DNA of 64,000 bases. It comes from Christensenella sp. UBA1214 (lineage in GTDB: Bacteria; Bacillota; Clostridia; Christensenellales; CAG-138). Location: NCBI GenBank assembly GCA_002309375.1, contig DBXK01000041.1, positions 2,001-66,000 of the forward strand, written 5' to 3'. How positions within the stretch are numbered: the stretch's first letter is position 1; each line of letters opens with the position of its first letter. This document shows positions 1 to 64,000 of the stretch, one piece after another. A program made the position numbers and the translations under genes. The notes beneath the pieces are model-generated. The model was given only the letters and a program-made list of their open reading frames with translations, was not told where the DNA came from and ran no database searches.

Positions 1-1
1 C

Positions 2-898
2 CTGATCGGCGCGGAGAACGGCGGGGAAGTGTACGTTCTTATGAACTATAATCCGAATCCGCTCGGGACCTACGTTCAGATCCCGGAATACGTCAGCTAC
101 AACGCCTGCTATTATTGCTACGGCATCCGGGCCGTCGTCGATGAAGAAGGCGCGGTCACGGATATCGACACATCCGTTTATCCCGACGCCGTAATGAAAA
201 ACGCGGAATGGCTGTTCTATGATCAGGACGGGTATTACATCATCCGCTCCGCCTACAACCGCAATTATCATCTCCGCGTTTCCGCCTGGGCCAACAGCTA
301 CGATCTCTATCCGCAGGACGGTTCGAGCTATTCCACCAACTGGCTCTGGGACGAGGCGGCGCACCAGCTGAAATACGATTATTCCAAGGGCACCCGCTAT
401 GTGACCTTCGTTCCTTCAGCCGGCTCCTACACCAACCTTTTCAACGCGCCGAAGACCGAGGCCTCCGTTCAACTTTATAAGAAGGTGAGCGGCGTGCAAA
501 TGAACGACGACGTCACCTATCATACCGTCACCTTCGTCGACTGGAACGGCGCCGTGCTCTCCGTTCAGCAGGTGGAGGAAGGGCACGCCGCGGCCGCTCC
601 CGCCGACCCCGTTCGCCCGGGTTATACCTTTGTCGGCTGGGACGTCGATTTCTCGAACGTCACCTCCGATCTGACCGTCACCGCGCAGTATGAGGAAAAT
701 ACTCCCGCGGGACTGATCGGCGACTGCGATCTGAACGGCGTTGTCAACGCGACCGATGCTCTGCTTGCGCTGCGCCATTCGATGAGCATCGAGCAGCTCA
801 CCGGGCAGGGCCTTTTGAACGGCGACGTCAACGGCGACGGCTCCGTCAACGCGACCGACGCCGTGCTGATCATGCGCATCGCGCTCAGTATTTCATAA
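2..898 (+). CDS. Secreted dockerin-bearing protein, C-terminal part (5' end lies upstream of the window)
   Basis: The frame is open from base 2, so the listed GTG at 29 is probably internal. There is a Listeria-Bacteroides/InlB-B-type repeat (VTFVDWNGAVL...PGYTFVGWDVDF...TVTAQY). The C-terminus is a type-I dockerin duplicated Ca-binding segment (DCDLNGVVNATDALLALR / DVNGDGSVNATDAVLIMR). Confidence 0.8.
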   Translation: MIGAENGGEVYVLMNYNPNPLGTYVQIPEYVSYNACYYCYGIRAVVDEEGAVTDIDTSVYPDAVMKNAEWLFYDQDGYYIIRSAYNRNYHLRVSAWANSYDLYPQDGSSYSTNWLWDEAAHQLKYDYSKGTRYVTFVPSAGSYTNLFNAPKTEASVQLYKKVSGVQMNDDVTYHTVTFVDWNGAVLSVQQVEEGHAAAAPADPVRPGYTFVGWDVDFSNVTSDLTVTAQYEENTPAGLIGDCDLNGVVNATDALLALRHSMSIEQLTGQGLLNGDVNGDGSVNATDAVLIMRIALSIS

Positions 899-920
899 CA
901 GCGTCGAAACATAATATGAG

Positions 921-953
921 GCGGGGCCGAGGGATCCGGCTCCGCTTTTCGTT
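921..953 (+). terminator. Rho-independent terminator
   Basis: 9-bp GC-rich stem (GCGGGGCCG / CGGCTCCGC, one G-U pair) followed by TTTTCGTTT. Confidence 0.6.
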
Positions 954-1080
954 TATGAAAACACGGCGGAAATTATCTTATATATGATTTTGCTGTTTCG
1001 CAAGGGGACGGAATGTGATATAATTTAAAAGCTATATGCAGACGGAAGCCCGCTTCCGAATGAAAACCAAGGAGTCCAAA

Positions 1081-3534
1081 ATGAAAAAACTGCTCTGCGC
1101 TCTTCTTGCCCTCGTGCTGGCGCTCTCCGTGCTTCCCGCGGTGAGCCTTGCCGAAACCGTGCGTGAAACCGCCGGGGATGGAACGAAGCTCATCAACAAC
1201 AGCGTCGATATCGACGACGACGGCAGCGACGGCTATTCCGGCGATTACGTCGTGATCTACAACCCCTCCACGAGCTACAGCGGCTCCGCGAGCACCGGCA
1301 ACATGACCGGCCTCATCGAGACCGAGGTCGGCGAAAGCTTCTCCGCGCCGAAGGCGGCGGAGTCCCCGGACCGCGCGTATAAGATCGACATCGATCCCGA
1401 GATGGCGGAGGAAGCCAAGGCCGCCGGTATCTGCAAACCGGAAAAGGACGGAGCAAACGCGGCGAGCCTTTCCTTCAACGTCGGCGACACGCATACCTTC
1501 GAGCTGAACGGGACCTACTGCCCGCTTTCCTCGACGAGCGTGCAGTTCAAGGTGCTCGCGAAGGGCGACCACTGCTATATCTGGACGCCGACCTCTACTC
1601 AATCGAACGTCTGGCCCCTCGATTCGATCGACCCGACCTTCGCGGATATCTGCGCGGCGGAATTCGATTCGAAGTTCGATCTGATGCAGTCCTCCTTCGG
1701 CAACCACTCGAACGGTAGCCAGGGCGACGGCAGGCTGAACATCCTCTATTATAATATCGACGACGGCTGGCAGCCCGGCGAAGGTTACGTCGCGGGCTTC
1801 TTCTCCGCAAGCGACCTTTACAGCAACAATATGCCGATCCTCAATATCGACACTTACCCCGGCGTTTACTATACCCGCCCGAACGGGGAGGTCGTCATCC
1901 GCATCGAGGACACCTTCAACACGATGGTGCATGAATATCAGCACCTCATCAACTATTCCGAGTGCGGCTATGCCGACACCTGGGTCAACGAGATGATGAG
2001 CGCCGCGGCGGAGGAGATCTGCTACCCGGGTTCGAGCATCGCGCCCCGCATCCAGAGCTGGCTGAACTACCGCTTCTCCGATAACGACGATTGGCTCAAC
2101 CCGCCCGCCGAGCATGAATACGTTTCCTCCTGGGAGCTCCATAACGGCTATTCGATGTACGATTGGAGCAACTACCTTGCGATGAACGACAGGCTTGCGC
2201 TCTATGCCCAGGTATCATTCTTCGCGCAGTACATCTTCACGCAGTACGGCAACCCGACCTACCGCCAGCTCCTCGAAAGGATGGCCGCCGGCAGCGAGTT
2301 CCCCGCAGCGTTCCAGAGCGTGACGGGGCAGAGCGCTTCCGAATTCGTCCAGAATTTCCGCATCGCGCTGACCGCGAACTCATCGCCCGAGGATTACGAC
2401 GGCATCTACGGCTTCGTGCCGCAGGAGGGCTACGATCCCGCGGAGTATCACGACGTTCCGAACCTCTATAACCTCCTCGCCCCGGTCGTATTCACCGGCT
2501 CGAGCTGCTCCATCAAGGGCGGCGGCGCGATCACCGTCAAGCCCGTGGACGGCGTGTACTTCCCGCCCTCCGGCGCGAGCAGCAGCCTCCGCTATTTCGG
2601 CGTCACTGTCAATACCGAGCCGCCGGAGCCCGTTGCGCTGACCGGCATCAGCCTCAACCCGACGCAGGGTCAGATCTATGTCGCCACGACGCTGAATCTC
2701 TCCGCGCTCCGCGAGCCGACCAACGCGAATAACTATGAGCTCACCTGGACCAGCTCCAACCCCTCCGTTGCGAGCGTTCAGGGCAACAACAAAAAGGCCG
2801 TCGTCACTGGCGTTTCCCAGGGCAGCGCGACCATCACCTGCCGCGCGCACGACCTCATCAACGATCAGTATTACACGGCGACCGCGACCGTCCGCGTGCT
2901 CGGCGTTCCGACCCTCGAGGATGCGCTGAACGTTGAAAACGGCACGCTGACCTTCGACAACACCGCAAGCGAATATCCCTGGGTCGTCGATCTTTCGAGT
3001 ACCTCGCCGCGCCTTGCCGCGAAGAGCACGAACGAGGGTGTAAGCTCCTCCCGCTCGAGCTTCTCGCTGACCGTCCACATGAACGCGGGCGACACGATGA
3101 GCTTCGATTGGAAGGTCAGCAGCGAATCGAATTACGATATCCTGAAGTTCTTCGTCAACAGCAGCGAGCGCGAGCATATCAGCGGCAGCGTCGACTGGAA
3201 CACGATCACCTACACCGCGCCTTCGAACGGCACCTACACCTTCAGCTGGGAATACTACAAGGATTACAGCGTCAACTCCGGCAGCGACTGCGGTTGGGTC
3301 GACAATATCTACGTTCCCGGTTACGTCGGCGAGGAGCCCTCGTATATCCCCGGTGATATCGACCAAAACGGCACGGTCAACATCACGGACGCCGTGCTTG
3401 CGCTCCGCCATGCGATGGGCATCATCACCCTCGACGAGCTGGAGCAGCAGATCGGCGATATGGATGAAAACGGTTCCGTTTCCGTCACCGACGCGCTGAC
3501 CATCATGCGCATCGCGATGGGCCTGATCTCCTGA
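1081..3534 (+). CDS. Secreted HExxH zinc metallopeptidase (peptidase M30/hyicolysin-like, family tentative) with Big_2 Ig-like domain, extra beta-sandwich-like domain and C-terminal dockerin
   Basis: AAGGAG lies 7 nt upstream of ATG 1081. Sec signal MKKLLCALLALVLALSVLPAVSLA. Zinc motif MVHEYQHLINY. Big_2-like segment ELTWTSSNPSVASV...GSATITCRA. Dockerin GDIDQNGTVNITDAVLALR...DMDENGSVSVTDALTIMR. Confidence 0.8.
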   Translation: MKKLLCALLALVLALSVLPAVSLAETVRETAGDGTKLINNSVDIDDDGSDGYSGDYVVIYNPSTSYSGSASTGNMTGLIETEVGESFSAPKAAESPDRAYKIDIDPEMAEEAKAAGICKPEKDGANAASLSFNVGDTHTFELNGTYCPLSSTSVQFKVLAKGDHCYIWTPTSTQSNVWPLDSIDPTFADICAAEFDSKFDLMQSSFGNHSNGSQGDGRLNILYYNIDDGWQPGEGYVAGFFSASDLYSNNMPILNIDTYPGVYYTRPNGEVVIRIEDTFNTMVHEYQHLINYSECGYADTWVNEMMSAAAEEICYPGSSIAPRIQSWLNYRFSDNDDWLNPPAEHEYVSSWELHNGYSMYDWSNYLAMNDRLALYAQVSFFAQYIFTQYGNPTYRQLLERMAAGSEFPAAFQSVTGQSASEFVQNFRIALTANSSPEDYDGIYGFVPQEGYDPAEYHDVPNLYNLLAPVVFTGSSCSIKGGGAITVKPVDGVYFPPSGASSSLRYFGVTVNTEPPEPVALTGISLNPTQGQIYVATTLNLSALREPTNANNYELTWTSSNPSVASVQGNNKKAVVTGVSQGSATITCRAHDLINDQYYTATATVRVLGVPTLEDALNVENGTLTFDNTASEYPWVVDLSSTSPRLAAKSTNEGVSSSRSSFSLTVHMNAGDTMSFDWKVSSESNYDILKFFVNSSEREHISGSVDWNTITYTAPSNGTYTFSWEYYKDYSVNSGSDCGWVDNIYVPGYVGEEPSYIPGDIDQNGTVNITDAVLALRHAMGIITLDELEQQIGDMDENGSVSVTDALTIMRIAMGLIS

Positions 3535-3550
3535 TGCGATTAAGCATTGA

Positions 3551-3580
3551 AGCCCGCATACCGCCTGCGGGCTTTTCTTA
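3551..3580 (+). terminator. Rho-independent terminator
   Basis: AGCCCGCA-taccgcc-TGCGGGCT hairpin followed by TTTTCTTATT. Confidence 0.7.
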
Positions 3581-3717
3581 TTCCCGGATACATATAAAAT
3601 ATATAATTATCCGGCGCAGACCTGCGGGTATATGTATGCTATAATAAAAAGACAGGGGACGGAGGAGCCGTCCCCGCCGGAACAACGGATTTTCCCGAAC
3701 AGGAAGGAGAAACTGCA

Positions 3718-5715
3718 ATGAAGAAACTGCTTTGCGCACTGCTCGCGCTTGCCCTTGTGCTGACCGCATTCCCCGCGGCGCTCGGCGCGAAAACGGATAT
3801 CGCTCCGAAGCAGGTCGCTTCGGATATCGTGATCGATACCGACGGCAGCGACGGCTACAGCGGCGATTACGTCGTGATCTATAACCCCGCAACGAGCGAA
3901 AGCGACTCGAAGAGCACCGGCAATATGACCGGCCTCATCGAAACCGAGGTCGGGACCGCCGCGCACCGCCCGGAGGCTTCTTCGGAAGCGCTGTACCGCA
4001 TCGACGTCGACGGCGAGCTTGCCGAAAAAGCGCGGGAAGCGGGTGTCACGAAAGCGCCGCACGAGAACCCCGGAACGCAGGATTCCTATAACGTCGGCGA
4101 TACACATACCTTCATGATCCTCAACTATTCGCCGGACGGCATGATGATGGAGTTCAAGGTGCTTGCGAAGGGCGAGCACTGCTATATCTGGACGCCGACC
4201 TCCACCGCCGCGAACGTTTATCCGCTCGATTCGATCAACCCGGATTTCGCGCAGATGGCGGCGGATGAGTTCGATTCGAAGTTCGACCTCATGCAGTCTT
4301 CCTTCGGCGACCACAGCAACGGCACCTCCGGCGACGGGCGGCTCAACATGCTCTATTACAATATCGACGACGGCTGGGAACCCGGCCAGGGCTATATCGG
4401 CGGCTATTTCTACGCGCTGGATCTTTACCTGAACGGCATGCCGATCCTCAATATCGATACCTACCCCGGCGTGCATTACGTCAATCCGCAGGGCGAAGTC
4501 CTGGACGATATCTCAAGGACCTACGGCACGATGGTGCATGAATATCAGCACCTCATCAACTTCTCCCAGGTCGGCGTGGCCGATACATGGGTCAACGAGA
4601 TGATGAGCGCCGGCGCGGAGGAGATCTGCTATCCCGGCTCGAGCGTTGTCAGCAGGATCCAGAGCTGGACCGATCATTATTACAGTGAGAACAACGATTG
4701 GGCAAACCCGCCTGCGGAATTCCCGTACGTTTCGAATTTCGAGCTCCACAACGGTTTTTCGCTCTATTCCTGGAATAACGATCTGCCGATCGACGATCTG
4801 CTCGTTCTCTACGCCCAGGTCTCGCTTTTCGCGCAGTATATCTTTACGCAGTACGGCAACACGACCTTCCACGGCATCATGGACGAGCTCGCCGCCGGGC
4901 GGAACTTCGTGCAGGGCTTCCAGAACATAACGGGGCAGAGCACGGCTGAGTTCGCCGCGAATTTCCGCGTCGCGCTGACGGCGAACACCTCGCCGGACGT
5001 CCTCGGCGGCGTCTACGGCTTCCGCCCGCAGGAGGGCTACGATCCCGCGCAGTATCATGACGTCCGCAATCCCTACGATCTGCTCGGTCCGGTCGTCTTC
5101 ACCGGCAGCCAGTGCGCGATCAAGGGCGGCGGCGCGATCTGCGTGAAGCCCGTCGGCGGCGTCTATAACCCGCCCTCCGGTGCGGCGAGCGGTCTCCGCT
5201 ATTACGGCATTACCCGCACTGTGACGGAGCCCGAGCCCGTGCCGCTGACCGGAGTCGATACCGATATCCATGAAGCGGAGCTGCGCGTCGGCGAAACGCT
5301 CGATCTGACAGCGATCCCGATCCCCGGCGATGCGAGCGACTATACCATTACATGGATCTGCTCCGACGGAAGCGTCGCTGCGCTCGAAGCGAACGGCGAA
5401 AGGGCGACAGTGACGGCGCTTTCCCCGGGCACGGCGGTCATCACCGTCCGCGCGACGGACGAGGTGCTGCATCCCGATATGTTCTTCACCGCCGAATGCG
5501 TGATCACCGTCATTGAGGAGCAGAGTTTCCTGCCAGGCGATATCGACCAAAACGGAACCGTCAACGTGACGGACGCGGTGCTCGCGCTCAGGCATTCGAT
5601 GGGCATTATAACGCTCGACGAGCTGCAGCAGCGGATCGGCGATATGGACGGGAACGGCGTCGTGAACGTCACCGACGCGCTGACGATCATGCGCATCGCG
5701 ATGGGGATCATGTGA
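3718..5715 (+). CDS. Secreted HExxH zinc metallopeptidase (M30-like), tandem paralog of 1081..3534, with Big_2 domain and dockerin
   Basis: Signal peptide MKKLLCALLALALVLTAFPAALGA. MVHEYQHLINF motif. Long collinear similarity to the upstream gene (SDGYSGDYVVIYNP, KVLAKGxHCYIWTPTST, ILYYNIDDGW, YAQVSxFAQYIFTQYGN). Dockerin GDIDQNGTVNVTDAVLALR...DMDGNGVVNVTDALTIMR. Confidence 0.8.
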   Translation: MKKLLCALLALALVLTAFPAALGAKTDIAPKQVASDIVIDTDGSDGYSGDYVVIYNPATSESDSKSTGNMTGLIETEVGTAAHRPEASSEALYRIDVDGELAEKAREAGVTKAPHENPGTQDSYNVGDTHTFMILNYSPDGMMMEFKVLAKGEHCYIWTPTSTAANVYPLDSINPDFAQMAADEFDSKFDLMQSSFGDHSNGTSGDGRLNMLYYNIDDGWEPGQGYIGGYFYALDLYLNGMPILNIDTYPGVHYVNPQGEVLDDISRTYGTMVHEYQHLINFSQVGVADTWVNEMMSAGAEEICYPGSSVVSRIQSWTDHYYSENNDWANPPAEFPYVSNFELHNGFSLYSWNNDLPIDDLLVLYAQVSLFAQYIFTQYGNTTFHGIMDELAAGRNFVQGFQNITGQSTAEFAANFRVALTANTSPDVLGGVYGFRPQEGYDPAQYHDVRNPYDLLGPVVFTGSQCAIKGGGAICVKPVGGVYNPPSGAASGLRYYGITRTVTEPEPVPLTGVDTDIHEAELRVGETLDLTAIPIPGDASDYTITWICSDGSVAALEANGERATVTALSPGTAVITVRATDEVLHPDMFFTAECVITVIEEQSFLPGDIDQNGTVNVTDAVLALRHSMGIITLDELQQRIGDMDGNGVVNVTDALTIMRIAMGIM

Positions 5716-5727
5716 TCGAACATTCAA

Positions 5728-5760
5728 AAGGAGCTGCCGCCGGGCAGCTCCTTTCCTTTT
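5728..5760 (+). terminator. Rho-independent terminator
   Basis: 11-bp perfect stem AAGGAGCTGCC-gccg-GGCAGCTCCTT followed by a T-rich tail. Confidence 0.7.
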
Positions 5761-5770
5761 CACGAAAAAC

Positions 5771-5803
5771 GTAAAAGCGGCGGGGCTTTTCGCTCCGCCG
5801 CTT
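5771..5803 (-). terminator. Rho-independent terminator of pckA
   Basis: On the minus strand, AAGCGGCGGAGCG-aaaag-CCCCGCCGCTT followed by TTTAC. Confidence 0.6.
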
Positions 5804-5818
5804 CGCTTTGCTTAAATC

Positions 5819-7393
5819 TTATTTCGCCTTCGGGCCGGCGTTGATGATGGCTTCGGGCATGTTGGTGTACTTGCTGAAGTTCTTCACGAACATATTCGCA
5901 AGCTCCTGCGCCGCCTTGTCGTAGGCCTCCTTGTCGGCCCACATCTCGCGGGGGTTCAGCACCTCGGAGGGGACTTCGGGGCAGGTCTTCGGCACCCAGA
6001 CGTTGAAGATCGGGTGGAGCTCATACTCAACGTCGTTGAGCGCGCCGGTGAGGGCCGCGGTGACCATCGCGCGGGTGTACTTGATCTTCATGCGGCTGCC
6101 GACGCCGTAGGGGCCGCCGGACCAGCCGGTGTTGATCAGGAACGCGTTCGCGTTGTGCTCATCCATGCGCTTGCCGAGCATTTCCGCATATTCGGAAGGA
6201 TGACGGATGAAGAACGGCGCGCCGAAGAGGGTGGAGAAGGTCGCCTGGGGCTCCTTGACGCCGCGCTCGGTGCCCGCGAGCTTCGCGGTGTAGCCGGTCA
6301 CGAAATGATACATCGCCATGTTCTTGTCGAGCTTCGCGATCGGGGGCAGAACGCCGAATGCGTCCGCGGTGAGGAAGACGACGGTCTTCGGATGGCCGCC
6401 CATGCCGGGGATGACGCAGTTCGGGATGTATTCGACCGGGTACGCAACGCGTGTGTTCTCGGTGATGGAATTGTCGTTATAGTCGAGCACGCGGGTCTCG
6501 TCATCCATGATGACGTTCTCGACGAGGGCGCCGAACTTGATCGCGTCCCAGATCTGGGGCTCGTTCTCGTGGGAGAGGTTGATGCACTTCGCATAGCAGC
6601 CGCCTTCGAAATTGAAAACGCCGCTGCCGGACCAGCCGTGTTCGTCGTCGCCGATCAGCATGCGCTTCGGGTCGGCGGAAAGGGTGGTCTTGCCGGTGCC
6701 GGAAAGGCCGAAGAACAGCGCGGTATCGCCGTCGTGACCCATGTTGGCGGAGCAGTGCATCGGGAATACGCCGCGCTCGGGCATGAGGAAGTTCATGACG
6801 GAGAACATGCCCTTCTTGATCTCGCCGGAATACATCGAGCAGGCGATGGTGACGCGGTTATACTGGAAATCGAGGATGATCGCCGCTTCGGAGTTGGTGC
6901 CGTCGCGCTCGGGGACGCACTTGAAGCCGGGGCAGCAGAGCACGGTGAACTCGGGCTTGAAGCCTTCGAGCTGCTCCTTGCTCGGGCGGACGAACGCCTG
7001 GGTCGCAAACAGAGCGGAAGCGGCGTTCTCGCAGATCACGCGGATGGGGAGGCAGTAGTCCGTGTCGGCGCCGACGTAGCAATCGACGATGAACGCCTCG
7101 CGGTTCTGCATATAGGCGCACATCTTGCCGTAGATGGCGTCCGCCTTTGCCCGCTCGATGGGCATATTGATCTTGCCCCAGTCGACCTTGTTATGGATGT
7201 TCGGGGTGTCGACGATGAAACGGTCGTTAGGGGACCTGCCGGTGTATTTGCCGGTGTTGATGACCAGCGCGCCGGTGTTCGCAAGCTTGCCTTCGCCGCG
7301 TGCGAGCGCCCTTTCGGTCAGCTCGGCGGGGGAGAGGTTGCGGTGGATCGCCTTCGGGTCGATGATGCCCATGGCTTCGAGATACGCTTTCAT
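5819..7393 (-). CDS. pckA: Phosphoenolpyruvate carboxykinase (ATP)
   Basis: MKAYLEAMGI...GKYTGRSPNDRFIV...FFGLSGTGKTTLS...GDDEHGW are hallmark ATP-PEPCK motifs. AAAGGAG lies 8 nt upstream of ATG 7393, so the longer listed ORF start at 7510 is rejected. Confidence 0.93.
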   Translation of the reverse strand: MKAYLEAMGIIDPKAIHRNLSPAELTERALARGEGKLANTGALVINTGKYTGRSPNDRFIVDTPNIHNKVDWGKINMPIERAKADAIYGKMCAYMQNREAFIVDCYVGADTDYCLPIRVICENAASALFATQAFVRPSKEQLEGFKPEFTVLCCPGFKCVPERDGTNSEAAIILDFQYNRVTIACSMYSGEIKKGMFSVMNFLMPERGVFPMHCSANMGHDGDTALFFGLSGTGKTTLSADPKRMLIGDDEHGWSGSGVFNFEGGCYAKCINLSHENEPQIWDAIKFGALVENVIMDDETRVLDYNDNSITENTRVAYPVEYIPNCVIPGMGGHPKTVVFLTADAFGVLPPIAKLDKNMAMYHFVTGYTAKLAGTERGVKEPQATFSTLFGAPFFIRHPSEYAEMLGKRMDEHNANAFLINTGWSGGPYGVGSRMKIKYTRAMVTAALTGALNDVEYELHPIFNVWVPKTCPEVPSEVLNPREMWADKEAYDKAAQELANMFVKNFSKYTNMPEAIINAGPKAK

Positions 7394-7457
7394 TCTGTAT
7401 GCTCCTTTCGGCATTTCCAATGATATTTTGTGCGTGGGTTTCGCTTTTTGCGCTTTT

Positions 7458-8315
7458 TTATTTGCGGATGAAGAGCACGCCGAGCGTCCTCGGTCCGCAG
7501 TGGCATGCAACGGTGCAGCCGGCGGTGGTGGGGATGACCTCGTCGAAGTAGTTGAACTCCTTGACGATGCGGACGCATTCCTGAACGATCTCGTCCGGCG
7601 TGTCCGTGTAGGTGATGAAGGCTCTGTGCGGCCGGATATCGGTGCGGCCTTCGAGCTTATCCTTGATGTAAGCCTTGAGGCAGCGCTCCCATGAACCGCG
7701 GTACTTCTTGAAAACGCGCATCGTTCCGTCCTTCACCTCGATGCCGGGGTGGAGCTGGAGCAGATTCGCGCCGAGCGCGGCGACCGTTGAGCAGCGCCCG
7801 CCCTTGACCATGAAATCGAGCCTGTCGAGAACGAAGCTCGCCTCGACCTTGGGAATGATGTCCTCGTCGAGGACTTTCTTGATCTCCGCGCCGCTCATGC
7901 CCGCATCGGCCAAATCGCAGGCCTCGAGCACGACGTGGCCGAAGCCGCTCGAAAGGTTCTTTGAATCAACGCAGTAGACGTTCGGAAAATTCTCCGCAGC
8001 AAGGCACGCGTTGTTGTATGCGGAGGAAAAACCGGAACTGATGGTGAGGAAAACGAGCTCGCTCCCGTCCGCAGTCATCTCGGCGAAAAGGTTCGTGAGC
8101 CTTTCAACGCTCGGCGCGGCGGTCTGGGGAAGCTTGTTCATTTCCTTGCAGCGTTCGAGCAGCTCGCGCATCGTGATATCGACGCCGTCGAGATACTCCT
8201 TATCGGCGATACGGACATAGAGAGGAAGCACCGTGACGCCGCGCTGCTCGTAAAGATTCGTGCCGTGGACCTCGTTGAGGAGGTCGGCGGTACTGTCGCA
8301 GCAGACTTTTACCAT
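7458..8315 (-). CDS. DegV family fatty-acid-binding protein
   Basis: MVKVCCDSTADL... N-terminus and overall DegV-like sequence. Start chosen at ATG 8315 (MVKV). Confidence 0.8.
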   Translation of the reverse strand: MVKVCCDSTADLLNEVHGTNLYEQRGVTVLPLYVRIADKEYLDGVDITMRELLERCKEMNKLPQTAAPSVERLTNLFAEMTADGSELVFLTISSGFSSAYNNACLAAENFPNVYCVDSKNLSSGFGHVVLEACDLADAGMSGAEIKKVLDEDIIPKVEASFVLDRLDFMVKGGRCSTVAALGANLLQLHPGIEVKDGTMRVFKKYRGSWERCLKAYIKDKLEGRTDIRPHRAFITYTDTPDEIVQECVRIVKEFNYFDEVIPTTAGCTVACHCGPRTLGVLFIRK

Positions 8316-8357
8316 AAAAATAACTCCTGAAAATAAATTGGTATAAGGCCAATCTAC

Positions 8358-8386
8358 AGTATACCACAATGTTTCCCGCCTGTAAA
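8358..8386 (-). promoter_or_regulatory. Sigma-A-type promoter with extended -10 (TTTACA-17-TGTGGTATACT)
   Basis: The minus strand reads TTTACA ggcgggaaacattgtgg TATACT about 40 nt upstream of the degV-like start. Confidence 0.5.
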
Positions 8387-8427
8387 GAAGACAATGCGGA
8401 AAAATCCGGTTTTTCGGGAAAGCGCAA

Positions 8428-8454
8428 CAAAAAGGAGGCGGCTTTCCCGCCTCC
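8428..8454 (-). terminator. Rho-independent terminator of larC
   Basis: The minus strand reads GGAGGCGG-gaaag-CCGCCTCC followed by TTTTTG. Confidence 0.7.
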
Positions 8455-8472
8455 CGATTCCGATCGACCCGA

Positions 8473-9765
8473 TCATTTCATTCTGATCAGCTTCTCCGCT
8501 TCAGAGAGCGGAACGCCCCTTTCCCGCGCGATGCGGGCAAGGTCGTCGTATTCGTATTTCACCTTCTCCGTGCCGAAGCCCTCCGAAACCTTTCTGCGGA
8601 CGAGCCCGAACTGCGTTTCGACCGTTTCGATCCTCCGCGAGAGCACGTGCCGCGTGACGGCGCTTTCGCGGATCCCGAGCGTGGTCGTATGGGCGAACAT
8701 TGCCTCGATCAGCCCCTGCTTTTCGCTTTCCGCGCAGATAACGGCGATCAGCGTTCCCGGGCGGGATTTCTTCATGCCGACCGGAACGGTGTAAACGTCC
8801 CTCGCGCCGGCCTCGAAGAGCTTTTCTTCGGCAAAACCGATCTGCTCCGCCGTCATGTCGTCCACGTTGCATTCAAGGCGGAAGATCCTTTCCGCGCCGC
8901 CGCCCTCGCTGCCGAATATGGCGCGCACGCAGTTTGCCTGCGGGAAATCCTTCCTGCCCATGCCATAGCCGATCCCCTCGGCGGTCATGGCGGGCTGCGG
9001 GCCGAATTCGTTTACGAAATGCTTCAAAAGCGCCGCGCCGGTCGGGGTGCAGAGCTCGCCGCGGAGCTCGCCGCCATAGGTCGGCACGCCGAGCAGGATA
9101 TGCGCGGTCGCAGGGGCGGGCACGGGCAGTATGCCGTGCGCACAGTGAACGTGGCCGCTGCCGACGTGGACGGGGGAGGCGATTATGCGGTCCGGCGCGA
9201 GCATTTCGATCAAAAGCGAGACCGCCGCAACGTCCGCGACCGCGTCCAGCGTTCCGACCTCGTGGAAATGAATATCCGAAACCGGCACGCCGTGCGCCTT
9301 CGATTCGGCGTCCGCGATCAGCGCATAGACGGCGGAAGCATCCTTTTTGACCTTATCGGAAAGCGGCAGCGCGCCGATGATCGCCTCGATATCCCCGAGG
9401 CTGCTGTGGTGATGCTCATGATGATGCTCATGTTCGTGCTCATGCTCATGACAATGCTCATGCTCGTGTTCGTGTTCATGGCAATGCTCGTGCTCATGGC
9501 AATGCTCGTGATGATGCTCATGCTCGTGCTCGTGATCATGGTGATGTTCGTGCTCCTCCGCGCCGTCCACAGCAATGCGCATATGCGTTCCGGTGATGCC
9601 GCATTTAACGGAGGGTTCGGCGGCGACGGTCACGCCGGGCAGGCCGAGCGAATTCATTTTTTCGATGAAAGCGGCCTTTTTTTCATCGGGCAGCAGCTCA
9701 TAGAGCGCGGCGGAGAGCATATCGCCGGCGGCGCCCATGGAAAGATCGAGATATAAGGTCTTCAT
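8473..9765 (-). CDS. larC: Nickel insertion protein LarC (NPN-cofactor nickel chelatase), single fused ORF
   Basis: MKTLYLDLSMGAAGDMLSAAL N-terminus and a central His-rich tract. The C-terminal LarC2-like part is in the same frame. Start at ATG 9765. Confidence 0.85.
   Translation of the reverse strand: MKTLYLDLSMGAAGDMLSAALYELLPDEKKAAFIEKMNSLGLPGVTVAAEPSVKCGITGTHMRIAVDGAEEHEHHHDHEHEHEHHHEHCHEHEHCHEHEHEHEHCHEHEHEHEHHHEHHHSSLGDIEAIIGALPLSDKVKKDASAVYALIADAESKAHGVPVSDIHFHEVGTLDAVADVAAVSLLIEMLAPDRIIASPVHVGSGHVHCAHGILPVPAPATAHILLGVPTYGGELRGELCTPTGAALLKHFVNEFGPQPAMTAEGIGYGMGRKDFPQANCVRAIFGSEGGGAERIFRLECNVDDMTAEQIGFAEEKLFEAGARDVYTVPVGMKKSRPGTLIAVICAESEKQGLIEAMFAHTTTLGIRESAVTRHVLSRRIETVETQFGLVRRKVSEGFGTEKVKYEYDDLARIARERGVPLSEAEKLIRMK
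9405..9556 (-). repeat. Low-complexity His/Glu/Cys coding tract inside larC
   Basis: Encodes HEHHHDHEHEHEHHHEHCHEHEHCHEHEHEHEHCHEHEHEHEHHHEHHH, seen as near-tandem CATGAGCA/CGTGCTCATG units in the DNA. Confidence 0.9.
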
Positions 9766-9976
9766 TGCAAAACATCCTTCCGCCCGCAATGCGCGGGCTT
9801 TGTTAACTGCGTTATAACATGAACCGGCGGCAATGTCAACCCGCGCGGCGAAACGGGATTTATTTCCCGTTTTTTCCGCTCCGGTGTTCCAATTCCCGCC
9901 AGGCTGTGTTATAATAAATTATGTATGTGTCTGCACCGATCCGTGCAGAGAATGAAATCATCCGGAGGCTTCAGCT

Positions 9977-10969
9977 TTGAAACTCTTCTTCAGCAAGCTC
10001 CTCGCCGGCTTCGTGATCGGCGCCGGAGCGATCATCCCCGGCCTCAGCGGCGGTATCCTTGCCGTTTCGATGGGCATTTACCAGAAAACGATCGAGGCCG
10101 TGACGGGCTTCTTCAAGGCGCCGAAAAAGAACTTCCGGTTCCTCCTGCCGCTCATTATCGGCGGCGGCATCGGCTGGCTGGTGTTCATGTTCCTGATCGA
10201 TAAGACCTTTGCGAAGTATCAGACCGAGGTCATCAGCATCTTCCTCGGCCTCGTTGTCGGCAGCATCCCGAGCTTTATCTCCGAAGCGAACGACGGGAAG
10301 CCCTTCAAACCGACGAGCCTCGTTTATACGCTGATCGGCTTTGCTTTCGCGTTCGCTCTGGTTTTGTGCTCGCTGTTTATGGGCGATACCGCCGTCGGTG
10401 CGCAGCGCGAAATGACGCCGCTGCTTGCCCTCGTCTGCGGCGCGGTCGTGATGTTCGGCGTCGTGACCCCCGGCGTCAGCACGTCGTTCATCATCATCAA
10501 CATGAACTGCTATAATAGTTTCCTGAATGTTTTTGCGCATTTCTTCGATGATCCCGGGAAGAATTTAGTCTTTGCCGGGTTCACGGCGCTCGGGTTCCTG
10601 CTTGTTGCCGTTCCGATGCTCCTTCTTGCGCGCACGATGCTGCGGAAGTTCCATCGCCAGAGCTTCTATTTCCTCTTCGGCTTCCTGCTTGCGACCCTCG
10701 TCGGCTGCATCATCCAGGAATCGATCCGCCCGCGCACGGAAGCGCTCACCGCGCTCAATATCGCGATCATCGCCGTGCTGTTCATCGTCGGCGCCGTGAT
10801 CTCCTTTGTTATGGAGCGCGCAATGAAGAAGATGGAGCTGCACGAGGCGGAGGAGAATGCCGAAGCCGGTGAAGACGCCGGGAAGCCCGCGGAGGTGCTC
10901 GAGGAACTTGAGGAGCTGAAAACCGGCGACGTAAAGCCGGAAACGGAAAAACCCGCGGAAAACAAATAA
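9977..10969 (+). CDS. DUF368 family membrane protein (family recently linked to undecaprenyl-phosphate recycling) with acidic C-terminal tail
   Basis: GAGAIIPGLSGGILAV motif and multiple TM segments. TTG start with GGAGG 8 nt upstream. Tail is HEAEENAEAGEDAGKPAEVLEELEELK. Confidence 0.75.
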   Translation: MKLFFSKLLAGFVIGAGAIIPGLSGGILAVSMGIYQKTIEAVTGFFKAPKKNFRFLLPLIIGGGIGWLVFMFLIDKTFAKYQTEVISIFLGLVVGSIPSFISEANDGKPFKPTSLVYTLIGFAFAFALVLCSLFMGDTAVGAQREMTPLLALVCGAVVMFGVVTPGVSTSFIIINMNCYNSFLNVFAHFFDDPGKNLVFAGFTALGFLLVAVPMLLLARTMLRKFHRQSFYFLFGFLLATLVGCIIQESIRPRTEALTALNIAIIAVLFIVGAVISFVMERAMKKMELHEAEENAEAGEDAGKPAEVLEELEELKTGDVKPETEKPAENK

Positions 10970-11002
10970 AACCTTCTTAACGGGGGAGAAAGAGGCAAGA
11001 CC

Positions 11003-12181
11003 ATGCTGACCAAAACCGATGTGAAAGCCGAGCTGCACCGCTTCGGAGGCAGCGGCAAGCTTATTGTCGGCCGCGCGGAGGACTTCGATCCGGCGGAAAA
11101 CGATCTTTCGGGGAAGGTCCGGCTCATCTACCTCGATCCGCCCTTCGGTTCCGGCGGGAGCTATGAATTCAAGGACAAAACGGCGGTCCGCGCGTACAGC
11201 GACAGGCAGAGCGCGGACGAATACCTCGCCATGATGCGCACCGTCCTTGAAAAATGCCGCGAGCTGCTTTCGGATACAGGCTCGATCTACGTCCATATCG
11301 ACTACCGTATGAGCGGCAGGATCCGCAGCCTGATGGACGAAATATTCGGCGAGGACAACCTGATGAACGAGATCATCTGGTCCTACCGTTCCGGCGGCCG
11401 CTCGACGAAGCATTATTCGCGAAAGCACGACACGATCCTTTTCTACCGCAAGACCAAGCGCGTTTATTTCAATATCGAGGCGACCGGCTCCCCGCGCGGG
11501 AACGTCCGCCGCAACCATATGAAGCGCCGCGCCGATGAAGATGGCCGGATCTATTTCTCCATCCGCTCCGGCGGCAAGGAATACCGCTATTATGAGGACG
11601 ATCTCGTCTTCCCGAGCGACGTTTGGGACGATATCGAGCATCTCCACCAGCGCGATCCGGAGCGCACGGGCTTCACGACACAGAAGCCGGAGGCGCTGCT
11701 CCGCCGCATCATTTCCGCCTCCTCGCGCGAGGGGGATCTCGCTATGGACTTCTTCTCCGGCAGCGGAACGACGGCCGCTGTCGCCGCCGCGCTGGATCGG
11801 CGCTTCATCTGCTGCGACTGCGGCGAAGCGGCGCTCTTTGCTTCCCGCCGCAGGCTGATCGAACAGGCGCGGAGCACCGATCTTTTCAACGAGGAAAAGA
11901 GCTTCACCGTCAGCTACGACGATCCCGCCGCAATGCAGACGCTCACGGAGCCGGAAAAGCTCGTTCTGATCACTCCGGCGCTCGGCGGCTGCTTCGTGAC
12001 CGTGCCGGGCACGGCCGAGGGCCCCGCGTTCCTCGCCTCCGGAAGGATCGAGAACGGCGTATTTATTGCCGAGGACTGCATCCTCCGCCCGAAGAAGAAC
12101 GACGAAATATTCATCCCCGTCGGCCGCGCGCTGCATATCGTCGGCGCGGACTGCACGCAGGGCTTCTTTACGGTGGAATAA
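11003..12181 (+). CDS. Site-specific DNA N6-adenine methyltransferase, beta-class (motif IV before motif I), apparently orphan
   Basis: LIYLDPPFGSG (DPPF catalytic motif) is followed about 190 aa later by FTTQKPEALLRRII...DFFSGSGTTAAVA (AdoMet-binding FxGxG). No nuclease gene lies on either side. Confidence 0.8.
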   Translation: MLTKTDVKAELHRFGGSGKLIVGRAEDFDPAENDLSGKVRLIYLDPPFGSGGSYEFKDKTAVRAYSDRQSADEYLAMMRTVLEKCRELLSDTGSIYVHIDYRMSGRIRSLMDEIFGEDNLMNEIIWSYRSGGRSTKHYSRKHDTILFYRKTKRVYFNIEATGSPRGNVRRNHMKRRADEDGRIYFSIRSGGKEYRYYEDDLVFPSDVWDDIEHLHQRDPERTGFTTQKPEALLRRIISASSREGDLAMDFFSGSGTTAAVAAALDRRFICCDCGEAALFASRRRLIEQARSTDLFNEEKSFTVSYDDPAAMQTLTEPEKLVLITPALGGCFVTVPGTAEGPAFLASGRIENGVFIAEDCILRPKKNDEIFIPVGRALHIVGADCTQGFFTVE

Positions 12182-12197
12182 GACTAACGGAACAGAC

Positions 12198-12228
12198 AAA
12201 AAGAACCGCTTACATGCGGTTCTTTAAT
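12198..12228. terminator. Bidirectional hairpin terminator between the methyltransferase and MATE genes
   Basis: AAAGAACCGC-ttacat-GCGGTTCTTT flanked by A- and T-runs. Confidence 0.7.
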
Positions 12229-12242
12229 TATTTGCGGTTTTT

Positions 12243-13646
12243 TCATCCCTGATCCCTGACGATATTCACGACCCATTTTCTGCTCCGCACGAAGAAGAAG
12301 CCGATGACGCATTTGATCAACTCCAGCGAGCAGCAGATCATATACATCGGGAGGATCGGGAGCGAGGTGAAGCGGCTCAGGCAGAATGCGACCGGGATGC
12401 AGAGCGCCCAGACGTAGCAGCTGTCGAAAAGCATCGTGATCTTCGTCTGCCCGCCCGAGCGCAGGGTGAAATAGCAGGCGTGAGTGAAGGAATAGAAGGG
12501 CATCATGAACGCCGCGACCCAAAGGAAGCGGGTCGCAAGCCGCATGACCTCCTCGCTCGTATTGTAAAGCCGCGGGATGAACGGCGCGGAAACGGCGAGC
12601 GCGGCGCCGAAGAACAGGCAGGTGCAGACGGAAAGCGCAATGATCTTCCGGTCCGTTTCCACCGCTTCCTCGAGCTTGTTCGCGCCGAGCAGATTGCCGA
12701 CGATGATGCCGATCGATGAACCGATGGACATGAAAACGATGTTGAAAAGGTTGGAGACCGTGCTCGAAATGTTCTGCGCGGCGACGGCGGAAAGCCCGCG
12801 CGTCGAATAGCACTGGCTCATGACCGTGATTCCGAGCGACCAGAGCGCCTCGTTCAAAAGCAGGGGAGTGCCCTTTTTGATGATCTCCTTCGTGAGCTTC
12901 CAGGGAACGCGGAGCGAGCGGTAAACGCCGCCGAAGAACGGGAAGCGCTTCGTGTGGGTGTGGGCGTAGACGGCGATGATGCCGAGCTCCACAAAGCGGG
13001 AGATGACCGTTGCGATCGCAGCGCCGACAACGCCGAGGGCGGGGAAGCCGAGCTTGCCGAAGATCAGAAGATAGTTGAAAAGAAGGTTCACGAGCACAGC
13101 CGTGCCGCTGCCGACCATCGGGACGAAGGTCTCGCCCGTTTCGCGAAGGGACGAGGCGTAGCACTGCGCGAAGGCGTAGGGAACGAGCCCGAGCAGCATG
13201 ATCATCACGTATTTGCTGCCTTCGGCAAGGGTGAGAGCGAGGTCGCCCTCCGATTCGCTTTCATGCAGGAAGAGCTTCAAAAGCGGCTCATGGAAGAAGC
13301 CGAGGATAACGAGCGCCGCTGCACAGACGAGGGCGCAGGTGATGAGCTTGAAGCGGAGCACGTTCCTGACGCCGTTCATATCCTTCTTGCCGGCGAACTG
13401 CGCGCCGAAGATGCTCGCGCCGGAAAGCCCGCCGAAGATCGTGAGATTGAAAACGAAAATCAGCTGATTCGCGATCGCAACGCCGCTCATCTGCTCCGTG
13501 CCCATCCGCCCGACCATCAGGTTGTCGAGCACGCTGACGAACTGGCTGATGCCGTTCTGGACGACGACCGGGATGATGATCGCGAGCGCCGCTTTATAAA
13601 ACGCTTTATCTCCTATGAACTTTTTAAGAAATCCCCGCTTCCGCAT
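12243..13646 (-). CDS. MATE family efflux transporter
   Basis: 467 aa with about 12 TM segments and MATE-typical N-terminus (IIPVVVQNGISQFVSVLDNLMVGRMG). Confidence 0.85.
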   Translation of the reverse strand: MRKRGFLKKFIGDKAFYKAALAIIIPVVVQNGISQFVSVLDNLMVGRMGTEQMSGVAIANQLIFVFNLTIFGGLSGASIFGAQFAGKKDMNGVRNVLRFKLITCALVCAAALVILGFFHEPLLKLFLHESESEGDLALTLAEGSKYVMIMLLGLVPYAFAQCYASSLRETGETFVPMVGSGTAVLVNLLFNYLLIFGKLGFPALGVVGAAIATVISRFVELGIIAVYAHTHTKRFPFFGGVYRSLRVPWKLTKEIIKKGTPLLLNEALWSLGITVMSQCYSTRGLSAVAAQNISSTVSNLFNIVFMSIGSSIGIIVGNLLGANKLEEAVETDRKIIALSVCTCLFFGAALAVSAPFIPRLYNTSEEVMRLATRFLWVAAFMMPFYSFTHACYFTLRSGGQTKITMLFDSCYVWALCIPVAFCLSRFTSLPILPMYMICCSLELIKCVIGFFFVRSRKWVVNIVRDQG

Positions 13647-13804
13647 CGCTTTCTCCGCAGTCAGGCATATTTTTCAATAGCATACCATTTTTCGCCTTCC
13701 AATGGAACAGCGGAAGCGGCATTTTCTGAAAATATACTCAGTGGAGCGGATCTGAAGCCGATTTGAGCAAAATCTGCGTGAAACGCTTGAGTGCCGCACG
13801 CTTT

Positions 13805-13815
13805 TGTGGTATAAT
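13805..13815 (+). promoter_or_regulatory. Extended -10 element TGTGGTATAAT upstream of ireB
   Basis: Exact TGTGGTATAAT lies about 45 nt upstream of ATG 13858. Confidence 0.5.
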
Positions 13816-13857
13816 ATAAATTGACGGGATATTTGAACCGATCAACCAAGGAGGTTT

Positions 13858-14157
13858 ATGGCAGTGGACGAAAGAAACAACAGGACCAAGACCGATCTCG
13901 GAAATACGATCACCTTTGACCGTCCGAACGAAAAGCATACGGCCCACGAGGTGCTGATGAGCGTTTATTATTCCCTCCGCCAGAAGGGTTACGATCCGAT
14001 GAATCAGCTCGTCGGCTATCTGCTTTCCGGCGACCCGACTTACGTCACGAGCTATAACAACGCGAGGTATCTGATCCGCACGATGGAGCGGGATGAGCTG
14101 ATCGAGGAGCTCGTGCGCGCTTATATCGAGCAGTATGCCGGGGACGACACGCTTTGA
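13858..14157 (+). CDS. ireB: IreB family regulatory phosphoprotein (UPF0297)
   Basis: [39 protein letters not shown] is the conserved IreB core. Confidence 0.85.
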
Positions 14158-15101
14158 TCTATCATGAACTCGGCAAAACGGGCATAACGGTTTCGAAGCT
14201 CTGCTTCGGTTCGCTCACGATGGGGCCTTTCCAGCGGGATCTGACGCCCGCGCAGGGGGCAGCCCTGTTCGAGCGCGCCTTCGATCTCGGCGTCAACTTC
14301 GTCGACACGGCGGAGATCTACGGAACGTATCCCCATGTCCGCGAGGCGATCAGGCTGAAGCCGGATCTCATCGTCTGCTCGAAGAGCTATGCATACGACC
14401 GCGAAGGCGCGGAGCGGAGCCTCATAAAAGCCCTTTCCGGCATCGGCAGGGACTATATCGACGTTTTCCTGATGCATGAGCAGGAGAGCATCCATACGAT
14501 CCGCGGCCACCGCGAAGCCCTCGAATACTATATCGAGATGATGCGCAAGGGCTATATCCGCGCCGTCGGCCTTTCCACGCACTATATCGCCTGCATGGAC
14601 GGCGCGCTGACCCATCCGGAGCTGCAGGTGCTGTTCCCTCTTATCAATAAAAGGGGCATCGGCATCGCGGACGGAACTTCCGATGAAATGCTCGAAAGGA
14701 TCCGCCTCGCCCACGCGCAGGGCAGGGGCATCATCGCGATGAAGCCGCTCGGCGGCGGGCATCTGATCTCCGAAAGGGAGGAAGCCCTCGACTATATCCT
14801 GAACCTTGACGACTGCGTTGACACGATCGCGATCGGCATGCAGAGCATCAGCGAGGTCGAATACAACTGCGCGCGCTTCAGCGGCGAAACGCCCGATCCC
14901 GCCGTTGCGGAGGAGCTGAGCCGGAAAAAGCGCCGCCTGCTGATCCAGGAATGGTGCCAGGGCTGCGGCGCCTGCGTTGCCGCCTGCCATAACCACGCGC
15001 TGCATATCGAAAACGGGCGGGCGGTCGTCGACCCGGATAAATGCGCGCTCTGTACCTACTGCGCGCGAGCCTGCCCGCAATTCACGATCAAGGTCATCTG
15101 A
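14154..15101 (+). CDS. Aldo/keto reductase fused to a C-terminal 2x[4Fe-4S] ferredoxin-like domain
   Basis: AKR N-terminus ([19 protein letters not shown]...[11 protein letters not shown]). C-terminal [12 protein letters not shown]...[12 protein letters not shown]. The TTG start overlaps the ireB stop. Confidence 0.8.
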
Positions 15102-15182
15102 AGCTCCGCGGCATTCCGAAAACGGACTGCCGCTCATTTTTGGGCTTTTTTGCTTGTTTTGGGTTTGCCAAATACTTCCCGC

Positions 15183-15193
15183 TGTGGTAAAAT
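15183..15193 (+). promoter_or_regulatory. Extended -10 element TGTGGTAAAAT (with TTGCCA -35) upstream of the ECF sigma gene
   Basis: TTGCCA aatacttcccgctgtgg TAAAAT. Confidence 0.45.
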
Positions 15194-15292
15194 ATAAGAA
15201 CGGGCGTCCGACGGCGTAAAATACCGAAAAAACTTTTCGAAATATGGCAACCGTGTGGCGGCGCCGAGCGTTATTATAAATGGAGTGCGGAT

Positions 15293-15808
15293 TTGTCAGG
15301 AAGCAGTTTCGACAAAATCTATAGCGATTACTCCCGCCTTGTATACTGGGCGGCATACCGCGTTGTGGCTCAAAACGAGACTGCGGAGGACATCACTCAG
15401 CAGGTCTTCGAGCGGGCGTATCTCAACATGGATAAGCTCGGGCCGATGGCGGATTCCCAGATCAAGAGCTGGCTCTACCGCGTTGCGACCAACCTTGCGC
15501 TCGACCACGTCCGTCACCAGAAGCACGAAACGCTGAGCGATGAGCCGGTCGGCGCGGAGATCGCGGACACCGAGCCGCTTCCGGAAGAGGAACTGCTCAA
15601 AAAGAAGCGGATGGAAGCCGTCCGCAAGGCGATCGAACAGCTCGACGAAACGAACCGGACGATAATCACACTCCACTATTTCTCCGAGATGACCGTCAAC
15701 GAGATCTCGGAAAAAACGGGGATAAGCCCCGGCACCATTAAATCAAGGCTTGTACGTGCAAGGAGTCTGCTTGCTGACATGCTGAAAGCGGAGGCTGCAG
15801 AAGAATGA
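15293..15808 (+). CDS. ECF-type RNA polymerase sigma-70 family factor
   Basis: Region 2 (YSRLVYWAAYRVV...DITQQVFERAY) and region 4 (ITLHYFSEMTVNEISEKTGISPGTIKSRLVRAR). TTG start with a TGGAG SD. Confidence 0.85.
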   Translation: MSGSSFDKIYSDYSRLVYWAAYRVVAQNETAEDITQQVFERAYLNMDKLGPMADSQIKSWLYRVATNLALDHVRHQKHETLSDEPVGAEIADTEPLPEEELLKKKRMEAVRKAIEQLDETNRTIITLHYFSEMTVNEISEKTGISPGTIKSRLVRARSLLADMLKAEAAEE

Positions 15809-16554
15809 AAAAAGAACGCAAAATACAGCTCGTGACCGACGATTTCATCGAACCGCCGGGGGAGGAGCTGACGGGTGAGCAGGCGGAGATCGACGCTCTG
15901 CTGCGCGCCGTTGCGGATGACTGCAGCGCAAAGATAGATTTCGAAGGGATCAAACAGCGCGCCGTTGAATCGGCAAAGGCAAAGAAAGCGAAGCGCGGAA
16001 GGCTCAGAAGAGCCATCGGCTACGGCATGGTCGCCGCTGCGTCGCTGGTCGTCGGGCTTTTCGTCTGGCAGGCTGTCAAAGGCATGAACGAAAGGGTCCC
16101 GAACGGAGATGCTGTCGATGCACAGGCTGCCGAACGCAACGACGACGGCTTGACAAAGCATGATCCGATAGCCGACGTCAAGGTCTATGTCGGCACCGTT
16201 TCCGAAGCCGAGTACACGGCATTCCCCGAAACCGCCGATGAATTCTTCCCGGAGAATCTGCCGGAAACGATGAAGAAAAGAGTCGATACCGACGCCGTGA
16301 GGACCAGCGCGACCGGCACCGACACGAAGGGCGGTTCGCTCGATTATGTCTGCACCGTTGAAAAGGGCTGTGCAAAGGGCCTCGAGGTCGGCGAAGCCTG
16401 CTCGGAAAAGACGGGAGAGGATCTCTGGTATTACTGGCAGATCAACGAAAATCACTACCTCAAAGTCCGTTTTACCGGTTTCGATCAGGAGGATGCGGAG
16501 GCGATGTTCAAGTCCCTTGCCGACCGCATCACGATGCAGCAGAAGGATCGGTAA
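15805..16554 (+). CDS. Putative anti-sigma factor / single-pass membrane protein
   Basis: ATGA overlap with the sigma gene. One TM (AIGYGMVAAASLVVGLFVWQAV). No other recognisable domain. Confidence 0.55.
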   Translation: MKKERKIQLVTDDFIEPPGEELTGEQAEIDALLRAVADDCSAKIDFEGIKQRAVESAKAKKAKRGRLRRAIGYGMVAAASLVVGLFVWQAVKGMNERVPNGDAVDAQAAERNDDGLTKHDPIADVKVYVGTVSEAEYTAFPETADEFFPENLPETMKKRVDTDAVRTSATGTDTKGGSLDYVCTVEKGCAKGLEVGEACSEKTGEDLWYYWQINENHYLKVRFTGFDQEDAEAMFKSLADRITMQQKDR

Positions 16555-16583
16555 CCGCCGATAAACGATAAATATGCATAAAT

Positions 16584-16615
16584 AAAAGGCTTCTTCGGAA
16601 AGAAGAAGCCTTTTT
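16584..16615. terminator. Bidirectional hairpin terminator
   Basis: AAAAGGCTTCTTC-ggaaa-GAAGAAGCCTTTTT. Confidence 0.75.
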
Positions 16616-16649
16616 ACATCGGATAGAGTTTCGTTTTGCCTGCCGGCGG

Positions 16650-17264
16650 TCATAATATGTACGACAAATCGCTGATATTCCTTATGCGGCGTTTCCCGTC
16701 GCCGCCGATGAACATATGGGATACTCCTCCGGCCTGTCCGTGTATATCCGTATCGCAGCAGGACTCAACGGTCAGACCGAGAAACATCGCGTTCCAAATG
16801 CTCAAAAGATCGCCGTGCGAGACAATGATGACCGTTTCTTCATCGCTCTCCATGATTTCTTCATAAAAAGGCCGAAGGCGGTTCCATGCATCGCGTCTGC
16901 TCTCTCCGTCCGAGAACAGCCTGTCGTCGGCTGTCTTCTCCGGGCATTCGATATTATCACGAAGCCACTTCACGGACTTCCCGCAGCACCTTCCGAGATT
17001 CCTTTCTCTCAGCTCCCGCCTTGATATCGGCTCCGTACCCAGGTGCTTTGCGATCGCTTCCGCCGTCTGTTTCGCCCTCTTCAGATCAGAGGAAAACATG
17101 ACCGCTTTTTTCCCGGCAAGTTCAGCTTTGAGCTTTCTTCCGATATTGTCGGCCTGTTTCTTTCCGAGCTCGGTCAGATCCCAATCCGTCCATGAACCCA
17201 CCATTCCGTTTGTGTGATGAACGGACTGTGTGTGCTGAACAGTGATAATGTGCTTCATTTGCAT
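16650..17264 (-). CDS. Histidine phosphatase (phosphoglycerate mutase) family protein
   Basis: The sequence around VIIVSHGDLL resembles the family His motif. Start is ATG 17264 or 17258, downstream of AAGGGGGA. Confidence 0.75.
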   Translation of the reverse strand: MQMKHIITVQHTQSVHHTNGMVGSWTDWDLTELGKKQADNIGRKLKAELAGKKAVMFSSDLKRAKQTAEAIAKHLGTEPISRRELRERNLGRCCGKSVKWLRDNIECPEKTADDRLFSDGESRRDAWNRLRPFYEEIMESDEETVIIVSHGDLLSIWNAMFLGLTVESCCDTDIHGQAGGVSHMFIGGDGKRRIRNISDLSYIL

Positions 17265-17390
17265 TTTCCCCCTTCTCTTCGAGCCGAGATCGGAACCGTG
17301 CGGCGAGGTATTCGATCGTTTGGCGATGCGGTGCCTGCCCTTCATGTGCGGCCAGAACGCATTCTTTGCCCGGCATGGCGAACGTCATTG

Positions 17391-17427
17391 AAAAAGCAGT
17401 GATTTGGCGGACAAATCACTGCTTTTT
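17391..17427. terminator. Bidirectional terminator immediately downstream of tRNA-Thr
   Basis: AAAAAGCAGTGATTT-ggcggac-AAATCACTGCTTTTT, a 15-bp perfect stem. Confidence 0.85.
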
Positions 17428-17429
17428 CA

Positions 17430-17505
17430 TGGAGCTGGTGACGAGATTCGAACTCGTTACCTCGTCATTACCAATGACGTGCTCTACCTACTGAGCTACA
17501 CCAGC
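17430..17505 (-). tRNA. tRNA-Thr (anticodon GGT), CCA encoded
   Basis: The reverse complement reads GCTGGTG TA GCTCAGTAGGTAGAGC A CGTCA TTGGTAA TGACG AGGTA ACGAG TTCGAAT CTCGT CACCAGC T CCA. This is a canonical 76-nt cloverleaf. Confidence 0.9.
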
Positions 17506-17521
17506 GCACCGAACGTGTGAT

Positions 17522-17550
17522 ATTATAGCGGACTTTAACCTACTTTGCAA
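17522..17550 (-). promoter_or_regulatory. Consensus sigma-A promoter of tRNA-Thr (TTGCAA-17-TATAAT)
   Basis: The minus strand reads TTGCAA agtaggttaaagtccgc TATAAT, ending about 16 nt upstream of the tRNA 5' end. Confidence 0.7.
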
Positions 17551-17816
17551 GCCCTTTTTATAAAAATTATTATATATTTTGACTGATTTATCGGGCATTT
17601 TTCTGCGGCGCATGAGGCACTGCGGAAGACGGCGGAAACGGCAGTGGGGCGATATATGGGCGGGACGGATCAAATATACCGCAAAGATGCAAAAAAGCGG
17701 CAAAAAAACTTCGATTGACTGTTGAATTTACTTTCGCTTTCGGGTATAATGTATTAGTTGTTCTATGCCTTAAGAAGGCGGACTATGCGGATCCATCGGG
17801 ATCCCGGAGGTTTGAT

Positions 17817-19538
17817 TTGGAAGAGTATGAAAGCATAAGCGGCGGCAGCGCTTCCGCTGTAGATAAATCGGATAAAGCAGATCGCAGGATCGCTCGCGGA
17901 CGCAAGTGTTTCCTTGTCGAGCTCATAATCGGCGTTCTCGCCATGGCGGGTATAGCCTATATGCTTACGCGGGCTGAAAAAAACTATGCCGAAGCAGAGC
18001 GCGAGCTTGAAACCGCATACAGCTCCTCCGTCGTTGAAAGAGAGGACGGTTCGCTTGTCGTGAGCGGCGATTACGCCGGCAAGTCTTTTGAATATGTCGA
18101 GGACGGCAGGATCGTCGAAGGCGTTACCCTTGCGGGGATCCCCCTCAGCGGAATGAACTATGAAGAAGCAAGGCAGGCGCTGCTCGAAGAGATCGACAGG
18201 CGGATCGAGAATATCAATATCAGCATGACCGTCGACGGTGCCACGATCCTTCTCAACGCATCCGATTTCAGCATTACCTGCTCGCAGGATGTCAACGAGC
18301 TGATCCACAGCGCGCTGCGCGTCGGCAGGGAAGAGGATAAGGACTATTACAGCGTCTATCTTGAGCGGCAGAGGATCGCGGAAGAAGGCGTCGATCTCGG
18401 AGATTTCGAGCTCGTGCTGAACGAAGAATCGCTCCGCGAGAAAGTCGATTATATTGCCTCAGTCGTAGACAGATCCCCTGCGGAGCCTTATATCACTCTT
18501 CTCAACAGGCTTGGCGGCGGCAAGCCCGGCGTCGGCGTCGGAGGCGATGCATCCGATATTTTCACTACGAAAACGGTTTATGCTCCCGACGGAAAGGCGA
18601 TGGCGGACATCCAGTTCCACAACGGCAGGAGCGGCTATGTCCTCGACAAGGAAAAACTGCTCGGCAGGATCGTCAACGCATTCAAAAGCGGCGATTACAG
18701 CGCGGAGCTCGAGGTCGAACTTGAACCGACCGATCCGCAGATGACCGCGGAGGAACTTGCGGAAAGCTTTGTTGAGCTTTCCCGCTTCTCGACCAACTTT
18801 TCGTCCAGCAGCACCTCTCGTGCAAGGAATGTCCAAAAGGCAGCGGGCCTGCTGAACTGCACGATCATGGTGCCCGGCGAAAACTGCAGCTATAATGACA
18901 TCCTCGGTCCCCGTTACGAAAGCGACGGCTGGCTTCCCGCTCCCGGCATTTCCGGAAACGAGTATATCGACAGCCCCGGCGGCGGCATCTGCCAGGTCAG
19001 CACGACCCTTTATAACGCGCTGCTCAAAGCCGGCGCCGACTTCCCGAAATCGACTGCGTCGGAATCCCCGAGACTCCTGATCGTCCGCCGTTTCCCGCAT
19101 TCGATCCCGGGCAGCTATATCGCCAAAGGTCTCGATGCAACGGTTTCTTACGGCGGCCCGGATCTTGTCTGGCGCAATACAGGCGATACGCAGATGCTGC
19201 TGTTCGCTTATGCCGACATGAACACCCGCAATGTTTATGCCTTCATCTACGGCGTTCCGGATGAGGTCCGTTACACCTACAGGATCTGGTCCGAAACGAT
19301 CGAAACGATCCCCGCTCCGGAGACGATCCAGATAGCGGAAAAGCTTTGGCCGACCGGCTATTCCAAGCTGGTCGTCAAGCCGCGCACCGGTTATAAGGTC
19401 GCCGTTTTCCGCCAGAAGTACGACATGGACGGCAACGCCGTCGGCGATCCCGTGCAGCTTTATCTGGATACCTACAAGGCTCAGCGCGGAGAGCTGCACT
19501 ACGGAACCGGCCCGGCGTCGCTGCCGAGGCCCGAATAA
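17817..19538 (+). CDS. VanW family protein, membrane-anchored
   Basis: VanW core (RARNVQKAAGLLNCTIMVPGENCSYNDILGPR...GGGICQVSTTLYNALLKAG). N-terminal TM (LIIGVLAMAGIAYML). Start placed at in-frame TTG 17817, 6 nt after GGAGG. A TTGAAT-17-TATAAT promoter at about 17722-17751 argues against the listed start at 17715. Confidence 0.8.
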   Translation: MEEYESISGGSASAVDKSDKADRRIARGRKCFLVELIIGVLAMAGIAYMLTRAEKNYAEAERELETAYSSSVVEREDGSLVVSGDYAGKSFEYVEDGRIVEGVTLAGIPLSGMNYEEARQALLEEIDRRIENINISMTVDGATILLNASDFSITCSQDVNELIHSALRVGREEDKDYYSVYLERQRIAEEGVDLGDFELVLNEESLREKVDYIASVVDRSPAEPYITLLNRLGGGKPGVGVGGDASDIFTTKTVYAPDGKAMADIQFHNGRSGYVLDKEKLLGRIVNAFKSGDYSAELEVELEPTDPQMTAEELAESFVELSRFSTNFSSSSTSRARNVQKAAGLLNCTIMVPGENCSYNDILGPRYESDGWLPAPGISGNEYIDSPGGGICQVSTTLYNALLKAGADFPKSTASESPRLLIVRRFPHSIPGSYIAKGLDATVSYGGPDLVWRNTGDTQMLLFAYADMNTRNVYAFIYGVPDEVRYTYRIWSETIETIPAPETIQIAEKLWPTGYSKLVVKPRTGYKVAVFRQKYDMDGNAVGDPVQLYLDTYKAQRGELHYGTGPASLPRPE

Positions 19539-19686
19539 ACCGCAGGGCGGCACCGAACCAACGGAAAAGCTATCTTTATGCGTTGGCATGTTTTCGTTAG
19601 GATACGCAAGCCGTATTGACAAAAACACCGTCAACCGTTAAAATAGGCAGAGTTTTGATTTAAACAAAAGGAGATTGAAACTGAAA

Positions 19687-21150
19687 ATGAAAACCAAGCT
19701 CACCAAACTCGCAGCACTGCTCATTGCCGTCATCATGATTGCCGGCACGATCGCGTGCGCAACGGAAAAGAACCCCGGTATTGGCAGAGTCGGCAAGGTC
19801 GAATACAGGATAGCCGATTATGTCAAATACTTCCAGACATATTCGATGATGGCAAATTACGTTGAAGATTACAACGAATACATCAAGGATTACATGATCT
19901 CCCGCGGTGCAATGCTCACCAAGGCTCAGGAGCTCGGTATCACGCTGACCGAGGACGAGGAGAAGGCGCTCGAGGAGAAAGCCCAGTCCCAGATCGATGA
20001 GGAAATCGACAAGATGACCATCGACGCCGGTATCGAGGGCGAAGAAGCCATCGCAAAGGCCAAAGCCGAAGCTTACAACAAGCAGCTCAGCAAGGCCGGC
20101 TACTACAAGAATGTCGATGAGCTCAAAAAGGCCATCATCAAGGAGCTCCGCGAGGATGAAATGATCTCCAAGCTCCGCCAGAGGATCTATGACTCCGTCG
20201 AGATCCAGCCCGAAGCCGTCAATACCTATTGTGAGCTCAACGCCTCCAAGGATAAGGAAAAATACGAAAACGACGCCAACACTTTCGCCAGCGCTTACAA
20301 CAACTACATTACCGGCAAGGGCGCCGTTCCTCTCTTCACCCCCGCCGATATGTTCACTGTCAAGCACTGCCTGATCCAGTTCACCAACCAGGACAAGATC
20401 GGCGATACCGTTGACGGAGAGACCGTTACCGGTGAATTCGATGATGACAAGCAGAAGAGGATCGACGATATCGTCGCGGCACTCAACGGCGGCATCACCC
20501 TCGAAGAGTTCATCGCCAACTATGTCGAAAGCAAGGATTATAACGACGATGCCATTTTCGTCCCGACGGATGACGACGGCACTATCGAAACCAACCCGCA
20601 GCTCGGCTACCGCGAGCACGGCTACATCATGAATGAGAAGATGCTGGACAAGTACTTCGATGGTTTCGGTGCGGCGGCCTGCCTGCTCCACTATGGCGAG
20701 AATTGGGTGATCCCCGTTGAAGAAACCGAAGAGTCCGAAGGCAGCGGCGACGCGGAGGCAACTCCCGCTCCGACCGATGAGCCCGAAACGACCGGCGAAC
20801 CCGAGGCAACTCCCGAACCTCCGATCGAGAAGTATCAGATCACCTTCTTCAACACCACCGACGGCCACAAGATCGCAAAGGTCCAGTCGAACGTCAAGGG
20901 CGGCGGCGTCCACTTCATTTGGGTCGCTGAAGAGCTGACCGCGGGCGAGGTCACTGTTGATATCACCAACACCGAATCCCCCGAATACAAGAGCATCGAG
21001 AGCAACCTTCTTTCCGAGGCGCAGTCCAAGCGCTTCAGCGAAGAGCTCGATAAGTGGAAGAGCGAAGTCAGCGTTTCCCTTAACAATAAGTACATCGACA
21101 ACTACTGCAGGAACTATCTCGGCTATACTCCGCAGAAGAGCGGCAACTGA
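19687..21150 (+). CDS. Lipoprotein, PrsA/SurA-like foldase (divergent parvulin-like PPIase; tentative)
   Basis: Lipobox IAGTIAC. SurA-N-like helical region. Parvulin-like remnants (FTVKHCLIQF ... GGGVHFIWV) are separated by a large insert. Confidence 0.5.
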   Translation: MKTKLTKLAALLIAVIMIAGTIACATEKNPGIGRVGKVEYRIADYVKYFQTYSMMANYVEDYNEYIKDYMISRGAMLTKAQELGITLTEDEEKALEEKAQSQIDEEIDKMTIDAGIEGEEAIAKAKAEAYNKQLSKAGYYKNVDELKKAIIKELREDEMISKLRQRIYDSVEIQPEAVNTYCELNASKDKEKYENDANTFASAYNNYITGKGAVPLFTPADMFTVKHCLIQFTNQDKIGDTVDGETVTGEFDDDKQKRIDDIVAALNGGITLEEFIANYVESKDYNDDAIFVPTDDDGTIETNPQLGYREHGYIMNEKMLDKYFDGFGAAACLLHYGENWVIPVEETEESEGSGDAEATPAPTDEPETTGEPEATPEPPIEKYQITFFNTTDGHKIAKVQSNVKGGGVHFIWVAEELTAGEVTVDITNTESPEYKSIESNLLSEAQSKRFSEELDKWKSEVSVSLNNKYIDNYCRNYLGYTPQKSGN

Positions 21151-21315
21151 TCCTAGGCGGCGCTGAATCGGCGCAGGGATTAGCCCGACAACATAATCGA
21201 AAAAGAAGCAGGATATCGGTCCGATCCGATATCCTGTTTTTTGCCCATAAGGTTAACGCCGGGCATATGCATTTTTTCAGGCAAAACGGGAAAGACTCTC
21301 CGCATAAAGGAGAAA

Positions 21316-22068
21316 ATGCGAATGCCAACGCTCTTTGTCAGGACTTTGATCGTTTATCTTCTGATGTTCGCAGTGCTGCGTCTGATGGGAAAACGGCAGA
21401 TCAACGATATGCAGCCCTTCGATCTTGCTGTGACGCTGCTGATCGCGAACCTTGCCTCAGTGCCTATGGGCGATCCCGCAGTGCCTCTCGCATACGGCGT
21501 GATCCCGATGCTCGGGATGTTCATCATACACAGGCTCGTATCATTTGCATCGCTGAAAAGCGAAAAACTGCGCAAGGCCGTCTGCGGGAGCCCGCTCGTG
21601 ATCATTTCCCGCGGAGTTGTTCGGGAGGACGTCATGCGGGCTGCCAATTACAGTCTCAGCGATCTTACGGAACAGCTGAGGCTGAAGGAGATCTTTTCGC
21701 TCGCGTCGGTCGAATACGCGATCCTCGAAACCAACGGGAGCCTCAGTGTACTCCTGAAAGGCCCGTTCCAGACGCCGACGAACGAACAGCTCGGCCTTGA
21801 AAGCGAGAAAGCAGCGCCGGAGCTGATGCTCGTGATGGATGGGAAAATACATGAACGTGAGCTGGAATCCGTGGGATTGAATGCTCGAAAACTGAAAGAG
21901 ATACTTAAAAAGATGAAGATAGGCACCGTTAAAGAATGCTTCTTCGCCTCGCTCGACAGCTCGGGAATGCTGCATGCGCAGCGAAGGCTCGGCTTTGGCG
22001 GCAGCTGCGAAGCGCACTTCATGCCCATTGAAAAAGCAATGCGGGAGGGCGAAAAAAAGAATGGATAA
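21316..22068 (+). CDS. DUF421 (YetF-like) membrane protein
   Basis: LIVYLLMFAVLRLMGKRQINDMQPFDLAVTLLIANL is the DUF421 signature. Start is ATG 21316 or 21322, after AAGGAG. Confidence 0.8.
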   Translation: MRMPTLFVRTLIVYLLMFAVLRLMGKRQINDMQPFDLAVTLLIANLASVPMGDPAVPLAYGVIPMLGMFIIHRLVSFASLKSEKLRKAVCGSPLVIISRGVVREDVMRAANYSLSDLTEQLRLKEIFSLASVEYAILETNGSLSVLLKGPFQTPTNEQLGLESEKAAPELMLVMDGKIHERELESVGLNARKLKEILKKMKIGTVKECFFASLDSSGMLHAQRRLGFGGSCEAHFMPIEKAMREGEKKNG

Positions 22069-22468
22069 ACGCTTCAAAGGCCAGCCCGCCGCAGTTACAA
22101 TCGGTTTTCTTGCGGCTGTCCTGCTGCTTTTCGGCATTATGCTTGCTTCGGAACTCGGCTTGACTGCGCTTGAAAAGCGGACCGTGCCCCTTATTGATGA
22201 AGCGATCGCCGCCGCGATGGAGGGTGATACCGAAACCGCAAACCGCCTCAGCGCGCAGATCGACAGCACACTGCGGGAGGCGGAGCCCGCGCTGATGCTG
22301 ATCGCAAACCACAGGGATCTGATGGATATGCTCGATGCTTCGAACAAGGCGGTCCTGCTCGGGGAAACGGGGGAGCGTGACAGCTGTATCGAAGCGCTTT
22401 CCTCCGTTCGGACAGTGCTTCGCCTGCTCCTTGAAAACAATGACCTGACCTTCGGGAACATTCTGTAA
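22061..22468 (+). CDS. DUF4363-like small membrane protein (usual partner of DUF421)
   Basis: ATG 22061 overlaps the end of the DUF421 gene. One N-terminal TM followed by a helical domain. Family call made from memory of the DUF421-DUF4363 gene pairing. Confidence 0.55.
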   Translation: MDKRFKGQPAAVTIGFLAAVLLLFGIMLASELGLTALEKRTVPLIDEAIAAAMEGDTETANRLSAQIDSTLREAEPALMLIANHRDLMDMLDASNKAVLLGETGERDSCIEALSSVRTVLRLLLENNDLTFGNIL

Positions 22469-22628
22469 CAATATGATAATATATTTTATTTCCGACGGCG
22501 AAAAAGCGGATTTCGATGCAGGATATTTTCCCTTTGTGTCGTATAAGTGAGTTGCGGGCAGTTGATCCGAAGCATTTTCTGCCGATTCGATCGGAGCAAC
22601 TTTCTCAATAATCACAGGCGGTGACAAT

Positions 22629-24410
22629 TTGGCTTTCCCGGAAGCATGGATGAATGATCTGATGGCGCGGAACGAGATCGTTTCCGTCATTTCGGAGTAC
22701 ACCCACCTTGCGCCGAAGGGCGGAAGGATGTGGGGCCTTTGCCCTTTTCATCCGGAAAAGCAGGCTTCGTTCACCGTTTCGCCCGATAAACAGCTTTTCC
22801 ATTGCTTCAGCTGCAAAGCCGGCGGCAGCGTGATCCAATTCATCATGCAGGCGGAGAACCTTTCCTACGGCGAGGCCGTCCGTTTCCTTGCGCAGCGCGC
22901 CGGGATGGAGCTGCCGAACGAGGTGGACGACGCAAAGCTCCGCGCCGAAAAAGCCTTCCGCGACAGGCTGTACCAGGCCAACCGCGAGGCGGCGAAATTT
23001 TTCCATAAAACGCTGCTTTCCGATCAGGGCCTTCCCGCGAGGCAGTATCTGCTCCGCCGCGGGATCGACGGCAGCACCGCCGTAAGATTCGGCCTCGGCT
23101 ATTCGCCGAACGACTGGGATGCCCTCTTCAAATACATGACGGGCCTCGGCTTCACGCGCGACGAGCTGATCGCCGCGGGCCTCTGCATCAAGGGCCGCCA
23201 GGACGAAAAAAAGACCTTCGATTTCTTCCACGGGCGGCTGATGATCCCGATCATCTCCGCAAGCGGCACGGTGCTCGCCTTCGGCGGGCGCATCATCGAG
23301 GGCGACGACGGCGCGAAATACATGAACACCGGCGATACGCTGATCTACAACAAGCGCCACAATGTCTACGCCATAAACATGATGAAGGGCAAAAAACTCG
23401 ATGAACTCATCATGGTCGAAGGGTATATGGACGTCATCAGCCTTCATCAGCACGGCGTCGACAACGCCGTCGCTTCCCTCGGAACGGCGCTGACGAGCCA
23501 GCAGGTGCGCCTGATGAGCCGCTATGCAAAGCGCGTCGTCTATGCATACGACGGCGATTCCGCCGGCCAGAATGCGATGCTTCGCGGCGTGGACATCCTC
23601 AAAGAAGGCGGCGTCGAAGCCCGCGTGCTGGTCATTCCGGGCGGCGACGATCCCGATGAATACATCCGCAAATACGGCCGCGACGCATTTTTGAAGCTGC
23701 GCGATTCAGCGCTCACCGCCGTGCAGTTCAAGATCGAGAGCATGGCCAAAGCGCAGGATCTCGGTACTGCGGACGGGCGGCAGACCTTCGCGAAGAATGC
23801 CTGCAGCCTGCTGGCTTCGCTCGATCCCGTTGAGCGGGATCGCTATGTCCGCCTTGTTTCGGAGCGCAGCGGCATCGGCGTGGACGTCATCCGCCAGCAG
23901 TGCGGCGTTGCAAAGCCCGCGTCCGCTTCTTCGGCGGGCCGCGACAGGGTGCTGACCGGCTCGTTCAGAAGGCCGGGGGACTATGAAAAGCGCGAGCGCT
24001 CGGAGATCATGCTCCTTTCCTGCCTGATGGCATCGCGCTCTGCCGCCGCGGCGATCGTTCGCCTGCCGGATTATTCAACAAAGCTCTTTTCGCTCGAGGG
24101 CCTTGCGGATTTTGCCGAAAAGCTCGAAAAAGTCCATTCCGCCGGAAAGGAAGCCGACCTGCGGCTCCTGATCTCCTCGATCGAGGGTAATTCCGCAGAA
24201 AAGGTCGGCAGCGCCGCCGCAGGCGTGGACGATCTTGTGGATCCCGTTGAAACGGCGAAGGACTGCATCGCGGCGATCCTGAACGAGGAGCGCGAAACGA
24301 GGATCCGTGAACTTTCCGCGCTGATCGAAGCGGAAACGGATCCGAAAAAGCGCGGCGAGCTGCTGCGGGAGCAGATGGAGCTCGTGATGAAAATGCGCGG
24401 AAACAACTGA
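22629..24410 (+). CDS. dnaG: DNA primase
   Basis: Zinc-binding CPFHPEKQASFTVSPDKQLFHCFSCKAGG, a TOPRIM region (MVEGYMDVISL...AYDGDSAG), and position upstream of rpoD. Confidence 0.93.
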   Translation: MAFPEAWMNDLMARNEIVSVISEYTHLAPKGGRMWGLCPFHPEKQASFTVSPDKQLFHCFSCKAGGSVIQFIMQAENLSYGEAVRFLAQRAGMELPNEVDDAKLRAEKAFRDRLYQANREAAKFFHKTLLSDQGLPARQYLLRRGIDGSTAVRFGLGYSPNDWDALFKYMTGLGFTRDELIAAGLCIKGRQDEKKTFDFFHGRLMIPIISASGTVLAFGGRIIEGDDGAKYMNTGDTLIYNKRHNVYAINMMKGKKLDELIMVEGYMDVISLHQHGVDNAVASLGTALTSQQVRLMSRYAKRVVYAYDGDSAGQNAMLRGVDILKEGGVEARVLVIPGGDDPDEYIRKYGRDAFLKLRDSALTAVQFKIESMAKAQDLGTADGRQTFAKNACSLLASLDPVERDRYVRLVSERSGIGVDVIRQQCGVAKPASASSAGRDRVLTGSFRRPGDYEKRERSEIMLLSCLMASRSAAAAIVRLPDYSTKLFSLEGLADFAEKLEKVHSAGKEADLRLLISSIEGNSAEKVGSAAAGVDDLVDPVETAKDCIAAILNEERETRIRELSALIEAETDPKKRGELLREQMELVMKMRGNN

Positions 24411-24477
24411 GTTTCTTTTTCGGAGCGTCAGAAGGGCTCCGTTTGAAAGGATAAGATACCAAGGAGGTTCATCATAA

Positions 24478-25563
24478 ATGACTACCGAAGAAAAAATGCA
24501 GCCGATGGAAAAAGTGGACGAGCTGATCGAGCGCGGCAAATCGAAGGGCGAACTGACCTATAAGGAGGTCATCGACACCCTCGGCGGCGATCTGCTGGAT
24601 GTTGACCAGATGGAGGTCGTTTACGACCGCTTCGAGGACGCGAATATCGACGTCGTTGAGGAAGTCGACCAGAACGAGCTTGCTTCCGACGAGGTCGTGG
24701 AGATCAGCCCTAAGCTCGCCGCGTCCGAAGGCATTGCGATCGACGACCCGGTCCGCATGTACCTGAAGGATATCGGCCGCGTGCCCCTGCTTTCCGAAGC
24801 GGAGGAGAAGGAGATCGCCCAGCGCATGGCGGACGGCGATGAAGAGGCGAAGCAGGAGCTCACCAATGCGAACCTCCGCCTTGTCGTCAGCGTTGCGAAG
24901 CGCTATGTCGGCCGCGGACTGCAGTTCCTCGACCTGATCCAGGAGGGCAACCTCGGCCTCATCAAGGCGGTCGATAAATTCGATTACCGCAAGGGCTATA
25001 AGTTCTCCACATATGCGACCTGGTGGATCCGCCAGGCCATCACCCGCGCGATCGCGGACCAGGCGAGGACGATCCGCATACCCGTGCACATGGTCGAGAC
25101 GATCAACAAGCTCGTCCGCGTGAACCGTCAGCTCCTGCAGGAGCTCGGCCGCGAGCCGCGTCCCGACGAGATCGCGGAGGAGATGGGCTACAGCGAGGAG
25201 AAGGTCCGCGAGATCATCAAGATCGCGCAAGAGCCCGTTTCGCTCGAGACCCCGATCGGCGAGGAGGAGGACAGCCACCTCGGCGACTTCATCCCCGATG
25301 ACGACGCGCCCGCACCGGACAGCATGGCCACCTATGCGATGCTCAAAAAGCAGCTCACCGAGGTGCTGAACACACTCACCCCGCGCGAAGCCCGCGTGCT
25401 GCGCCTCCGCTACGGCCTCGTGGACGGCAAGACCCGCACCCTTGAGGACGTCGGCAAGGAATTCAACGTAACGAGGGAGCGCATCCGCCAGATCGAAGCA
25501 AAGGCGCTGCGCAAGCTGAAGCATCCTTCGAGGAGCAAGAGGCTGAAGGATTACATCGACTGA
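24478..25563 (+). CDS. rpoD: Primary RNA polymerase sigma factor (SigA/RpoD)
   Basis: [27 protein letters not shown] and region 4.2 [30 protein letters not shown]. Confidence 0.95.
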
Positions 25564-25580
25564 TAACAGAGCATTCCGAA

Positions 25581-25625
25581 AAGGGCCGCGGCGGAGTCTG
25601 TCCGCCGCGGCCTTCGTCTGCTTTG
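25581..25625 (+). terminator. Hairpin terminator after rpoD
   Basis: AAGGGCCGCGGCGGA-gtctg-TCCGCCGCGGCCTTC with a weak T-tail. Confidence 0.55.
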
Positions 25626-25788
25626 CAAAATATAATGCAAAAAATCCAATTGACCTATTGAATTATCGGGACTTTTATTGTACAATAAATTCGGTATGTG
25701 TCGTCCTTCCGGAAGAGGAGGATCGGACGGCGCGCCTGCTGCTGCTTCCAAAGCTGAGGAAGCGGCAAAAGAAGGGAAATATTCTACA

Positions 25789-27195
25789 ATGCGGAAATTT
25801 TTAAGCCTTATTTTGTGCATCGCGTTCCTCACAGGACTGGCCGCGTGTACAAAACTGACTCCATCCGATGTTCCGGTGGTCGACGATACCGACTCTCCGC
25901 AGGTTATCATAACCGAGCCTGCGCAGAGCGATGCACCGTCCGCTGACCCGGCGTATACGGAGATCCCCGGAACGGAGGGACCTGTTGATACGCCCGCGCC
26001 TACGGAGCCCGCAACGGAGGAACCGGGCGAAACGGAGGAACCGAGCGCTACGCCGGCCGTGACAGATGTTCCGACGGCAACTCCCGTTCCGACCGCGACT
26101 CCGAAGCCGACGCAGACGCCTCCCCCGGTGACCTGCAATCCGTATCCGACGGATCCCACCGAGATCCGTTACGCGGAAGCCGGCAAAGCACTTATGCGCA
26201 AGCTGAAGTCGATGCCCGAATACGAGAGCCTTAACCTTCGCGTCCGCAGGGGCTATCCCTATCTGATCGCGATCAACAAGGCGCAGTATAAAAATACCGT
26301 GACCGTCTACTGTGCGGATGAAAACGGCGAATACACAAGGCCCTATCTCGCGATCGTCTGCTCCGCCGGAAACGCGACTCCGCTCGGCGTTTTCAATACG
26401 AGGGCGCAGTACAGCTGGCATACTCTTGTCGGCCCTTGCTATGGCCAGTACTGCACAAGGATCACCGAAGGCTTCCTGTTCCATTCCGTGCCGTACTACA
26501 CCATGCATAAGTACGATCTGGAATACAAACAGTACAACAAGCTCGGACGTCTCGCTTCCAAGGGCTGCGTCCGCCTGCCCTGCAGCGATGCAAAATGGAT
26601 CTATGACAACTGCCGCGTCGGCACCACTGTCGTGATCTATAATGATTCCTCGAGTCCCGGCCCGATGGGCCAGCCGACTCCGCTGCGCCTCGACGTCAAC
26701 GATATTTATATGCGCGGCTGGGATCCCACCGACCCCGACAGGTACAATCCCTGGGGCGATGAATACAAGGCCGGTTATACGATCCGCTCGATCCTTGCCC
26801 AGGCCGATTATGAGTACGCGATGGCGCATCATCTCTGGGACGGCTCGATAAACAGGCCCGAGCAGCCGACCCCGACGCCGGATCTTCCCGCAACGCCGAC
26901 CCCGACGCCCGTTCCTTCGGAAACCCCGACTCCGACACCCGAGCCTCCGACGAGCGAGCCTCCGACGAGCGAGCCGCCGACGACCGAACCGCCGACGCCC
27001 ACTCCGACTCCGACGCCCACTCCGACATCGACGCCGACGCCCGAACCCGCAACGCCGACTCCGCCTCCCGAGGAAGGCAGGCCGACGCCTGAGCCGACAA
27101 CGCCCGAGCCGACCGATCCGCCGGAAGCGATCATTCCCGGTAAAAGCGTCGCGCTCAGCATGATCATTAGACTGTTCTCGGAGATCTTCGGCTGA
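25789..27195 (+). CDS. L,D-transpeptidase (YkuD domain) lipoprotein with Pro/Thr-rich linkers
   Basis: Lipobox LTGLAAC at the ATG 25789 start. YkuD catalytic region FLFHSVPY...RLASKGCVRL. C-terminal PT-rich tract and hydrophobic end. Confidence 0.85.
   Translation: MRKFLSLILCIAFLTGLAACTKLTPSDVPVVDDTDSPQVIITEPAQSDAPSADPAYTEIPGTEGPVDTPAPTEPATEEPGETEEPSATPAVTDVPTATPVPTATPKPTQTPPPVTCNPYPTDPTEIRYAEAGKALMRKLKSMPEYESLNLRVRRGYPYLIAINKAQYKNTVTVYCADENGEYTRPYLAIVCSAGNATPLGVFNTRAQYSWHTLVGPCYGQYCTRITEGFLFHSVPYYTMHKYDLEYKQYNKLGRLASKGCVRLPCSDAKWIYDNCRVGTTVVIYNDSSSPGPMGQPTPLRLDVNDIYMRGWDPTDPDRYNPWGDEYKAGYTIRSILAQADYEYAMAHHLWDGSINRPEQPTPTPDLPATPTPTPVPSETPTPTPEPPTSEPPTSEPPTTEPPTPTPTPTPTPTSTPTPEPATPTPPPEEGRPTPEPTTPEPTDPPEAIIPGKSVALSMIIRLFSEIFG
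26860..27125 (+). repeat. Pro/Thr/Glu-rich low-complexity coding repeats
   Basis: PTPTPDLPATPTPTPVPSETPTPTPEPPTSEPPTSEPPTTEPPTPTPTPTPTPTSTPTPEP, with near-tandem GAGCCTCCGACGAGC units in the DNA. Confidence 0.85.
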
Positions 27196-27216
27196 ATCTG
27201 ACAGCATCAATAATCA

Positions 27217-27254
27217 AACACGGCATCCCGCATTGATGGGATGCCGTGTTTTTA
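27217..27254. terminator. Hairpin terminator between convergent genes
   Basis: AAACACGGCATCCC-gcattgat-GGGATGCCGTGTTT followed by TTTAT. Confidence 0.75.
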
Positions 27255-27274
27255 TCAGCGTATTTACAGCCCTG

Positions 27275-28594
27275 TTATTTCTTTTCGGATTTTCGAATGC
27301 CGGCAAGGAGCGTTTTCATGCGTTCGGCGTCGGTGTTCGTCGGCGCTTCATCCATCCTGTAGCGTGCGGTCTCATAAAGCTCGGTGAATTCCGTTATATC
27401 AGCCTTGTTTGCGTAAAACAAGCGGCGGCTCGCCCGGGTATTGATATCGGAGCATGTGTCTGAAGAGCGGAGATTGACATGAAGCCGACGCAGATACCGC
27501 AGGAATTCCGAATAAAGATACCGCATACGGACGCGCGGATCGGAGCTGCGGCGGCTGAGACGCGCATTTTTTGCCCTGCTGACCTCCTCCGTGAGATTCT
27601 CGCGCACTTCATTCGGGTAGCCAGTGCCGCGGTTTGCACGGCGTTTGCGGAGCTTCAGGATCTGCCTGATCAGAATGATAAGCATGATCACACCCACCAC
27701 GACGAAAAACGCAGCCGAAACCCATTCAAGATTATCCTTGATCATCGAAGGCGGGGGGCCGTCATCGGGTTTACTGACGGGGGGCAGAGGAAGGGCCGGA
27801 ACGGGGACGTCCTGATATTGCTGCGGTTCGAACGTATGGGAATAGTCGTTTGTCTGGCCCGAGATCACAAAAAGCTTGCCGATCCTGCCGAAAAGGCCGC
27901 CTATGAAATCGATGGCGGGGCCGATGACCTTCGAACCGATAAAGGTTATGACGTTTCCGAGATGGCGGAACGGATCGAGGAAGAAAACGACCGCGACGAT
28001 ACCGGCAAAAATCAGCGTATCGCGAAGCTGACGGCGGTTGAATGCTTTTTCATCAACGATCGTCTCCGCCGCGCGCAGGCCGCGCATCAGCAGGATACCC
28101 GATGCAAGCAGCATGACTGCGACAGGAACGAGTTCGTTGAGCGCGGTGCGGACATATTCGGTCTTGATGCGGAAAAGCCCGTTGTCGGCAGCGCCTGCAA
28201 CGATCGCGATGATCACAAGGATGGTTATGATGACCGCTGCTCGGAATTTATTGGCAAAATCATCGCGGGTGGTGGCATGGCGAAGAAGGGGAAGAAAGAT
28301 CCCCGCAGCAACAAACGCCGCGCCGTAGCCGATGTAATGCGGCAGGGAAGCGGATGCCCAAAGAAGGATGGGCAGGAACCCGAGCAGCGCGATCACGGTT
28401 CCGAGGACCCCGAAAAGCCATTTGAAGCCTTTGAGTTTACGGCTCACGGCCGGCAGAAGGAAAACGAAAAGGCCGAAATACAGGCAGGCAAAGCTCGAAA
28501 GCGGTATCGCCGCGCCCGTCAGCACCGTGACGATGAGCGTGATGTAGAGGTATACGAGCGTTGCGGCAAAAACCGTGCGGTAGAACCTGTTCAT
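27275..28594 (-). CDS. Polytopic membrane protein with DUF4129-like C-terminal domain (third gene of the MoxR operon)
   Basis: Multiple TM segments. The C-terminal cytoplasmic region (YLYSEFLRYLRRL...ELYETARYR) resembles DUF4129. 4-nt overlap with the upstream DUF58 gene. Confidence 0.6.
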   Translation of the reverse strand: MNRFYRTVFAATLVYLYITLIVTVLTGAAIPLSSFACLYFGLFVFLLPAVSRKLKGFKWLFGVLGTVIALLGFLPILLWASASLPHYIGYGAAFVAAGIFLPLLRHATTRDDFANKFRAAVIITILVIIAIVAGAADNGLFRIKTEYVRTALNELVPVAVMLLASGILLMRGLRAAETIVDEKAFNRRQLRDTLIFAGIVAVVFFLDPFRHLGNVITFIGSKVIGPAIDFIGGLFGRIGKLFVISGQTNDYSHTFEPQQYQDVPVPALPLPPVSKPDDGPPPSMIKDNLEWVSAAFFVVVGVIMLIILIRQILKLRKRRANRGTGYPNEVRENLTEEVSRAKNARLSRRSSDPRVRMRYLYSEFLRYLRRLHVNLRSSDTCSDINTRASRRLFYANKADITEFTELYETARYRMDEAPTNTDAERMKTLLAGIRKSEKK

Positions 28595-29724
28595 GCGCTT
28601 GCCCTCCTTTCGGAAGGTTCCTGCTCTCCACCGGGTTCTTCGGCAGTGCCGGGAAGCAGATCCTCCGCGAAGATCGGGAGCACGCTGCCGCCTGTGAGCT
28701 GTTTCGCTTTTGCGATCGCTCGGAGGCTCGTTTCTCCCCGCCTTGTGGCGATATAGACGATTATCTTCTGCCTGTCGGCGCCGCTGCAGACGGCGGAGAT
28801 CAGCTCTTCGGAGGTGCAGACTTCCCCGTTTTTAGCCGAGCCGAGGGCGAACAGGATCTTGCTGTATGCCGCGCCGAACCCTCCAGGGCTCGTGAATGAA
28901 GATATCGAATCGGCGATGATCGCGTTGGTGAAGAGACGGTAGCCGACCCGGCGGCGCTCGAGACTGTCGCAAACGGTGCGCGCGATCGAGAAGCAGACCT
29001 CCTGACGCGGATAATGCATATCATAATCGCCGTGATAACCCATATCGAGGGCGATGCAGACGGATTCCTGCCATACAGGATCAAACTGCTTGACGATCAG
29101 CGTCCGGCGGATGGCGCTTTGCTTCCAGCTGATGCTGCGCATCGGCTCGCGTCCGGTGTAATCCCGATAGCCGCAGACGGAAAGGGGATCCTCAAGCAGC
29201 TGCTTCTTATGCGCGATCTCGTCCACTGAATTGCAGAACGCCTTGAGAAGCGAATCGTTTTCGATCGCGGCCGGATAGATAACTATGCTGCTTTCATTGT
29301 TCATCCTGTAATCGAATTCCTTGAAACCGAGGAAGTCGCCGGTATGGAAATCCGCATAGGAGAAACGGTATTCGCCGCGCTCCGCGATCGAGGCGCGCAA
29401 ATAACGCCGGACCTTCTGCTTCCCGCGCACGAGTACGGTGCTGCGGTAGATGCGATGGTCCTTCGTGAGGAGCTTTGTGCTGTATTGCTCGGATTCGAGG
29501 ACTTCGAGCTCCCGAGGGAAATGCTCATCGATGCGGATCACGGGAGAGGAACGAAGGTTCGAATTCGACACAGTGCTGTACACAAAGAATTCTTTCCCCG
29601 GCTCGCAGCTGCGCACCGACGGCCCGCATTCATAGTGTATTGCCCTGTGGTCGCTTGCATTGCGGACGGAATACCATTGCAGCGCAAGGGCGACCAGGAT
29701 GACTATCACAAAGAGGACAAGCAT
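28591..29724 (-). CDS. DUF58 domain protein (vWA-like)
   Basis: N-terminal TM, size, and position directly downstream of a MoxR ATPase. DUF58-typical region YRDYTGREPMRSISWKQSA. Confidence 0.75.
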   Translation of the reverse strand: MLVLFVIVILVALALQWYSVRNASDHRAIHYECGPSVRSCEPGKEFFVYSTVSNSNLRSSPVIRIDEHFPRELEVLESEQYSTKLLTKDHRIYRSTVLVRGKQKVRRYLRASIAERGEYRFSYADFHTGDFLGFKEFDYRMNNESSIVIYPAAIENDSLLKAFCNSVDEIAHKKQLLEDPLSVCGYRDYTGREPMRSISWKQSAIRRTLIVKQFDPVWQESVCIALDMGYHGDYDMHYPRQEVCFSIARTVCDSLERRRVGYRLFTNAIIADSISSFTSPGGFGAAYSKILFALGSAKNGEVCTSEELISAVCSGADRQKIIVYIATRRGETSLRAIAKAKQLTGGSVLPIFAEDLLPGTAEEPGGEQEPSERRASA

Positions 29725-29742
29725 TAGATGATCACCGGTGTT

Positions 29743-30684
29743 TCAGATCTCGGTGGGAACGCTGACTTCGCCGAGGATCGCGCGGAAGGTCTCTTCAGCT
29801 TCCTCGCGGCTGATGGCGGTCTTGTAATGCAGACGGTGAGCAAGGATGTACGGCGCAAGGAAGCGCACATCGTCCGGATCGACATACTGCCTGCCGCGGA
29901 AGGCGGCGTATGCCTTTGCCGCTTTGCAGAGGGCGATCGTGCCGCGGGGGGAGGCGCCGAGGTTCAGCCTGCTGTCATTCCTCGTTTTTTCGATAATGTC
30001 CATGATATAGCCCATCACCGCTTCGCTGATCTCGATCGTGTCGAGCTCCGCGCGCAGCCGGAGCGTTTCTTCGGCAGTGATAACGGCTGGGAGCTCCTCG
30101 ATGATGGCTGCCGTGTCGCGGCGGCGGGCAACGCCGATCTCCTCCCCGCGCGTCATATAGCCGAGCTTCATGCGCATCATGAAGCGGTCCATCTGTGCTT
30201 CGGGCAGCGGGAAGGTGCCGTAGGATTCGATCGGGTTCTGAGTCGCGGCAACGGTGAAGGTTTCGCCGAGGCGATGGGTGACGCCGTCCACGGAGACCTG
30301 GCCCTCGGCCATTGCTTCGAGCAAGGAGGACTGGGTGCGCGGCGTGGCGCGGTTGATCTCATCCGCAAGGACCATATCCGCGAAAACGGGACCGGGGCGG
30401 AATTCGAATTCGCCGGTCTTCATGTTATAAAAATTGATGCCGGTAACATCGCTCGGCATAACGTCGGGCGTGAACTGGATGCGCTTGAAGCTGCCTCCGG
30501 TCGCCTTTGAGAAGGCGCGGAACAGCATCGTTTTGCCGGTTCCGGGAACGTCTTCGAGGAGGATATGACCTCCGCAAAGGTGGCAGACGGCGATGAGCGT
30601 GATCTCCTCATCCTTGCCGACGATGGCTTTTGAGCAAGTGCTGACCAAACGGTCACGATATGAAACGAAATCCTGGATTGCCAT
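29743..30684 (-). CDS. MoxR family AAA+ ATPase
   Basis: HILLEDVPGTGKT (Walker A), ADEINRATPRTQSSLLEAM (Walker B and sensor) and the AAA_3/MoxR signature. Confidence 0.9.
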   Translation of the reverse strand: MAIQDFVSYRDRLVSTCSKAIVGKDEEITLIAVCHLCGGHILLEDVPGTGKTMLFRAFSKATGGSFKRIQFTPDVMPSDVTGINFYNMKTGEFEFRPGPVFADMVLADEINRATPRTQSSLLEAMAEGQVSVDGVTHRLGETFTVAATQNPIESYGTFPLPEAQMDRFMMRMKLGYMTRGEEIGVARRRDTAAIIEELPAVITAEETLRLRAELDTIEISEAVMGYIMDIIEKTRNDSRLNLGASPRGTIALCKAAKAYAAFRGRQYVDPDDVRFLAPYILAHRLHYKTAISREEAEETFRAILGEVSVPTEI

Positions 30685-30896
30685 ATTATACCTCCGATGG
30701 GGTGTTTTTGATTATATCACAAAGCAGGTTTTCTGTATAGTAAAACTTATGGACGGTGCCGGAAGGGGACTGCGGGAAGGCATAAAAGAGGGAAAAAAGA
30801 AATTTAATGTTTACATTCATCTCTTTTGGCGGTATTATATCATAAAAGGCGGGGAGGCGGCTTTGCCTCGGCCCGACGGAAGGAGGAAAACAGAGA

Positions 30897-31967
30897 ATGC
30901 CGGAGCGGAAAACAAACGGGCAAGGCATGCTTGCATCTGTCGATGATTATATCGCGATCGATATAGAAACGACGGGAAACGATCCGGCCTCCGATTCAAT
31001 AACAGTGCTGAATGCCGTGCGCGTCGTGAACGGACGCAGTATCGGTAAATTCAAAACGCTGATCGATCCCGAACGGAAGATCGACGGCAAAACGGCAAAG
31101 CGGATCGGCGTCAATCCGGCCCTTTTTGAAGGGGCGCCCAAAATCGGAGAAATGCTGCCGGTTTTTCTTGCTTTTATCGGAGATTCCGCAGTCGTCTGCC
31201 ACGGTGCAGAGCGAATGCTCGCATTGCTCGAGCGAGACTGCATGAAATATGCCGGCAAACCGTTTGAAAATCATTATATCGACACGGCGGAGCTTGCGGG
31301 TCTCGTCTTTCCGGATGACGACGCCGGCAGCCTTGACAGCCTTTCGAAAGCCCTCTTCGCCGACAACGGCGTGATCAACAAGCGCGTCGATACCAGGGCG
31401 GACGTTGCGGCGAAATGCTATGAATACCTGAAACTGTACTGCGTCAAATACGGCATCGGGCTAGATCCCGCGCCGACCGCGCCGAAAAAGACCGAAGCGG
31501 CCGACGCATCGGAAGAAACCGCAGTGCCGGAAGAAACCGTTCCGCCGGAAGGATCTGCATCGCCGGAAAAAACCGCGGGACCCGGGAAAAGCAAAACGCC
31601 CGCGCCTGCCGCACCGGAGAAAGGCGAAACGCCGGCACGGGAAGTGACCGGCGTGCCGGAAAAGGCCGCCGCTCCGGAAAAAATCGCGGAGGCCGAGCCG
31701 CCTGAAACGGAGGAAAGAACGGAGAAACCGAAGCGCGATAATATCCGCGTTATCCGCTCCGAGGACCTCCAGCGCGAAAGGGAAACCGTGCCCACCGGGA
31801 AAAAACTGAGGATCCTGCTGATCCTGATGACGGTCCTCTCGATCGGCGCGATGGTGCTCTACGCCGTCGTCCGCAAGAGCTGGGTGCTGTTCATCCTCCT
31901 CGCGATGCTCGCCGGATATGTCGCCTGCTGCATCGCGATCACAGTACGCGGCAAAAAGAAAAAGTGA
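30897..31967 (+). CDS. DnaQ/DEDD-like exonuclease-fold protein with disordered linker and C-terminal double-TM anchor
   Basis: YIAIDIETTGNDP (ExoI motif). PEK/PEE-rich linker. C-terminal TMs LRILLILMTVLSIGAMVLYAVV and WVLFILLAMLAGYVACCIAI. AGGAGG lies 10 nt upstream. Confidence 0.65.
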   Translation: MPERKTNGQGMLASVDDYIAIDIETTGNDPASDSITVLNAVRVVNGRSIGKFKTLIDPERKIDGKTAKRIGVNPALFEGAPKIGEMLPVFLAFIGDSAVVCHGAERMLALLERDCMKYAGKPFENHYIDTAELAGLVFPDDDAGSLDSLSKALFADNGVINKRVDTRADVAAKCYEYLKLYCVKYGIGLDPAPTAPKKTEAADASEETAVPEETVPPEGSASPEKTAGPGKSKTPAPAAPEKGETPAREVTGVPEKAAAPEKIAEAEPPETEERTEKPKRDNIRVIRSEDLQRERETVPTGKKLRILLILMTVLSIGAMVLYAVVRKSWVLFILLAMLAGYVACCIAITVRGKKKK

Positions 31968-31980
31968 ATCCGTACAGTAT

Positions 31981-32010
31981 AAAACACCCGCATTTTCGCG
32001 GGTGTTTTTT
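31981..32010. terminator. Hairpin terminator between convergent genes
   Basis: ACACCCGC-attttc-GCGGGTGT followed by TTTTTT. Confidence 0.75.
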
Positions 32011-32046
32011 GTCGGGCCGATGAGCATCGGGGCCGTCCTAGAATAA

Positions 32047-33339
32047 TTAACCGAATTTCGAAACCGCGATCACCGTTTCCTGCATTTTCCCATCGATAAG
32101 CTCATATTTGACGATGCAGCTTGGGCTGAGCCCACCGTCGCTCAGACTATATACAATAAAGAAAGCGTTGTCTGTAATGCAGCCTCCCGAATAGCCGACA
32201 CTTTTCCTGTTGATCATGTCCGAGATCCCGAAAAGCACGTCGAGCGTAATATTGCCGTCGAAAAGCACGTTGCTTTCATAATCCATAACGGTCAAATGCA
32301 TGCCGATGACCGTCTCGTCGGCGTCCTGTACGGAGCCGAAAGCAAAGATCCGGTCGTCCGAAAGCACCATCCCTTCGCCGCTTTCGACCGTGACCGCCTC
32401 CTCGAGCTTCCCATCCGAAAGCCGGAAGACCTTCGTGGGCACGTTCGATTCGAATTCCGGGGCGACATAGACCTCGTCCTCGGACTTCACCCAGATCGCA
32501 AAAAACGAGCCGGGATAATCGAGCGAGATATCTTCGAAAAGCTTTTCAAGCTGCTCTGTTTCCGTATCATAGCGGTAGATCCTGATCCGGTTGCCGATCG
32601 TGATCGGGTCCTCGTCCTCGTTTTCGGGATATTCGCGCTCCACGTTCGAGACGCAGAAATACAGATATTTTTCATAAAAAAACATCCTCGGCGCGCCGTT
32701 TGCCCTTTCCTCGCAGATCGGCTTGAATTCACCCGTTTCAAGATCCCAGCTTGTGATATTCCAGCTGTTGGTCGGTATTCCGTCCTCAACGACCGCCTGC
32801 GCCCAGTTCATGCCGTAGATTTTCCCGCGGTGGATCGCGATCCGCTGCGGAGTGAAACGATAGTCGAAGCTCTCATCGGCGTCCAGCCTGAAAAGCTCTT
32901 CCCTTTCGGTGCTGTCCGGGTTCATCCTGTAAACCGTCGTTCTCATCGGACCGCCGATGCAATACAGCTTCCCCTGATAATAATCAAACAATTGACCAAT
33001 CATCCCGCTGACAAATCCATTGCAGTCATCGTTTGCATCCGTCGCGTCATGCGTGCATTCGGGCCTGCTGCAGAGAACATCGCTTTCTCCGGAGGCTTTG
33101 TCGTAATAGTAGATATAGCAGCCTATTCTCGAGCCGACATAATAATATGCATCATCCGTGCTTATAAAATTAGTAAAACCGCACGGGCGGCTGTTATCAT
33201 AATCAGTTGAAAGTCTTGTTTTCCCATTACCGGGACCGCCCGGCGCCGCGGTTTCGGATGAATGCTCCTGCGGTTTCACGCCGCAGCAGATCAGCGGAAG
33301 ACATAAGAGTATGAGCAACAGAAAAGCAATCTTTTTCAT
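32047..33339 (-). CDS. Lipoprotein of unknown function (beta-propeller-like, DUF5050-like by eye)
   Basis: Lipobox LPLICCG. Repetitive Y/G/D-rich beta-strand pattern (YYYVGSRIGCYIYYYD, GKLYCIGG, GKIYGMN). Confidence 0.6.
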   Translation of the reverse strand: MKKIAFLLLILLCLPLICCGVKPQEHSSETAAPGGPGNGKTRLSTDYDNSRPCGFTNFISTDDAYYYVGSRIGCYIYYYDKASGESDVLCSRPECTHDATDANDDCNGFVSGMIGQLFDYYQGKLYCIGGPMRTTVYRMNPDSTEREELFRLDADESFDYRFTPQRIAIHRGKIYGMNWAQAVVEDGIPTNSWNITSWDLETGEFKPICEERANGAPRMFFYEKYLYFCVSNVEREYPENEDEDPITIGNRIRIYRYDTETEQLEKLFEDISLDYPGSFFAIWVKSEDEVYVAPEFESNVPTKVFRLSDGKLEEAVTVESGEGMVLSDDRIFAFGSVQDADETVIGMHLTVMDYESNVLFDGNITLDVLFGISDMINRKSVGYSGGCITDNAFFIVYSLSDGGLSPSCIVKYELIDGKMQETVIAVSKFG

Positions 33340-33645
33340 AAAGGAATCCTTTCTTTAATGTGAACTGTCAGCATAACCATGCAGAGCAGGATCGAAAAGA
33401 TACGTCTGTTTCTCGTAACATGTTCCTTCTTAGAAGTTTCTTTTGCAGCGGAATTGCGGATATACCTGCTTCCATGGCAGCAGGAACATTCATTGTTCCG
33501 TCTGCATCTATATTATATATTTTGAGCCTGCAAAAATCAATACTAAATTATTTAAAATTATAAAAAATAATGTCTTTATTGAAACTATAATGTCAAAATT
33601 CCACGAAGGGCATTATACCGCTCCGCCCCGGTTCATCGACCAAAG

Positions 33646-34632
33646 TCAGTGAAGACAGGCGAAAACGGCGTAAACCGGAACGCCGACAGCGAGAGCCGTT
33701 AGAAGATCATGCCCCGGCGTATGCGAATAAAGCTCCCACCCGTTCGCAAGAAGGAATGCGGCGGCGAAGGAGAGGGGCAGCAGCATGATGAGGAATGCTG
33801 CTTTTGCGGCATGTTTTTTGCGCTTTATCATAAGCACGGCGAAAACGGTGAGCGCCGCCGCGGTCAGCGCAAGCGCACCGATAAGGACAAGGAAGGGCAG
33901 GCGCGATGCTGAGGGCGAGATATCGTATTTGAGCTCGACCCTTCCGGACTGCAGGGTGCAAACCTCGCCGAAGCCGCCCGCCGAAATGTCGGTAAAAACG
34001 CTTCCGGCCGGCGCAGGCTGCTCCCCGTTTTGCTCCCTTGCGGCAAGGAAGGGATCGGTGATGACCTCCTCTCCGGTTTTCCCGGAAAGATTTGAGGCGG
34101 GCGGCACGGCGACCGAGCAGCACTGAGGCCGTTCGCTGCTGCGGAGACGGTCGAGCAGCGTGTACCAAGCCTGAACATTATAACGAACGACAGTCACGCC
34201 GAGCACGGTATCCGGTGCTGCGCTTTTTTCAAAGCCGGTCACTTTTTCGCTGAAGGAAAAGCAAAGCTCGCCGGGCTCTCCGCTGCTGCAAACGACAGCC
34301 TCGCCGTAGGCAAGATAATGCTTTTTCGTCAGCCTCGCGAAAACCGTTGCCGCAAGCGCGGCGATGAATGCCGCGGCGATCAGGCTGAGCATCAGCCTGC
34401 GCTTCAGGATCGTGCGTCTCAGCCGCTTCAAAGGCAGCGCTTCGTCCGGCGAAGGAAGGCGGGCGGACCGCATTTTCGCTTCCTCCGCGCGGCAGTCGGG
34501 GCAGCGGGAGAGATGTGCCTCAATGAATTCCCGGGAGTCCTCGCTTTCGATATCCTCCACATAAAGCGGCAGAAGGTCCCTGACAAGCCCGCAGCTGCGC
34601 TGCATCTCATTCATGTTTTCTTTTCCGCTCAT
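33646..34632 (-). CDS. Anti-sigma factor, zf-HC2 type, membrane-spanning
   Basis: N-terminal HLSRCPDCRAEEAKM zinc-finger motif, TM segments, and a 4-nt overlap with the upstream ECF sigma gene. Confidence 0.75.
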   Translation of the reverse strand: MSGKENMNEMQRSCGLVRDLLPLYVEDIESEDSREFIEAHLSRCPDCRAEEAKMRSARLPSPDEALPLKRLRRTILKRRLMLSLIAAAFIAALAATVFARLTKKHYLAYGEAVVCSSGEPGELCFSFSEKVTGFEKSAAPDTVLGVTVVRYNVQAWYTLLDRLRSSERPQCCSVAVPPASNLSGKTGEEVITDPFLAAREQNGEQPAPAGSVFTDISAGGFGEVCTLQSGRVELKYDISPSASRLPFLVLIGALALTAAALTVFAVLMIKRKKHAAKAAFLIMLLPLSFAAAFLLANGWELYSHTPGHDLLTALAVGVPVYAVFACLH

Positions 34633-35153
34633 CTCGTTCCATCCCCTTTCTCCGTTTTTTCCATCCGCTCGATGATCTTCTTTCTTGCCCGGTGATAGAT
34701 CACGCAGGCCCAGTTCGCGCTCCGCCCGAACAGCCCGCCGATGGTTTTGAAATCCGTTTCCATGAAGACTCTCAGCATGAAAACTTCTTTATAGGGCTCG
34801 CCCAGCTCGTGCACGAGGCGGCGGATCAGCGAAGCGTCGCTTTTTTCGGCAAGAAATTCCTCCGCGTCCGGAATTTCGGCGGGGAGCTCCTCGGCGGGCA
34901 GCGGAACGAGCTTCTTTCGCTCTTTATTAGACGAAAAGTAAATGTTTTTTGCGATCTGACAGAGCCAGATCCGGACGTCGCAGTCTCCTCGGAAGTTTTT
35001 TATGGCGGTCAGCGCACGGAAGAAGGTCTCGGCCGTGATCTCTTCAGCAAGATCGCAGTCGCCGCTGAGCCTGCAGACATAGCGATAGACGTCGCGAAAA
35101 TAAAGCCCGTAAAGGGCCTCGATATCCTCCAAGCTGCCACCTCCTCCCAACAT
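34629..35153 (-). CDS. ECF-type RNA polymerase sigma factor
   Basis: YGLYFRDVYRYVCRL (region 2) and FKTIGGLFGRSANWACVIYHRARKKI (region 4). The true start may be TTG 35132, which lies 7 nt after GGAGGAGG. Confidence 0.85.
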   Translation of the reverse strand: MLGGGGSLEDIEALYGLYFRDVYRYVCRLSGDCDLAEEITAETFFRALTAIKNFRGDCDVRIWLCQIAKNIYFSSNKERKKLVPLPAEELPAEIPDAEEFLAEKSDASLIRRLVHELGEPYKEVFMLRVFMETDFKTIGGLFGRSANWACVIYHRARKKIIERMEKTEKGDGTR

Positions 35154-35355
35154 AAGACCGATCCGGCGGCCGAATCTTACAGCCGAAGCGAAATATATTG
35201 CGCTTCTATTCTAACCTTGCCGAAGCCCGGCTGTCAATTCGGCCGAACGGGAGGAACGGAAGCAAATATACTCAGGATGCGCTGTAAGAAACCGCATCGG
35301 CGGCGGTCGTATGAATGAAGGACGGCGTTTTGCCGGGAACTATGGGGGAAACGGA

Positions 35356-36399
35356 ATGAGATTCAGAAATACTGTGATCCTGTTGAGCATCTGCATCATG
35401 GAAGCGGCGCTCGGCTTAGGCATAATGAGCATCTATGCGATGCACTTCAAACTGCCGATCGACGGCTGCACTTCCCTGCAGGTCGCCGGACATAGTTATT
35501 TTATCGGCGAAGAGGAGCAGATGGACGAAGCATACGGAAGATTTATCAACAGCCTTTCGGATTTTGCGGAGGAGGACGGTTCGCTTTTGATCCTTTGCCC
35601 GTTCGGAGCCGCGGGGCTTGCCGTTCATGATGACGGGAATTGGCTGCAGACGGTGCTTATAAGCGGCGATATCGCCGATTTCAGCGCCGAGAAGGGGATC
35701 ATCGTGAGCTCCGATCCGACAGTGCAGTGCTATATCGGCGACGGCGTCTTCATGCGCGGAAAGTTCGATCTGAGCATTATCGGCGTTTATGATGAAAATA
35801 AAATGCCGATGAACCTGCGGAACATGGGCTTTATTTGCCCTCTCGGCATGGCGGCGAAGCGTCCGGGGCTTTCGGAGGACAATTCCCTCATCATAATGAC
35901 GAATACAAAGGATACGGACGGGCTTATCGGGATGATCGAATCGAGCGGCTACCGTGAGAAATACGGCGTAAGCATGATCTCGGAGCCGATTGGGCTTATC
36001 GAAGGCGTCAAAAAGAGCTTCATGCATGATGATCCGTTTTCAGCCGATCCGCGTCCGACCGCATTCGGCGTGCTTTCGCTGATGACGGCGATCGTCTGCG
36101 GCGGGCTGATCCTCTGCCGCGACAACCTCAATCAACTGAATGTGAGGCGCCTTTTCGGGATGCCGTGCAGCCGCATGATCGCACTGCTTGCCGGAGTATC
36201 CGTTTTGACGGTCATTTTCGGCCTGCTTTTGTTTTACGGCATCGCCTCGGCCTCAAAAGCATTCTGGTTTTATGAGCAAAAACATATCCTTCGCCTTATT
36301 GCGTCGATCGCCGCGATCCTTTGCGCGCTCGCGCTTGCCGTCGATGCCTGCGGCATAATCTTGCTGCGAAGTTTCTTTCGGGGAGGTAAAGCAAAATGA
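35356..36399 (+). CDS. FtsX/MacB-type ABC transporter permease (4-TM, large extracytoplasmic domain)
   Basis: TM1, then an extracytoplasmic domain of about 200 aa, then 3 C-terminal TMs. GGGGGA SD before ATG 35356. ATGA overlap with the next gene. Confidence 0.6.
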   Translation: MRFRNTVILLSICIMEAALGLGIMSIYAMHFKLPIDGCTSLQVAGHSYFIGEEEQMDEAYGRFINSLSDFAEEDGSLLILCPFGAAGLAVHDDGNWLQTVLISGDIADFSAEKGIIVSSDPTVQCYIGDGVFMRGKFDLSIIGVYDENKMPMNLRNMGFICPLGMAAKRPGLSEDNSLIIMTNTKDTDGLIGMIESSGYREKYGVSMISEPIGLIEGVKKSFMHDDPFSADPRPTAFGVLSLMTAIVCGGLILCRDNLNQLNVRRLFGMPCSRMIALLAGVSVLTVIFGLLLFYGIASASKAFWFYEQKHILRLIASIAAILCALALAVDACGIILLRSFFRGGKAK

Positions 36400-37592
36400 A
36401 GCTGCTGCGTCAGGTGATGAAGGATCTGCGGCGTGAGCTTGCGTGGCTCCTGCTTTATGGCGTGCTCGCGAGCATGGTGTTCGATACGCTGCCCGGATTG
36501 ATCGGTTCGCTGAGCTCGGGATCGCTCCGGCAGCTGCAGAGCATGGAGGAGGATATGCGCAGAGCAAATCTCAGTATGATCCGGACAAAAAGCATACGTA
36601 TCGGGACCGTTCCGGATGAAGCAAGGATCCGGTTTGCCGAACTGCCGGAGCCATACAGGGGCAGACCGCTTCGCAGGATCATCGAGGAGGGCTTTTCACG
36701 GGAAGGCAGGCTCGGCTGCTGGGCGATCGAATACGAGCGGGAGACGAACGAACCGAAGTATGTTTATTTCGTCGGCAAATACGTCGATCTCGCTCCGATC
36801 GAGGTTCCAACGGACTGCGATTATTATATCTGCGCATCGGAGGATGACGCCGACCTCGTCGGGAAAACAGTAACGGTTTTCGGCGAGGAACTGCCGGTTT
36901 CGGGAGTCGTGCCGGGCGATGCGATGATCTATCATCCGATCAGCCGGTATTCGGCGGAGAACCTGAAGGGCGCGCTCTTCGTTTTTATTCGCGATTATGA
37001 AAGCGTTCGCAGGCTCTTCTGGTACAGCCATATCACCTTTGTAAACGACAACCTGATTGCCGTCGGCGCCGATAAGGCGGAGCTTGCAGAGCTCGTTTCG
37101 GCGATCAGCCGGGAAACGGGGAAGTATGCTTATGTGCAGACGATGGAGGAATATCTCGGCGGCTCAACTCAGCGCATGCGGCAGTACACCGACTTGCTGT
37201 TCCGCTTCGGCGCGGTCTTCGCGCTGATCACGGCGATGGTGCTGAATATCTCGCGTGCCATTCGCCGCTGGGAGGGGGAGTATTCGATCCACCGCCTTTT
37301 CGGAGCGCCGGAGCCGTTTGTCTTTGCGCGGATGCTGCTTTTCGGGTTCGGTTACAACCTGATCGCGATCGGGTTCATTTGGTATAAAACGCTTTTTCCG
37401 TCCGAATGGACGATGACATACTATTCGGACGGAACGACTGCGATTGAAAAGGCGCGCGGCGCGATCTCGCCCGCAGCGGCGGTGAAAACTGCGGAAACGA
37501 CCGGCCTGATCGCCGCGGTCGTGCTTGCCGTCTGCATCTTTGAATTTCTGCGTTTCAAAAAGAAATTTGCCAAAGGAATGAGGGGGGAATGA
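36396..37592 (+). CDS. FtsX/MacB-type ABC transporter permease, second non-identical subunit
   Basis: Same topology as the preceding gene (TM1 LAWLLLYGVLASMVF, C-terminal TMs). GGGGAGG SD. Confidence 0.6.
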   Translation: MKLLRQVMKDLRRELAWLLLYGVLASMVFDTLPGLIGSLSSGSLRQLQSMEEDMRRANLSMIRTKSIRIGTVPDEARIRFAELPEPYRGRPLRRIIEEGFSREGRLGCWAIEYERETNEPKYVYFVGKYVDLAPIEVPTDCDYYICASEDDADLVGKTVTVFGEELPVSGVVPGDAMIYHPISRYSAENLKGALFVFIRDYESVRRLFWYSHITFVNDNLIAVGADKAELAELVSAISRETGKYAYVQTMEEYLGGSTQRMRQYTDLLFRFGAVFALITAMVLNISRAIRRWEGEYSIHRLFGAPEPFVFARMLLFGFGYNLIAIGFIWYKTLFPSEWTMTYYSDGTTAIEKARGAISPAAAVKTAETTGLIAAVVLAVCIFEFLRFKKKFAKGMRGE

Positions 37593-37595
37593 AAA

Positions 37596-38291
37596 ATGAA
37601 AACGATTGCCGCAAGAGGGCTCTCGAAGAGTTATAAGATATCGAAGGATTCCGTTGTCAATGCGGTCAGCGGTGCGGATCTCGAGATCAGTGAAGGCGGG
37701 ATCACCGCGATCGTCGGGCCATCAGGTTCCGGGAAATCCACGCTTCTCAACATGCTCGGGCTGATCGTAAGACCCGATTCGGGTGAAGTGCTTTTGGACG
37801 GCGAAAGGATCGACTCCATGCGCGAAGGGAAGCGCTGCCGCTTCCGCAATGCGAATTTCGGCTATGTCATGCAGGATTTCGCTTTGATCGACGGCGAAAG
37901 CGTTTACAGCAATATCCGTCTGCCGATGCTTTACAATAAAAAGATCAGATTCACCGAATACCGCCGCCGCGTGCATGAGGCGGCGGAGAGCCTCGGCATT
38001 GCCGATAAGCTCCGCAGGAAGCCTTCTCGGCTTTCGGGCGGCGAAAGGCAGCGCGTCGCCATCGCCAGGGCGATCGTCTGCGATCAGCCGATCATTCTTG
38101 CGGATGAGCCGACAGGCTCGCTCGATGCGGAAAACCGCGACATTGTAATGGATATCCTGCTCGACCTCTGCAAAAACAAGGGCCGCACAGTCGTGATCGT
38201 GACGCACGATCTTTCGCTCGCAGCGCGCTGCGATAGGATCATCAGGATGAAGGACGGAAGGATCGCGGAGGAAAACAACGGGGAAGAATAA
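37596..38291 (+). CDS. ABC transporter ATP-binding protein (MacB/LolD-like)
   Basis: GPSGSGKST (Walker A), LSGGERQRVAIARA (signature) and ILADEPTGSLD (Walker B). Confidence 0.92.
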   Translation: MKTIAARGLSKSYKISKDSVVNAVSGADLEISEGGITAIVGPSGSGKSTLLNMLGLIVRPDSGEVLLDGERIDSMREGKRCRFRNANFGYVMQDFALIDGESVYSNIRLPMLYNKKIRFTEYRRRVHEAAESLGIADKLRRKPSRLSGGERQRVAIARAIVCDQPIILADEPTGSLDAENRDIVMDILLDLCKNKGRTVVIVTHDLSLAARCDRIIRMKDGRIAEENNGEE

Positions 38292-38384
38292 ACAAACTAT
38301 GGAAAAATGCGGGGAGGTCTGATATAATAAATAAAGGGAGCGTTGGCGGACGCACGAAACAGCTCCCGGCTCAAGGAGGTAAGA

Positions 38385-39374
38385 ATGTTATTCGAAAGCA
38401 CCGCTGCCGCAGCGGCCGGCAGCACATTTTTCTTTGATTGGGAGATCTCCTTCATGGCTTGGCTGCAGGCGCGGCTGCCGGATTGGGCAACTCCGGTGAT
38501 CTCCGCTTTATCGATATTCGGCGAGGAGATGCTGCTCGTTGCGATCCTCGGCTTCTTCTATTGGAGCTATAATAAAAAGATCGGCAAGCGCATCGGCGTC
38601 TGCATGCTGACTTCGAACCTTTGGAATCCTTTGATCAAGGGCATTTTCCTTCGCCTGAGGCCATATATGGTCAGCGACAAGGTGAAGCTGCTCCGAAAGA
38701 TCGACAACAGTGCTGAGATCACGGACGTTGCGGCGCAGGGCTATTCATTTCCGAGCGGGCATTCCGCGAACGCCGTCGCGACCTATGGCTCGATCGGCAT
38801 TTCTTTGAAGAAAAAATGGATGACGGTCCTTGCATTCCTTCTGCCGCTGTTCGTCGGCTTTTCCCGCGTCGCCGTCGGCGCGCATTTCCCGACGGATGTT
38901 TTTGCCGGCTGGGGCATCGGCATCATCGTGCTCATTCTGATCCCGATGCTGCGCGAAAAGATCAAGAATCACTGGATCTTTTACGGAATACTTCTGCTGA
39001 CGGGCTTTCCGGGTTTCTTCTATTGCAAAAGCAACGATTTCTTCACTGCATACGGCATGATGCTCGGCTTTGCCTTGACCGAACCGTTCGAGGAGAAGTT
39101 CGTGAACTTCGAGAATACCCGCTGCCCGATCCGCATGATCCTTCGCGTTCTTGTCGGCGGCGGCCTGTATCTCGGACTGAATATGCTTCTTAAGCTCCCG
39201 TTCCCGAAATCATTCCTCGATAACGGCACGCTCGCGGCGAACCTTGTGCGTACAGTGCGCTATGCAATAGTCATATTCGCGGTAACTTCGCTTTATCCGA
39301 TGCTTTTCAAATACACCGCAAGGATCGGCAAAAAGAAAGAAGCGTCCGAAGAAAAAAACGAAGAAAAAGCATGA
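38385..39374 (+). CDS. PAP2 family lipid phosphatase
   Basis: KxxxxxxRP-like LRLRP, SFPSGHSANAV and SRVAVGAHFPTDV acid-phosphatase motifs. AGGAGG before ATG 38385. Confidence 0.85.
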   Translation: MLFESTAAAAAGSTFFFDWEISFMAWLQARLPDWATPVISALSIFGEEMLLVAILGFFYWSYNKKIGKRIGVCMLTSNLWNPLIKGIFLRLRPYMVSDKVKLLRKIDNSAEITDVAAQGYSFPSGHSANAVATYGSIGISLKKKWMTVLAFLLPLFVGFSRVAVGAHFPTDVFAGWGIGIIVLILIPMLREKIKNHWIFYGILLLTGFPGFFYCKSNDFFTAYGMMLGFALTEPFEEKFVNFENTRCPIRMILRVLVGGGLYLGLNMLLKLPFPKSFLDNGTLAANLVRTVRYAIVIFAVTSLYPMLFKYTARIGKKKEASEEKNEEKA

Positions 39375-39425
39375 CGGGCTCTTTCGGGGGCGTTTCGGTC
39401 GTGCAGTCATGATGGAGACCCGAAA

Positions 39426-40370
39426 ATGAAAAAGTATTCTTGCGCTGCTGCAACAAAAACGGGCAGACGGCCGAACAATCAGGATAATTATTTGCTGGGC
39501 GGCCGATTTGCGCCGCTTGAGCACGATCAGGAAGCATTCTGCTGCGCCGGAAAAACAAAGACGCCGCTGTTTGCGGCGGTCTGCGACGGCATGGGCGGCG
39601 AGGCCTTCGGCGAGAGGGCGTCGTTCGAAGCCTGTTCGGCGCTGGCGGATGCCGCAGGCTCCCTCGGTGAATCGTTTGAAGCCAACAAGGATGCGATCGG
39701 CAAAGCCATTATCGAAGCGAATGAGCGGATCTGCAGCATCATGCAGTCAGAGATGACGGGCAGGATGGGCAGTACTCTTGCCGCCGTGCTCCTTCAGGAT
39801 GACAGGCTTTATTATACCAATCTCGGTGACAGCAGGATCTACCTTCTCCGCGACGGAAAACTGCACCGGCTCACAAAGGACCATACAGAGGGCCAAACGA
39901 TGCTCGATGCGGGCATCCTGACCGCCGAACAGCTCAAGACGCATCCGAGCCGCAACAAGCTCAGCCTGCATCTCGGCATCTTTCCCGAAGAGGTTTCGAT
40001 CGAGCCTGCGGCTTATACCGACCTGCAGCTTGCGGGCTGCGACAGGCTGCTTTTGTGCAGCGACGGCGTTTACGGCGCGCTCGAAGAGGGTGAGCTCATT
40101 TCGATCCTCGGCGGCAGCGGTACAGCTGAAGACAGGGCCGGAATGCTGATCGATAAAGCATACGGCAACGGCAGCAGGGACAACATGACCGCGATGGTGA
40201 TAGACATAAAAGACAGCCGTTCGGTGCTCCTGCCCCTGGCTGTGATCGGTTCATGCCTGGCTCTCGCTGCCGCGGCGGCAGTCCTGCTGATGAATTGCTC
40301 AGCCGACGCTCCCGGCAATGAAAACCGGACGGAGGAACCGCAAACCTCGGTCGGGCCGACGGATACCTGA
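39426..40370 (+). CDS. PP2C-family Ser/Thr protein phosphatase with C-terminal TM anchor
   Basis: FAAVCDGMGGEAFGERAS, LLLCSDGVY and GSRDNMTAMVI motifs. TM LLPLAVIGSCLALAAAAAVLL. Confidence 0.85.
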   Translation: MKKYSCAAATKTGRRPNNQDNYLLGGRFAPLEHDQEAFCCAGKTKTPLFAAVCDGMGGEAFGERASFEACSALADAAGSLGESFEANKDAIGKAIIEANERICSIMQSEMTGRMGSTLAAVLLQDDRLYYTNLGDSRIYLLRDGKLHRLTKDHTEGQTMLDAGILTAEQLKTHPSRNKLSLHLGIFPEEVSIEPAAYTDLQLAGCDRLLLCSDGVYGALEEGELISILGGSGTAEDRAGMLIDKAYGNGSRDNMTAMVIDIKDSRSVLLPLAVIGSCLALAAAAAVLLMNCSADAPGNENRTEEPQTSVGPTDT

Positions 40371-40457
40371 ACCGAAGCCGGATGCCGATACTGCCCTGCG
40401 CATAGATAAAACAAGGACCGTGTTTAAGGAAAACACGGTCCTTTTGCATGAGAAAGC

Positions 40458-41822
40458 TTAATTATCGATCACGTCGAAGACAGCGGTGAAAACAGTGCCG
40501 CTTTCCTTGCTGCTCGAAACGCTGAGCTCCGCGCCGATCAGCTCCGCCGTGCCCTTCAGGATCGGCAGACCGAGGCCGTGGCCTTTTTCGCTGCGTGCCT
40601 TGTCGCCGCGATAGAACCGCTCGAAGATATGCGGAAGATCCTCTTCGGAGATCACGCTGCCGCGGTTGCGGACGGTGAAGCGCGCTTTCCTGCGGCTTTT
40701 ATTGAGTGCAACATCGACCTGCCCGCCGTCGGGCTCATATTTGAGCGCGTTTTCGATAAGACCGCTGATGATCTTTTCAACGCTCTGCGTGTCACCGGAA
40801 ATGGTGATGTTTTCCTCAATGCTTTCCGAAAGCTCGACGCCGCGGTCATAGGCGACGGATTCCATCTGCAGAACGCATTTTTCAGCCGCCTGCGAAAGAT
40901 CGACAGGGTGGAGCTCGGCGCTCTTTTTTGCGCCGCGGACGCCTTCGCCGACCGCTTCGAGCGAAGCGAGGGTCAGCATCTCGTCGACGAGTTTCATCAT
41001 GTTCTTCGCCGCATCGTCCGTGCTGTCGATCCATTGCCGCTGCTCCGCGACCGTCGCCTCCGGATTTGAACGAAGGATGCTGTTGTTCGCGAGCACGACA
41101 GTGACAGGGGTCTTGAGATCGTGCGAGATATCCTGAACGAACTGGCGCTCCATCTGCATCGCCCGCTCCATCGGTTTTGCGGCGAGCTTCGAAAGCCAGA
41201 TGCTGATCGGAAGCAGAAGCCCCATCGCGGCAATGAAAACGGCGCCGAGGAGCAGAGCATTGCGCAGCGTGCGGGAACTGATATACTCCTTGTCTGCGAT
41301 CGCGATCTTGTATCCGCCGGCAGTCGCTTCGCGACGGTAGATCACGCCGCTTTCGCTGAGCGTGCCGAAATCCTTTTCGGCGGAGACAATGGCGCTGACG
41401 GTTGCCGGAAGCTCGCTCTCATCCGCGGCATAGCCGTTGGAAAGCACGGAGATCTCGCCGCTCGAATTGTCATAATAAACGGTCATGATCCCTTCGCTCG
41501 AGATCATCCGGCCGCGTTTTTCGCCGCCGGGACGTTCGCCGTGCGGGCCTCCTTCCGGCGGTTCGCCTTCGGGCGGCGCATCATCGGGCTTTTCCCCGGA
41601 GGACGGCTCAAAATGCTGACCTTCGTCATCGCGGCCTCCGACGGGGCGGAAATCGCCGTTCGCGCCGGGTTCCCAGGGCTCGGTCACGAGCTGCATCGTT
41701 TTTTCGAGCTCGTTCATCTGCGCCTTGCGCTGCGAAATGCCGAGCGCGATGAACGCCGCGAGCAGCACGAAGCCGATCAGGCCCATATTATAGATGACGA
41801 ATCGCCTGCGGTAGCCGGTCAT
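40458..41822 (-). CDS. Sensor histidine kinase (HisKA + HATPase_c)
   Basis: H-box FVQDISHDLKTPVT, N-box LIENALKY, G-boxes. Two TMs flank a low-complexity extracytoplasmic loop. Confidence 0.9.
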   Translation of the reverse strand: MTGYRRRFVIYNMGLIGFVLLAAFIALGISQRKAQMNELEKTMQLVTEPWEPGANGDFRPVGGRDDEGQHFEPSSGEKPDDAPPEGEPPEGGPHGERPGGEKRGRMISSEGIMTVYYDNSSGEISVLSNGYAADESELPATVSAIVSAEKDFGTLSESGVIYRREATAGGYKIAIADKEYISSRTLRNALLLGAVFIAAMGLLLPISIWLSKLAAKPMERAMQMERQFVQDISHDLKTPVTVVLANNSILRSNPEATVAEQRQWIDSTDDAAKNMMKLVDEMLTLASLEAVGEGVRGAKKSAELHPVDLSQAAEKCVLQMESVAYDRGVELSESIEENITISGDTQSVEKIISGLIENALKYEPDGGQVDVALNKSRRKARFTVRNRGSVISEEDLPHIFERFYRGDKARSEKGHGLGLPILKGTAELIGAELSVSSSKESGTVFTAVFDVIDN

Positions 41823-42496
41823 GAACGGTTCACCTCCAGCCGGTAGCCGATCTTCGGGATCTTTTTGATCGAGATCACCGAACCGAGGTATTTGAGCTTC
41901 TTGCGGATGAAGGAAACATAGACCTCAACATTGTTGTCGGTCGCTTCGGAATCCATGCCCCAGCCGTTGATCAGCAGCGTTTCCGTCGGAACGGTCATGT
42001 TGGGATTCATCAAAAACGTGCGCAGTACTTCGAATTCCTTGTGGCTGAGCTGAACGGACTGCCCGGCGCAGCTGAGCATTGCGGATTGAAGATCGAGGGT
42101 CAGATCTTCATAATCGATATTGTTGACAACAACATCGCCGCGGCGGCGGGTGAGAGCGCCGACTCTCGCGAGCAGCTCCGCCGTGTCGAAGGGCTTGGTC
42201 ATGTAATCATCGGCGCCGCTGTTGAGGCCCGTGACCTTGTCGCCCGTCGTCGTGCGGGCTGTGAGCATCAAAACCGGAGTGCTCACGCCGTCCTTGCGCA
42301 GGATGCGTATGACCTCGAAGCCGTCGAGCTTCGGAAGCATGACGTCCAGGATGATCAGATTGTATTCAAGCCCTTTCGCGTAATCGATCGCGGAGAGCCC
42401 GTCGTGAACGCAGTCCACGAAATAGCCCTGCTGCTCAAGGATCTTCTTGAGCGCTTTTGCAAGGGAGCGTTCATCTTCAACAATGAGAATCTGCAT
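41819..42496 (-). CDS. OmpR-family response regulator
   Basis: MQILIVEDE...LIILDVMLPKLDG receiver domain and a winged-helix C-terminus (VEVYVSFIRKKL...GYRL). Confidence 0.92.
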   Translation of the reverse strand: MQILIVEDERSLAKALKKILEQQGYFVDCVHDGLSAIDYAKGLEYNLIILDVMLPKLDGFEVIRILRKDGVSTPVLMLTARTTTGDKVTGLNSGADDYMTKPFDTAELLARVGALTRRRGDVVVNNIDYEDLTLDLQSAMLSCAGQSVQLSHKEFEVLRTFLMNPNMTVPTETLLINGWGMDSEATDNNVEVYVSFIRKKLKYLGSVISIKKIPKIGYRLEVNRS

Positions 42497-42767
42497 ATGG
42501 GAGTTCCTCCTTTACGGATGCGGTCTCGCCGCGGGAAGGATTCTTCTTCTCTTCCGATTATAGCATAGTTTAGCAGAGCCTGCTGAAATATTTCTGAAAA
42601 AAGTTTTTGTTTTGTTTAATATCGGTTTAAGATTTCGGAGTATAATTCGGCTCAGAACAAGGGAAGGGGCCGGCGGAAAGCTCCGGAAAGATTTGAACCG
42701 AAGCGCCCCGCCCCGGAACGGCAATATGCGGCGGCGCAGCCGCGAAAACAGAAGGAGGATGACAATT

Positions 42768-43370
42768 ATGAAAAAAAGAAGAACGATCGTGATCATGGCG
42801 GCAATGCTCGCGCTGATGCTGACGGTGCTGCCGATCCTGAACCTGACTTCGGCATCTGCCGAAGCCGCACAGGGCGAAGAAACGGAGCAAAGCGGAACTG
42901 ATGAAGAGCAGGCGATGCCTGCGCTGAGCTTCGAAAACGGCGAACCCCCGCAAGGCGCTCAGGGTGAGCCGATGCAGGGCAGCCCCGGCGAACCGCCGGA
43001 GGGCTTCAGCGGTGAGATGCCGCAGGGCTTCCCGGAAGGCGGGGACGGCGGAATGCAGTTCCAGAACGGCGGAAACGGTGAATCCGGCGGCCGGAAAAGC
43101 GGCAGACGCGGCGAAACGGGCTCCAACGGCCAGGCCGGAGAAACCAGCGGAAAGAATGACGGCACCTGCACGAACTGCAGCCGGAAGTGCACGAGCATCT
43201 GGCCGACGGCGCTGATCGCGGGAGCTATCGGCCTCGCGGCGGGGATCGCGGGCACGGTGATCGTAATTGCACTCAAAAACAGAATCAAGCGGGAAAAAAC
43301 CGCTGAAGCAAAGCAGGCTGAAGTAAAGGAGAATGCCGATGAAGTAAAAGACGAAGCGTCCGAAGAATGA
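42768..43370 (+). CDS. Secreted/bitopic low-complexity (Gly/Glu/Pro/Gln-rich) membrane protein
   Basis: GAAGGAGG lies 9 nt before ATG 42768. Signal peptide, a GEPPQGAQGEPMQGSPGEPPEGFSGEMPQGFPEGG tract, TM ALIAGAIGLAAGIAGTVIVIAL, and a charged tail. Confidence 0.6.
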   Translation: MKKRRTIVIMAAMLALMLTVLPILNLTSASAEAAQGEETEQSGTDEEQAMPALSFENGEPPQGAQGEPMQGSPGEPPEGFSGEMPQGFPEGGDGGMQFQNGGNGESGGRKSGRRGETGSNGQAGETSGKNDGTCTNCSRKCTSIWPTALIAGAIGLAAGIAGTVIVIALKNRIKREKTAEAKQAEVKENADEVKDEASEE

Positions 43371-43504
43371 CCGACAGTTCGCATAGGCCGGTTTTAATGA
43401 TCGGGATCGGGCCGTAAAAGGCCCGATCTGCTTTTTTATGCTGTGAAAAACACTGCGTTTATGCTATAATGAAAGCGATCAAAGAACCCGAAAGGAGATC
43501 AATT

Positions 43505-44176
43505 ATGAACAGAACGATCACCGTGCGCGGCGTCGGGACCGCAAAGACAAAACCCGACCAGATCATCGTTTCGATCGACCTAAACGCAAAGGACATGGAT
43601 TATGAAAAGGCGATCTTTCTCGCCGACGACAAGATCGAGCGGCTGACCTCGGCTTTATGTGCGGTCGGCTATGAAAAGGACGCGCTTAAGACAGTCAACT
43701 TCAACGTCAACACGAGCTACCAGGGTTATCATGACGATAAAGGCATGTACCGCCAGGTCTTCGACGGCTATATCGTCAATCACAGCCTGAAGCTTGCGTT
43801 CGATTTTTCCAATGAGCGTCTCGGCGAAACGCTGACGGCGATCGCCTCCTGCGATACGCAGCCCCAACTCAACATCAGCTTTACCGTCAAGGATCCCGCC
43901 GGGATCAAGGAAGCCCTTCTGAAAAGCGCGGCGGAAAACGCAAAGAGCAAGGCGGAGCTGCTTACCGCCGCTTCCGGCGTGCGCCTCGGCCAATTGATCA
44001 ATATCGATTATAACTGGGGCGAAGTGAACACCTTCTCCCGCACGCGGTTCAACGCGATGGATGAAGCGGAGGAAGCAAAGCCGATGATGCGCGCTTTCGG
44101 CGCCAGCGCCAATTTCACGCCGGAGGATATCTCCTCGAGCGATTCGGCGGCATTCACATGGGAGATCATGGATTGA
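43505..44176 (+). CDS. SIMPL (DUF541) domain protein
   Basis: MNRTITVRGVGTAKTKPDQIIVSIDL is a typical SIMPL N-terminus. AAGGAG SD before ATG 43505. Confidence 0.75.
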   Translation: MNRTITVRGVGTAKTKPDQIIVSIDLNAKDMDYEKAIFLADDKIERLTSALCAVGYEKDALKTVNFNVNTSYQGYHDDKGMYRQVFDGYIVNHSLKLAFDFSNERLGETLTAIASCDTQPQLNISFTVKDPAGIKEALLKSAAENAKSKAELLTAASGVRLGQLINIDYNWGEVNTFSRTRFNAMDEAEEAKPMMRAFGASANFTPEDISSSDSAAFTWEIMD

Positions 44177-44233
44177 GCAGATCAAAGAAAGAGCCCCGGA
44201 GGAACGGCCGTCCGGGGCTTTGCTTTTCTGCTT

Positions 44234-44821
44234 TTAAATAATGCTTTTCCCAAACGGCACGGAGGTCACGTGCACCGGCCGTTTATCGATGAATTCAACA
44301 GTAAAACCGGTCCCGGGCTCCGGGGTGAAGGAGTACCGCCCGTTGACGGCAAGGAACCAATGCTGCATCAGCCCGCCGATGACTCCTCCGTGGGTGATGA
44401 TAACTGCGTCCTCGCTCGCGCCGATCAGCGGAGCAAGCGCGCGCAGAGCCCGGCGGGTGACCTGATCCCCGCTTTCGCCGTTCGGGCAGACATTCGCTTC
44501 GATGTCGCCCGTGATCCATTTCTGATAGGCGTCGGTATTGCAGAGCTCCTGATAGGTCTTCATTTCGAAATCGCCGAAATCGATCTCGCGCATATCGCTT
44601 AAAACGCCGTGGGGGATATCGCCGTAAAGCGCCTTGAAGGTCTGCTCCGTGCGCAGCATCCCGCTCGTATAATAATGCGGCGCGGTCGGATAGCCGCCGC
44701 CTTCCGCCATCTTTTGCAGTTTCATCACGCTGCAGGGAAGCAGCGGCAGTTCGGTGCTGCCGTAATAGAGCTTTTTCATATTGCCTTCGGTCACTCCGTG
44801 GCGGATAAGCGTGAGCTTCAT
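44234..44821 (-). CDS. cobC: Alpha-ribazole phosphatase (histidine phosphatase family)
   Basis: LIRHGVTEGN RHG motif, and last position in the cob nucleotide-loop operon. Confidence 0.75.
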   Translation of the reverse strand: MKLTLIRHGVTEGNMKKLYYGSTELPLLPCSVMKLQKMAEGGGYPTAPHYYTSGMLRTEQTFKALYGDIPHGVLSDMREIDFGDFEMKTYQELCNTDAYQKWITGDIEANVCPNGESGDQVTRRALRALAPLIGASEDAVIITHGGVIGGLMQHWFLAVNGRYSFTPEPGTGFTVEFIDKRPVHVTSVPFGKSII

Positions 44822-45195
44822 TTGAGCACCTCCCCGATGCCGCAGAAGAGCCGCGTGACGCGGTCGGCTTTTTTTGCAAGCGCGGCAAGGACCTGCCCGT
44901 GCAGCTCCCGCCAGTATCTTTCGGTTTTATCCATCGGCACGATGCCGGAGCCGATCTCCCGCGAAATGATGAGCATCGGCGCCGTTGAGTGGGGTTCAAG
45001 CGCCCGGAGGACCTCCTCCGCGCTCATGCCGCTTTCCGCACAGCGCTTCGTGTATGCTTCAAGATGGCGAATCGCACGCGCAGCGCCGTCCGGCCATAAG
45101 AGCGCAAGGTCGAGCACTTCACTTTCGTCGATGCCGTATTCTCTTTTCGCGTATGTCAGTTTTCCCGAATACGCGCCGCCGATGATGAGCTCCAT
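44818..45195 (-). CDS. Truncated/degenerate CobU-like protein
   Basis: 125 aa. Imperfect P-loop GGAYSGKL. The C-terminus (IISREIGSGIVPMDKTERYWRELHGQVLAALAKKADRVTRLFCGIGEVLK) matches the CobU C-terminal region, but the central part is missing. Confidence 0.55.
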   Translation of the reverse strand: MELIIGGAYSGKLTYAKREYGIDESEVLDLALLWPDGAARAIRHLEAYTKRCAESGMSAEEVLRALEPHSTAPMLIISREIGSGIVPMDKTERYWRELHGQVLAALAKKADRVTRLFCGIGEVLK

Positions 45196-45205
45196 TTTTC
45201 ACCTT

Positions 45206-46258
45206 TCAGCCGATCATGACCGTTCTTTGAGCGAAGCCGCCCTGCACGAATACCAGCACCGCAGCGCCGAAAAGCTCGCCGAGCGTGAGCGCAAAGCCGG
45301 AGATATCGCCGTTCATTCCGTCAAGGTTTTTATAGGCGATCAAAGCGAAGATCCAATAGAATAATGCCGCCGCGGCGGGAGCGAGGCCGAATACGCCGAA
45401 AAGCAGCGCGGGCACAGCCGCGGCGAGGATGAGGAGCGCTGCCAGCACGACGCGGAAGCGTGCATGCTGCTTTTTTCGAAGGGCAAGCTCCGATGCGAGC
45501 TCCTTTTCGCGTTCCTTCGGGAGAGTGTCCGCAGCGCCGCTATCGGCAGCCTGCACCGAAAGATCGGCAACGCCCTCGGTCTTGAGCTCGGCGCCGTTCG
45601 GCGAATCCCCGGCATCAGCCGCATTCACGCCGTTCATTTCGGCATATTGGCTCGTTTTCATGCTCCTGAGCGAAAGCACGGCAAGCCCGGCGCAGGCGCG
45701 GCTCGCGACGGGGATCAGCCCGAGGGAAAGCAGGAACGCGAACCGCGGATCTTGGATCAGCCCGAAGATCGGGGAACGACCTCCGCTTTCGAGCGCACGC
45801 ATCGCACAGCCGGAGGAGAAACACGGCATGATGCTTCCGCAGGCCGCCTGAGGCGCCTTTTCAGCGGAGAAGAACACGCAGAACTGCGCCAAAACGAGCA
45901 GCATGAGGCAGATCACGCCAAACGCCCCGCAGTGGGGATCCTTGAGTATTTTTTGCCGCGTTTGAAGGTCGCGGTGGGAGAGCATCGCATCGCAGACGTC
46001 CGAATAACCGTCCAAATGGAGGAAGCCCGTCACAAGCCACGGCAAGGCGGCAAGCAGCAGCGCGGCGACCGCGCGGGGCAGGGCAAGAAGCTCCGTGAGC
46101 CACGCGATGAGCGCCCATAATCCGCCGACGATGACGCCGATGAACGGCAGGCAGACGAGCATCCGCGAGCGCTGGCCTTCGTCCCATTTCCGAACGGGGC
46201 AGGGGATCGCGAGAAACATTCCCCACGCCATGAAAAATGCGTTGAACCGGGCTTTCAT
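45206..46258 (-). CDS. cobS: Adenosylcobinamide-GDP ribazoletransferase (cobalamin synthase), unusually long
   Basis: FLHLDGYSDVCDA and DGMNGDISGFALTLGEL motifs. 350 aa versus the usual size of about 250, with an Ala/Asp/Glu-rich internal insert. Confidence 0.85.
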   Translation of the reverse strand: MKARFNAFFMAWGMFLAIPCPVRKWDEGQRSRMLVCLPFIGVIVGGLWALIAWLTELLALPRAVAALLLAALPWLVTGFLHLDGYSDVCDAMLSHRDLQTRQKILKDPHCGAFGVICLMLLVLAQFCVFFSAEKAPQAACGSIMPCFSSGCAMRALESGGRSPIFGLIQDPRFAFLLSLGLIPVASRACAGLAVLSLRSMKTSQYAEMNGVNAADAGDSPNGAELKTEGVADLSVQAADSGAADTLPKEREKELASELALRKKQHARFRVVLAALLILAAAVPALLFGVFGLAPAAAALFYWIFALIAYKNLDGMNGDISGFALTLGELFGAAVLVFVQGGFAQRTVMIG

Positions 46259-46265
46259 TTCCTTT

Positions 46266-46850
46266 TCAATCCTCCTCCAACTGCGGAAAAACTCCCTTGT
46301 GCGGGATCAGAACTCCGGCTGTGACTTCGCCGACCGCATCGAAAGCGGCGGCAAGCCGGTTGAGCACGGCGGCAAGCGCGGCGCGCCAGAGCTCGGTCGT
46401 TTTATCGAAAACGATCCCGTCGCGGAAAACATCGTCCGCAACGCAGATGATATTACCAAATGAATCGGCAAGCCGCATCAGCCCGCGGAACGAGCTCTCC
46501 TGCGCTTCTTCCGCGCGTTTGGCGGCGCCCTTCGCATCGAAGTTTTCCTCCACGAAGCCGCCGAACATCTCATTCGTAACGAGCGCGGTCACGCTGTCGA
46601 AAAGCACCGAAGCGATTCCGCAGCCTTCGGGCAGCGGCGCAGACTCCAGCCCGCGGCCGCATTCGACCGTTTCGAAGCCCCAGCCCTCGCGGTCGAGAAG
46701 ATGTTTTTCGATCCGCTCGCGGTCCTCGCCGTCGACCGGCTCCATCGTCGCCCAATAGTACATCGGCCCGCCCGCCGCAAGCTTCTTTGCAAGCCTCTGC
46801 GCAAGGCGGCTTTTGCCGCTTTTGCTTCCGCCGATCAACAGGATCTTCAT
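46266..46850 (-). CDS. cobU: Adenosylcobinamide kinase / adenosylcobinamide-phosphate guanylyltransferase
   Basis: MKILLIGGSKSGKS P-loop, plus size and operon context. Confidence 0.85.
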   Translation of the reverse strand: MKILLIGGSKSGKSRLAQRLAKKLAAGGPMYYWATMEPVDGEDRERIEKHLLDREGWGFETVECGRGLESAPLPEGCGIASVLFDSVTALVTNEMFGGFVEENFDAKGAAKRAEEAQESSFRGLMRLADSFGNIICVADDVFRDGIVFDKTTELWRAALAAVLNRLAAAFDAVGEVTAGVLIPHKGVFPQLEED

Positions 46851-46853
46851 AAA

Positions 46854-47939
46854 CTAAAACTCTTTTTCGGGGATATTCGCAAGGTATCCGTCGTCGATCG
46901 ATGCTTCCCCGAAGGTCGCCATGCCGTTCATCGCGGCGCAGGCTCCGCGCATGATCTGAAACGCGAGCGGACAGCCGCTGCCCTCGCCGAGACGCATGCC
47001 GAGGTGCAGGATCGGCGCAATGCCGAGCTCCGCTTCCGCGATGCGGCTCCCGTTCTCCTTCGAGGCGTGCGCAATGAACAGAAAATCGGAAACAGCGGGG
47101 CAGAGCCGAACCGCGCAGAGCGCGGCGACGACGGAGATGAACCCGTCCGCCACGGCGGGTATGCGGTTCGCCGCAAGGCCGAGATAGGCTCCGGCCATCG
47201 CCGCAAGGTCGAACCCCCCGACCTTCGAAAGAACGTCGATAACGTCGCCGGCGTCGGGCCTGTTCAGCGCGACGGCGCGGGCGATCACTTCCTTTTTATG
47301 TTCGAACGCTTCCTGCGAGAGCCCGCTCCCGAGGCCCGTCACGGCCTCGGCCGTGGCGCTTGTGAGCGCGGAAAGCACGGCGGCGGAGGTCGTCGTGTTG
47401 CCGATACCCATTTCGCCGACGCCGACGGCTTCGATCCCGTCCGTTTTCGCGCGGTCCGCCGCTTCGATCCCCGCTTCGAGCGCCGTAAGGCATTCATCGC
47501 GGGTCATCGCAGGTTCTATGTAAATATCATTTGTGCCGCGTGAGATCTTGCGGTCGATGATTCCCGGATGGCGGAGATCCGAATTGATACCGACGTCGAT
47601 GATCTCCGTCCCGTCCCCGAAAAAGTCGGCGAGGGCGGACATGCCGGTCCGGTGCTTCGTCATATTGACCGCCTGCGAAAGCGTGACGCTCTGCGGCGTG
47701 ACGGCAACGCCTTCCCGAACAACGCCGTTGTCGGCGCAGAAAACGAGGATCCGCCGCTTCTCAAGGCTGTTTTTGACCTTCCCGGTGATCCCGGCAAGGC
47801 GGATCGAGAGCTCCTCGAGCCTTCCGAGGCTGCCCGGCGGCTTCGCGAGCTCCGTCTGCCTCTTCCGCGCGGCGTCTATCGCGGCTCCGTCGGCGCCGCG
47901 GATCGACGATATGATTCTTTTGAGTTCGCTTTCGGTCAT
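46854..47939 (-). CDS. cobT: Nicotinate-nucleotide--dimethylbenzimidazole phosphoribosyltransferase
   Basis: KPPGSLGRLEELSIRLAGI, GVGEMGIGNTT and GEGSGCPLA motifs. Confidence 0.9.
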   Translation of the reverse strand: MTESELKRIISSIRGADGAAIDAARKRQTELAKPPGSLGRLEELSIRLAGITGKVKNSLEKRRILVFCADNGVVREGVAVTPQSVTLSQAVNMTKHRTGMSALADFFGDGTEIIDVGINSDLRHPGIIDRKISRGTNDIYIEPAMTRDECLTALEAGIEAADRAKTDGIEAVGVGEMGIGNTTTSAAVLSALTSATAEAVTGLGSGLSQEAFEHKKEVIARAVALNRPDAGDVIDVLSKVGGFDLAAMAGAYLGLAANRIPAVADGFISVVAALCAVRLCPAVSDFLFIAHASKENGSRIAEAELGIAPILHLGMRLGEGSGCPLAFQIMRGACAAMNGMATFGEASIDDGYLANIPEKEF

Positions 47940-48710
47940 TTACAGATATCCTTTTTCATCAAGCCATTCGAGCGACGGCGTGCAGTGCATATTTTCAATG
48001 GTAAAGGTCGCCTCCGGGCAAAGCTCCGCGACCTTGTTGATGATCCGCCCGATCGGGATATTTCCTTCGCCGAGCGGGGAGTGCAGATCCTTTCCGCCCG
48101 TGTTATCGTGCAGATGAACGTGGAAAAGATACGGCGCCATCGGGCCGATCCAATCGAGGGGCGGAACGGCGGAAACGGAGCAGTTCGCGTGCCCGACGTC
48201 GAGGCAGAGCCCGAGCCGCGGGTCGCTCACGCCGCGAACGATCTCAACGAGCGTTTCCGGCGAGGGCTCCATCACGTTTTCGAGCGCGATCATTATGTTT
48301 TCCGGCGCGCCTGCAAGAAAATCCTTCCAGAAAAGGATCGACTGCTCAACGTAATATTCCGGGTAATAGATCTCCGGGATGAACCCGCCGTGGATGACGA
48401 TCCTATTGAACCCGAGCTCCTTCGCAAGCCCGATCGCCTCAGCGTAGCGCTCCGCCGCGAGCCGCCTTGCCCGCGGATCGATCGCGCAAGGCGCAAGCTC
48501 CGCAAACGGCGCATGGAACCAGCCTGGCGGGAGGCCGTCCATGAGCTCCTTAGTCCTTTTGAGGTTTTCCTCGCGGTCAACGTCGATGCGCTGAGCCCAG
48601 CAGAATTCAGCGATCTCGAGCCCGATCCGAAAGCGCAGCGCAGCCGGGCGGCAGTCGTCCGCCGTCGTGGAAACAAAAAGCCTGTTTCGGATCCCCGCCT
48701 TATTTTCCAA
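47940..48710 (-). CDS. Xylose-isomerase-like TIM-barrel protein (sugar phosphate isomerase/epimerase family), first gene of the cob operon
   Basis: AP_endonuc_2-like motifs (IVIHGG, ALENV, LCLDVGHAN, HVHLHDN). Start tentatively TTG 48710, 7 nt after AAGGAG; the listed start is 48752. Confidence 0.7.
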   Translation of the reverse strand: MENKAGIRNRLFVSTTADDCRPAALRFRIGLEIAEFCWAQRIDVDREENLKRTKELMDGLPPGWFHAPFAELAPCAIDPRARRLAAERYAEAIGLAKELGFNRIVIHGGFIPEIYYPEYYVEQSILFWKDFLAGAPENIMIALENVMEPSPETLVEIVRGVSDPRLGLCLDVGHANCSVSAVPPLDWIGPMAPYLFHVHLHDNTGGKDLHSPLGEGNIPIGRIINKVAELCPEATFTIENMHCTPSLEWLDEKGYL

Positions 48711-48794
48711 TGCGCCGCTCCTTCGCCGGAGAATGCTCCGGTCTTTTCTCAATCATACCATACAGCAATTCAAAATACAAGGCGCGGGGGCGCT

Positions 48795-48956
48795 TCAATC
48801 GTCCCTCTCCCGCCGAAGCAAACGCTGTTTTTCCCTTGCACGGCGGTATTTTTTGCCGTCCTCGAAAACTGCGGGGCGGGGGAGGGCCTCCCTTTCGCGT
48901 CCGCGGATCGCCGCAAGGCGCTTCAAAAGCAGCTTCGTTTTCTTATCCTTTTTCAT
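48795..48956 (-). CDS. Candidate small basic protein (53 aa), below the ORF-track length cutoff
   Basis: ATG 48956 is preceded by GGAGGA with a 5-nt spacer. It encodes MKKDKKTKLLLKRLAAIRGREREALPRPAVFEDGKKYRRAREKQRLLRRERDD. Codon third positions are G+C-rich like neighbouring genes. No homology recognised. Confidence 0.35.
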   Translation of the reverse strand: MKKDKKTKLLLKRLAAIRGREREALPRPAVFEDGKKYRRAREKQRLLRRERDD

Positions 48957-49115
48957 TGCGTCCTCCGCTTTCTTCGTTCATATTTTCAATCTGAAGGATA
49001 CAGGAAACTTGCGGCGATGTCAAGCTTCGCCGGACAGCTTTCCGGGCATTATAAATTATGGGGCGTAAAAGATAAAAAAACAGCTCTTTTTTTGCCCGAA
49101 AAGGCCGTATTCGGA

Positions 49116-49144
49116 TTGACAGATAACGGGTATAAGGTATACAA
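49116..49144 (+). promoter_or_regulatory. Sigma-A-type promoter (TTGACA-16/17-TATACA)
   Basis: TTGACA gataacgggtataagg TATACA lies about 135 nt upstream of ATG 49279. Confidence 0.5.
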
Positions 49145-49278
49145 TGGAAGTTGAAATTGAACGGAATCCTTAACCGTTCAGAGCCGTTTTGAAGCTCATT
49201 TCCGGCGCGGCAGGAGTTCCCATATTCGCCGCCCAAAGCGAAATTCATCGCGGCAGTAATTCACAAGGAGGAAACAGA

Positions 49279-52200
49279 ATGAAGAAGTTTCTATCAATGC
49301 TTCTGGCAGTTGTGATGGTACTCGCTCTTGCAGTGCCCGCACTGGCGGAAACCAAGGCTCAGCACGGCGATATAACTGTCAGCCAAGCTCAGCCTGAACA
49401 GCAGGCTCAGGCTGACACCGCGAAGCTCCGCGGCGCGTCTTCCTGGGATTTTGAAACCGACCCCGCGGAGTCCGGCTTCACCTACATCGACCAGGACGGT
49501 GACGGCTTTAACTGGGTCTGGCACCAGAACACCGGCACCGGCAACTACACCACCCACAGCGGCGACGGCGTCATGACCAGCGCTTCGTACGACAATGACA
49601 ACCAGGCTGCTCTGACTCCGGACAACTGGATGATCAGCCCCGTCTGCGAAGGCACTATGCTGACCTTCTGGATGTGCGGTCAGGATGCCAGCTACTGCGA
49701 AGAGTACGTCGGCGTTTACGTATCCACCGACGGCGGCGAGACCTGGAGCAACGAGATTGCGGGTTTCACCGCGACTTCGGAGATGACCCAGCAGGCAGTC
49801 AACCTTTCCGCTTACACCGGCGAGATCCAGTTCGCGCTGCGTCATTACAACTGCACCGATATGTTCTACCTCGATATCGACGATATCGAGCTGATGAGCG
49901 AGGTCCCGCAGTGCACCGTTACCTTCGTTGACGGCTATGACGGCACGACTATCGACACCATGACCGTCGAGGCCGGCACCGTGCTCAACGAGCGCGATTT
50001 CCCGACTCCGCCCACTCACGAGGGCTATGAGTTCACCGGTTGGGACTACAACGGCGCAAGCATCGCGGCGGATACCACCATCACCGCGAACTACAAGCAG
50101 GAAGGCTCCAATATTTGGGACTTCGAGACCGATCCGACCGCCCAAGGCTTCACATTCCTGGATCAGGACGGCGACGGCAACGGCTGGGGAAGGCTGAGCG
50201 ATGCAGAGTATGCTCACGAGTCGACCTATGCTATGGCTTCCGCTTCCTATTCCAGCGGTGCGCTGACTCCGGATAACTGGATGATCACCCCCGCGTTCGA
50301 AGCGGTCGGCATGAGCTTCTGGACCCGCGGCCTGGGCTATCCCGATCACGTCGGCATCTTCGTATCCACCGACGGCGGCTCCACCTGGTCCGACAAGGCG
50401 CTGCTCGAATACGACACCGACGGCACGGCATATGAAAAGAAGACCGTCGATCTTTCCGCTTATAAAGATCAGGAGATCATGGTCGCTTTCCGCCATTACA
50501 ACTGCACCGACCAGTACTACGTCTTCATCGATGATATCGAAACCTATAATGCTGCCCCGGAATATACGGTCACCTTCTATGATATCATGGATGAGTCCGT
50601 TATCGGCACCATTACCGTTGAGCAGGGCTACGTGCTGACCGAGGAAGACTTCCCCGAGGTCCCCGAGCACGAGGGCTATGTGTTCTACGGCTGGAGCTAC
50701 GACGGCACCGGCATTGCGGAAGACACCGCCATTATCGCGTTCTATTCCTATGATGGCGTCTATGAGAACACCCTTTGGGATTTTGAAGACGAGATCCACC
50801 CGATCGTAACCGGTTTCCATACCGATGACGGAAACGGCGACGGCAACACCTGGGAATGGTTCAATGCGCCTGACTACGCAAACAGCACCAGCCATATGAT
50901 GGCCTGCCTGTCCAACGGCATGGATTCGATGGATGATTGGCTCATCACGCCGAAATTCACCGGCACGCTGCTGACCTTCTACTATCGCGGCTACAGCGCG
51001 AGCTACACCGATCATCTCGAGGTTTACGTTTCCGCGGACGACGGCGCGACATGGAAGCCGGTCGGCGAGTACGAAGTGACCGGCGACACCTACACCATGG
51101 CGAGCATCGATCTCAGCGAGTATGAAGGCACCCTCCGTGTCGGATTCAATGTATCCGTCGCAGGCGGCGCATACGTCTTCATCGACGATATCGAGGTCAT
51201 GAGCGAGACTCCGACCTACACCGTAACCTTCATCGACGGCTTAACCGGCGAACCGTTCGACAGGCCTCTGACCGTTGAGATGGGCTACGTTCTTGGCGAG
51301 CGCGATTTCCCGACTCCTCCCACCCACGAGGACTACGAGTTCTTTGGTTGGGATTATGACGGCAGCCCCATCGTCGCCGATACCGAGATCACCGCGATCT
51401 ATGGTTATGCAGGCGTTTATTCCAACACGATCTGGGATTTCGAAACCGATCCTTCCGCGCAGGGCTTCCTGATGCTGGATGAGGACGGCGACGGTCATAA
51501 TTGGGAATGGCAGGAGCCCGGTTCAAGCTACGTACACAGCACCTCCCACTCCATGTATTCCGCCTCCTATGAGGGCAACGGTGTCGGCGCACTCAGCCCC
51601 GACAACTGGCTGATCACCCCGAAATTCACCGCTTCGATGCTGACCTTCTGGATCCGCAACTACAGCGGAAGCTATAAGGACCACCTCGAGGTCTACGTTT
51701 CGACCGATAACGGCGCGACCTGGAGCGAATCCGTCCTGAGCATTGATCCGGCCAATACTTTTGAACAGTACACGATCGATCTTACCGAATACGGTGAGGC
51801 AGAACTCAGGGTCGCTTTCCGCCACTGCAACTGCAGCGATAAGTACCGCTTCTATCTCGACGATATCGAGATCATCACCCTTGCTCCCACCGCCATCGTT
51901 ACCTTCGTTGACGGCGTTGACGGAAGCGAGATCAATACTCTTGAGGTCGAGACCGGCTACGTTCTGACCGAGGAAGACTTCCCGACTCCTCCCGAGCATG
52001 AAGACTGGACCTTTGTCGAGTGGGATTATGACGGCAGCTCGATCCTCCAGGATACTACCGTTACCGCGCTTTACAGCTATGATAAGCTCTTGATCTGGGA
52101 CTTCGAAACCGATCCCTTTGAACAGGGCTTCATCCTTCTCGACGCCGACGGCGACAGCAGCAACTGGCAGTGGGCGACTTCCGGCTACTCCGGCTACTTC

Positions 52201-53334
52201 CACGAGGGCATCGGCTACATGATCGATAAGTATAAGACCGATCCGGACGATTACCTGATCACCCCCGCCTTCACTTTCAACAGCGATGTCTGCCAGATTA
52301 GCTTCTGGGCGAACTCCTACAGCGCGAGCTGGCTCGAGTATCTCGGCGTATACGTATCCACCGATGACGGCGAGACCTGGAGCGAAGAGATCTGGGGACA
52401 GACCCTCACCAACATCACTCCTCAGGAATTCACCATTGACCTCAGCGCTTATGCAGACGACACGATCCGCGTTGCGTTCAGGCACTACAATTCCCCCGAT
52501 AAGTTCTATATCTTCCTCGACTACATCACCCTGACCGACGCTACCCCCGTTCCTCTTGCGGAACCGCATAACGTCTACTTCAAGGTCGGCAATGCAACCC
52601 TCGCGACCCTCGAGAACGTCCTCGAGATCACCGAAGAGGATCTGCCCGAAGGACCTGCCTGGTACGGCTTCACCTTCACCGGCTGGGATATGACCGTTGA
52701 GGAGATCAACGCTGCTCTCGCCGAGGGCGACGTCACCGTCAACGGTATCTTCGTCCCCGCGGAGAATGCGTTCACCGTCACCATCATCTACGGCGAAGAA
52801 GTGACCGAGAAGACCTTCACCGAGAGCCGCTGGCTCACCGTCAAGGCGAAGGCTCAGAACAAGGCCGGTCAGTACTTCCAGTATTGGACCATGGACGACG
52901 TCATCATCAGCTACAGCCCGCGTGCAAACGTCCGTGTTGTCGATACCTGCACCCTTGAGGCGCACTACGCTGACGAGCCCATCGAGGCGACCGGTGTTGC
53001 GCAGCTCATCAAGGCGACCTTCGCAGGCGGCAGGGAGACCTTCGTAGTTTACCTCGCTGCACCGAACGGCGCGACCATGACCGACGCAGGTCTGCTCGCA
53101 TCGCCCGCGACCGAGTATGATCCCGAGGACGGCGAGCTGACTCCGGACAACGCGAAGTTCTATAAGCACTGCAACATCAACGATCCTTCGCAGCCCGCGA
53201 CCTACACCTGGATCAAGACCAATGTCCAGGAGGGCGACGTCTGGTACATCCGTCCGTTCGTCACCTATGAGCTCGACGGCGAGACCTTCACCGTCTACGG
53301 CGAGACCACCGCTGTCAAAGCCGGCAACGAATAA
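49279..53334 (+). CDS. Large secreted protein: 5 x (cleaved-adhesin / choice-of-anchor-J-like domain + Listeria-Bacteroides repeat) plus C-terminal domains
   Basis: AAGGAGG SD and signal peptide MKKFLSMLLAVVMVLALAVPALA. Five modules start with WDFE(T/D)DP...GF...D(Q/E/A)DGDG..W and contain LTPDNW(M/L)I(S/T)P, VYVSTDGG.TWS, RHYNCTD and IDDIE. Each is followed by a TVTF(V/Y)DG...EGYEFTGWDY-type repeat. Confidence 0.85.
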   Translation: MKKFLSMLLAVVMVLALAVPALAETKAQHGDITVSQAQPEQQAQADTAKLRGASSWDFETDPAESGFTYIDQDGDGFNWVWHQNTGTGNYTTHSGDGVMTSASYDNDNQAALTPDNWMISPVCEGTMLTFWMCGQDASYCEEYVGVYVSTDGGETWSNEIAGFTATSEMTQQAVNLSAYTGEIQFALRHYNCTDMFYLDIDDIELMSEVPQCTVTFVDGYDGTTIDTMTVEAGTVLNERDFPTPPTHEGYEFTGWDYNGASIAADTTITANYKQEGSNIWDFETDPTAQGFTFLDQDGDGNGWGRLSDAEYAHESTYAMASASYSSGALTPDNWMITPAFEAVGMSFWTRGLGYPDHVGIFVSTDGGSTWSDKALLEYDTDGTAYEKKTVDLSAYKDQEIMVAFRHYNCTDQYYVFIDDIETYNAAPEYTVTFYDIMDESVIGTITVEQGYVLTEEDFPEVPEHEGYVFYGWSYDGTGIAEDTAIIAFYSYDGVYENTLWDFEDEIHPIVTGFHTDDGNGDGNTWEWFNAPDYANSTSHMMACLSNGMDSMDDWLITPKFTGTLLTFYYRGYSASYTDHLEVYVSADDGATWKPVGEYEVTGDTYTMASIDLSEYEGTLRVGFNVSVAGGAYVFIDDIEVMSETPTYTVTFIDGLTGEPFDRPLTVEMGYVLGERDFPTPPTHEDYEFFGWDYDGSPIVADTEITAIYGYAGVYSNTIWDFETDPSAQGFLMLDEDGDGHNWEWQEPGSSYVHSTSHSMYSASYEGNGVGALSPDNWLITPKFTASMLTFWIRNYSGSYKDHLEVYVSTDNGATWSESVLSIDPANTFEQYTIDLTEYGEAELRVAFRHCNCSDKYRFYLDDIEIITLAPTAIVTFVDGVDGSEINTLEVETGYVLTEEDFPTPPEHEDWTFVEWDYDGSSILQDTTVTALYSYDKLLIWDFETDPFEQGFILLDADGDSSNWQWATSGYSGYFHEGIGYMIDKYKTDPDDYLITPAFTFNSDVCQISFWANSYSASWLEYLGVYVSTDDGETWSEEIWGQTLTNITPQEFTIDLSAYADDTIRVAFRHYNSPDKFYIFLDYITLTDATPVPLAEPHNVYFKVGNATLATLENVLEITEEDLPEGPAWYGFTFTGWDMTVEEINAALAEGDVTVNGIFVPAENAFTVTIIYGEEVTEKTFTESRWLTVKAKAQNKAGQYFQYWTMDDVIISYSPRANVRVVDTCTLEAHYADEPIEATGVAQLIKATFAGGRETFVVYLAAPNGATMTDAGLLASPATEYDPEDGELTPDNAKFYKHCNINDPSQPATYTWIKTNVQEGDVWYIRPFVTYELDGETFTVYGETTAVKAGNE
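49444..52760 (+). repeat. Five tandem coding modules of about 660 nt
   Basis: The WDFE codons recur at 49444, 50116, 50776, 51433 and 52096 (periods 672, 660, 657 and 663 nt). The copies are diverged at DNA level. Confidence 0.85.
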
Positions 53335-53375
53335 CACAGGACCCGGCCACAGCGCCGGATAACCGAACAAAGAGA

Positions 53376-53408
53376 AACGGTCTTCCGAAATCGGGAGACC
53401 GTTTTTTG
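53376..53408 (+). terminator. Rho-independent terminator
   Basis: AACGGTCTTCC-gaaatc-GGGAGACCGTT followed by TTTTTG. Confidence 0.8.
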
Positions 53409-53593
53409 TTCCGCTTTTACGGAGGGCAAGGGGAGCGGCGCGGAGCTTTTCAATGGCGCCTGTGCCTGCCGTGCGGTAATGCTTTTGATCGAGCTCATTA
53501 TACCCGCGGAACATAAACCCTGCTTAAATCAGAAAAATGCGAAAAGAAAAGAGGGCGCGGAGCCCTCTGTTCGTTTCGGTTTGCTTTTCGGGA

Positions 53594-53690
53594 TCAGTGC
53601 AGCGCAAGCACGAGGCGCATGATCGGGATTGCGTCGGTCGCGTTGACTCCGCCGCTCGTGTTCGCCCGCGGTGTAGTACATGGATGCGAC
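53594..53690 (-). pseudogene. Remnant of the 3' end of a dockerin-encoding gene
   Basis: The minus strand ends ...SGGVNATDAIPIMRLVLALH*, resembling the second dockerin segment of neighbouring genes (DGSVNATDAVLIMRIALSIS*). The frame closes about 32 codons upstream. An AGAGGGC-tccg-CGCCCTCT hairpin plus T-run (about 53554-53575) follows the stop. Confidence 0.4.
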
Positions 53691-53823
53691 GGTCATGCCC
53701 TCGTTCGGGTGATGCGGTCAGTTGCCGTTGGATCGCACTGCCTGCCGGAGAGCCCGGAAAGCATGGCCGATGCCGATCCGGACTTGCGGGAAGATTTTTT
53801 CTTCACGATGACATCGAAAACCG

Positions 53824-53852
53824 TTGTACCGAAGCCGGGATTGTGGTAAAAT
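53824..53852 (+). promoter_or_regulatory. Promoter TTGTAC-17-TAAAAT with extended -10 TGTGGTAAAAT
   Basis: Read directly from the sequence, about 22 nt upstream of ATG 53875. Confidence 0.5.
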
Positions 53853-53874
53853 CAAGAAAAACGGGAGGTTGTTT

Positions 53875-54987
53875 ATGAAAAGATTTTTCAGGACGCAGCT
53901 CAGTCTGCTGCTTGCGGCCGCGTTATGCTGCGCTTTAATCATGTCATCCTCGGCATATGCCCGAAATGAAGGCGCCGATCGCGTCAGCCCCGACGCGGCT
54001 GAAGAGGAGATCGGATCGGCTGAGCCGAAAGCAGGAGAGCTCACGCTCGATCCTTCGTCGCTGACCGTTCCCGTTTTCAGCGGTTATTTCGGCGTTCGGA
54101 TCCGCGCATACATAAACGGAGTCGAGCAATCGCCCTTCGATATTACCTGGACGAGCTCCAGCTCATACGTCGCATCCGTGGACAACGTGGGCTGCGTCTA
54201 TGCTTCATCCGCAGGCACCGCGACCATAACCGCCCGCACGCAGAACGGCAGGACAGCGACCTGCACGGTCACGGTTGTATCGAACACGAATTATCCCAAC
54301 GTCAATGCCGTCAGCTTTACGCAGATCTCCGAGCTCTCATATGTGAATCCCCGCGTGGGCATCGGTCCTTTATGCGGCGGCGAGCCTGTTATTATCCGAA
54401 GATTCCTTCCCTCGAAGGGCACAAGGATGGACAACCCGGGCAGCAATCCGAACGCCACCAACGGCTGGGCATTCACCTATGCGACGGGTTTCCGCTTTTC
54501 CGCGCAGGCAGGGCATGATTACACCATCTCCGTTGAACCGTATGCGGGGCAGCAGGATCACGACGTTGAGGTGTTCCTTTCGGTCTACAACAGCAACTAT
54601 AACCTTGTCACATACGCCTACAGCGTCCATACGGGCGAGTACCCGACGGTCAACCTGCATACGACGAGCAGCGGTTATTGGTATGTTGTTCTGACGCCCG
54701 TCAACTATAACAACCAGTGGGGGAACGGTTATGTGAGATTCAAACTGACCGATCCGTCCGCGCCTCCTCCTTCCGAATGGCTGCTCGGCGATGTGGACCA
54801 CAACGGGACAGTCAATATCGTGGACTCCGTGACGGTGCTCCGCCATGCGCTCGGCCTTGTTATGATCCCCGATGACGCGCTGGCTCAGGCCGACGTTACG
54901 GGCAACGGCTCGATCGACGTTACGGATGCGCTGATGATCATGCGCTACGCCATGGGCGTGATCGATTCATTAAGCATCGAACGGTGA
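53875..54987 (+). CDS. Secreted dockerin-bearing protein with Big_2 Ig-like domain and PPC-like beta-sandwich
   Basis: GGGAGG SD. Signal MKRFFRTQLSLLLAAALCCALIMSSSAYA. Big_2-like DITWTSSSSYVASV...GTATITARTQNG. Dockerin GDVDHNGTVNIVDSVTVLR...DVTGNGSIDVTDALMIMR. Confidence 0.8.
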   Translation: MKRFFRTQLSLLLAAALCCALIMSSSAYARNEGADRVSPDAAEEEIGSAEPKAGELTLDPSSLTVPVFSGYFGVRIRAYINGVEQSPFDITWTSSSSYVASVDNVGCVYASSAGTATITARTQNGRTATCTVTVVSNTNYPNVNAVSFTQISELSYVNPRVGIGPLCGGEPVIIRRFLPSKGTRMDNPGSNPNATNGWAFTYATGFRFSAQAGHDYTISVEPYAGQQDHDVEVFLSVYNSNYNLVTYAYSVHTGEYPTVNLHTTSSGYWYVVLTPVNYNNQWGNGYVRFKLTDPSAPPPSEWLLGDVDHNGTVNIVDSVTVLRHALGLVMIPDDALAQADVTGNGSIDVTDALMIMRYAMGVIDSLSIER

Positions 54988-55000
54988 TCAAGAAGAAACG

Positions 55001-55040
55001 AAAGATCCGGAAACAGTGGATGCTTCCGGATCTTTTTTTA
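55001..55040. terminator. Bidirectional hairpin terminator
   Basis: AAAGATCCGGA-(13 nt)-TCCGGATCTTT followed by TTTTT. Confidence 0.7.
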
Positions 55041-55047
55041 CTTACGG

Positions 55048-55536
55048 TCAGAAGACCATCATCGCGTGAGCTGCGAGACCGCTGCGGACATTTCGCAGTG
55101 GTTCACCGATCAGACCGCCCGGTGTGGTGGAGCAGTCGGCGGGAAGCTCCTTGCCCGATTTATTTTCCCGGACGTTGACGCCGTACAGCTTGACCGTTGA
55201 ATCATTATTGACGTAGCCGCCGCCGTCGGTCTCCCGGCCGCCCTTGACGCAGCCGCTGCCGACGCTGTCGATAATGATCAGCGCCGCGCCGTTCTTCGCC
55301 TCAAAGACGTGCTTGGAGCTGCCCGAGGAATCGCGCTTCAGGTCAACAGTATGACCGGCAAGGCCGATGATGTCTATATCAAGCAGCGCGATATCAACGA
55401 GGTCTTTGCGGGCGAACTCAAGCGCTGCCTCGGCCTTCGTGAAGCCGTGCGCCTCGTCTACACCGTCGATCTCGCGGCACATGGCAAGCGTGTCCTCCAT
55501 CAGCAGCCTTTCATCGTCTACGCATATCGCCTTCAT
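55048..55536 (-). CDS. Chimeric/atypical ORF: N-terminal fragment of a response-regulator receiver domain fused to a Gly-rich beta-helix-like segment; no DNA-binding output domain
   Basis: MKAICVDDERLLMEDTLAMCREIDGVDEAHGFTKAEAALEFARKDLVDIALLDIDI is a receiver N-terminus running up to the phospho-acceptor Asp region. The remainder (NGAALIIIDSVGSGCVKGGRETDGGGYVNNDSTVKLYGVNV) does not look like a receiver or an output domain. Codon usage looks coding. Confidence 0.5.
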   Translation of the reverse strand: MKAICVDDERLLMEDTLAMCREIDGVDEAHGFTKAEAALEFARKDLVDIALLDIDIIGLAGHTVDLKRDSSGSSKHVFEAKNGAALIIIDSVGSGCVKGGRETDGGGYVNNDSTVKLYGVNVRENKSGKELPADCSTTPGGLIGEPLRNVRSGLAAHAMMVF

Positions 55537-55679
55537 TTGCTCGCCTCCTTTTCGGGTACCAGCATGGTTAAGACAGTCCCCTCGCCGATAACGCTCTCTA
55601 TCTTAAAGCTGCCGCCGCACATGCTTGCAAAGATGCTTAATGACCACAAAATTGATGAGTAAAAAGCAGGGTGCTCAGT
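55533..55679 (-). pseudogene. 5'-truncated histidine kinase: only the last ~30-45 codons (end of HATPase domain) remain
   Basis: The minus strand reads ...LSIFASMCGGSFKIESVIGEGTVLTMLVPEKEASK*, with the stop overlapping the downstream ATG (ATGA). The frame is closed by TAA at 55680-55682, and the sequence upstream is AT-rich non-coding. Confidence 0.6.
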
Positions 55680-55703
55680 TTATTCAATAGGGGTGTTCAA
55701 AAA

Positions 55704-55764
55704 TAAACGATTACCCCGATTTGCTGCACAAATAAACGATTACACACCACAAAGTAAACGATTA
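55704..55764. repeat. Three direct copies of TAAACGATTA (extended AARTAAACGATTA)
   Basis: Perfect 10-mers at 55704-55713, 55733-55742 and 55755-55764, with spacings of 29 and 22 bp start to start. Confidence 0.9.
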
Positions 55765-55862
55765 GCACAGATAAATGCAAAAAAGCCTCACTCGGTAACC
55801 TCCGGGAGGGGCTTTATACTACATATCGACGCCTATAATTTGCTATATCTGCTAAATTTTTC

Positions 55863-55912
55863 ACACAAAAATACCCTTCATACCGAATTGTATCAAAATT
55901 GGTATGAAGGGT
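55863..55912 (-). terminator. Strong rho-independent terminator directly after the tRNA-like element
   Basis: 12-bp perfect inverted repeat ACCCTTCATACC / GGTATGAAGGGT with a 16-nt loop. On the minus strand it is followed by ATTTTTGTGTG. Confidence 0.8.
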
Positions 55913-56014
55913 TGGCGTACCTGCCGGGATTCGAACCCGGGACCTACAGAGTCGGAGCAGCTTGTTCTGCTTAGCTCAAAAGCCCAGATATTGCTTGATT
56001 TTTCAAGCAGGTAC
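55913..56014 (-). ncRNA. tRNA-Arg(CCG)-derived element. The 3' 45 nt (55913-55957) are canonical; D arm and 5' anticodon stem are replaced
   Basis: Minus strand 55957->55913 reads CTCCGAC TCTGT AGGTC CCGGG TTCGAAT CCCGG CAGGTAC G CCA. GTACCTGC at 56014-56007 is perfectly complementary (8 bp) to the 3' acceptor strand. The 50 nt in between form two unrelated hairpins. Confidence 0.5.
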
Positions 56015-56053
56015 TGGTTTTTTGAAGCTCCGCGGCAGTGCTTCATTATCCGC

Positions 56054-56082
56054 ATTATCCGCGATATCAACATTAGTCTCAA
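56054..56082 (-). promoter_or_regulatory. Candidate promoter TTGAGA-17-GATAAT for the tRNA-like element
   Basis: The minus strand reads TTGAGA ctaatgttgatatcgcg GATAAT. GCGGATAAT is tandemly duplicated. The -10 lies about 40 nt upstream of the GTACCTG 5' end. Confidence 0.35.
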
Positions 56083-56465
56083 GAGTTGTGTAGCATAAAT
56101 GTAGTATCTGCAAGAACTGCCTATGGATATCGTCACATCATTATCGCAAACTATCTATACTTCTTTCGGCTAATGCCATCATAAGCTATGATTCGAGTTG
56201 TTGTACTGAAAAGACTTTTGATAATTAACGCATATTGACTCTTTCGAGTATTATTCTTGATTTAGCAGCATTATGGAATAAGCGAAGGGTTTGGCTTTAT
56301 TTCACTTGCGGTCATTGCTGTGCTATGATGGTTTTGCCTGACAATAGTAAACGCCGAAATATATTTTCAATTATTTGTCCCCTTTTGACATTCCGGATTG
56401 TTAATGTATACAAAGGGGAAAGACAGACATCCAACATCGGAGGTGAACACAGGGGGTCTGCTTCG

Positions 56466-56494
56466 TTGACAATTGCCGTTTGAACTGCTATAGT
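56466..56494 (+). promoter_or_regulatory. Near-consensus promoter TTGACA-17-TATAGT
   Basis: TTGACA attgccgtttgaactgc TATAGT lies about 118 nt upstream of ATG 56613. Confidence 0.6.
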
Positions 56495-56612
56495 ATTTTT
56501 GCAGTTAACAGCAGGGCCCCTCTCCGCCAACGATATCTCGGCAAAATATTATGATTGCCGGATCAATCGCCGAAAAACAACCGCAGTTTACTGTTACGAG
56601 GAGGTTTAAATC

Positions 56613-58355
56613 ATGAAAAGAATAACTGCACTGTTTCTGCTATTTGCCCTTATTCTTCCGATAACGGGCAAAATTGCCGCTGCAGAATCCGTTTGGGATT
56701 CGCAAAAAGTTGAAGAAGTCGCAACCGAATATCTGAGGGAAGCGGCCTATTCGCAGTATCTCTATGAAACCCACGATCTCGATCGTTATACGATTGAAAG
56801 CGTTCCCACAGACCAGAAAGCGATTCTTGCTGAAAAAACAGCGGGATATGCGGCGGTTCGCGAAAACCGAGAAATTGTTCCGTATCGTGAAACCGAGATA
56901 GCTACCGGCAGCCTGAACGCTTTGGTCAGCAATCTAGAGTTGAATAAAGACATGGTTGCTTTCTATGCATATCTCGGAGAAAGCAGCAATACTTCATATG
57001 ATTTCTTCACTGAATCATATGAAATACTCGAAACCGATCTGGAAGGCGACTTCGCTTTTATTGACCTTTATGAAAATTTGGATTTCAAGTACAGTGACGT
57101 GGACTTTACTTCTTCCGCATCTCCCCATTACTTTATTTCCTTGGTAAAGTTCAATGGCGAATGGTTTATCATGGCTGTTGAATCGGATGATTCGATGTAT
57201 GAGGTTTATAGAGATTCAGAATTCGATTTGCAACAGCATATCGAGAATTTTGACAACGCCCAAGATGCAGACATTGGAATTGAATTATCTGAGGAGCACG
57301 AATCACGAGATATCGAATCCTATGACGTTACGATGGATCGTTTGTATGATCGTTCAAATGCTGCAAACTACGCATTAACATATTGCAAAAAAGGCGACAT
57401 GGGAAATGGAAGTTATTCATCTTGGAAAAACGACAACTTTCATTATGGCAGCAATAATTGCATGAGATTCGTTTCACAATGTCTATGGGCTGGTTTTGGC
57501 GGAAGCAATGACACCGCAAGCATTCAGGCTTGTAAGGCAATGGATCGCCAGGACGAAAACGGCACAGACAAATTAGTCTGGTTTGGACGGAATGTGCAAT
57601 CGGGACTAACAACAGAATCTCATTCATGGATCAGCGTAAGTGTGTTTGATTTATATATTCACCATAAATACTTGGACAGTGCAGGCAATCCTCAGACAGC
57701 GAGTTCCAGTGAAGACCGTATGCGCTGCTCTACTTATGAAGTTGCTAGAACTCAAAACCAGATGCTCTCTGGAAGTTCAAATACAAACAATTATAAGTTG
57801 TTAGGTGCCGCGGGTTTGATTATAAAACCTAACCAGAGCATTTATTCCCATGCTATCCTTATAACACAGGTAAAAGACAGCAGCGGAGTGGCCACCAGAG
57901 ATACAGTTTATTTCACGGCCTACAATGGTTGTTACAAAAACTATAAGCTATCAGCTGTTTATTATAAAGGTCAGAGTTCGAATACGGGATATGAGCTTGA
58001 AGTTGTAATGCCGGGATATTTGCAGAACGGCAATCCATCAGGCGACAACTATTTCTATGGAGAGCTCATGCCTACACTCACAACCGGAAGCAGTAAGGTT
58101 GTTACTGCTAAGGCAAGAGATACGGCTTCTACAATGTGCATGTATATCTATAAACCTAATGCAAGCACAGCGAGCTATTCATTTTATGGGAGCAACTGCT
58201 CAACGCTTCAAAGCTCGTCAATAACTTTTAACCAAACCGGATTATGGAGAGTTGTGATTAGAAGCAGTAACAGCGATCCAAATCCTCTTGCCACGTACAC
58301 ATTTACCATCAGGGTTGCATCATCAACTGAAGCAGGTAATGATCCCGAACCTTAA
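56613..58355 (+). CDS. Secreted putative amidase-domain protein (Amidase_6-like cysteine hydrolase), low G+C
   Basis: GAGGAGG SD. Signal MKRITALFLLFALILPITGKIAAA. YDRSNAANYALTYC...GSNNCMRFVSQCLWAGFGG matches the remembered 'putative amidase domain' pattern (Y.R..A..YA..Y...DC.NFVSQCL.AGG). Later candidate catalytic His at SIYSHAILITQV. Confidence 0.65.
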   Translation: MKRITALFLLFALILPITGKIAAAESVWDSQKVEEVATEYLREAAYSQYLYETHDLDRYTIESVPTDQKAILAEKTAGYAAVRENREIVPYRETEIATGSLNALVSNLELNKDMVAFYAYLGESSNTSYDFFTESYEILETDLEGDFAFIDLYENLDFKYSDVDFTSSASPHYFISLVKFNGEWFIMAVESDDSMYEVYRDSEFDLQQHIENFDNAQDADIGIELSEEHESRDIESYDVTMDRLYDRSNAANYALTYCKKGDMGNGSYSSWKNDNFHYGSNNCMRFVSQCLWAGFGGSNDTASIQACKAMDRQDENGTDKLVWFGRNVQSGLTTESHSWISVSVFDLYIHHKYLDSAGNPQTASSSEDRMRCSTYEVARTQNQMLSGSSNTNNYKLLGAAGLIIKPNQSIYSHAILITQVKDSSGVATRDTVYFTAYNGCYKNYKLSAVYYKGQSSNTGYELEVVMPGYLQNGNPSGDNYFYGELMPTLTTGSSKVVTAKARDTASTMCMYIYKPNASTASYSFYGSNCSTLQSSSITFNQTGLWRVVIRSSNSDPNPLATYTFTIRVASSTEAGNDPEP

Positions 58356-58396
58356 ATGACACCCATATCTGGATATTAGCAAGGAGGAATAAAACA

Positions 58397-59383
58397 ATGA
58401 GAAGAATTTCCATTAGAGCGAGTGCGCTTATGCTCACTTTTATCCTGTTGCTGTCGGCCTGCGCCTGCGTCGGAAACGGCTCGGAGAACGGGCAGCAAAC
58501 GGCGGATAACAGCGCCGCACCGGCAACGCAGGAGCCTTCAGCCGAACCGACCGAAGCGCCGATGCCGGAACAGACCGCCGAGCCCACGCCGGAGCCTGCG
58601 GAAAAACCGACGCCGGGACCGACAGCAATGCCTTTGGACGGTCCCTCAACGGAAGAGGAGAAGCAGTATGCCGAAGCGGCATATCAGTTCATTGAGCAGA
58701 TTGGCAGGATCCATAATAAGCATTTCTCGCCGGAGAATACAACCGTCAGCGAATTCTATTGGCAGCCGGAGTTGCTTAGCGTGATTTTTCAGGCAGAAGA
58801 GCCCGGTCAGTCAATAAGAATGCTCGGCAAACCCGACGGCAACGGAGGCTATACTTTCTCAATGAAGGATATGACCATGGTAATGATCAACGATTTCCGT
58901 GAGCAGGAGTGGCTCGACTCATATTCGGAGGATATTTGGGCGGCCTATCATGAGAGTTTGGGCGAGGCACGCTTTGTCATAACGCCCGAGGATATCGCGG
59001 CGACGGGCTGCACGGCGACAGAAGGCGAGGAATATCTGCTTGCAGTCGGCCGCTGCTGGCAGCAAAAGTACGCCGAATTCTTCATGAACCTGCCCGAAAA
59101 CTATCCGGGCTATTGCTATGAAATGCTGCCGCTCGACTGCACTGTCGATCACTACTATGCGGATCAGAATAAAGTGCAGTTCGTCGCGGGCTTTGCATCC
59201 CGCCCGGCGGATCTGAGGGCAATAGCATATCTCTACTTCGAGATCGACGAGGGTGGAGGCTTTGCCGACGAAAGCTATCCGCCGGAGATCTACGGCTGGC
59301 TTGTGACCTACGGTGGCACCATACTCGAGCAGCAGGCTGACGGAAGCTGGGTCGGCACGACGAGCTGCCATAACTTCGGCTGA
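58397..59383 (+). CDS. Lipoprotein of unknown function (paralog family A, copy 1)
   Basis: AAGGAGG SD 41 nt after the amidase stop. Lipobox LLLSAC. PE/PT-rich linker. C-terminal Cys-containing domain with no family recognised. Confidence 0.7.
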   Translation: MRRISIRASALMLTFILLLSACACVGNGSENGQQTADNSAAPATQEPSAEPTEAPMPEQTAEPTPEPAEKPTPGPTAMPLDGPSTEEEKQYAEAAYQFIEQIGRIHNKHFSPENTTVSEFYWQPELLSVIFQAEEPGQSIRMLGKPDGNGGYTFSMKDMTMVMINDFREQEWLDSYSEDIWAAYHESLGEARFVITPEDIAATGCTATEGEEYLLAVGRCWQQKYAEFFMNLPENYPGYCYEMLPLDCTVDHYYADQNKVQFVAGFASRPADLRAIAYLYFEIDEGGGFADESYPPEIYGWLVTYGGTILEQQADGSWVGTTSCHNFG

Positions 59384-59456
59384 TTAGCCAAGGCCTGCGG
59401 CGAGCTCGGCATGAAGACTGGCAAGGACTTTATTGAGCATCGATATGCGCTTTGAA

Positions 59457-59495
59457 CAAATGCGCCGCCTCAAGGCGGCGCATTTGTTGTTTTCA
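59457..59495 (+). terminator. Rho-independent terminator
   Basis: CAAATGCGCCGCC-tcaa-GGCGGCGCATTTG followed by TTGTTTTC. Confidence 0.8.
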
Positions 59496-60130
59496 AAAAG
59501 CGTTGGTTCCTGATACCTTTGATTGACTCTTTTATGATACCATAGATGAATCCTTCCTTAAAAGGAAAATACACTTTGCTTGCAGAAAAAACGGCACATG
59601 CTCCTCATCTATCGGCTTTGGTATCGAGGACGGTAAGCCCTATAATACTGTTTGCGCAGGCGGTTGCGGCGGCACCCCCAAGCACCTGTAAGTCTGCTCG
59701 AAAATCTAGATGTTGTTTCCACGCTTGAACAGCTATCCGATGCCACTTACAGCTTGAAAGATACCTGCTGAGGTGAGTTGCCTGCAATGGCTATGCGCAA
59801 GGTGTTGTAAAAAAAGTCTATGCTAATCACCGCTATTAAAACAAAAACAGGTAGACTCTTATATTCGCGGAAGGAGAGGCGTAAGGTGCGAAGCATGGCT
59901 TCACCTCATCGAAGAAGAGCACCTAGTTTTGGCTCGTTTTCCTCCAATATAAGGCCTGAATAAGTCGTTGCAGAGTAAGACTCAACGCACGGAAGAGCTT
60001 CCTTTTCATCACCTGCGTCGTTCTGGAGACGGTTTACAATACTAAGATGCCTCAATGCATCAGTGCCGCTATCGGAGATATTGCCTACGATCCGGAGACA
60101 TAACAACATTATCAGAGAGGAGTGTTCAAA

Positions 60131-61075
60131 ATGAAAAGTATCAAAACAACATCTATCACCGTCGCGGTATCGATCCTTCTTTCGCTTCTGATGATCGCGG
60201 CTGTCGCAGCCTGCAGCGCAGTGCGAGAGGAACCGACTCCCGCGCCTGACGATCAGCAAGCGCAGGCGACCACGGAACCGACCGAAGCGCCGACGGCCGA
60301 GCCGACAGCCGAGCCGACGCAGGAGCCGGAGGAGACCCCGGATCCGCGGATCCCGGATGAGGAATGGTTTGTTGACCGATCCTGGCAGTATGCGGAGCTT
60401 GCAAATCAGACTTTCGGCTATTGCTTCTCAAAGGATCAAAGGGAAGTCGATAAAGCCGGAAGCATAAGCGATTGGTACATCGTCCGTTTCAAGACCGATG
60501 AGAATGACGAGCTGATGTGCGTTTTTGATTATTCATCGGATGACGGGGAATGGCAGCTGAACGAGCGAACTATCCGAACCGATCTGTCTGAAGAGGCGCT
60601 CGAAACGCTTTCCGGTCAGTACAGACCGTGGAATGAATGCGCAGAAGAAGTCCCCTTGACCGGCCTTGAAATTCGTGTAACTGCCGATGAGCTGGAAGCT
60701 GCAGGCTGTCATCTGAGCGGCGGCGAATTGACGGAAGAGGATCTTGCGTCAATATCCAGATACAGAGCGGAGCTGTTGGCGGCGCAGTATGTTGACTGCC
60801 CGGAGGATAATATGTTCCGGTGCTATGAAGCAGACGTATCGGAACTTGGGCCGGTAACAAGAAGCGGTGATGAGTATTTGCAAGGCTTCCTTCTGATCGT
60901 CCGCCCGGTCGAGCCGCGGTGCTTCAGCCTGCAGTACGCCGACGTGGGCTGCAATATCCTCGGCGACGAATGGGGAGAAGATGCAGGCTGGTTCAGTATT
61001 TATTTTCAGGTCAGCACCGTTGTTGAGGCTGACGGCAGCTTTACGCTGACAACTTGGTGTACAAGCGGCGATTAA
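60131..61075 (+). CDS. Lipoprotein of unknown function (paralog family A, copy 2)
   Basis: GAGAGGAG SD before ATG 60131. Lipobox AAVAAC. TEPTEAPTAEPTAEPTQEPEE linker. C-terminal domain alignable with copy 1 (VTADELEAAGC / ITPEDIAATGC; CPEDNMFRCYE / LPENYPGYCYE; EADGSFTLTTWC / QADGSWVGTTSC). Confidence 0.7.
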   Translation: MKSIKTTSITVAVSILLSLLMIAAVAACSAVREEPTPAPDDQQAQATTEPTEAPTAEPTAEPTQEPEETPDPRIPDEEWFVDRSWQYAELANQTFGYCFSKDQREVDKAGSISDWYIVRFKTDENDELMCVFDYSSDDGEWQLNERTIRTDLSEEALETLSGQYRPWNECAEEVPLTGLEIRVTADELEAAGCHLSGGELTEEDLASISRYRAELLAAQYVDCPEDNMFRCYEADVSELGPVTRSGDEYLQGFLLIVRPVEPRCFSLQYADVGCNILGDEWGEDAGWFSIYFQVSTVVEADGSFTLTTWCTSGD

Positions 61076-61122
61076 AGCCGCGCCTCGTTTCCTCCTTCAT
61101 TTTTGATCAATAACTGGCACAT

Positions 61123-61148
61123 GCGCCGCCGCAAGGCGGCGCTTTTGT
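61123..61148 (+). terminator. Rho-independent terminator, same stem core as 59457..59495
   Basis: GCGCCGCC-gcaa-GGCGGCGC followed by TTTTGTC. Confidence 0.8.
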
Positions 61149-61348
61149 CTAACCTCGCAAAAATATATTTATTTTCTTTTGTCTCCGATTGCGGTTCTCG
61201 ATTGTAATAGTATTAAAAAGCGGTAAAGCGATCTGTGAAAGGCGGTAGAAACGGAAATGAAAGATGAACTGATCTATACCGGGCGATACAGGGATCGCGA
61301 TGAGGAACTGATCGACGAGTGTCTATAGGAAAGTCTTGATAAAGAATA

Positions 61349-61370
61349 GGCTGTGCTTTGAAGCACAGCC
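61349..61370. terminator. Hairpin downstream of the minus-strand lipoprotein gene
   Basis: GGCTGTGC-tttgaa-GCACAGCC, with a weak T-tail on the minus strand. Confidence 0.5.
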
Positions 61371-61411
61371 CACAAAGACTATCTGGTATTGTGTTGATTT
61401 TGCAGCTTGTA

Positions 61412-62515
61412 TTACATAGTTATCTTCCAGACGATATATGCATCCTTAAGTGAAGCGGCAGCATAGACAGATCCATCTGCGCCGAGCTGATAGATAATAC
61501 AGGGATTCCAACGGTCGTCGTCACCATATGGTATCTCAACTTCGGATGCGATCTGGCCATCTGCAGCGATCTTCAAAAGCTTCTCGGTCTCTCCGATTTT
61601 ATTCAAATACAGATTGCCTTCCGTATCCCTTCCAATCAGAATGTAACCGATATCCGGCAGTATGAGTTCCTTGCCGTTGTTCAGCAGCAAAGTCGTTTTC
61701 GTGCCGTTCGCTTCTGGCAGCATCCGGCATATTGTCTCGCTTTTATGCCAGATCCTGTACATATCGTTGCTCAACCGATAGAACTCATATTCCTCAATGT
61801 AATTGCCTTCCCTGCCCATTGTTTCGCAGACTATAAAAGCCGGATCTCCGTTATCATAATGCTGTGCGCCTACTGCGCAGTTATACAGAAACGCCGCAAA
61901 ATTGCCTATATAGGGCGTTGTTGTATCATAAATCGTTTCTCCGGTCTCTAAGCTGAACGCTCCGATCTCTTTGAACAAAACACTGCCTAACGCCACAGTA
62001 AAATTGCTTCCGTTATGATCTATGCCATCGCATACGACCCTCCTAACAAAGCGACCGTTTTTAAAGACCTTGAGATCATAGATTGTCGGCGCGAGATGCC
62101 CGACGATTATCGTGTCGCCGTCGAGAGCGAAAATCTCAGGTCCGGTATAAAAACCGTTATCGATGCAGTAGCGAACTGCGTTGTTATCTGCGTCTTCCGG
62201 CAAATAAGGATTATTCTCTCCCGCATAACAGGGCACAAGCCTCAACACTTCTTCAGCACATTTATCAAAACACAATACAACCGTGACCGGCTCTGCGGTC
62301 TGCACCGTCGTCGGCTCAGCTGTCGCATCAACGACCGGTTCGATCGTAGGGTTTGGTGTAGTTGATTCCGCTACAACGGAATCTGCGGTCGGTCCCTCAT
62401 GAGCGACTTCCGTAGGTGCTGATGAAGCATTTACACCGATACCGGCAGTGTCTTTGCATGCTGTAATTGAGCAAAGAAACGCTATCAGTATGAAAAGAGC
62501 GATGGTTCGTCTCAT
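61412..62515 (-). CDS. Lipoprotein of unknown function, low G+C
   Basis: Lipobox LCSITAC and a Thr/Pro/Glu linker. The beta-rich C-terminal part has DGxxY-type strands (TEGNLYLNKIG, GADGSVYAAAS). Confidence 0.65.
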   Translation of the reverse strand: MRRTIALFILIAFLCSITACKDTAGIGVNASSAPTEVAHEGPTADSVVAESTTPNPTIEPVVDATAEPTTVQTAEPVTVVLCFDKCAEEVLRLVPCYAGENNPYLPEDADNNAVRYCIDNGFYTGPEIFALDGDTIIVGHLAPTIYDLKVFKNGRFVRRVVCDGIDHNGSNFTVALGSVLFKEIGAFSLETGETIYDTTTPYIGNFAAFLYNCAVGAQHYDNGDPAFIVCETMGREGNYIEEYEFYRLSNDMYRIWHKSETICRMLPEANGTKTTLLLNNGKELILPDIGYILIGRDTEGNLYLNKIGETEKLLKIAADGQIASEVEIPYGDDDRWNPCIIYQLGADGSVYAAASLKDAYIVWKITM

Positions 62516-62578
62516 ATAGAACTCCTTTCATAAATTAAGTAATGTAATTAACAGGTCTTGTTGCTCTAAAGCACGCAA

Positions 62579-64000
62579 TCACGGTCCCATTAAAACCGGC
62601 ATAAGGGGATTCATTGTTTCATAGTTGCAAACAGAACACCGATAAATCGAGCCGAGATTAACAAACGAATGATAACCAATGTCTTTTCTTTTTCCACATT
62701 TATTGCATTCGTGATAGTGGTAAATCTCCGTATGACCATAAGCCAATCCGTAAAAATGCGATTCATTGAATGAATAACCGCAAATGGAGCAGGTACAGGT
62801 ATGATTTGAGCCGTTGTCAGTATATGTGTTTTGACATCCACTAATAGCGCAGGAATATGGACTTTTCATTTTAAATCCCTTCAGGTATGAAAAACTATAA
62901 GCCTGCTCAACAACTTTACCGGCTCCGCTAGAAGCATGAATTATGTTTACATAGGTGGTACTGTTCCAACTAACGTACAGTACAATATGATGAGCCGCAC
63001 TATCTGCTCTAACCATGAAGTCCATTGGCTTCATATTAGCAAAATGTGCCGCTGTTTCTGTACCAGTAGTTGAAACGGTTCCAATATCATAGCCATTCCC
63101 ATTCATTGCAAAACTATCAGTAGTCCAATAGTTGCTGGACGGAGCATTATAAGCATAGCATGCCAATCCGGAACAGTCAAGTCCGGTAGAACCGTAACAG
63201 GCCGGGGATTGCAGGTTGCCTGCGGTGTAGTACTTTCCCAAACCATCACCGTAGTAAATCTGGTTTAGTTTGCTATCAAAATCGCTTGGTCCATTATGCA
63301 TTCCCCGACAGTAAGGAATTCCGGTCATTGCCTTATTAGTCGTGACATTTCGTTCCTCAGGAGGCAACAAAATCTGATAAGAATTGCCGTCAGGTCCAGT
63401 ATAAGTCCTTTTGTAACCGTTTTGAGTCGGATTAAACGTCCATGAGTGGGTCGCACAGTTGCGTGCTCTTGCAAGGACTTGCGATCGCGTTAGAGAAGTA
63501 ATTGGTACTCCTTTAGTGCTTGCGTTGGATTTACTGTTACTGCAGAGAGCATATGCTTCTTTTGCTATAGCATCCATATTTGAATCATAGGAAGCACAAA
63601 GATTAGGCCTGGTGATATAAATGCCTTCATTAAGACATTGCATCATGTAAATAGAGCCGTCATCTGACACATATATTTCATCCTCGGGATAAGCATATAC
63701 ATCGTCTTCAGCAACAATGCACCCAACCAGCTCTCCGTTACCGTTGAATACTCTGATAGTTTTCTCAAACATTATAACGGGAACCTCAGGAACATATTCA
63801 TATGCAATGATTACAATCTGCTCTTCAGATCCGCGAACAAACTGTGCTATGGTATTATATCCAAGCTCGATTGATACAGGCCTGTCTGTTACACCTTTAA
63901 CTTCGTATGCCGAACCGCTAACCGCACAGCATGATATCTGACCGATGGGTTCCCAGTCGTGCGTTTTTCTGTCAAATGCATAGGTCTGAAGGTCGTGGCT
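62579..64000 (-). CDS. NlpC/P60 cysteine peptidase with C-terminal Cys/His-rich (zinc-ribbon-like) tail; 5' end outside the window
   Basis: GLDCSGLACYAY catalytic Cys motif and AAHHIVLYV...IIHAS His region. Tail is CAISGC...HTCTCSICG...HYHECNKCG...YRCSVCNY. I translated the frame upstream of the listed ATG 63772 and found no stop up to base 64000, so the gene probably starts beyond the window. Confidence 0.75.
   Translation of the reverse strand, partial: SHDLQTYAFDRKTHDWEPIGQISCCAVSGSAYEVKGVTDRPVSIELGYNTIAQFVRGSEEQIVIIAYEYVPEVPVIMFEKTIRVFNGNGELVGCIVAEDDVYAYPEDEIYVSDDGSIYMMQCLNEGIYITRPNLCASYDSNMDAIAKEAYALCSNSKSNASTKGVPITSLTRSQVLARARNCATHSWTFNPTQNGYKRTYTGPDGNSYQILLPPEERNVTTNKAMTGIPYCRGMHNGPSDFDSKLNQIYYGDGLGKYYTAGNLQSPACYGSTGLDCSGLACYAYNAPSSNYWTTDSFAMNGNGYDIGTVSTTGTETAAHFANMKPMDFMVRADSAAHHIVLYVSWNSTTYVNIIHASSGAGKVVEQAYSFSYLKGFKMKSPYSCAISGCQNTYTDNGSNHTCTCSICGYSFNESHFYGLAYGHTEIYHYHECNKCGKRKDIGYHSFVNLGSIYRCSVCNYETMNPLMPVLMGP

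Follow-up and report, generated by a model that had tools for sequence, protein, structure and literature searches.

In Bacillus subtilis, the Amidase_6 protein YjcM (PMC10653849) has been cross-linked to the product of the neighbouring gene, and 9a4p is an integrative model of the YjcM-YjcN complex. Its YjcM chain, 9a4p_A, is the top PDB match in a Foldseek search (E 1.9e-8) with the model of ORF1, a secreted hydrolase encoded near the right end of the window, by which we mean the whole 64,000-nucleotide stretch of DNA analysed here. The explanation that we favour embraces an accessory patch, two hydrolase-lipoprotein cassettes within it, the pairing of each enzyme with its lipoprotein and the role of that pairing. 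We put its probability at about 0.5, a summary figure lying between our greater confidence in the pairing and our lesser confidence in the specific role.

Composition and extent of the patch

The host of the patch is a rumen Clostridia genome. In 1-kb windows, G+C over 1-55.5 kb averages 0.572 (57.2 ± 3.0%; sd 0.030, range 0.486-0.643), and it lies at 0.404-0.436 over 55.5-58.5 kb (z -4.5 to -5.5; tetranucleotide distance z = 11.7) and at 0.419-0.439 over 62-64 kb (z -4.4 to -5.0). The edge at ~55660 is sharp, with 0.576 over 55048-55660 versus 0.376 over 55661-55910. A sequence-only reading of this DNA had placed a G+C drop at ~55.66 kb, and the sliding windows and tetranucleotide profile confirm it (57.2 ± 3.0% to 38-44%, z ~-5); the background of 60-70% given there was too high, the actual figure being 55-62%. 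The low-G+C genes are ORF1 (0.421; GC3 0.40), ORF4 (0.475) and the in-window part of ORF5 (0.423), and the hydrolase genes are also low in G+C in most other high-G+C hosts examined. ORF2 (0.561, z -0.4) and ORF3 (0.551, z -0.9), described earlier as intermediate, stand at background. All five products carry export signals, either a signal peptide or a lipobox, in line with the same reading.

For four core proteins of the window, the collection searched offers no relative at >=90% identity; ORF2, by contrast, has an orthologue at 91% amino acid and 94% nucleotide identity in GCA_017441685.1, and on this protein comparison the patch is accessory in nature. Near relatives differ in the presence or absence of its genes. 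The description of the region as foreign in composition, as a mosaic and as varying from one relative to another holds, as does its predicted continuation past the window: the patch starts at 55.66 kb and, followed with Logan contig L001, reaches 65.2 kb or beyond.

The two cassettes

On the plus strand, the amidase cassette is bounded at its left by a diverged copy (56357..56410) of a ~55-nt repeated promoter-like element with the core TTGTCCCC-N2-TTG-N8-12-ATTGT. A near-consensus sigma-70-type promoter follows at 56466..56494 (TTGACA-17-TATAGT with TG; 11 of 12 matches) in the most conserved upstream stretch, and is kept in L003, L008 and L103. The conserved 5' leader (56495..56612), whose predicted fold pairs CCUCU with the GGAGG ribosome-binding site, is ~80% identical to the leader of the LipoX gene that stands unpaired in L003 and L008. 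ORF1 (56613-58355, 580 aa) encodes a secreted Amidase_6 cysteine hydrolase (E 8.7e-7; score 29.6 bits, cut-off 23.2 bits) made up of a signal peptide, an NTF2-like domain, the Amidase_6 domain and a C-terminal Ig-like sandwich; its Cys283 and His413 are invariant across the family. Starting 41 nt past ORF1, ORF2 (58397-59383, 328 aa) encodes a lipoprotein, LipoX, with the lipobox LLSAC, a ~60-aa Pro/Thr/Glu tether and two alpha+beta subdomains. The operon closes with an intrinsic terminator (59455..59488), a 90%-similar copy of which stands 3' of ORF3 (61118..61148, plus strand).

The ORF1-ORF2 pair is kept in four lineages: this one, L103 (amidase 72%, LipoX 59% identical, leader and upstream repeat also shared), L015 (41% and 27%; LipoX profile E 6e-49) and L016-18 (33% and 24%; E 4e-32). 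Housekeeping genes, for glycogen phosphorylase and FtsH, flank the pair in L016, so an island is not its setting in every case. Nor is the partner family fixed, since none of 80 metagenomic amidase loci contains a LipoX gene (E <1e-3). Some other membrane-tethered protein adjoins distant amidase homologues in 8 of 10 loci inspected, L058 and L077 being those without an obvious tethered neighbour.

The second cassette lies on the minus strand. The C-terminal 473 codons of ORF5 fall in the window (62579..64000 and beyond), and the full gene (641 aa, start ~64504) was read from L001, which is identical to the window over 61251-64000. ORF5 combines a signal peptide, an NHL-like beta-propeller, an NlpC/P60 domain (GLDCSG Cys444, His506, IHA) and a Cys/His-rich zinc-finger-like tail; the GLDCSG cysteine and His506 are invariant across its family. 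ORF4 (61412-62515, 367 aa) is a lipoprotein with the lipobox ITAC, a tether and a globular domain, and the operon's terminator is at 61346..61373. Its globular domain, previously called unrelated, is homologous to the N-terminal propeller of ORF5 (hhalign probability 96.5%, E 8.6e-10, 229 columns); this alignment makes ORF4 a paralogue, on a tether, of the propeller that ORF5 itself carries. The ORF5-ORF4 pair is kept in two further lineages, L021 (ORF5 homologue 53%, ORF4 homologue 31% identical) and L019 (44% and 31%), the latter with a tandem-duplicated lipoprotein.

Pairing and role

This conserved adjacency, over three further lineages for ORF1-ORF2 and two for ORF5-ORF4, supports the earlier proposal of a cognate relation between lipoproteins and hydrolases, and shows, at the level of genes, cognate pairing of hydrolase and lipoprotein in two unrelated pairs. 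The partners diverge faster than the enzymes in both. Recurrence of both pairings in distant relatives points to enzyme and cognate-partner modules drawn from undescribed protein families. That each lipoprotein is the cognate binding partner of its hydrolase we regard as likely. The modules probably serve self-protection; as for the lipoprotein's specific role, that of an inhibitor or immunity protein is a tentative reading, to which we would give slightly less than even odds. Peptidoglycan is assumed to be the substrate of both enzymes from their family membership. The export of the enzymes by ordinary Sec signals, with no known toxin-delivery domain, counts against the explanation that we favour, and the L016 pair among housekeeping genes fits an autolysin as well as it fits a weapon.

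A membrane-anchored lipoprotein could, alternatively, recruit or activate a housekeeping autolysin where the wall is growing or the cell dividing, with no inhibition involved, in a form of strain-specific wall remodelling. Such an activating partner would be akin to NlpD and EnvC acting on amidases, or to FtsEX acting on CwlO. The position of the L016 pair speaks for it, as does the vegetative type of the operon's promoter; the propeller common to ORF4 and ORF5 could mediate heterodimerisation or co-localisation, and the YjcM-YjcN complex is neutral between inhibition and activation. However, with 8 and 15 clusters in 5.8 billion proteins the families are very small and patchily distributed, presence and absence differ between near relatives, partners occur in unpaired and tandem copies, one partner subdomain is hypervariable and the enzyme genes deviate strongly in G+C, all of which is atypical of core morphogenetic machinery. 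We consider this alternative rather unlikely.

The LipoX family

ORF3 (60131-61075, plus strand, 314 aa; lipobox VAAC) is an unpaired LipoX paralogue, 24% identical to ORF2 (E 4e-15). LipoX has no match in Pfam or the PDB and its structural model none in BFVD, so that the view of these lipoprotein domains as unlike any described family, put to profile and structure searches, is upheld. Long proteins make up about a third of the family (21 of ~62 representatives, counted as 50%-identity clusters at E <1e-10), and 6 of the 10 scanned are of BlaR1 type, with an N-terminal Peptidase_M56 domain and one or two C-terminal LipoX domains in the position of the extracellular sensor; LipoX is also fused to an RCC1-repeat protein. 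Because of these fusions LipoX is, as judged from domain architecture, a general extracytoplasmic binding module whose ligand need not be the amidase, and its place in BlaR1-type proteins is what one would expect of any domain that binds or senses.

Alternatively, LipoX might bind a ligand, for example muropeptides released by the amidase, instead of the enzyme, the pairing then reflecting a shared pathway: the lipoprotein form may capture or report wall fragments, and the BlaR1-type fusion may signal wall damage to a BlaI-type repressor. In L014 and L104 a BlaI gene precedes the BlaR1-LipoX gene, followed in L014 by two LipoX lipoprotein genes, and copies without an enzyme are frequent. Unpaired or tandem copies, which also speak for the explanation that we favour, are ORF3, those of L013 and L014, and those of L003-L012, where an ORF2 orthologue, 94% identical, stands without an amidase behind the leader shared with ORF1-ORF2. 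Yet none of the adjacent genes is for transport or recycling, and LipoX subdomain 1, 36-51% identical among the same six proteins in which subdomain 2 is 77-87% identical, is easier to reconcile with a protein target that varies than with a muropeptide of conserved chemistry. The analogous ORF5-ORF4 pair, where the ORF4 fold differs from LipoX, would also be left unexplained, and we judge ligand sensing distinctly unlikely.

Assembly of the patch

Further copies of the 55-nt element lie at 61156..61213 (plus strand) and, read from L001, at ~65171-65225 just beyond the window; ends of Logan contigs L002 and L001 fall at copies of it. Gene remnants lie between. A frameshifted TSCPD-domain pseudogene (59569..59807, plus strand), identified by tblastn with the L008 TSCPD protein and by a DNA match, survives as two pieces in different frames (46-55% identity, E 1.5e-11). 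At 61257..61337 (plus strand) stands the 5' remnant of a 167-aa gene, ~23 codons and then a stop (70% amino acid identity over aa 1-27), whose intact form lies 3' of LipoX in L003; the junction to the ORF4/ORF5 cassette is at ~61339. Each cassette is found separately elsewhere. From this arrangement, the block is a patchwork and not one clean island, its cassettes being separate units with the repeated 55-nt element at their joints. It would have arisen from recombination at repeated elements, on several occasions, and not from a single integrase-mediated insertion.

At the left edge, a chimeric ORF (55048..55536, minus strand) with G+C at host level joins a response-regulator receiver fragment (aa 4-63; Pfam Response_reg E 2e-4, profile positions 2-59 of 111 only) to an unrelated C-terminal piece, beta-helix-like in appearance. 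Next to it are the ~38 C-terminal codons of a histidine kinase (55540..55655, minus strand), cut at ~55655 where G+C falls; read from the sequence, their translation ends ...GGSFKIESVIGEGTVLTMLVPEKEASK / ...LSIFASMCGGSFKIESVIGEGTVLTMLVPEKEASK, the stop overlapping the regulator's ATG. The two-component system is indeed broken, as had been noted. An A+T-rich spacer (55661..55912, 0.376 G+C; inverted repeat I10 at 55873-55912) follows, with two hairpins; it includes a native-looking minus-strand terminator 3' of the adjoining tRNA piece. The 45-nt tRNA-Arg(CCG)-like 3' piece (55913..55957, minus strand), reported earlier, is present, running from the anticodon loop to CCA and lacking the 5' half that a standard tRNA would have. 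Parsed by hand from 55957 to 55913, it reads CUCCGAC (anticodon loop, CCG), UCUGU, AGGUC, CCGGG-UUCGAAU-CCCGG, CAGGUAC, G and CCA, and then the hairpin terminator; ARAGORN called no tRNA there, and Rfam gave weak tRNA-like T-arm and acceptor matches only (55917-55953, minus strand).

On a further reading, a tyrosine integrase would have placed all the DNA to the right of 55.66 kb in tRNA-Arg(CCG) as a single island, with the 45 nt as a displaced copy of the attachment site and the integrase and intact tRNA past 65.2 kb. Duplicates of this kind classically have the span of the piece, its orientation places the island to the right, as seen, low G+C starts beside it, and a Logan contig begins at 55912, beside its 3' end (55913), as might be expected if the sequence there were repeated. 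Against this, no integrase and no second copy of the 45-mer occur between 55.0 and ~65.2 kb, the window holds it once, and an exact match is found neither in 185,579 species genomes nor in IMG/VR. From 55.66 to 65.2 kb the five genes are the only ORFs above 100 aa. The 3' flank is not intact host sequence but 250 nt of A+T-rich DNA joined to the truncated kinase gene, the interior is composite (LipoX genes at host G+C, the two gene remnants and three repeat copies at segment borders), and L003 and L008 carry ORF2 elsewhere, with no tRNA piece. One island integrated at a tRNA gene is not borne out, and we hold it to be quite improbable. Descent of the genes from the lysis or tail-lysin genes of a decayed prophage is highly improbable: a weak PHROG match of ORF5 to a minor tail protein (E 0.0011) and a human-gut amidase homologue beside Viral_Rep and FtsK-like genes on an IMG/VR contig stand against the absence of other phage genes, of a holin, of any meaningful PHROG match for ORF1-4 and of a BFVD match for LipoX, and against the enzymes' Sec signal peptides.

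Concluding remarks

In the explanation that we favour, the patch is prone to rearrangement and holds two unrelated yet analogous two-gene cassettes, each encoding a Sec-secreted papain-fold (Cys-His) hydrolase, presumably of peptidoglycan, and directly after it a lipoprotein on a long Pro/Thr/Glu-rich tether. The first runs from the repeated element through promoter and leader to the Amidase_6 enzyme and LipoX; the second, inverted, joins the propeller, NlpC/P60 and zinc-finger-like enzyme to its tethered propeller copy, and ORF3 is an extra LipoX without an enzyme. Each lipoprotein would bind its own enzyme, although ORF4 may instead compete with ORF5 for a wall receptor. Confined to the wall zone beside the producer's membrane, the lipoproteins would restrain lysis of the producer, for self-protection (immunity) or spatial control, while free enzyme could act farther out or on neighbouring cells; the hypervariable LipoX subdomain 1 would set specificity. 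The amidase pair has its precedent in B. subtilis YjcM-YjcN, where an Amidase_6 protein was cross-linked to the product of a neighbouring gene.

Composition and gene content of the region

The region from 55.66 kb holds two analogous cassettes, each made up of a secreted enzyme of a Cys-His wall-hydrolase type and a tethered lipoprotein, and both pairings are conserved. The five-gene inventory drawn up from the sequence alone stands, with the addition that ORF5 leaves the window: there is no stop codon upstream of the first ATG in the window, and the full protein of 641 aa with its signal peptide is read from L001. Extension beyond the window relies on short Logan contigs from exact-protein look-ups, L001 (61251 to ~65225) and L002 (55912-61214); L001 is identical to 61251-64000 and confirms that the region continues, as had been supposed.

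The abrupt change in composition noticed at about 55.66 kb is corroborated by computed G+C windows and the tetranucleotide profile. Against a background of 0.572 (sd 0.030; 1-kb windows, 1-55.5 kb), G+C falls to 0.40-0.44 at 55.5-58.5 kb (z -4.5 to -5.5) and to 0.42-0.44 at 62-64 kb (z -4.4 to -5.0); the tetranucleotide distance at 55.5-58.5 kb lies 11.7 sd above background, and the break at ~55660 is sharp (0.576 in 55048-55660 vs 0.376 in 55661-55910). The low-G+C portions are the non-coding stretch 55661-56612, ORF1 (0.421, GC3 0.40), ORF4 (0.475) and ORF5 (0.423). Two details of the sequence-only reading need correction: the background, put at 60-70% G+C, is 55-62% when computed, and ORF2 and ORF3, described as intermediate, are at background level (0.561 and 0.551).

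Upstream, 49189-54987 encodes a 1381-aa secreted protein of repeated ~200-aa modules followed by a 387-aa Big_2 and dockerin protein; because of these two proteins, the host is likely a cellulosome-bearing rumen member of the Clostridia. The first reading frame of the same stretch also contains long overlapping antisense ORFs, which are typical of high-G+C DNA. A reading of the locus as an anti-phage defence system was dropped since PADLOC models match none of the five proteins (no family at E up to 0.01).

Cassette A: an Amidase_6 enzyme and its LipoX neighbour

ORF1 (56613-58355, plus strand) matches Amidase_6 (PF12671) above threshold (29.6 bits against a gathering cut-off of 23.2, E 8.7e-7), and the domain is present in 8/8 ORF1 homologues. 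The papain-fold Cys283, in the family-consensus motif DCMRFVSQC, and His413 are invariant in eight ORF1-family sequences; judging from sequence, ORF1 is a Cys-His enzyme of the peptidoglycan-hydrolase type with predicted cleavage activity. The structural model (mean pLDDT 72) comprises an NTF2-like domain, the amidase domain and a C-terminal Ig-like sandwich, and its top PDB match in Foldseek is Bacillus subtilis YjcM (9a4p_A, E 1.9e-8).

ORF2 (58397-59383, plus strand) starts 41 nt past the end of ORF1, a terminator follows ORF2 only, and a near-consensus sigma-70-type promoter lies at 56466-56494 within a conserved upstream region. Between promoter and ORF1 runs a conserved 5′ leader (56495-56612) that is common to the amidase operon and unpaired LipoX genes (four sequences with one compensatory change; the others are L103 368-487, L003 9888-10003 and L008 3872-3987). 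Rfam recognises no known RNA in the leader or elsewhere across 50-64 kb. Because the predicted fold pairs CCUCU with the GGAGG ribosome-binding site, it is possible that the leader controls translation.

A LipoX gene directly follows every ORF1 homologue whose contig was readable via protein look-up, so that the adjacency is kept in four lineages, with enzyme/partner identities of 72/59% (L103), 41/27% (L015) and 33/24% (L016-18). An initial view that ORF2 is unlinked to the amidase, drawn from a stand-alone orthologue at L003, was overturned by these distant amidase loci with adjacent LipoX. The two proteins of the pair show no homology to each other.

The wider amidase family keeps other company. 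A metagenome scan yields 80 amidase loci, mostly from the human gut, at 20-44% identity, the weakest covering part of the protein only; none of the 80 has a LipoX gene at E below 1e-3, and at 8/10 inspected loci the product of the neighbour gene is a lipoprotein, or is membrane-anchored or secreted, but belongs to another family. Just upstream of several distant amidase loci lie genes for an ECF-type sigma factor, a DUF4367 protein (probable anti-sigma factor) and a small Ig-like secreted protein (L054 502-1917, L059 3136-4598, L070 3696-5306). A sigma/anti-sigma-like pair is also found near the lone LipoX gene of L003 (12250-13499). At L028, L057 (9771-12496) and L102, the human-gut amidase homologue (38-44% identical) with a 195-aa membrane-anchored neighbour adjoins Viral_Rep plus helicase and FtsK/SpoIIIE genes, an arrangement reminiscent of a small integrative element; the same locus occurs in IMG/VR, and the L057 amidase is split over three frames.

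Cassette C: a propeller-bearing NlpC/P60 enzyme and its lipoprotein

Cassette C is inverted and comprises ORF5 (62579->64000, minus strand) and ORF4 (61412-62515, minus strand). The N-terminus of the ORF5 family is an NHL-type beta-propeller (PknD sensor, E 3e-10). The match to NlpC/P60 (PF00877) is below the gathering cut-off (17.6 bits against 23; E 0.0037), and the family profile reaches NlpC/P60 chains in the PDB at E 0.03-0.45 only; the catalytic motif G441-L-D-C444-S-G446 and H506, followed by an IHA motif, are invariant in 14 ORF5-family sequences. The tail (residues ~545-641; window 62579-62870) has conserved H596, C600, C603, H612, C623 and C626, and the family profile bears a weak resemblance to C2H2 zinc fingers of eukaryotes (Gfi-1, E 1.8e-4), which is odd in an extracytoplasmic bacterial protein.

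Scans of genome contigs and metagenome contigs with ORF5 returned no relative. The homologues at L021 (53% identical) and L019 (44%) are each followed by an ORF4-type lipoprotein of ~31% identity, two in tandem in L019, and the pair is kept together in three lineages. The globular domain of ORF4 is homologous to the propeller of ORF5 itself (probability 96.5%, E 8.6e-10, 229 columns), a relationship visible by profile-profile comparison only, as plain BLAST between the two finds nothing. Beside the ORF5-type pair of L021, at 3911-7067, the enzyme also occurs split into a propeller protein (296 aa) and a catalytic half (364 aa), together with a 374-aa lipoprotein that has an ORF5-type propeller, so that the propeller circulates as a free, fused and lipid-anchored module.

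Low G+C persists in the hydrolase genes

Amidase genes have a G+C of 0.38 (L015), 0.40 (L016) and 0.43 (L103) against flanks of 0.58-0.64 (GC3 ~0.8), and ORF5 homologues 0.40-0.42. Across the hydrolase genes compared (L015 6385-8088, L016 10001-11596, L103 485-2227, L019 10001-12022, L021 427-2382, and window 56613-58355 and 62579-64000), G+C is 0.38-0.43 and GC3 0.31-0.40, while their genomic neighbours are at 0.55-0.64 with GC3 up to 0.84. The low value persists even at 33-44% enzyme identity, and the partner genes are nearer to host G+C; exceptions among the amidases are L058 (0.56) and L077 (0.64). Low hydrolase G+C in most of the high-G+C hosts examined raises the question of whether such genes are transferred repeatedly, or whether selection favours A+T-rich, poorly expressed lytic genes.

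LipoX is a new extracytoplasmic domain

ORF2, ORF3 (60131-61075, plus strand) and ORF4 are predicted bacterial lipoproteins: each has a signal peptide ending in a lipobox ([LVI][ASTVI][GAS]C) at residue ~20-30, namely LLSAC, VAAC and ITAC, and the lipobox Cys (C24) is invariant in the LipoX alignment. A word-indexed search found nine true relatives of LipoX only, and an exhaustive profile search 64 representatives at E below 1e-10. About a third of the latter are long, at 590-1280 aa; of ten such proteins scanned, six have Peptidase_M56 (BlaR1) at the N-terminus and LipoX, once or twice, at the C-terminus, and one has RCC1 repeats instead. At L014 the gene order is BlaI, a BlaR1-LipoX protein with two LipoX domains, and two LipoX lipoproteins, and L104 likewise encodes BlaI and BlaR1-LipoX.

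In the AlphaFold model of LipoX (pLDDT ~90 over residues 85-328), two alpha+beta subdomains follow a disordered tether of ~60 residues. Among six proteins, ORF2 and five close relatives, sequence identity is 36-51% in subdomain 1 and 77-87% in subdomain 2. The suspicion that this domain is unlike any recognised family holds: beyond the low-complexity tether, searches of Pfam, NCBIfam, PHROG and PDB sequences give no family, and a fold search of PDB and BFVD returns no structure at E up to 0.001. A 76-aa designed protein of cystatin fold, the only local structural match, is not taken as evidence. LipoX shows no homology to the globular domain of ORF4. LipoX is a previously undescribed extracytoplasmic domain that has been reused as the sensor module of BlaR1-type proteases.

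What the lipoproteins may do

Secreted wall hydrolases endanger their producer, and their restraint or offensive use in single-membrane bacteria is known for few cases. It had been proposed that the lipoproteins are cognate partners of the hydrolases, and the adjacency conserved for both pairs across lineages argues for this; the partners also diverge faster than the enzymes, and unpaired or duplicated partners exist (ORF3, L003-12, L013, L014 and the tandem copies of L019). We put the probability that the lipoproteins are cognate partners at about 0.75. That they are inhibitors or immunity proteins is a narrower proposal with slightly less than an even chance. Each lipoprotein would bind its own enzyme and restrain it at the producer's surface, LipoX acting through its variable subdomain 1, and ORF4 mimicking the enzyme's propeller and either masking its receptor or dimerising with ORF5.

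Two main rivals have to be weighed against inhibition. The lipoproteins may be docking or activating partners in normal wall remodelling. Alternatively, LipoX may be a ligand sensor whose role is independent of the enzyme, as its place in BlaR1-type proteins and its unpaired genes would allow.

A more speculative and rather improbable extension of the inhibitor reading makes LipoX a new immunity-and-sensor fold: the tethered lipoprotein would neutralise a secreted Amidase_6 bacteriolysin, and a BlaR1-LipoX decoy, detecting the incoming amidase of competitors or the damage from it, would induce unpaired LipoX genes downstream via BlaI. ORF5-ORF4 would be a second, convergent solution, in which ORF4, a tethered copy of the propeller that targets the enzyme, confers immunity. 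If true, Gram-positive gut bacteria would possess an inducible means of defence against weapons that degrade the wall.

With this locus, uncultured rumen Clostridia provide two enzyme-partner pairs that are independent and open to test. If the partners are inhibitors, they would be new proteins that specifically inhibit Amidase_6 and NlpC/P60 enzymes, and would hint at a pathway that senses wall attack.

Origin: a probable patchwork of cassettes

The block is accessory and mosaic, as the sequence-only reading held; separate cassettes, gene remnants, border repeats and a lone ORF2 orthologue elsewhere all bear on this. The orthologue, 94% identical, stands alone in the rumen Clostridia MAG GCA_017441685.1 (loci L003-L012). 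There, the 227 nt before it correspond to the region upstream of ORF1 in the window (80% identity), and the sequence after it to that downstream of ORF3 (90%). Four core proteins of the window have no relative of at least 90% identity in a collection of 15 billion proteins, GCA_017441685.1 included, and the ORF2 orthologue of that MAG is 91% identical in amino acids and 94% in nucleotides, a contrast that points to movement of the LipoX cassette between lineages. Remnants include a frameshifted TSCPD-domain pseudogene between ORF2 and ORF3 (59569-59807, plus strand) and the first ~23 codons of a 167-aa gene (61257-61337), cut at ~61339 where the inverted ORF4/ORF5 cassette starts. An intact TSCPD gene is found at L008, ~2 kb upstream of the ORF2 orthologue.

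A repeated element of ~55 nt (AAAATATATTTATTTTCTTTTGTCCCCGATTGCGGTTCTCGATTGTAATAGTAT; core TTGTCCCC-N2-TTG-N8-12-ATTGT) sits at cassette borders, and Logan contigs and assemblies break at its copies. Two copies are in the window (56357-56410 and 61156-61213) and a third is just outside it (~65171-65225, L001 1-55); elsewhere it flanks the lone LipoX gene of L003 (9750-9798, 11097-11150) and lies upstream of the ORF5 homologue and a CBM96 gene in L021 (241-267, 7210-7236). The genes preceded by the element are the amidase operon, lone LipoX, the 167-aa gene, the ORF5 homologue and the CBM96 protein; possibly they share it as a promoter or regulator site, and it may also be a substrate for recombination. 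Integron gene cassettes were ruled out because the border repeat lies upstream of genes and is promoter-like, there is no integrase, and the cassettes have their own promoters and terminators.

At the left border, a histidine-kinase C-terminal remnant on the minus strand (...GGSFKIESVIGEGTVLTMLVPEKEASK*) ends abruptly at ~55655, and the response-regulator gene downstream of it retains receiver residues 4-63 alone, fused to unrelated sequence; the two-component system is therefore broken, as claimed. ARAGORN and Rfam call no tRNA here, and a small-window Rfam scan gives weak matches to a tRNA-like T-arm and acceptor only (55917-55953, minus strand). By hand, a 45-nt tRNA-Arg(CCG)-like 3′ piece can be parsed from anticodon loop to CCA (55957->55913, minus strand): loop CUCCGAC (CCG), stem UCUGU, variable loop AGGUC, T arm CCGGG-UUCGAAU-CCCGG, acceptor CAGGUAC, G and CCA, with a strong hairpin and a T run directly after it. 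Upstream, GUACCUG pairs with the acceptor 3′ strand to give a 102-nt tRNA-like fold (55913-56014, minus strand) that encloses a hairpin with a 6-bp stem and a 4-nt loop; this could be a degenerate tRNA-like element, or else a coincidence, at ~0.5% for a 7-mer. The surrounding 161 nt (55860-56020, terminator hairpin included) have a folding z of -5.3, and no tool calls a tRNA or tmRNA.

tRNA-targeted genomic islands are inserted by an integrase that duplicates the 3′ part of the tRNA. That everything from 55.66 kb is one such island is a weak alternative to a patchwork. Its likeness to the class is the hand-parsed anticodon-loop-to-CCA stretch at the low-G+C border, oriented so that the island would lie on the expected, right-hand side. 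However, the window has a single copy of the 45-nt piece, and searches for the exact 45-mer in 185,579 species genomes and in IMG/VR found none, and so no intact tRNA counterpart. No integrase gene or second copy lies between 55.0 and ~65.2 kb, and no ORF above 100 aa besides the five genes lies between 55.66 and 65.2 kb. The 3′ flank is not intact host sequence but 250 nt of A+T-rich DNA joined to the truncated kinase, and the interior is a composite of cassettes that occur separately elsewhere. The idea of one clean tRNA-borne island gives way to a block that looks assembled by several recombination events. A prophage origin, weaker still as an explanation, was rejected on the PHROG search and the lack of a BFVD structure match for LipoX.

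Comparison with known systems

The Amidase_6 proteins of B. subtilis, YjcM among them, are listed as uncharacterised (PMC10653849). PDB 9a4p is an integrative model from cross-linking mass spectrometry of YjcM in complex with YjcN, the product of the neighbouring gene. The yjcN gene is in 'prophage 4', one of the regions bound by Rok, and such regions have been described as A+T-rich (PMC2978689), which parallels the low G+C of the present locus. The likeness of ORF1 to YjcM is at the level of fold, because the ORF1-family profile finds no PDB sequence at E up to 1. The LipoX profile also has no match among PDB sequences; since the same library missed YjcM for ORF1, 9a4p may lie outside it. The main text of two B. 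subtilis in-cell cross-linking papers names neither YjcM nor YjcN.

Vibrio cholerae TseH, the effector of the TseH-TsiH effector-immunity pair, has a reported HHpred similarity to amidase_6 (PMC4453574). Like this pair and the T6SS Tae-Tai pairs, the cassettes set a papain-fold wall hydrolase beside a small, fast-evolving cognate protein in the enzyme's compartment, and unpaired partner or immunity copies occur. Adjacency is conserved, and each partner evolves faster than its enzyme (72/59, 41/27, 33/24, 53/31 and 44/31% for enzyme/partner). Unlike Tae-Tai and TseH-TsiH, the present enzymes have ordinary Sec signals with no T6SS or T7SS, and the partners are lipoproteins with long tethers; the host is a member of the Clostridia and presumably single-membrane.

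IseA (YoeB) is a proteinaceous inhibitor of B. subtilis NlpC/P60 D,L-endopeptidases (PMC7299342). This extracytoplasmic protein of Firmicutes, which restrains NlpC/P60-type autolysins, is the nearest functional precedent for the proposed action of ORF4 on ORF5. IseA is secreted rather than lipid-anchored, and its gene is not known to lie beside those of its targets. No sequence relationship between the two was found, and ORF4, unlike IseA, is a paralogue of the enzyme's own propeller.

The partner families, lipid anchoring through long tethers, Sec-only export, a propeller-mimic partner and the BlaR1 fusions are undescribed in any library searched. The BlaR1/MecR1-BlaI systems are a further parallel: in M56 proteins whose genes come after that of a BlaI-type repressor, LipoX homologues take the place of the extracellular sensor at the C-terminus. 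The sensor there is LipoX, in one or two copies, and not a penicillin-binding domain as in BlaR1/MecR1, and the window itself has no such gene.

What the first reader, a model, noticed from the sequence alone, without database searches (positions are those of the whole stretch)
55913..56014. tRNA-Arg(CCG)-derived element with intact 3' half, closed 8-bp acceptor stem, own promoter and terminator, but no D arm
Minus strand 55957->55913 reads CTCCGAC / TCTGT / AGGTC / CCGGG-TTCGAAT-CCCGG / CAGGTAC / G / CCA. That is a textbook anticodon loop (U33, anticodon CCG, A37), 3' anticodon-stem strand, 5-nt variable loop, T arm, 3' acceptor strand, discriminator and encoded CCA. The matching 5' anticodon-stem strand (ACAGA) and any D arm are absent. 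Instead about 50 nt containing two hairpins (CTTGA-AAAA-TCAAG and AGCAG-AACAAG-CTGCT) separate it from GTACCTGC (56014-56007). That 8-mer pairs perfectly with the 3' acceptor strand, which is unlikely by chance at this distance. A TTGAGA-17-GATAAT promoter lies upstream, and a 12-bp perfect terminator hairpin starts 1 nt after CCA. There are two readings. It may be an attachment-site remnant left by integration or excision at a tRNA-Arg gene. Or it may be an expressed tRNA-derived RNA that keeps the acceptor/T minihelix (a substrate for RNase P, the CCA enzyme and possibly ArgRS) with a replaced body.
Basis: seen in the sequence. Interest (0 to 1): 0.65.

Follow-up and report, generated by a model that had tools for sequence, protein, structure and literature searches.

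The report
Leftover piece of a tRNA-Arg gene
This is the broken-off 3' half of an arginine tRNA gene, joined at the anticodon loop to unrelated DNA at a site where foreign DNA repeatedly inserts; it is an ordinary recombination scar, not a new kind of RNA gene.

Summary
The sequence is as described. Minus strand 55957->55913 is a perfect anticodon-loop-to-CCA half of tRNA-Arg(CCG). GTACCTG lies 50 nt upstream, with a sigma-70-like promoter before it and a 12-bp hairpin plus T-run after it. ARAGORN and Rfam do not call it a tRNA.

GTACCTG is the normal 5' end of tRNA-Arg in many Clostridia. Intact tRNA-Arg(CCG) genes in three related rumen MAG loci match the 3' half at 44/45. Two of them also share about 220 nt downstream (terminator plus three 13-nt repeats). 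Homology stops exactly at the first base of the anticodon loop.

The nearest relative has the same downstream flank but a different breakpoint, in the T loop. One MAG has that same T-loop junction downstream of an intact tRNA. Another has a partial tRNA-Arg 5' copy, starting GTACCTG, upstream of a full gene.

DNA to the right has 39-47% GC in three of its five long ORFs, against about 57% elsewhere, and its one surveyed gene is very rare. No elongated version of this tRNA occurs in 185,579 species genomes.

Best reading: a displaced tDNA fragment at an integration hot spot. It is possibly transcribed, but there is no evidence of function. Interest is low.

The parts
55913..55957 (-). 3' half of tRNA-Arg(CCG): anticodon loop, 3' anticodon-stem strand, variable loop, T arm, 3' acceptor strand, G73, CCA. 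This is the tDNA fragment.
   Evidence: Exact sequence. It matches intact tRNA-Arg(CCG) genes in L044, L066 and L070 at 44/45; the only difference is A43->T. BLAST homology to L044/L066 ends at 55957.
55958..56007 (-). 50-nt non-tRNA body that replaces the D arm and the 5' anticodon-stem strand. It contains two small hairpins (56007-55994 and 55971-55956).
   Evidence: It has no significant similarity to a tRNA 5' half (p about 0.37). The five bases just 5' of the loop match the tRNA stem strand at 0 of 5 positions.
56008..56014 (-). GTACCTG, identical to the native 5' acceptor strand of tRNA-Arg in this clade. Probably a relic of a tRNA-Arg 5' end.
   Evidence: All 73 matches, in 72 stretches from diverse genomes, start with GTACCTG (the pattern fixed it) and are 76-77-nt sequences read by eye as tRNA-Arg (ARAGORN confirmed three). 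L066 has a partial tRNA-Arg 5' copy starting GTACCTG 72 nt upstream of a full gene. Chance P is about 0.005.
56054..56082 (-). Sigma-70-like promoter TTGAGA-17-GATAAT. The -10 region is duplicated (GCGGATAAT x2, 56062-56045).
   Evidence: 10/12 match. It aligns 19/23 with the promoter interval upstream of the tRNA genes in L044, but that score is not significant on its own.
55866..55912 (-). Terminator-like hairpin of the tRNA-Arg(CCG) gene module (12 perfect bp, then a T-run).
   Evidence: I10. It is nearly invariant in L044, L066 and L070 directly after CCA or after the 3' remnant. It carries substitutions in the sister strain.
55690..55865 (-). Conserved downstream flank that travels with the tRNA 3' end. 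It includes three direct repeats of AAATAAACGATTA (plus-strand 55701-55713, 55730-55742, 55752-55764).
   Evidence: 84-86% identity to L044 and L066 over 55690-55957. The repeats occur 3 times against 0.04 expected and are conserved in L044 and L066.
56100..64000 (.). Low-GC, rare-gene DNA on the 5' side of the fragment. It is the candidate island interior, and its far end lies outside the window.
   Evidence: GC is 0.39-0.47 across the amidase_6 gene and the last two ORFs, against about 0.57 for the other 56 kb. The amidase_6 protein has only 8 homologues at E<=1e-20 among 5.8 billion proteins. No integrase or phage hits were found.

Best explanation
The element is a non-functional remnant of a tRNA-Arg(CCG) gene. 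Recombination at the anticodon loop joined the gene's 3' 45 nt, with its terminator-like hairpin and about 220 nt of downstream flank, to unrelated DNA. This is the classic 'A-type' tDNA attachment junction used by tyrosine integrases.

The low-GC DNA on the fragment's 5' side (window >56014) is most likely the inserted element. In that case a regenerated tRNA-Arg(CCG) should lie at its far end, beyond the window. The upstream GTACCTG is a relic of a tRNA-Arg 5' end, from a tandem partial copy as seen in a relative. It is not a stem selected to close a new RNA. Because a promoter-like site and the terminator-like hairpin flank it, the scar may still be transcribed into a CCA-ending, cloverleaf-like RNA. 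It cannot decode, since it has no anticodon stem and no D arm.

- **Shown:** the identity of the fragment, the exact breakpoint, the variable breakpoints in relatives, the composition shift, and the lack of conservation.
- **Inferred:** integrase involvement, which side holds the island, and the origin of the 7-mer.
For: 1. **Cognate gene.** Intact 77-nt tRNA-Arg(CCG) genes in L044, L066 and L070 match the 3' half at 44/45 and start with GTACCTG.
2. **Sharp breakpoint.** Window 55690-55957 is 84-86% identical to L044 and L066. The match ends at 55957, the first base of the anticodon loop; the five bases beyond it match at 0 of 5.
3. **Other breakpoints at the same tDNA.**
   - The sister strain (neighbour protein 96% identical) has the same flank, but its junction is in the T loop: CGAAAAAG|GAATCCCGGCAGGTACGCCA.
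   - L070 has an intact tRNA, then about 170 nt, then the identical T-loop junction and the flank.
   - L066 has a 48-nt 5' tRNA-Arg copy upstream of the full gene.
   - L044 has a truncated tRNA-Arg(CCU)-like fragment upstream.
4. **Module behaviour.** L044 and L066 share only the tRNA and flank (93.5% over 308 nt) plus a second 49-nt tRNA-internal match to L066's partial copy, and nothing else in 8 kb.
5. **Foreign composition.** The genes to the right are 39-47% GC against 57%, and the amidase_6 gene is very rare.
6. **Assembly behaviour.** Independent rumen assemblies break inside the fragment with a 30-nt overlap at 55912-55941, as expected for a repeated tDNA segment.
7. **Not a tRNA.** Neither ARAGORN nor Rfam calls it one.
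8. **Not found elsewhere.** No elongated version with this acceptor occurs in 185,579 species genomes. All 73 matches were 76-77 nt, although the pattern allowed the 70-nt gap of this element.
9. **Known signature.** A tDNA plus a displaced 3' fragment, with anticodon-centred or T-region breakpoints, is the standard island signature (PMC4383910). Such fragments are common (PMC9897764).
Against: - No integrase gene and no intact tRNA-Arg were found in the 8 kb to the right, nor in the 1.2 kb beyond the window end.
- The bases 5' of the loop do not mirror the 3' stem strand, as an integrase core site often does.
- In L044 and L066 the flank is followed by mobile-element-like gene fragments: exonuclease, invertase and SNF2 helicase. 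The 3' half plus flank could therefore be the island-borne side (attL-type) rather than the displaced chromosomal side.
- The window's promoter interval resembles L044's (19/23), which hints that the upstream DNA may be native rather than inserted.
- An exact 7-nt acceptor complement has a chance probability of about 0.005, and the relic explanation for it rests on analogy with L066.
Confidence: 0.75

Rival explanations
1. A tRNA operon that decayed in place. The promoter and upstream DNA are native. An upstream tRNA fragment and the 5' half of tRNA-Arg(CCG) were scrambled by local deletions and insertions, for example a deletion running from position 8 of a regenerated tRNA through an island to within 50 nt of the displaced fragment. 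The breakpoint itself was not made by site-specific recombination.
For: - A colinear alignment of the window's 143 nt upstream of the loop with L044's promoter + tRNA fragment + spacer + 5' half scores 18.5, against 6.7 +/- 2.5 for shuffles.
- The promoter intervals match at 19/23.
- The motif 'GCGG...AGCTTCA' follows the -10 element in both loci.
- A spacer ending in ATAT precedes the tRNA position in the window, L044 and L066.
Against: - One of 69 unrelated tRNA-Arg upstream regions (L042, Verrucomicrobiota) scores just as high, at 19.0, so the colinearity is not established.
- Similarity of the body to a tRNA 5' half is not significant.
- Uniform decay cannot explain 44/45 identity on one side of the anticodon loop and no detectable identity on the other.
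- The upstream genes are compositionally foreign.
Confidence: 0.14
2. A functional tRNA-like small RNA. It would be transcribed from its own promoter, processed by RNase P and carry the encoded CCA. The acceptor/T-arm minihelix would be kept, and the body replaced, to serve as a decoy, regulator or enzyme substrate.
For: - The promoter-like site and the terminator-like hairpin bracket it.
- The predicted fold is a four-way junction, with acceptor pairs 1-5 at >0.99 and four of the five T-stem pairs at 0.82-0.85 (the closing pair 0.26), z = -3.4.
- The 5' strand is unlikely by chance.
- The terminator stem is intact here but carries substitutions in the sister strain.
Against: - It is not conserved. 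The nearest relative has a T-loop junction that destroys the T arm.
- No elongated homologue exists in the genome, metagenome or viral scans.
- No Rfam family comes near threshold.
- The fold and z-score are largely inherited from the tRNA half.
- From established knowledge of the E. coli enzyme, arginyl-tRNA synthetase needs A20 in the D loop, which is absent here.
- Every component has a simpler historical explanation.
Confidence: 0.06
3. An unusual but genuine decoding tRNA, for example one with a long variable arm or an intron, that the first reader mis-folded.
For: With a lowered threshold and introns allowed, ARAGORN fits the exact 102 nt as 'tRNA-Phe(GAA)' with a 9-nt anticodon-loop intron.
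Against: - There is no call at default settings, or with either relaxation alone.
- Rfam's tRNA model gives no listed hit.
- The fit needs a poor D stem and a short anticodon-loop intron. From established knowledge, bacteria are not known to splice such introns.
- The 3' half is plainly tRNA-Arg(CCG) by homology.
Confidence: 0.01

Closest known systems
Displaced tDNA 3' fragments at the ends of genomic islands and prophages integrated in tRNA genes (Islander signature, PMC4383910; also Reiter 1989 and Williams 2002, as cited there)
   Same: - The fragment runs from the anticodon loop to the 3' end of the cognate tRNA and is followed by its terminator-like hairpin and conserved downstream flank.
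- The breakpoint is at the 'A' (anticodon-centred) sublocation. Relatives show the alternative T-region breakpoint.
- Compositionally foreign DNA lies on the 5' side.
   Different: - The partner intact tRNA and an integrase were not seen, because they are outside the window or lost.
- The arm next to the fragment carries a 7-nt copy of the tRNA's 5' acceptor strand, so the scar can fold like a closed cloverleaf.
tRNA gene fragments mistaken for tRNA genes (van der Gulik et al. 2023, PMC9897764)
   Same: A partial tRNA gene left by insertion of a mobile element. It has an identifiable T arm and acceptor strand but a defective remainder.
   Different: Standard detectors do not call this one. It was noticed by eye.
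tRNA-like RNAs that keep an acceptor/T-arm mimic (tmRNA tRNA-like domain, bacterial YrlA, eukaryotic mascRNA)
   Same: A predicted acceptor stem plus T arm, with a CCA or CCA-acceptor end and a non-tRNA body.
   Different: - Rfam scores are far below threshold: tmRNA 11 against 47 bits, YrlA 14.6 against 69, mascRNA 18.7 against 42.5.
- There is no tag reading frame.
- There is no conservation in relatives.

Membership tests
Canonical tRNA (Rfam RF00005; ARAGORN) | A cloverleaf with a D arm and a 5-bp anticodon stem closing a 7-nt loop, scoring above the detector threshold | tested here: not met
   ARAGORN default finds nothing. Rfam lists no tRNA hit at the gathering score or at E<=10. The only fit is a forced one, with lowered threshold plus an intron.
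tDNA 3' fragment at an integrase att junction | Identity to the 3' part of a cognate tRNA gene, running to its 3' end | tested here: met
   44/45 identity to tRNA-Arg(CCG) of L044, L066 and L070. The identity continues into the shared terminator and flank.
tDNA 3' fragment at an integrase att junction | The breakpoint lies at a known crossover sublocation (anticodon loop or T-loop region) | tested here: met
   Homology ends at 55957, the first base of the anticodon loop. The sister strain and L070 break in the T loop. The sublocations are as listed in PMC4383910.
tDNA 3' fragment at an integrase att junction | An intact cognate tDNA upstream of the fragment, in the same orientation, on the same replicon | not testable with these tools
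   There is none within 56014-64000, nor in the 1.2 kb beyond the window end (L087). The rest of the genome is not available.
tDNA 3' fragment at an integrase att junction | A tyrosine integrase gene inside the interval | tested here: inconclusive
   The five long ORFs to the right gave no integrase hit in Pfam, PHROGs or NCBIfam. The interval may extend beyond the window.
tDNA 3' fragment at an integrase att junction | The interval is accessory or foreign DNA | tested here: met
   GC is 0.39-0.47 in three of the five long ORFs there, against 0.57 elsewhere. The amidase_6 protein has 8 homologues at E<=1e-20 in 5.8 billion proteins, and its closest relative has a different upstream context.
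tmRNA | A tRNA-like domain plus a tag reading frame and pseudoknots | tested here: not met
   ARAGORN's tmRNA search finds nothing, even when relaxed. The Rfam tmRNA hit is 11 bits against 47 and covers the T arm only.
YrlA / Y RNA-like tRNA mimics | A match to the RF02553 covariance model (a tRNA-like domain plus a Ro-binding stem) | tested here: not met
   14.6 bits against a gathering score of 69.

The most novel reading that the evidence does not exclude
The recombination scar has been taken over as a gene. It would be transcribed from the upstream promoter, cut by RNase P at G56014 and end in its encoded CCA. The result would be a stable ~102-nt RNA with an acceptor/T-arm minihelix and a new body, acting as a decoy or regulator for tRNA-binding enzymes.
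Probability: 0.05. Interest if true: 0.55.

Novelty: new member of a known kind. Interest (0 to 1): 0.15.

Why it matters
It mostly matters as a marker. The fragment marks a tRNA-Arg(CCG) integration hot spot and one edge of a low-GC accessory region in an uncultured rumen Clostridia genome. It also shows how a tDNA scar can look like a neatly closed tRNA-like gene.

If the scar were shown to be expressed and processed, it would be a natural example of a tRNA minihelix RNA born from an att junction. Nothing here supports that.

Tried and rejected
- **Known RNA families.** Rfam at the gathering threshold and at E<=10 gave only sub-threshold noise: CRISPR-DR21, mascRNA, SpF41, YrlA and the tmRNA T arm.
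- **Annotated collections.** BLAST of 801 nt around the element against E. coli genomes, phages and plasmids found no match.
- **Homologues of the elongated element.**
  - The genome scan with a gapped acceptor/T-arm pattern returned only normal 76-77-nt tRNA-Arg genes.
  - The metagenome scan for the T43 variant found nothing.
  - The scan for 3' end plus terminator returned only the Tb.RUG.186 contigs again.
  - Four viral scans gave nothing, or one chance hit.
- **Is the 50-nt body a decayed D arm or 5' half?** The similarity is not significant.
- **Is the whole upstream region colinear with L044?** It looked significant against shuffles, but an unrelated control locus scored as high, so I did not rely on it.
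- **A27-U43 'allele' idea.** L066's partial copy has ACAGA and the window has TCTGT. Every intact tRNA-Arg(CCG) has TCAGA/TCTGA, so these are probably independent substitutions in dead fragments.
- **Extending past the window end.** One protein is not on record. The other gave 1.2 kb more sequence with no tRNA.
- **Overlapping ORFs.** The ORFs across the element have no Pfam support.
- **Which side is the island?** Unresolved. GC and gene rarity point right. Mobile-element gene fragments after the flank in L044 and L066 point left.

Full report
**Observation.**
GTACCTG is at 56014-56008, followed by C at 56007. The two small hairpins, the TTGAGA-17-GATAAT promoter-like site (56082-56054, 10/12) and a 12-bp perfect hairpin with a T-run directly after CCA (55912-55873) are all present.

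Three details need correcting. The eighth 'acceptor pair' competes with the closing pair of the T stem. The second hairpin overlaps the first two bases of the anticodon loop. The AT-rich region gives many promoter-like matches (9 against 2.8 expected), so that match is weak on its own.

ARAGORN and Rfam do not recognise a tRNA here. ARAGORN fits the 102 nt only with a lowered threshold and an allowed anticodon-loop intron, as a 'tRNA-Phe(GAA)' with a 9-nt intron, which is not credible for a bacterium. The RNA would fold into a four-way junction (-36.8 kcal/mol, z = -3.4), with acceptor pairs 1-5 at >0.99 and four of the five T-stem pairs at 0.82-0.85.

**What the pieces are.**
I scanned 185,579 species genomes for GTACCTG...GGTTCGAATCC...CAGGTACGCCA. 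This returned 73 matches in 72 stretches, all 76-77 nt. By their anticodon loops as I read them they are tRNA-Arg genes with anticodons UCU, ACG, CCG or GCG; ARAGORN confirmed only L044, L066 and L070. They come from Clostridia, Lentisphaerae, Saccharibacteria and others. So GTACCTG/CAGGTAC with G73 and an encoded CCA is the ordinary acceptor stem of tRNA-Arg in these lineages.

Three loci carry an intact tRNA-Arg(CCG) that matches the window's 45-nt half at 44/45; the only difference is A43 to T. They are L044 (a sheep-rumen Clostridia MAG) and L066 and L070 (Bacillota MAG Tb.RUG.186). The pattern allowed the 70-nt gap of the window's element, yet no elongated version was found anywhere.

The window itself comes from a rumen Clostridia genome. 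It has dockerin and Big_2 proteins, and identical contigs occur in cow-rumen runs.

**The breakpoint.**
Window 55690-55957 aligns at 84-86% identity with L044 and L066. The aligned stretch covers the 3' half, the terminator hairpin and about 220 nt of flank holding three direct repeats of AAATAAACGATTA. The alignment ends at 55957, the first base of the anticodon loop, and the five bases beyond it match at 0 of 5. Upstream of that point I found no robust similarity to any related locus.

L044 and L066 share only the tRNA and flank (93.5% over 308 nt) plus a second 49-nt tRNA-internal match to L066's partial copy, and nothing else across 8 kb. The tRNA 3' end and its flank therefore behave as one module, with variable DNA on both sides.

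**A hot spot with several scars.**
- The nearest relative I could find (neighbouring proteins 96-98% identical) has the same flank but a junction in the T loop, CGAAAAAG|GAATCCCGGCAGGTACGCCA. The 102-nt element is therefore not conserved even there.
- L070 has the same T-loop junction about 170 nt downstream of an intact tRNA-Arg(CCG) with a different terminator. That is a textbook tDNA plus displaced fragment with a tiny interval.
- L066 has a 48-nt 5' copy of tRNA-Arg(CCG) starting with GTACCTG, then 24 nt, then the full gene.
- L044 has a truncated tRNA-Arg(CCU)-like fragment in the same position.
- Independent de Bruijn assemblies of two rumen samples break inside the fragment with a 30-nt overlap (55912-55941), as expected where a tDNA segment is repeated.

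These are the signatures described for integrase-mediated insertion in tRNA genes. The original tDNA is split, a copy carried by the element restores it, and a displaced 3' fragment is left behind. The breakpoints are centred on the anticodon loop or in the T region (PMC4383910). Such fragments are common and are often mistaken for genes (PMC9897764).

**Surroundings.**
To the right of the element, the amidase_6 gene and the last two ORFs are 39-47% GC, against about 57% for the other 56 kb. The amidase_6 protein has only eight homologues at E<=1e-20 in 5.8 billion proteins. Its closest relative (72% identity) has a different upstream context, with homology starting at window 56450. No integrase or phage function was detected in these 8 kb. 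A contig reaching 1.2 kb past the window end has no tRNA.

To the left, the flank abuts gene fragments. About 30 codons of a histidine-kinase C-terminus are followed by a 162-aa ORF in which only the first ~60 residues resemble response regulators. This side has also been rearranged.

In L044 and L066 the flank is followed by decayed mobile-element genes: an exonuclease fragment, an invertase fragment and an SNF2 helicase. I therefore cannot say with certainty which of two cases holds. The 45 nt plus flank may be the displaced chromosomal end, with the island to the right; the GC and gene rarity favour this. Or it may be the copy brought in by an element on the left that has since been deleted.

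**The 5' GTACCTG.**
Its chance probability within 150 nt is about 0.005, so it needs an explanation. The simplest is a relic of a tRNA-Arg 5' end. L066 shows that partial 5' copies beginning with this heptamer do sit just upstream of tRNA-Arg(CCG) at this locus. A colinear alignment of the window's upstream 143 nt with L044's promoter, tRNA fragment, spacer and 5' half beats all 1000 shuffles. However, one of 69 unrelated control loci scores as high, so I treat in-place descent of the upstream region as possible but unproven.

**Mechanism and verdict.**
Most likely (about 0.75), this is an inert recombination scar: a tDNA 3' fragment joined at the anticodon loop to non-tRNA DNA. It may be transcribed, because a promoter-like site and the terminator-like hairpin flank it. 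If so, the RNA would fold into an acceptor/T-arm minihelix with CCA. It has no anticodon stem and no D arm. From established knowledge of the E. coli enzyme, arginyl-tRNA synthetase needs A20 in the D loop, which is missing here.

A functional tRNA-like RNA is not excluded, but it has no support. There is no conservation in the sister lineage, no homologues in any collection searched, and no known family near threshold. I put it at about 0.05. The kind of feature is well known and this is a new instance of it, so interest is low.

Noticed in passing
window 55690-55865 (repeats at 55701-55713, 55730-55742, 55752-55764, plus strand): About 220 nt downstream of the tRNA fragment is conserved at roughly 85% in L044 and L066, even though everything around it differs. 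It holds three direct AAATAAACGATTA repeats spaced 22-29 nt apart (3 found, 0.04 expected) and a conserved small hairpin (GCCCCTCC...GAGGCTTTTTT). These could be integrase arm-type sites or operator sites. In L070 one repeat copy sits 1.5 kb away, just after a hydrolase gene.
   Followed up: partly
window 55048-55629, minus strand: The 162-aa ORF is a chimera. Only its first ~60 residues match response-regulator receiver domains (full-length relatives are about 265 aa). It is preceded by about 30 codons of a histidine-kinase C-terminus. These are gene fragments, and the sister strain shares them.
   Followed up: partly
L066 3413-3485 and L044 4858-4925 (minus strands): Truncated tRNA copies sit between the promoter and the intact tRNA-Arg(CCG). 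L066 has a 48-nt tRNA-Arg(CCG) 5' fragment with an A27/A43 mismatch. L044 has a tRNA-Arg(CCU)-like fragment broken in the T loop.
   Followed up: partly
window 56045-56062, minus strand: A tandem duplication, GCGGATAAT GCGGATAAT, gives two possible -10 elements upstream of the element.
   Followed up: no
window 58397-59383 and 60122-61075, plus strand: Two paralogous putative lipoproteins with Pro/Thr/Glu-rich repeat linkers (repeats at 58544-58633 and 60275-60340). Each is followed by a near-identical GC-rich terminator palindrome (59457-59487 and 61118-61148).
   Followed up: no
window 62579-64000, minus strand: The 397-aa ORF is the C-terminal part of a 641-aa protein called in a rumen contig (L087). 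The exact 397-aa product is not on record, so the window copy may carry an in-frame stop or a frameshift near 63772.
   Followed up: no
window 49189-53334, plus strand: A 1381-aa ORF, the counterpart of the 1351-aa Cleaved_Adhesin gene called on identical contig L073, has extensive internal repeats. The sister strain has a longer version (1571 aa), so the repeat number varies.
   Followed up: no
window 17430-17505, minus strand: An ordinary tRNA-Thr(GGU), the only tRNA detected in the window (72.7 bits).
   Followed up: yes
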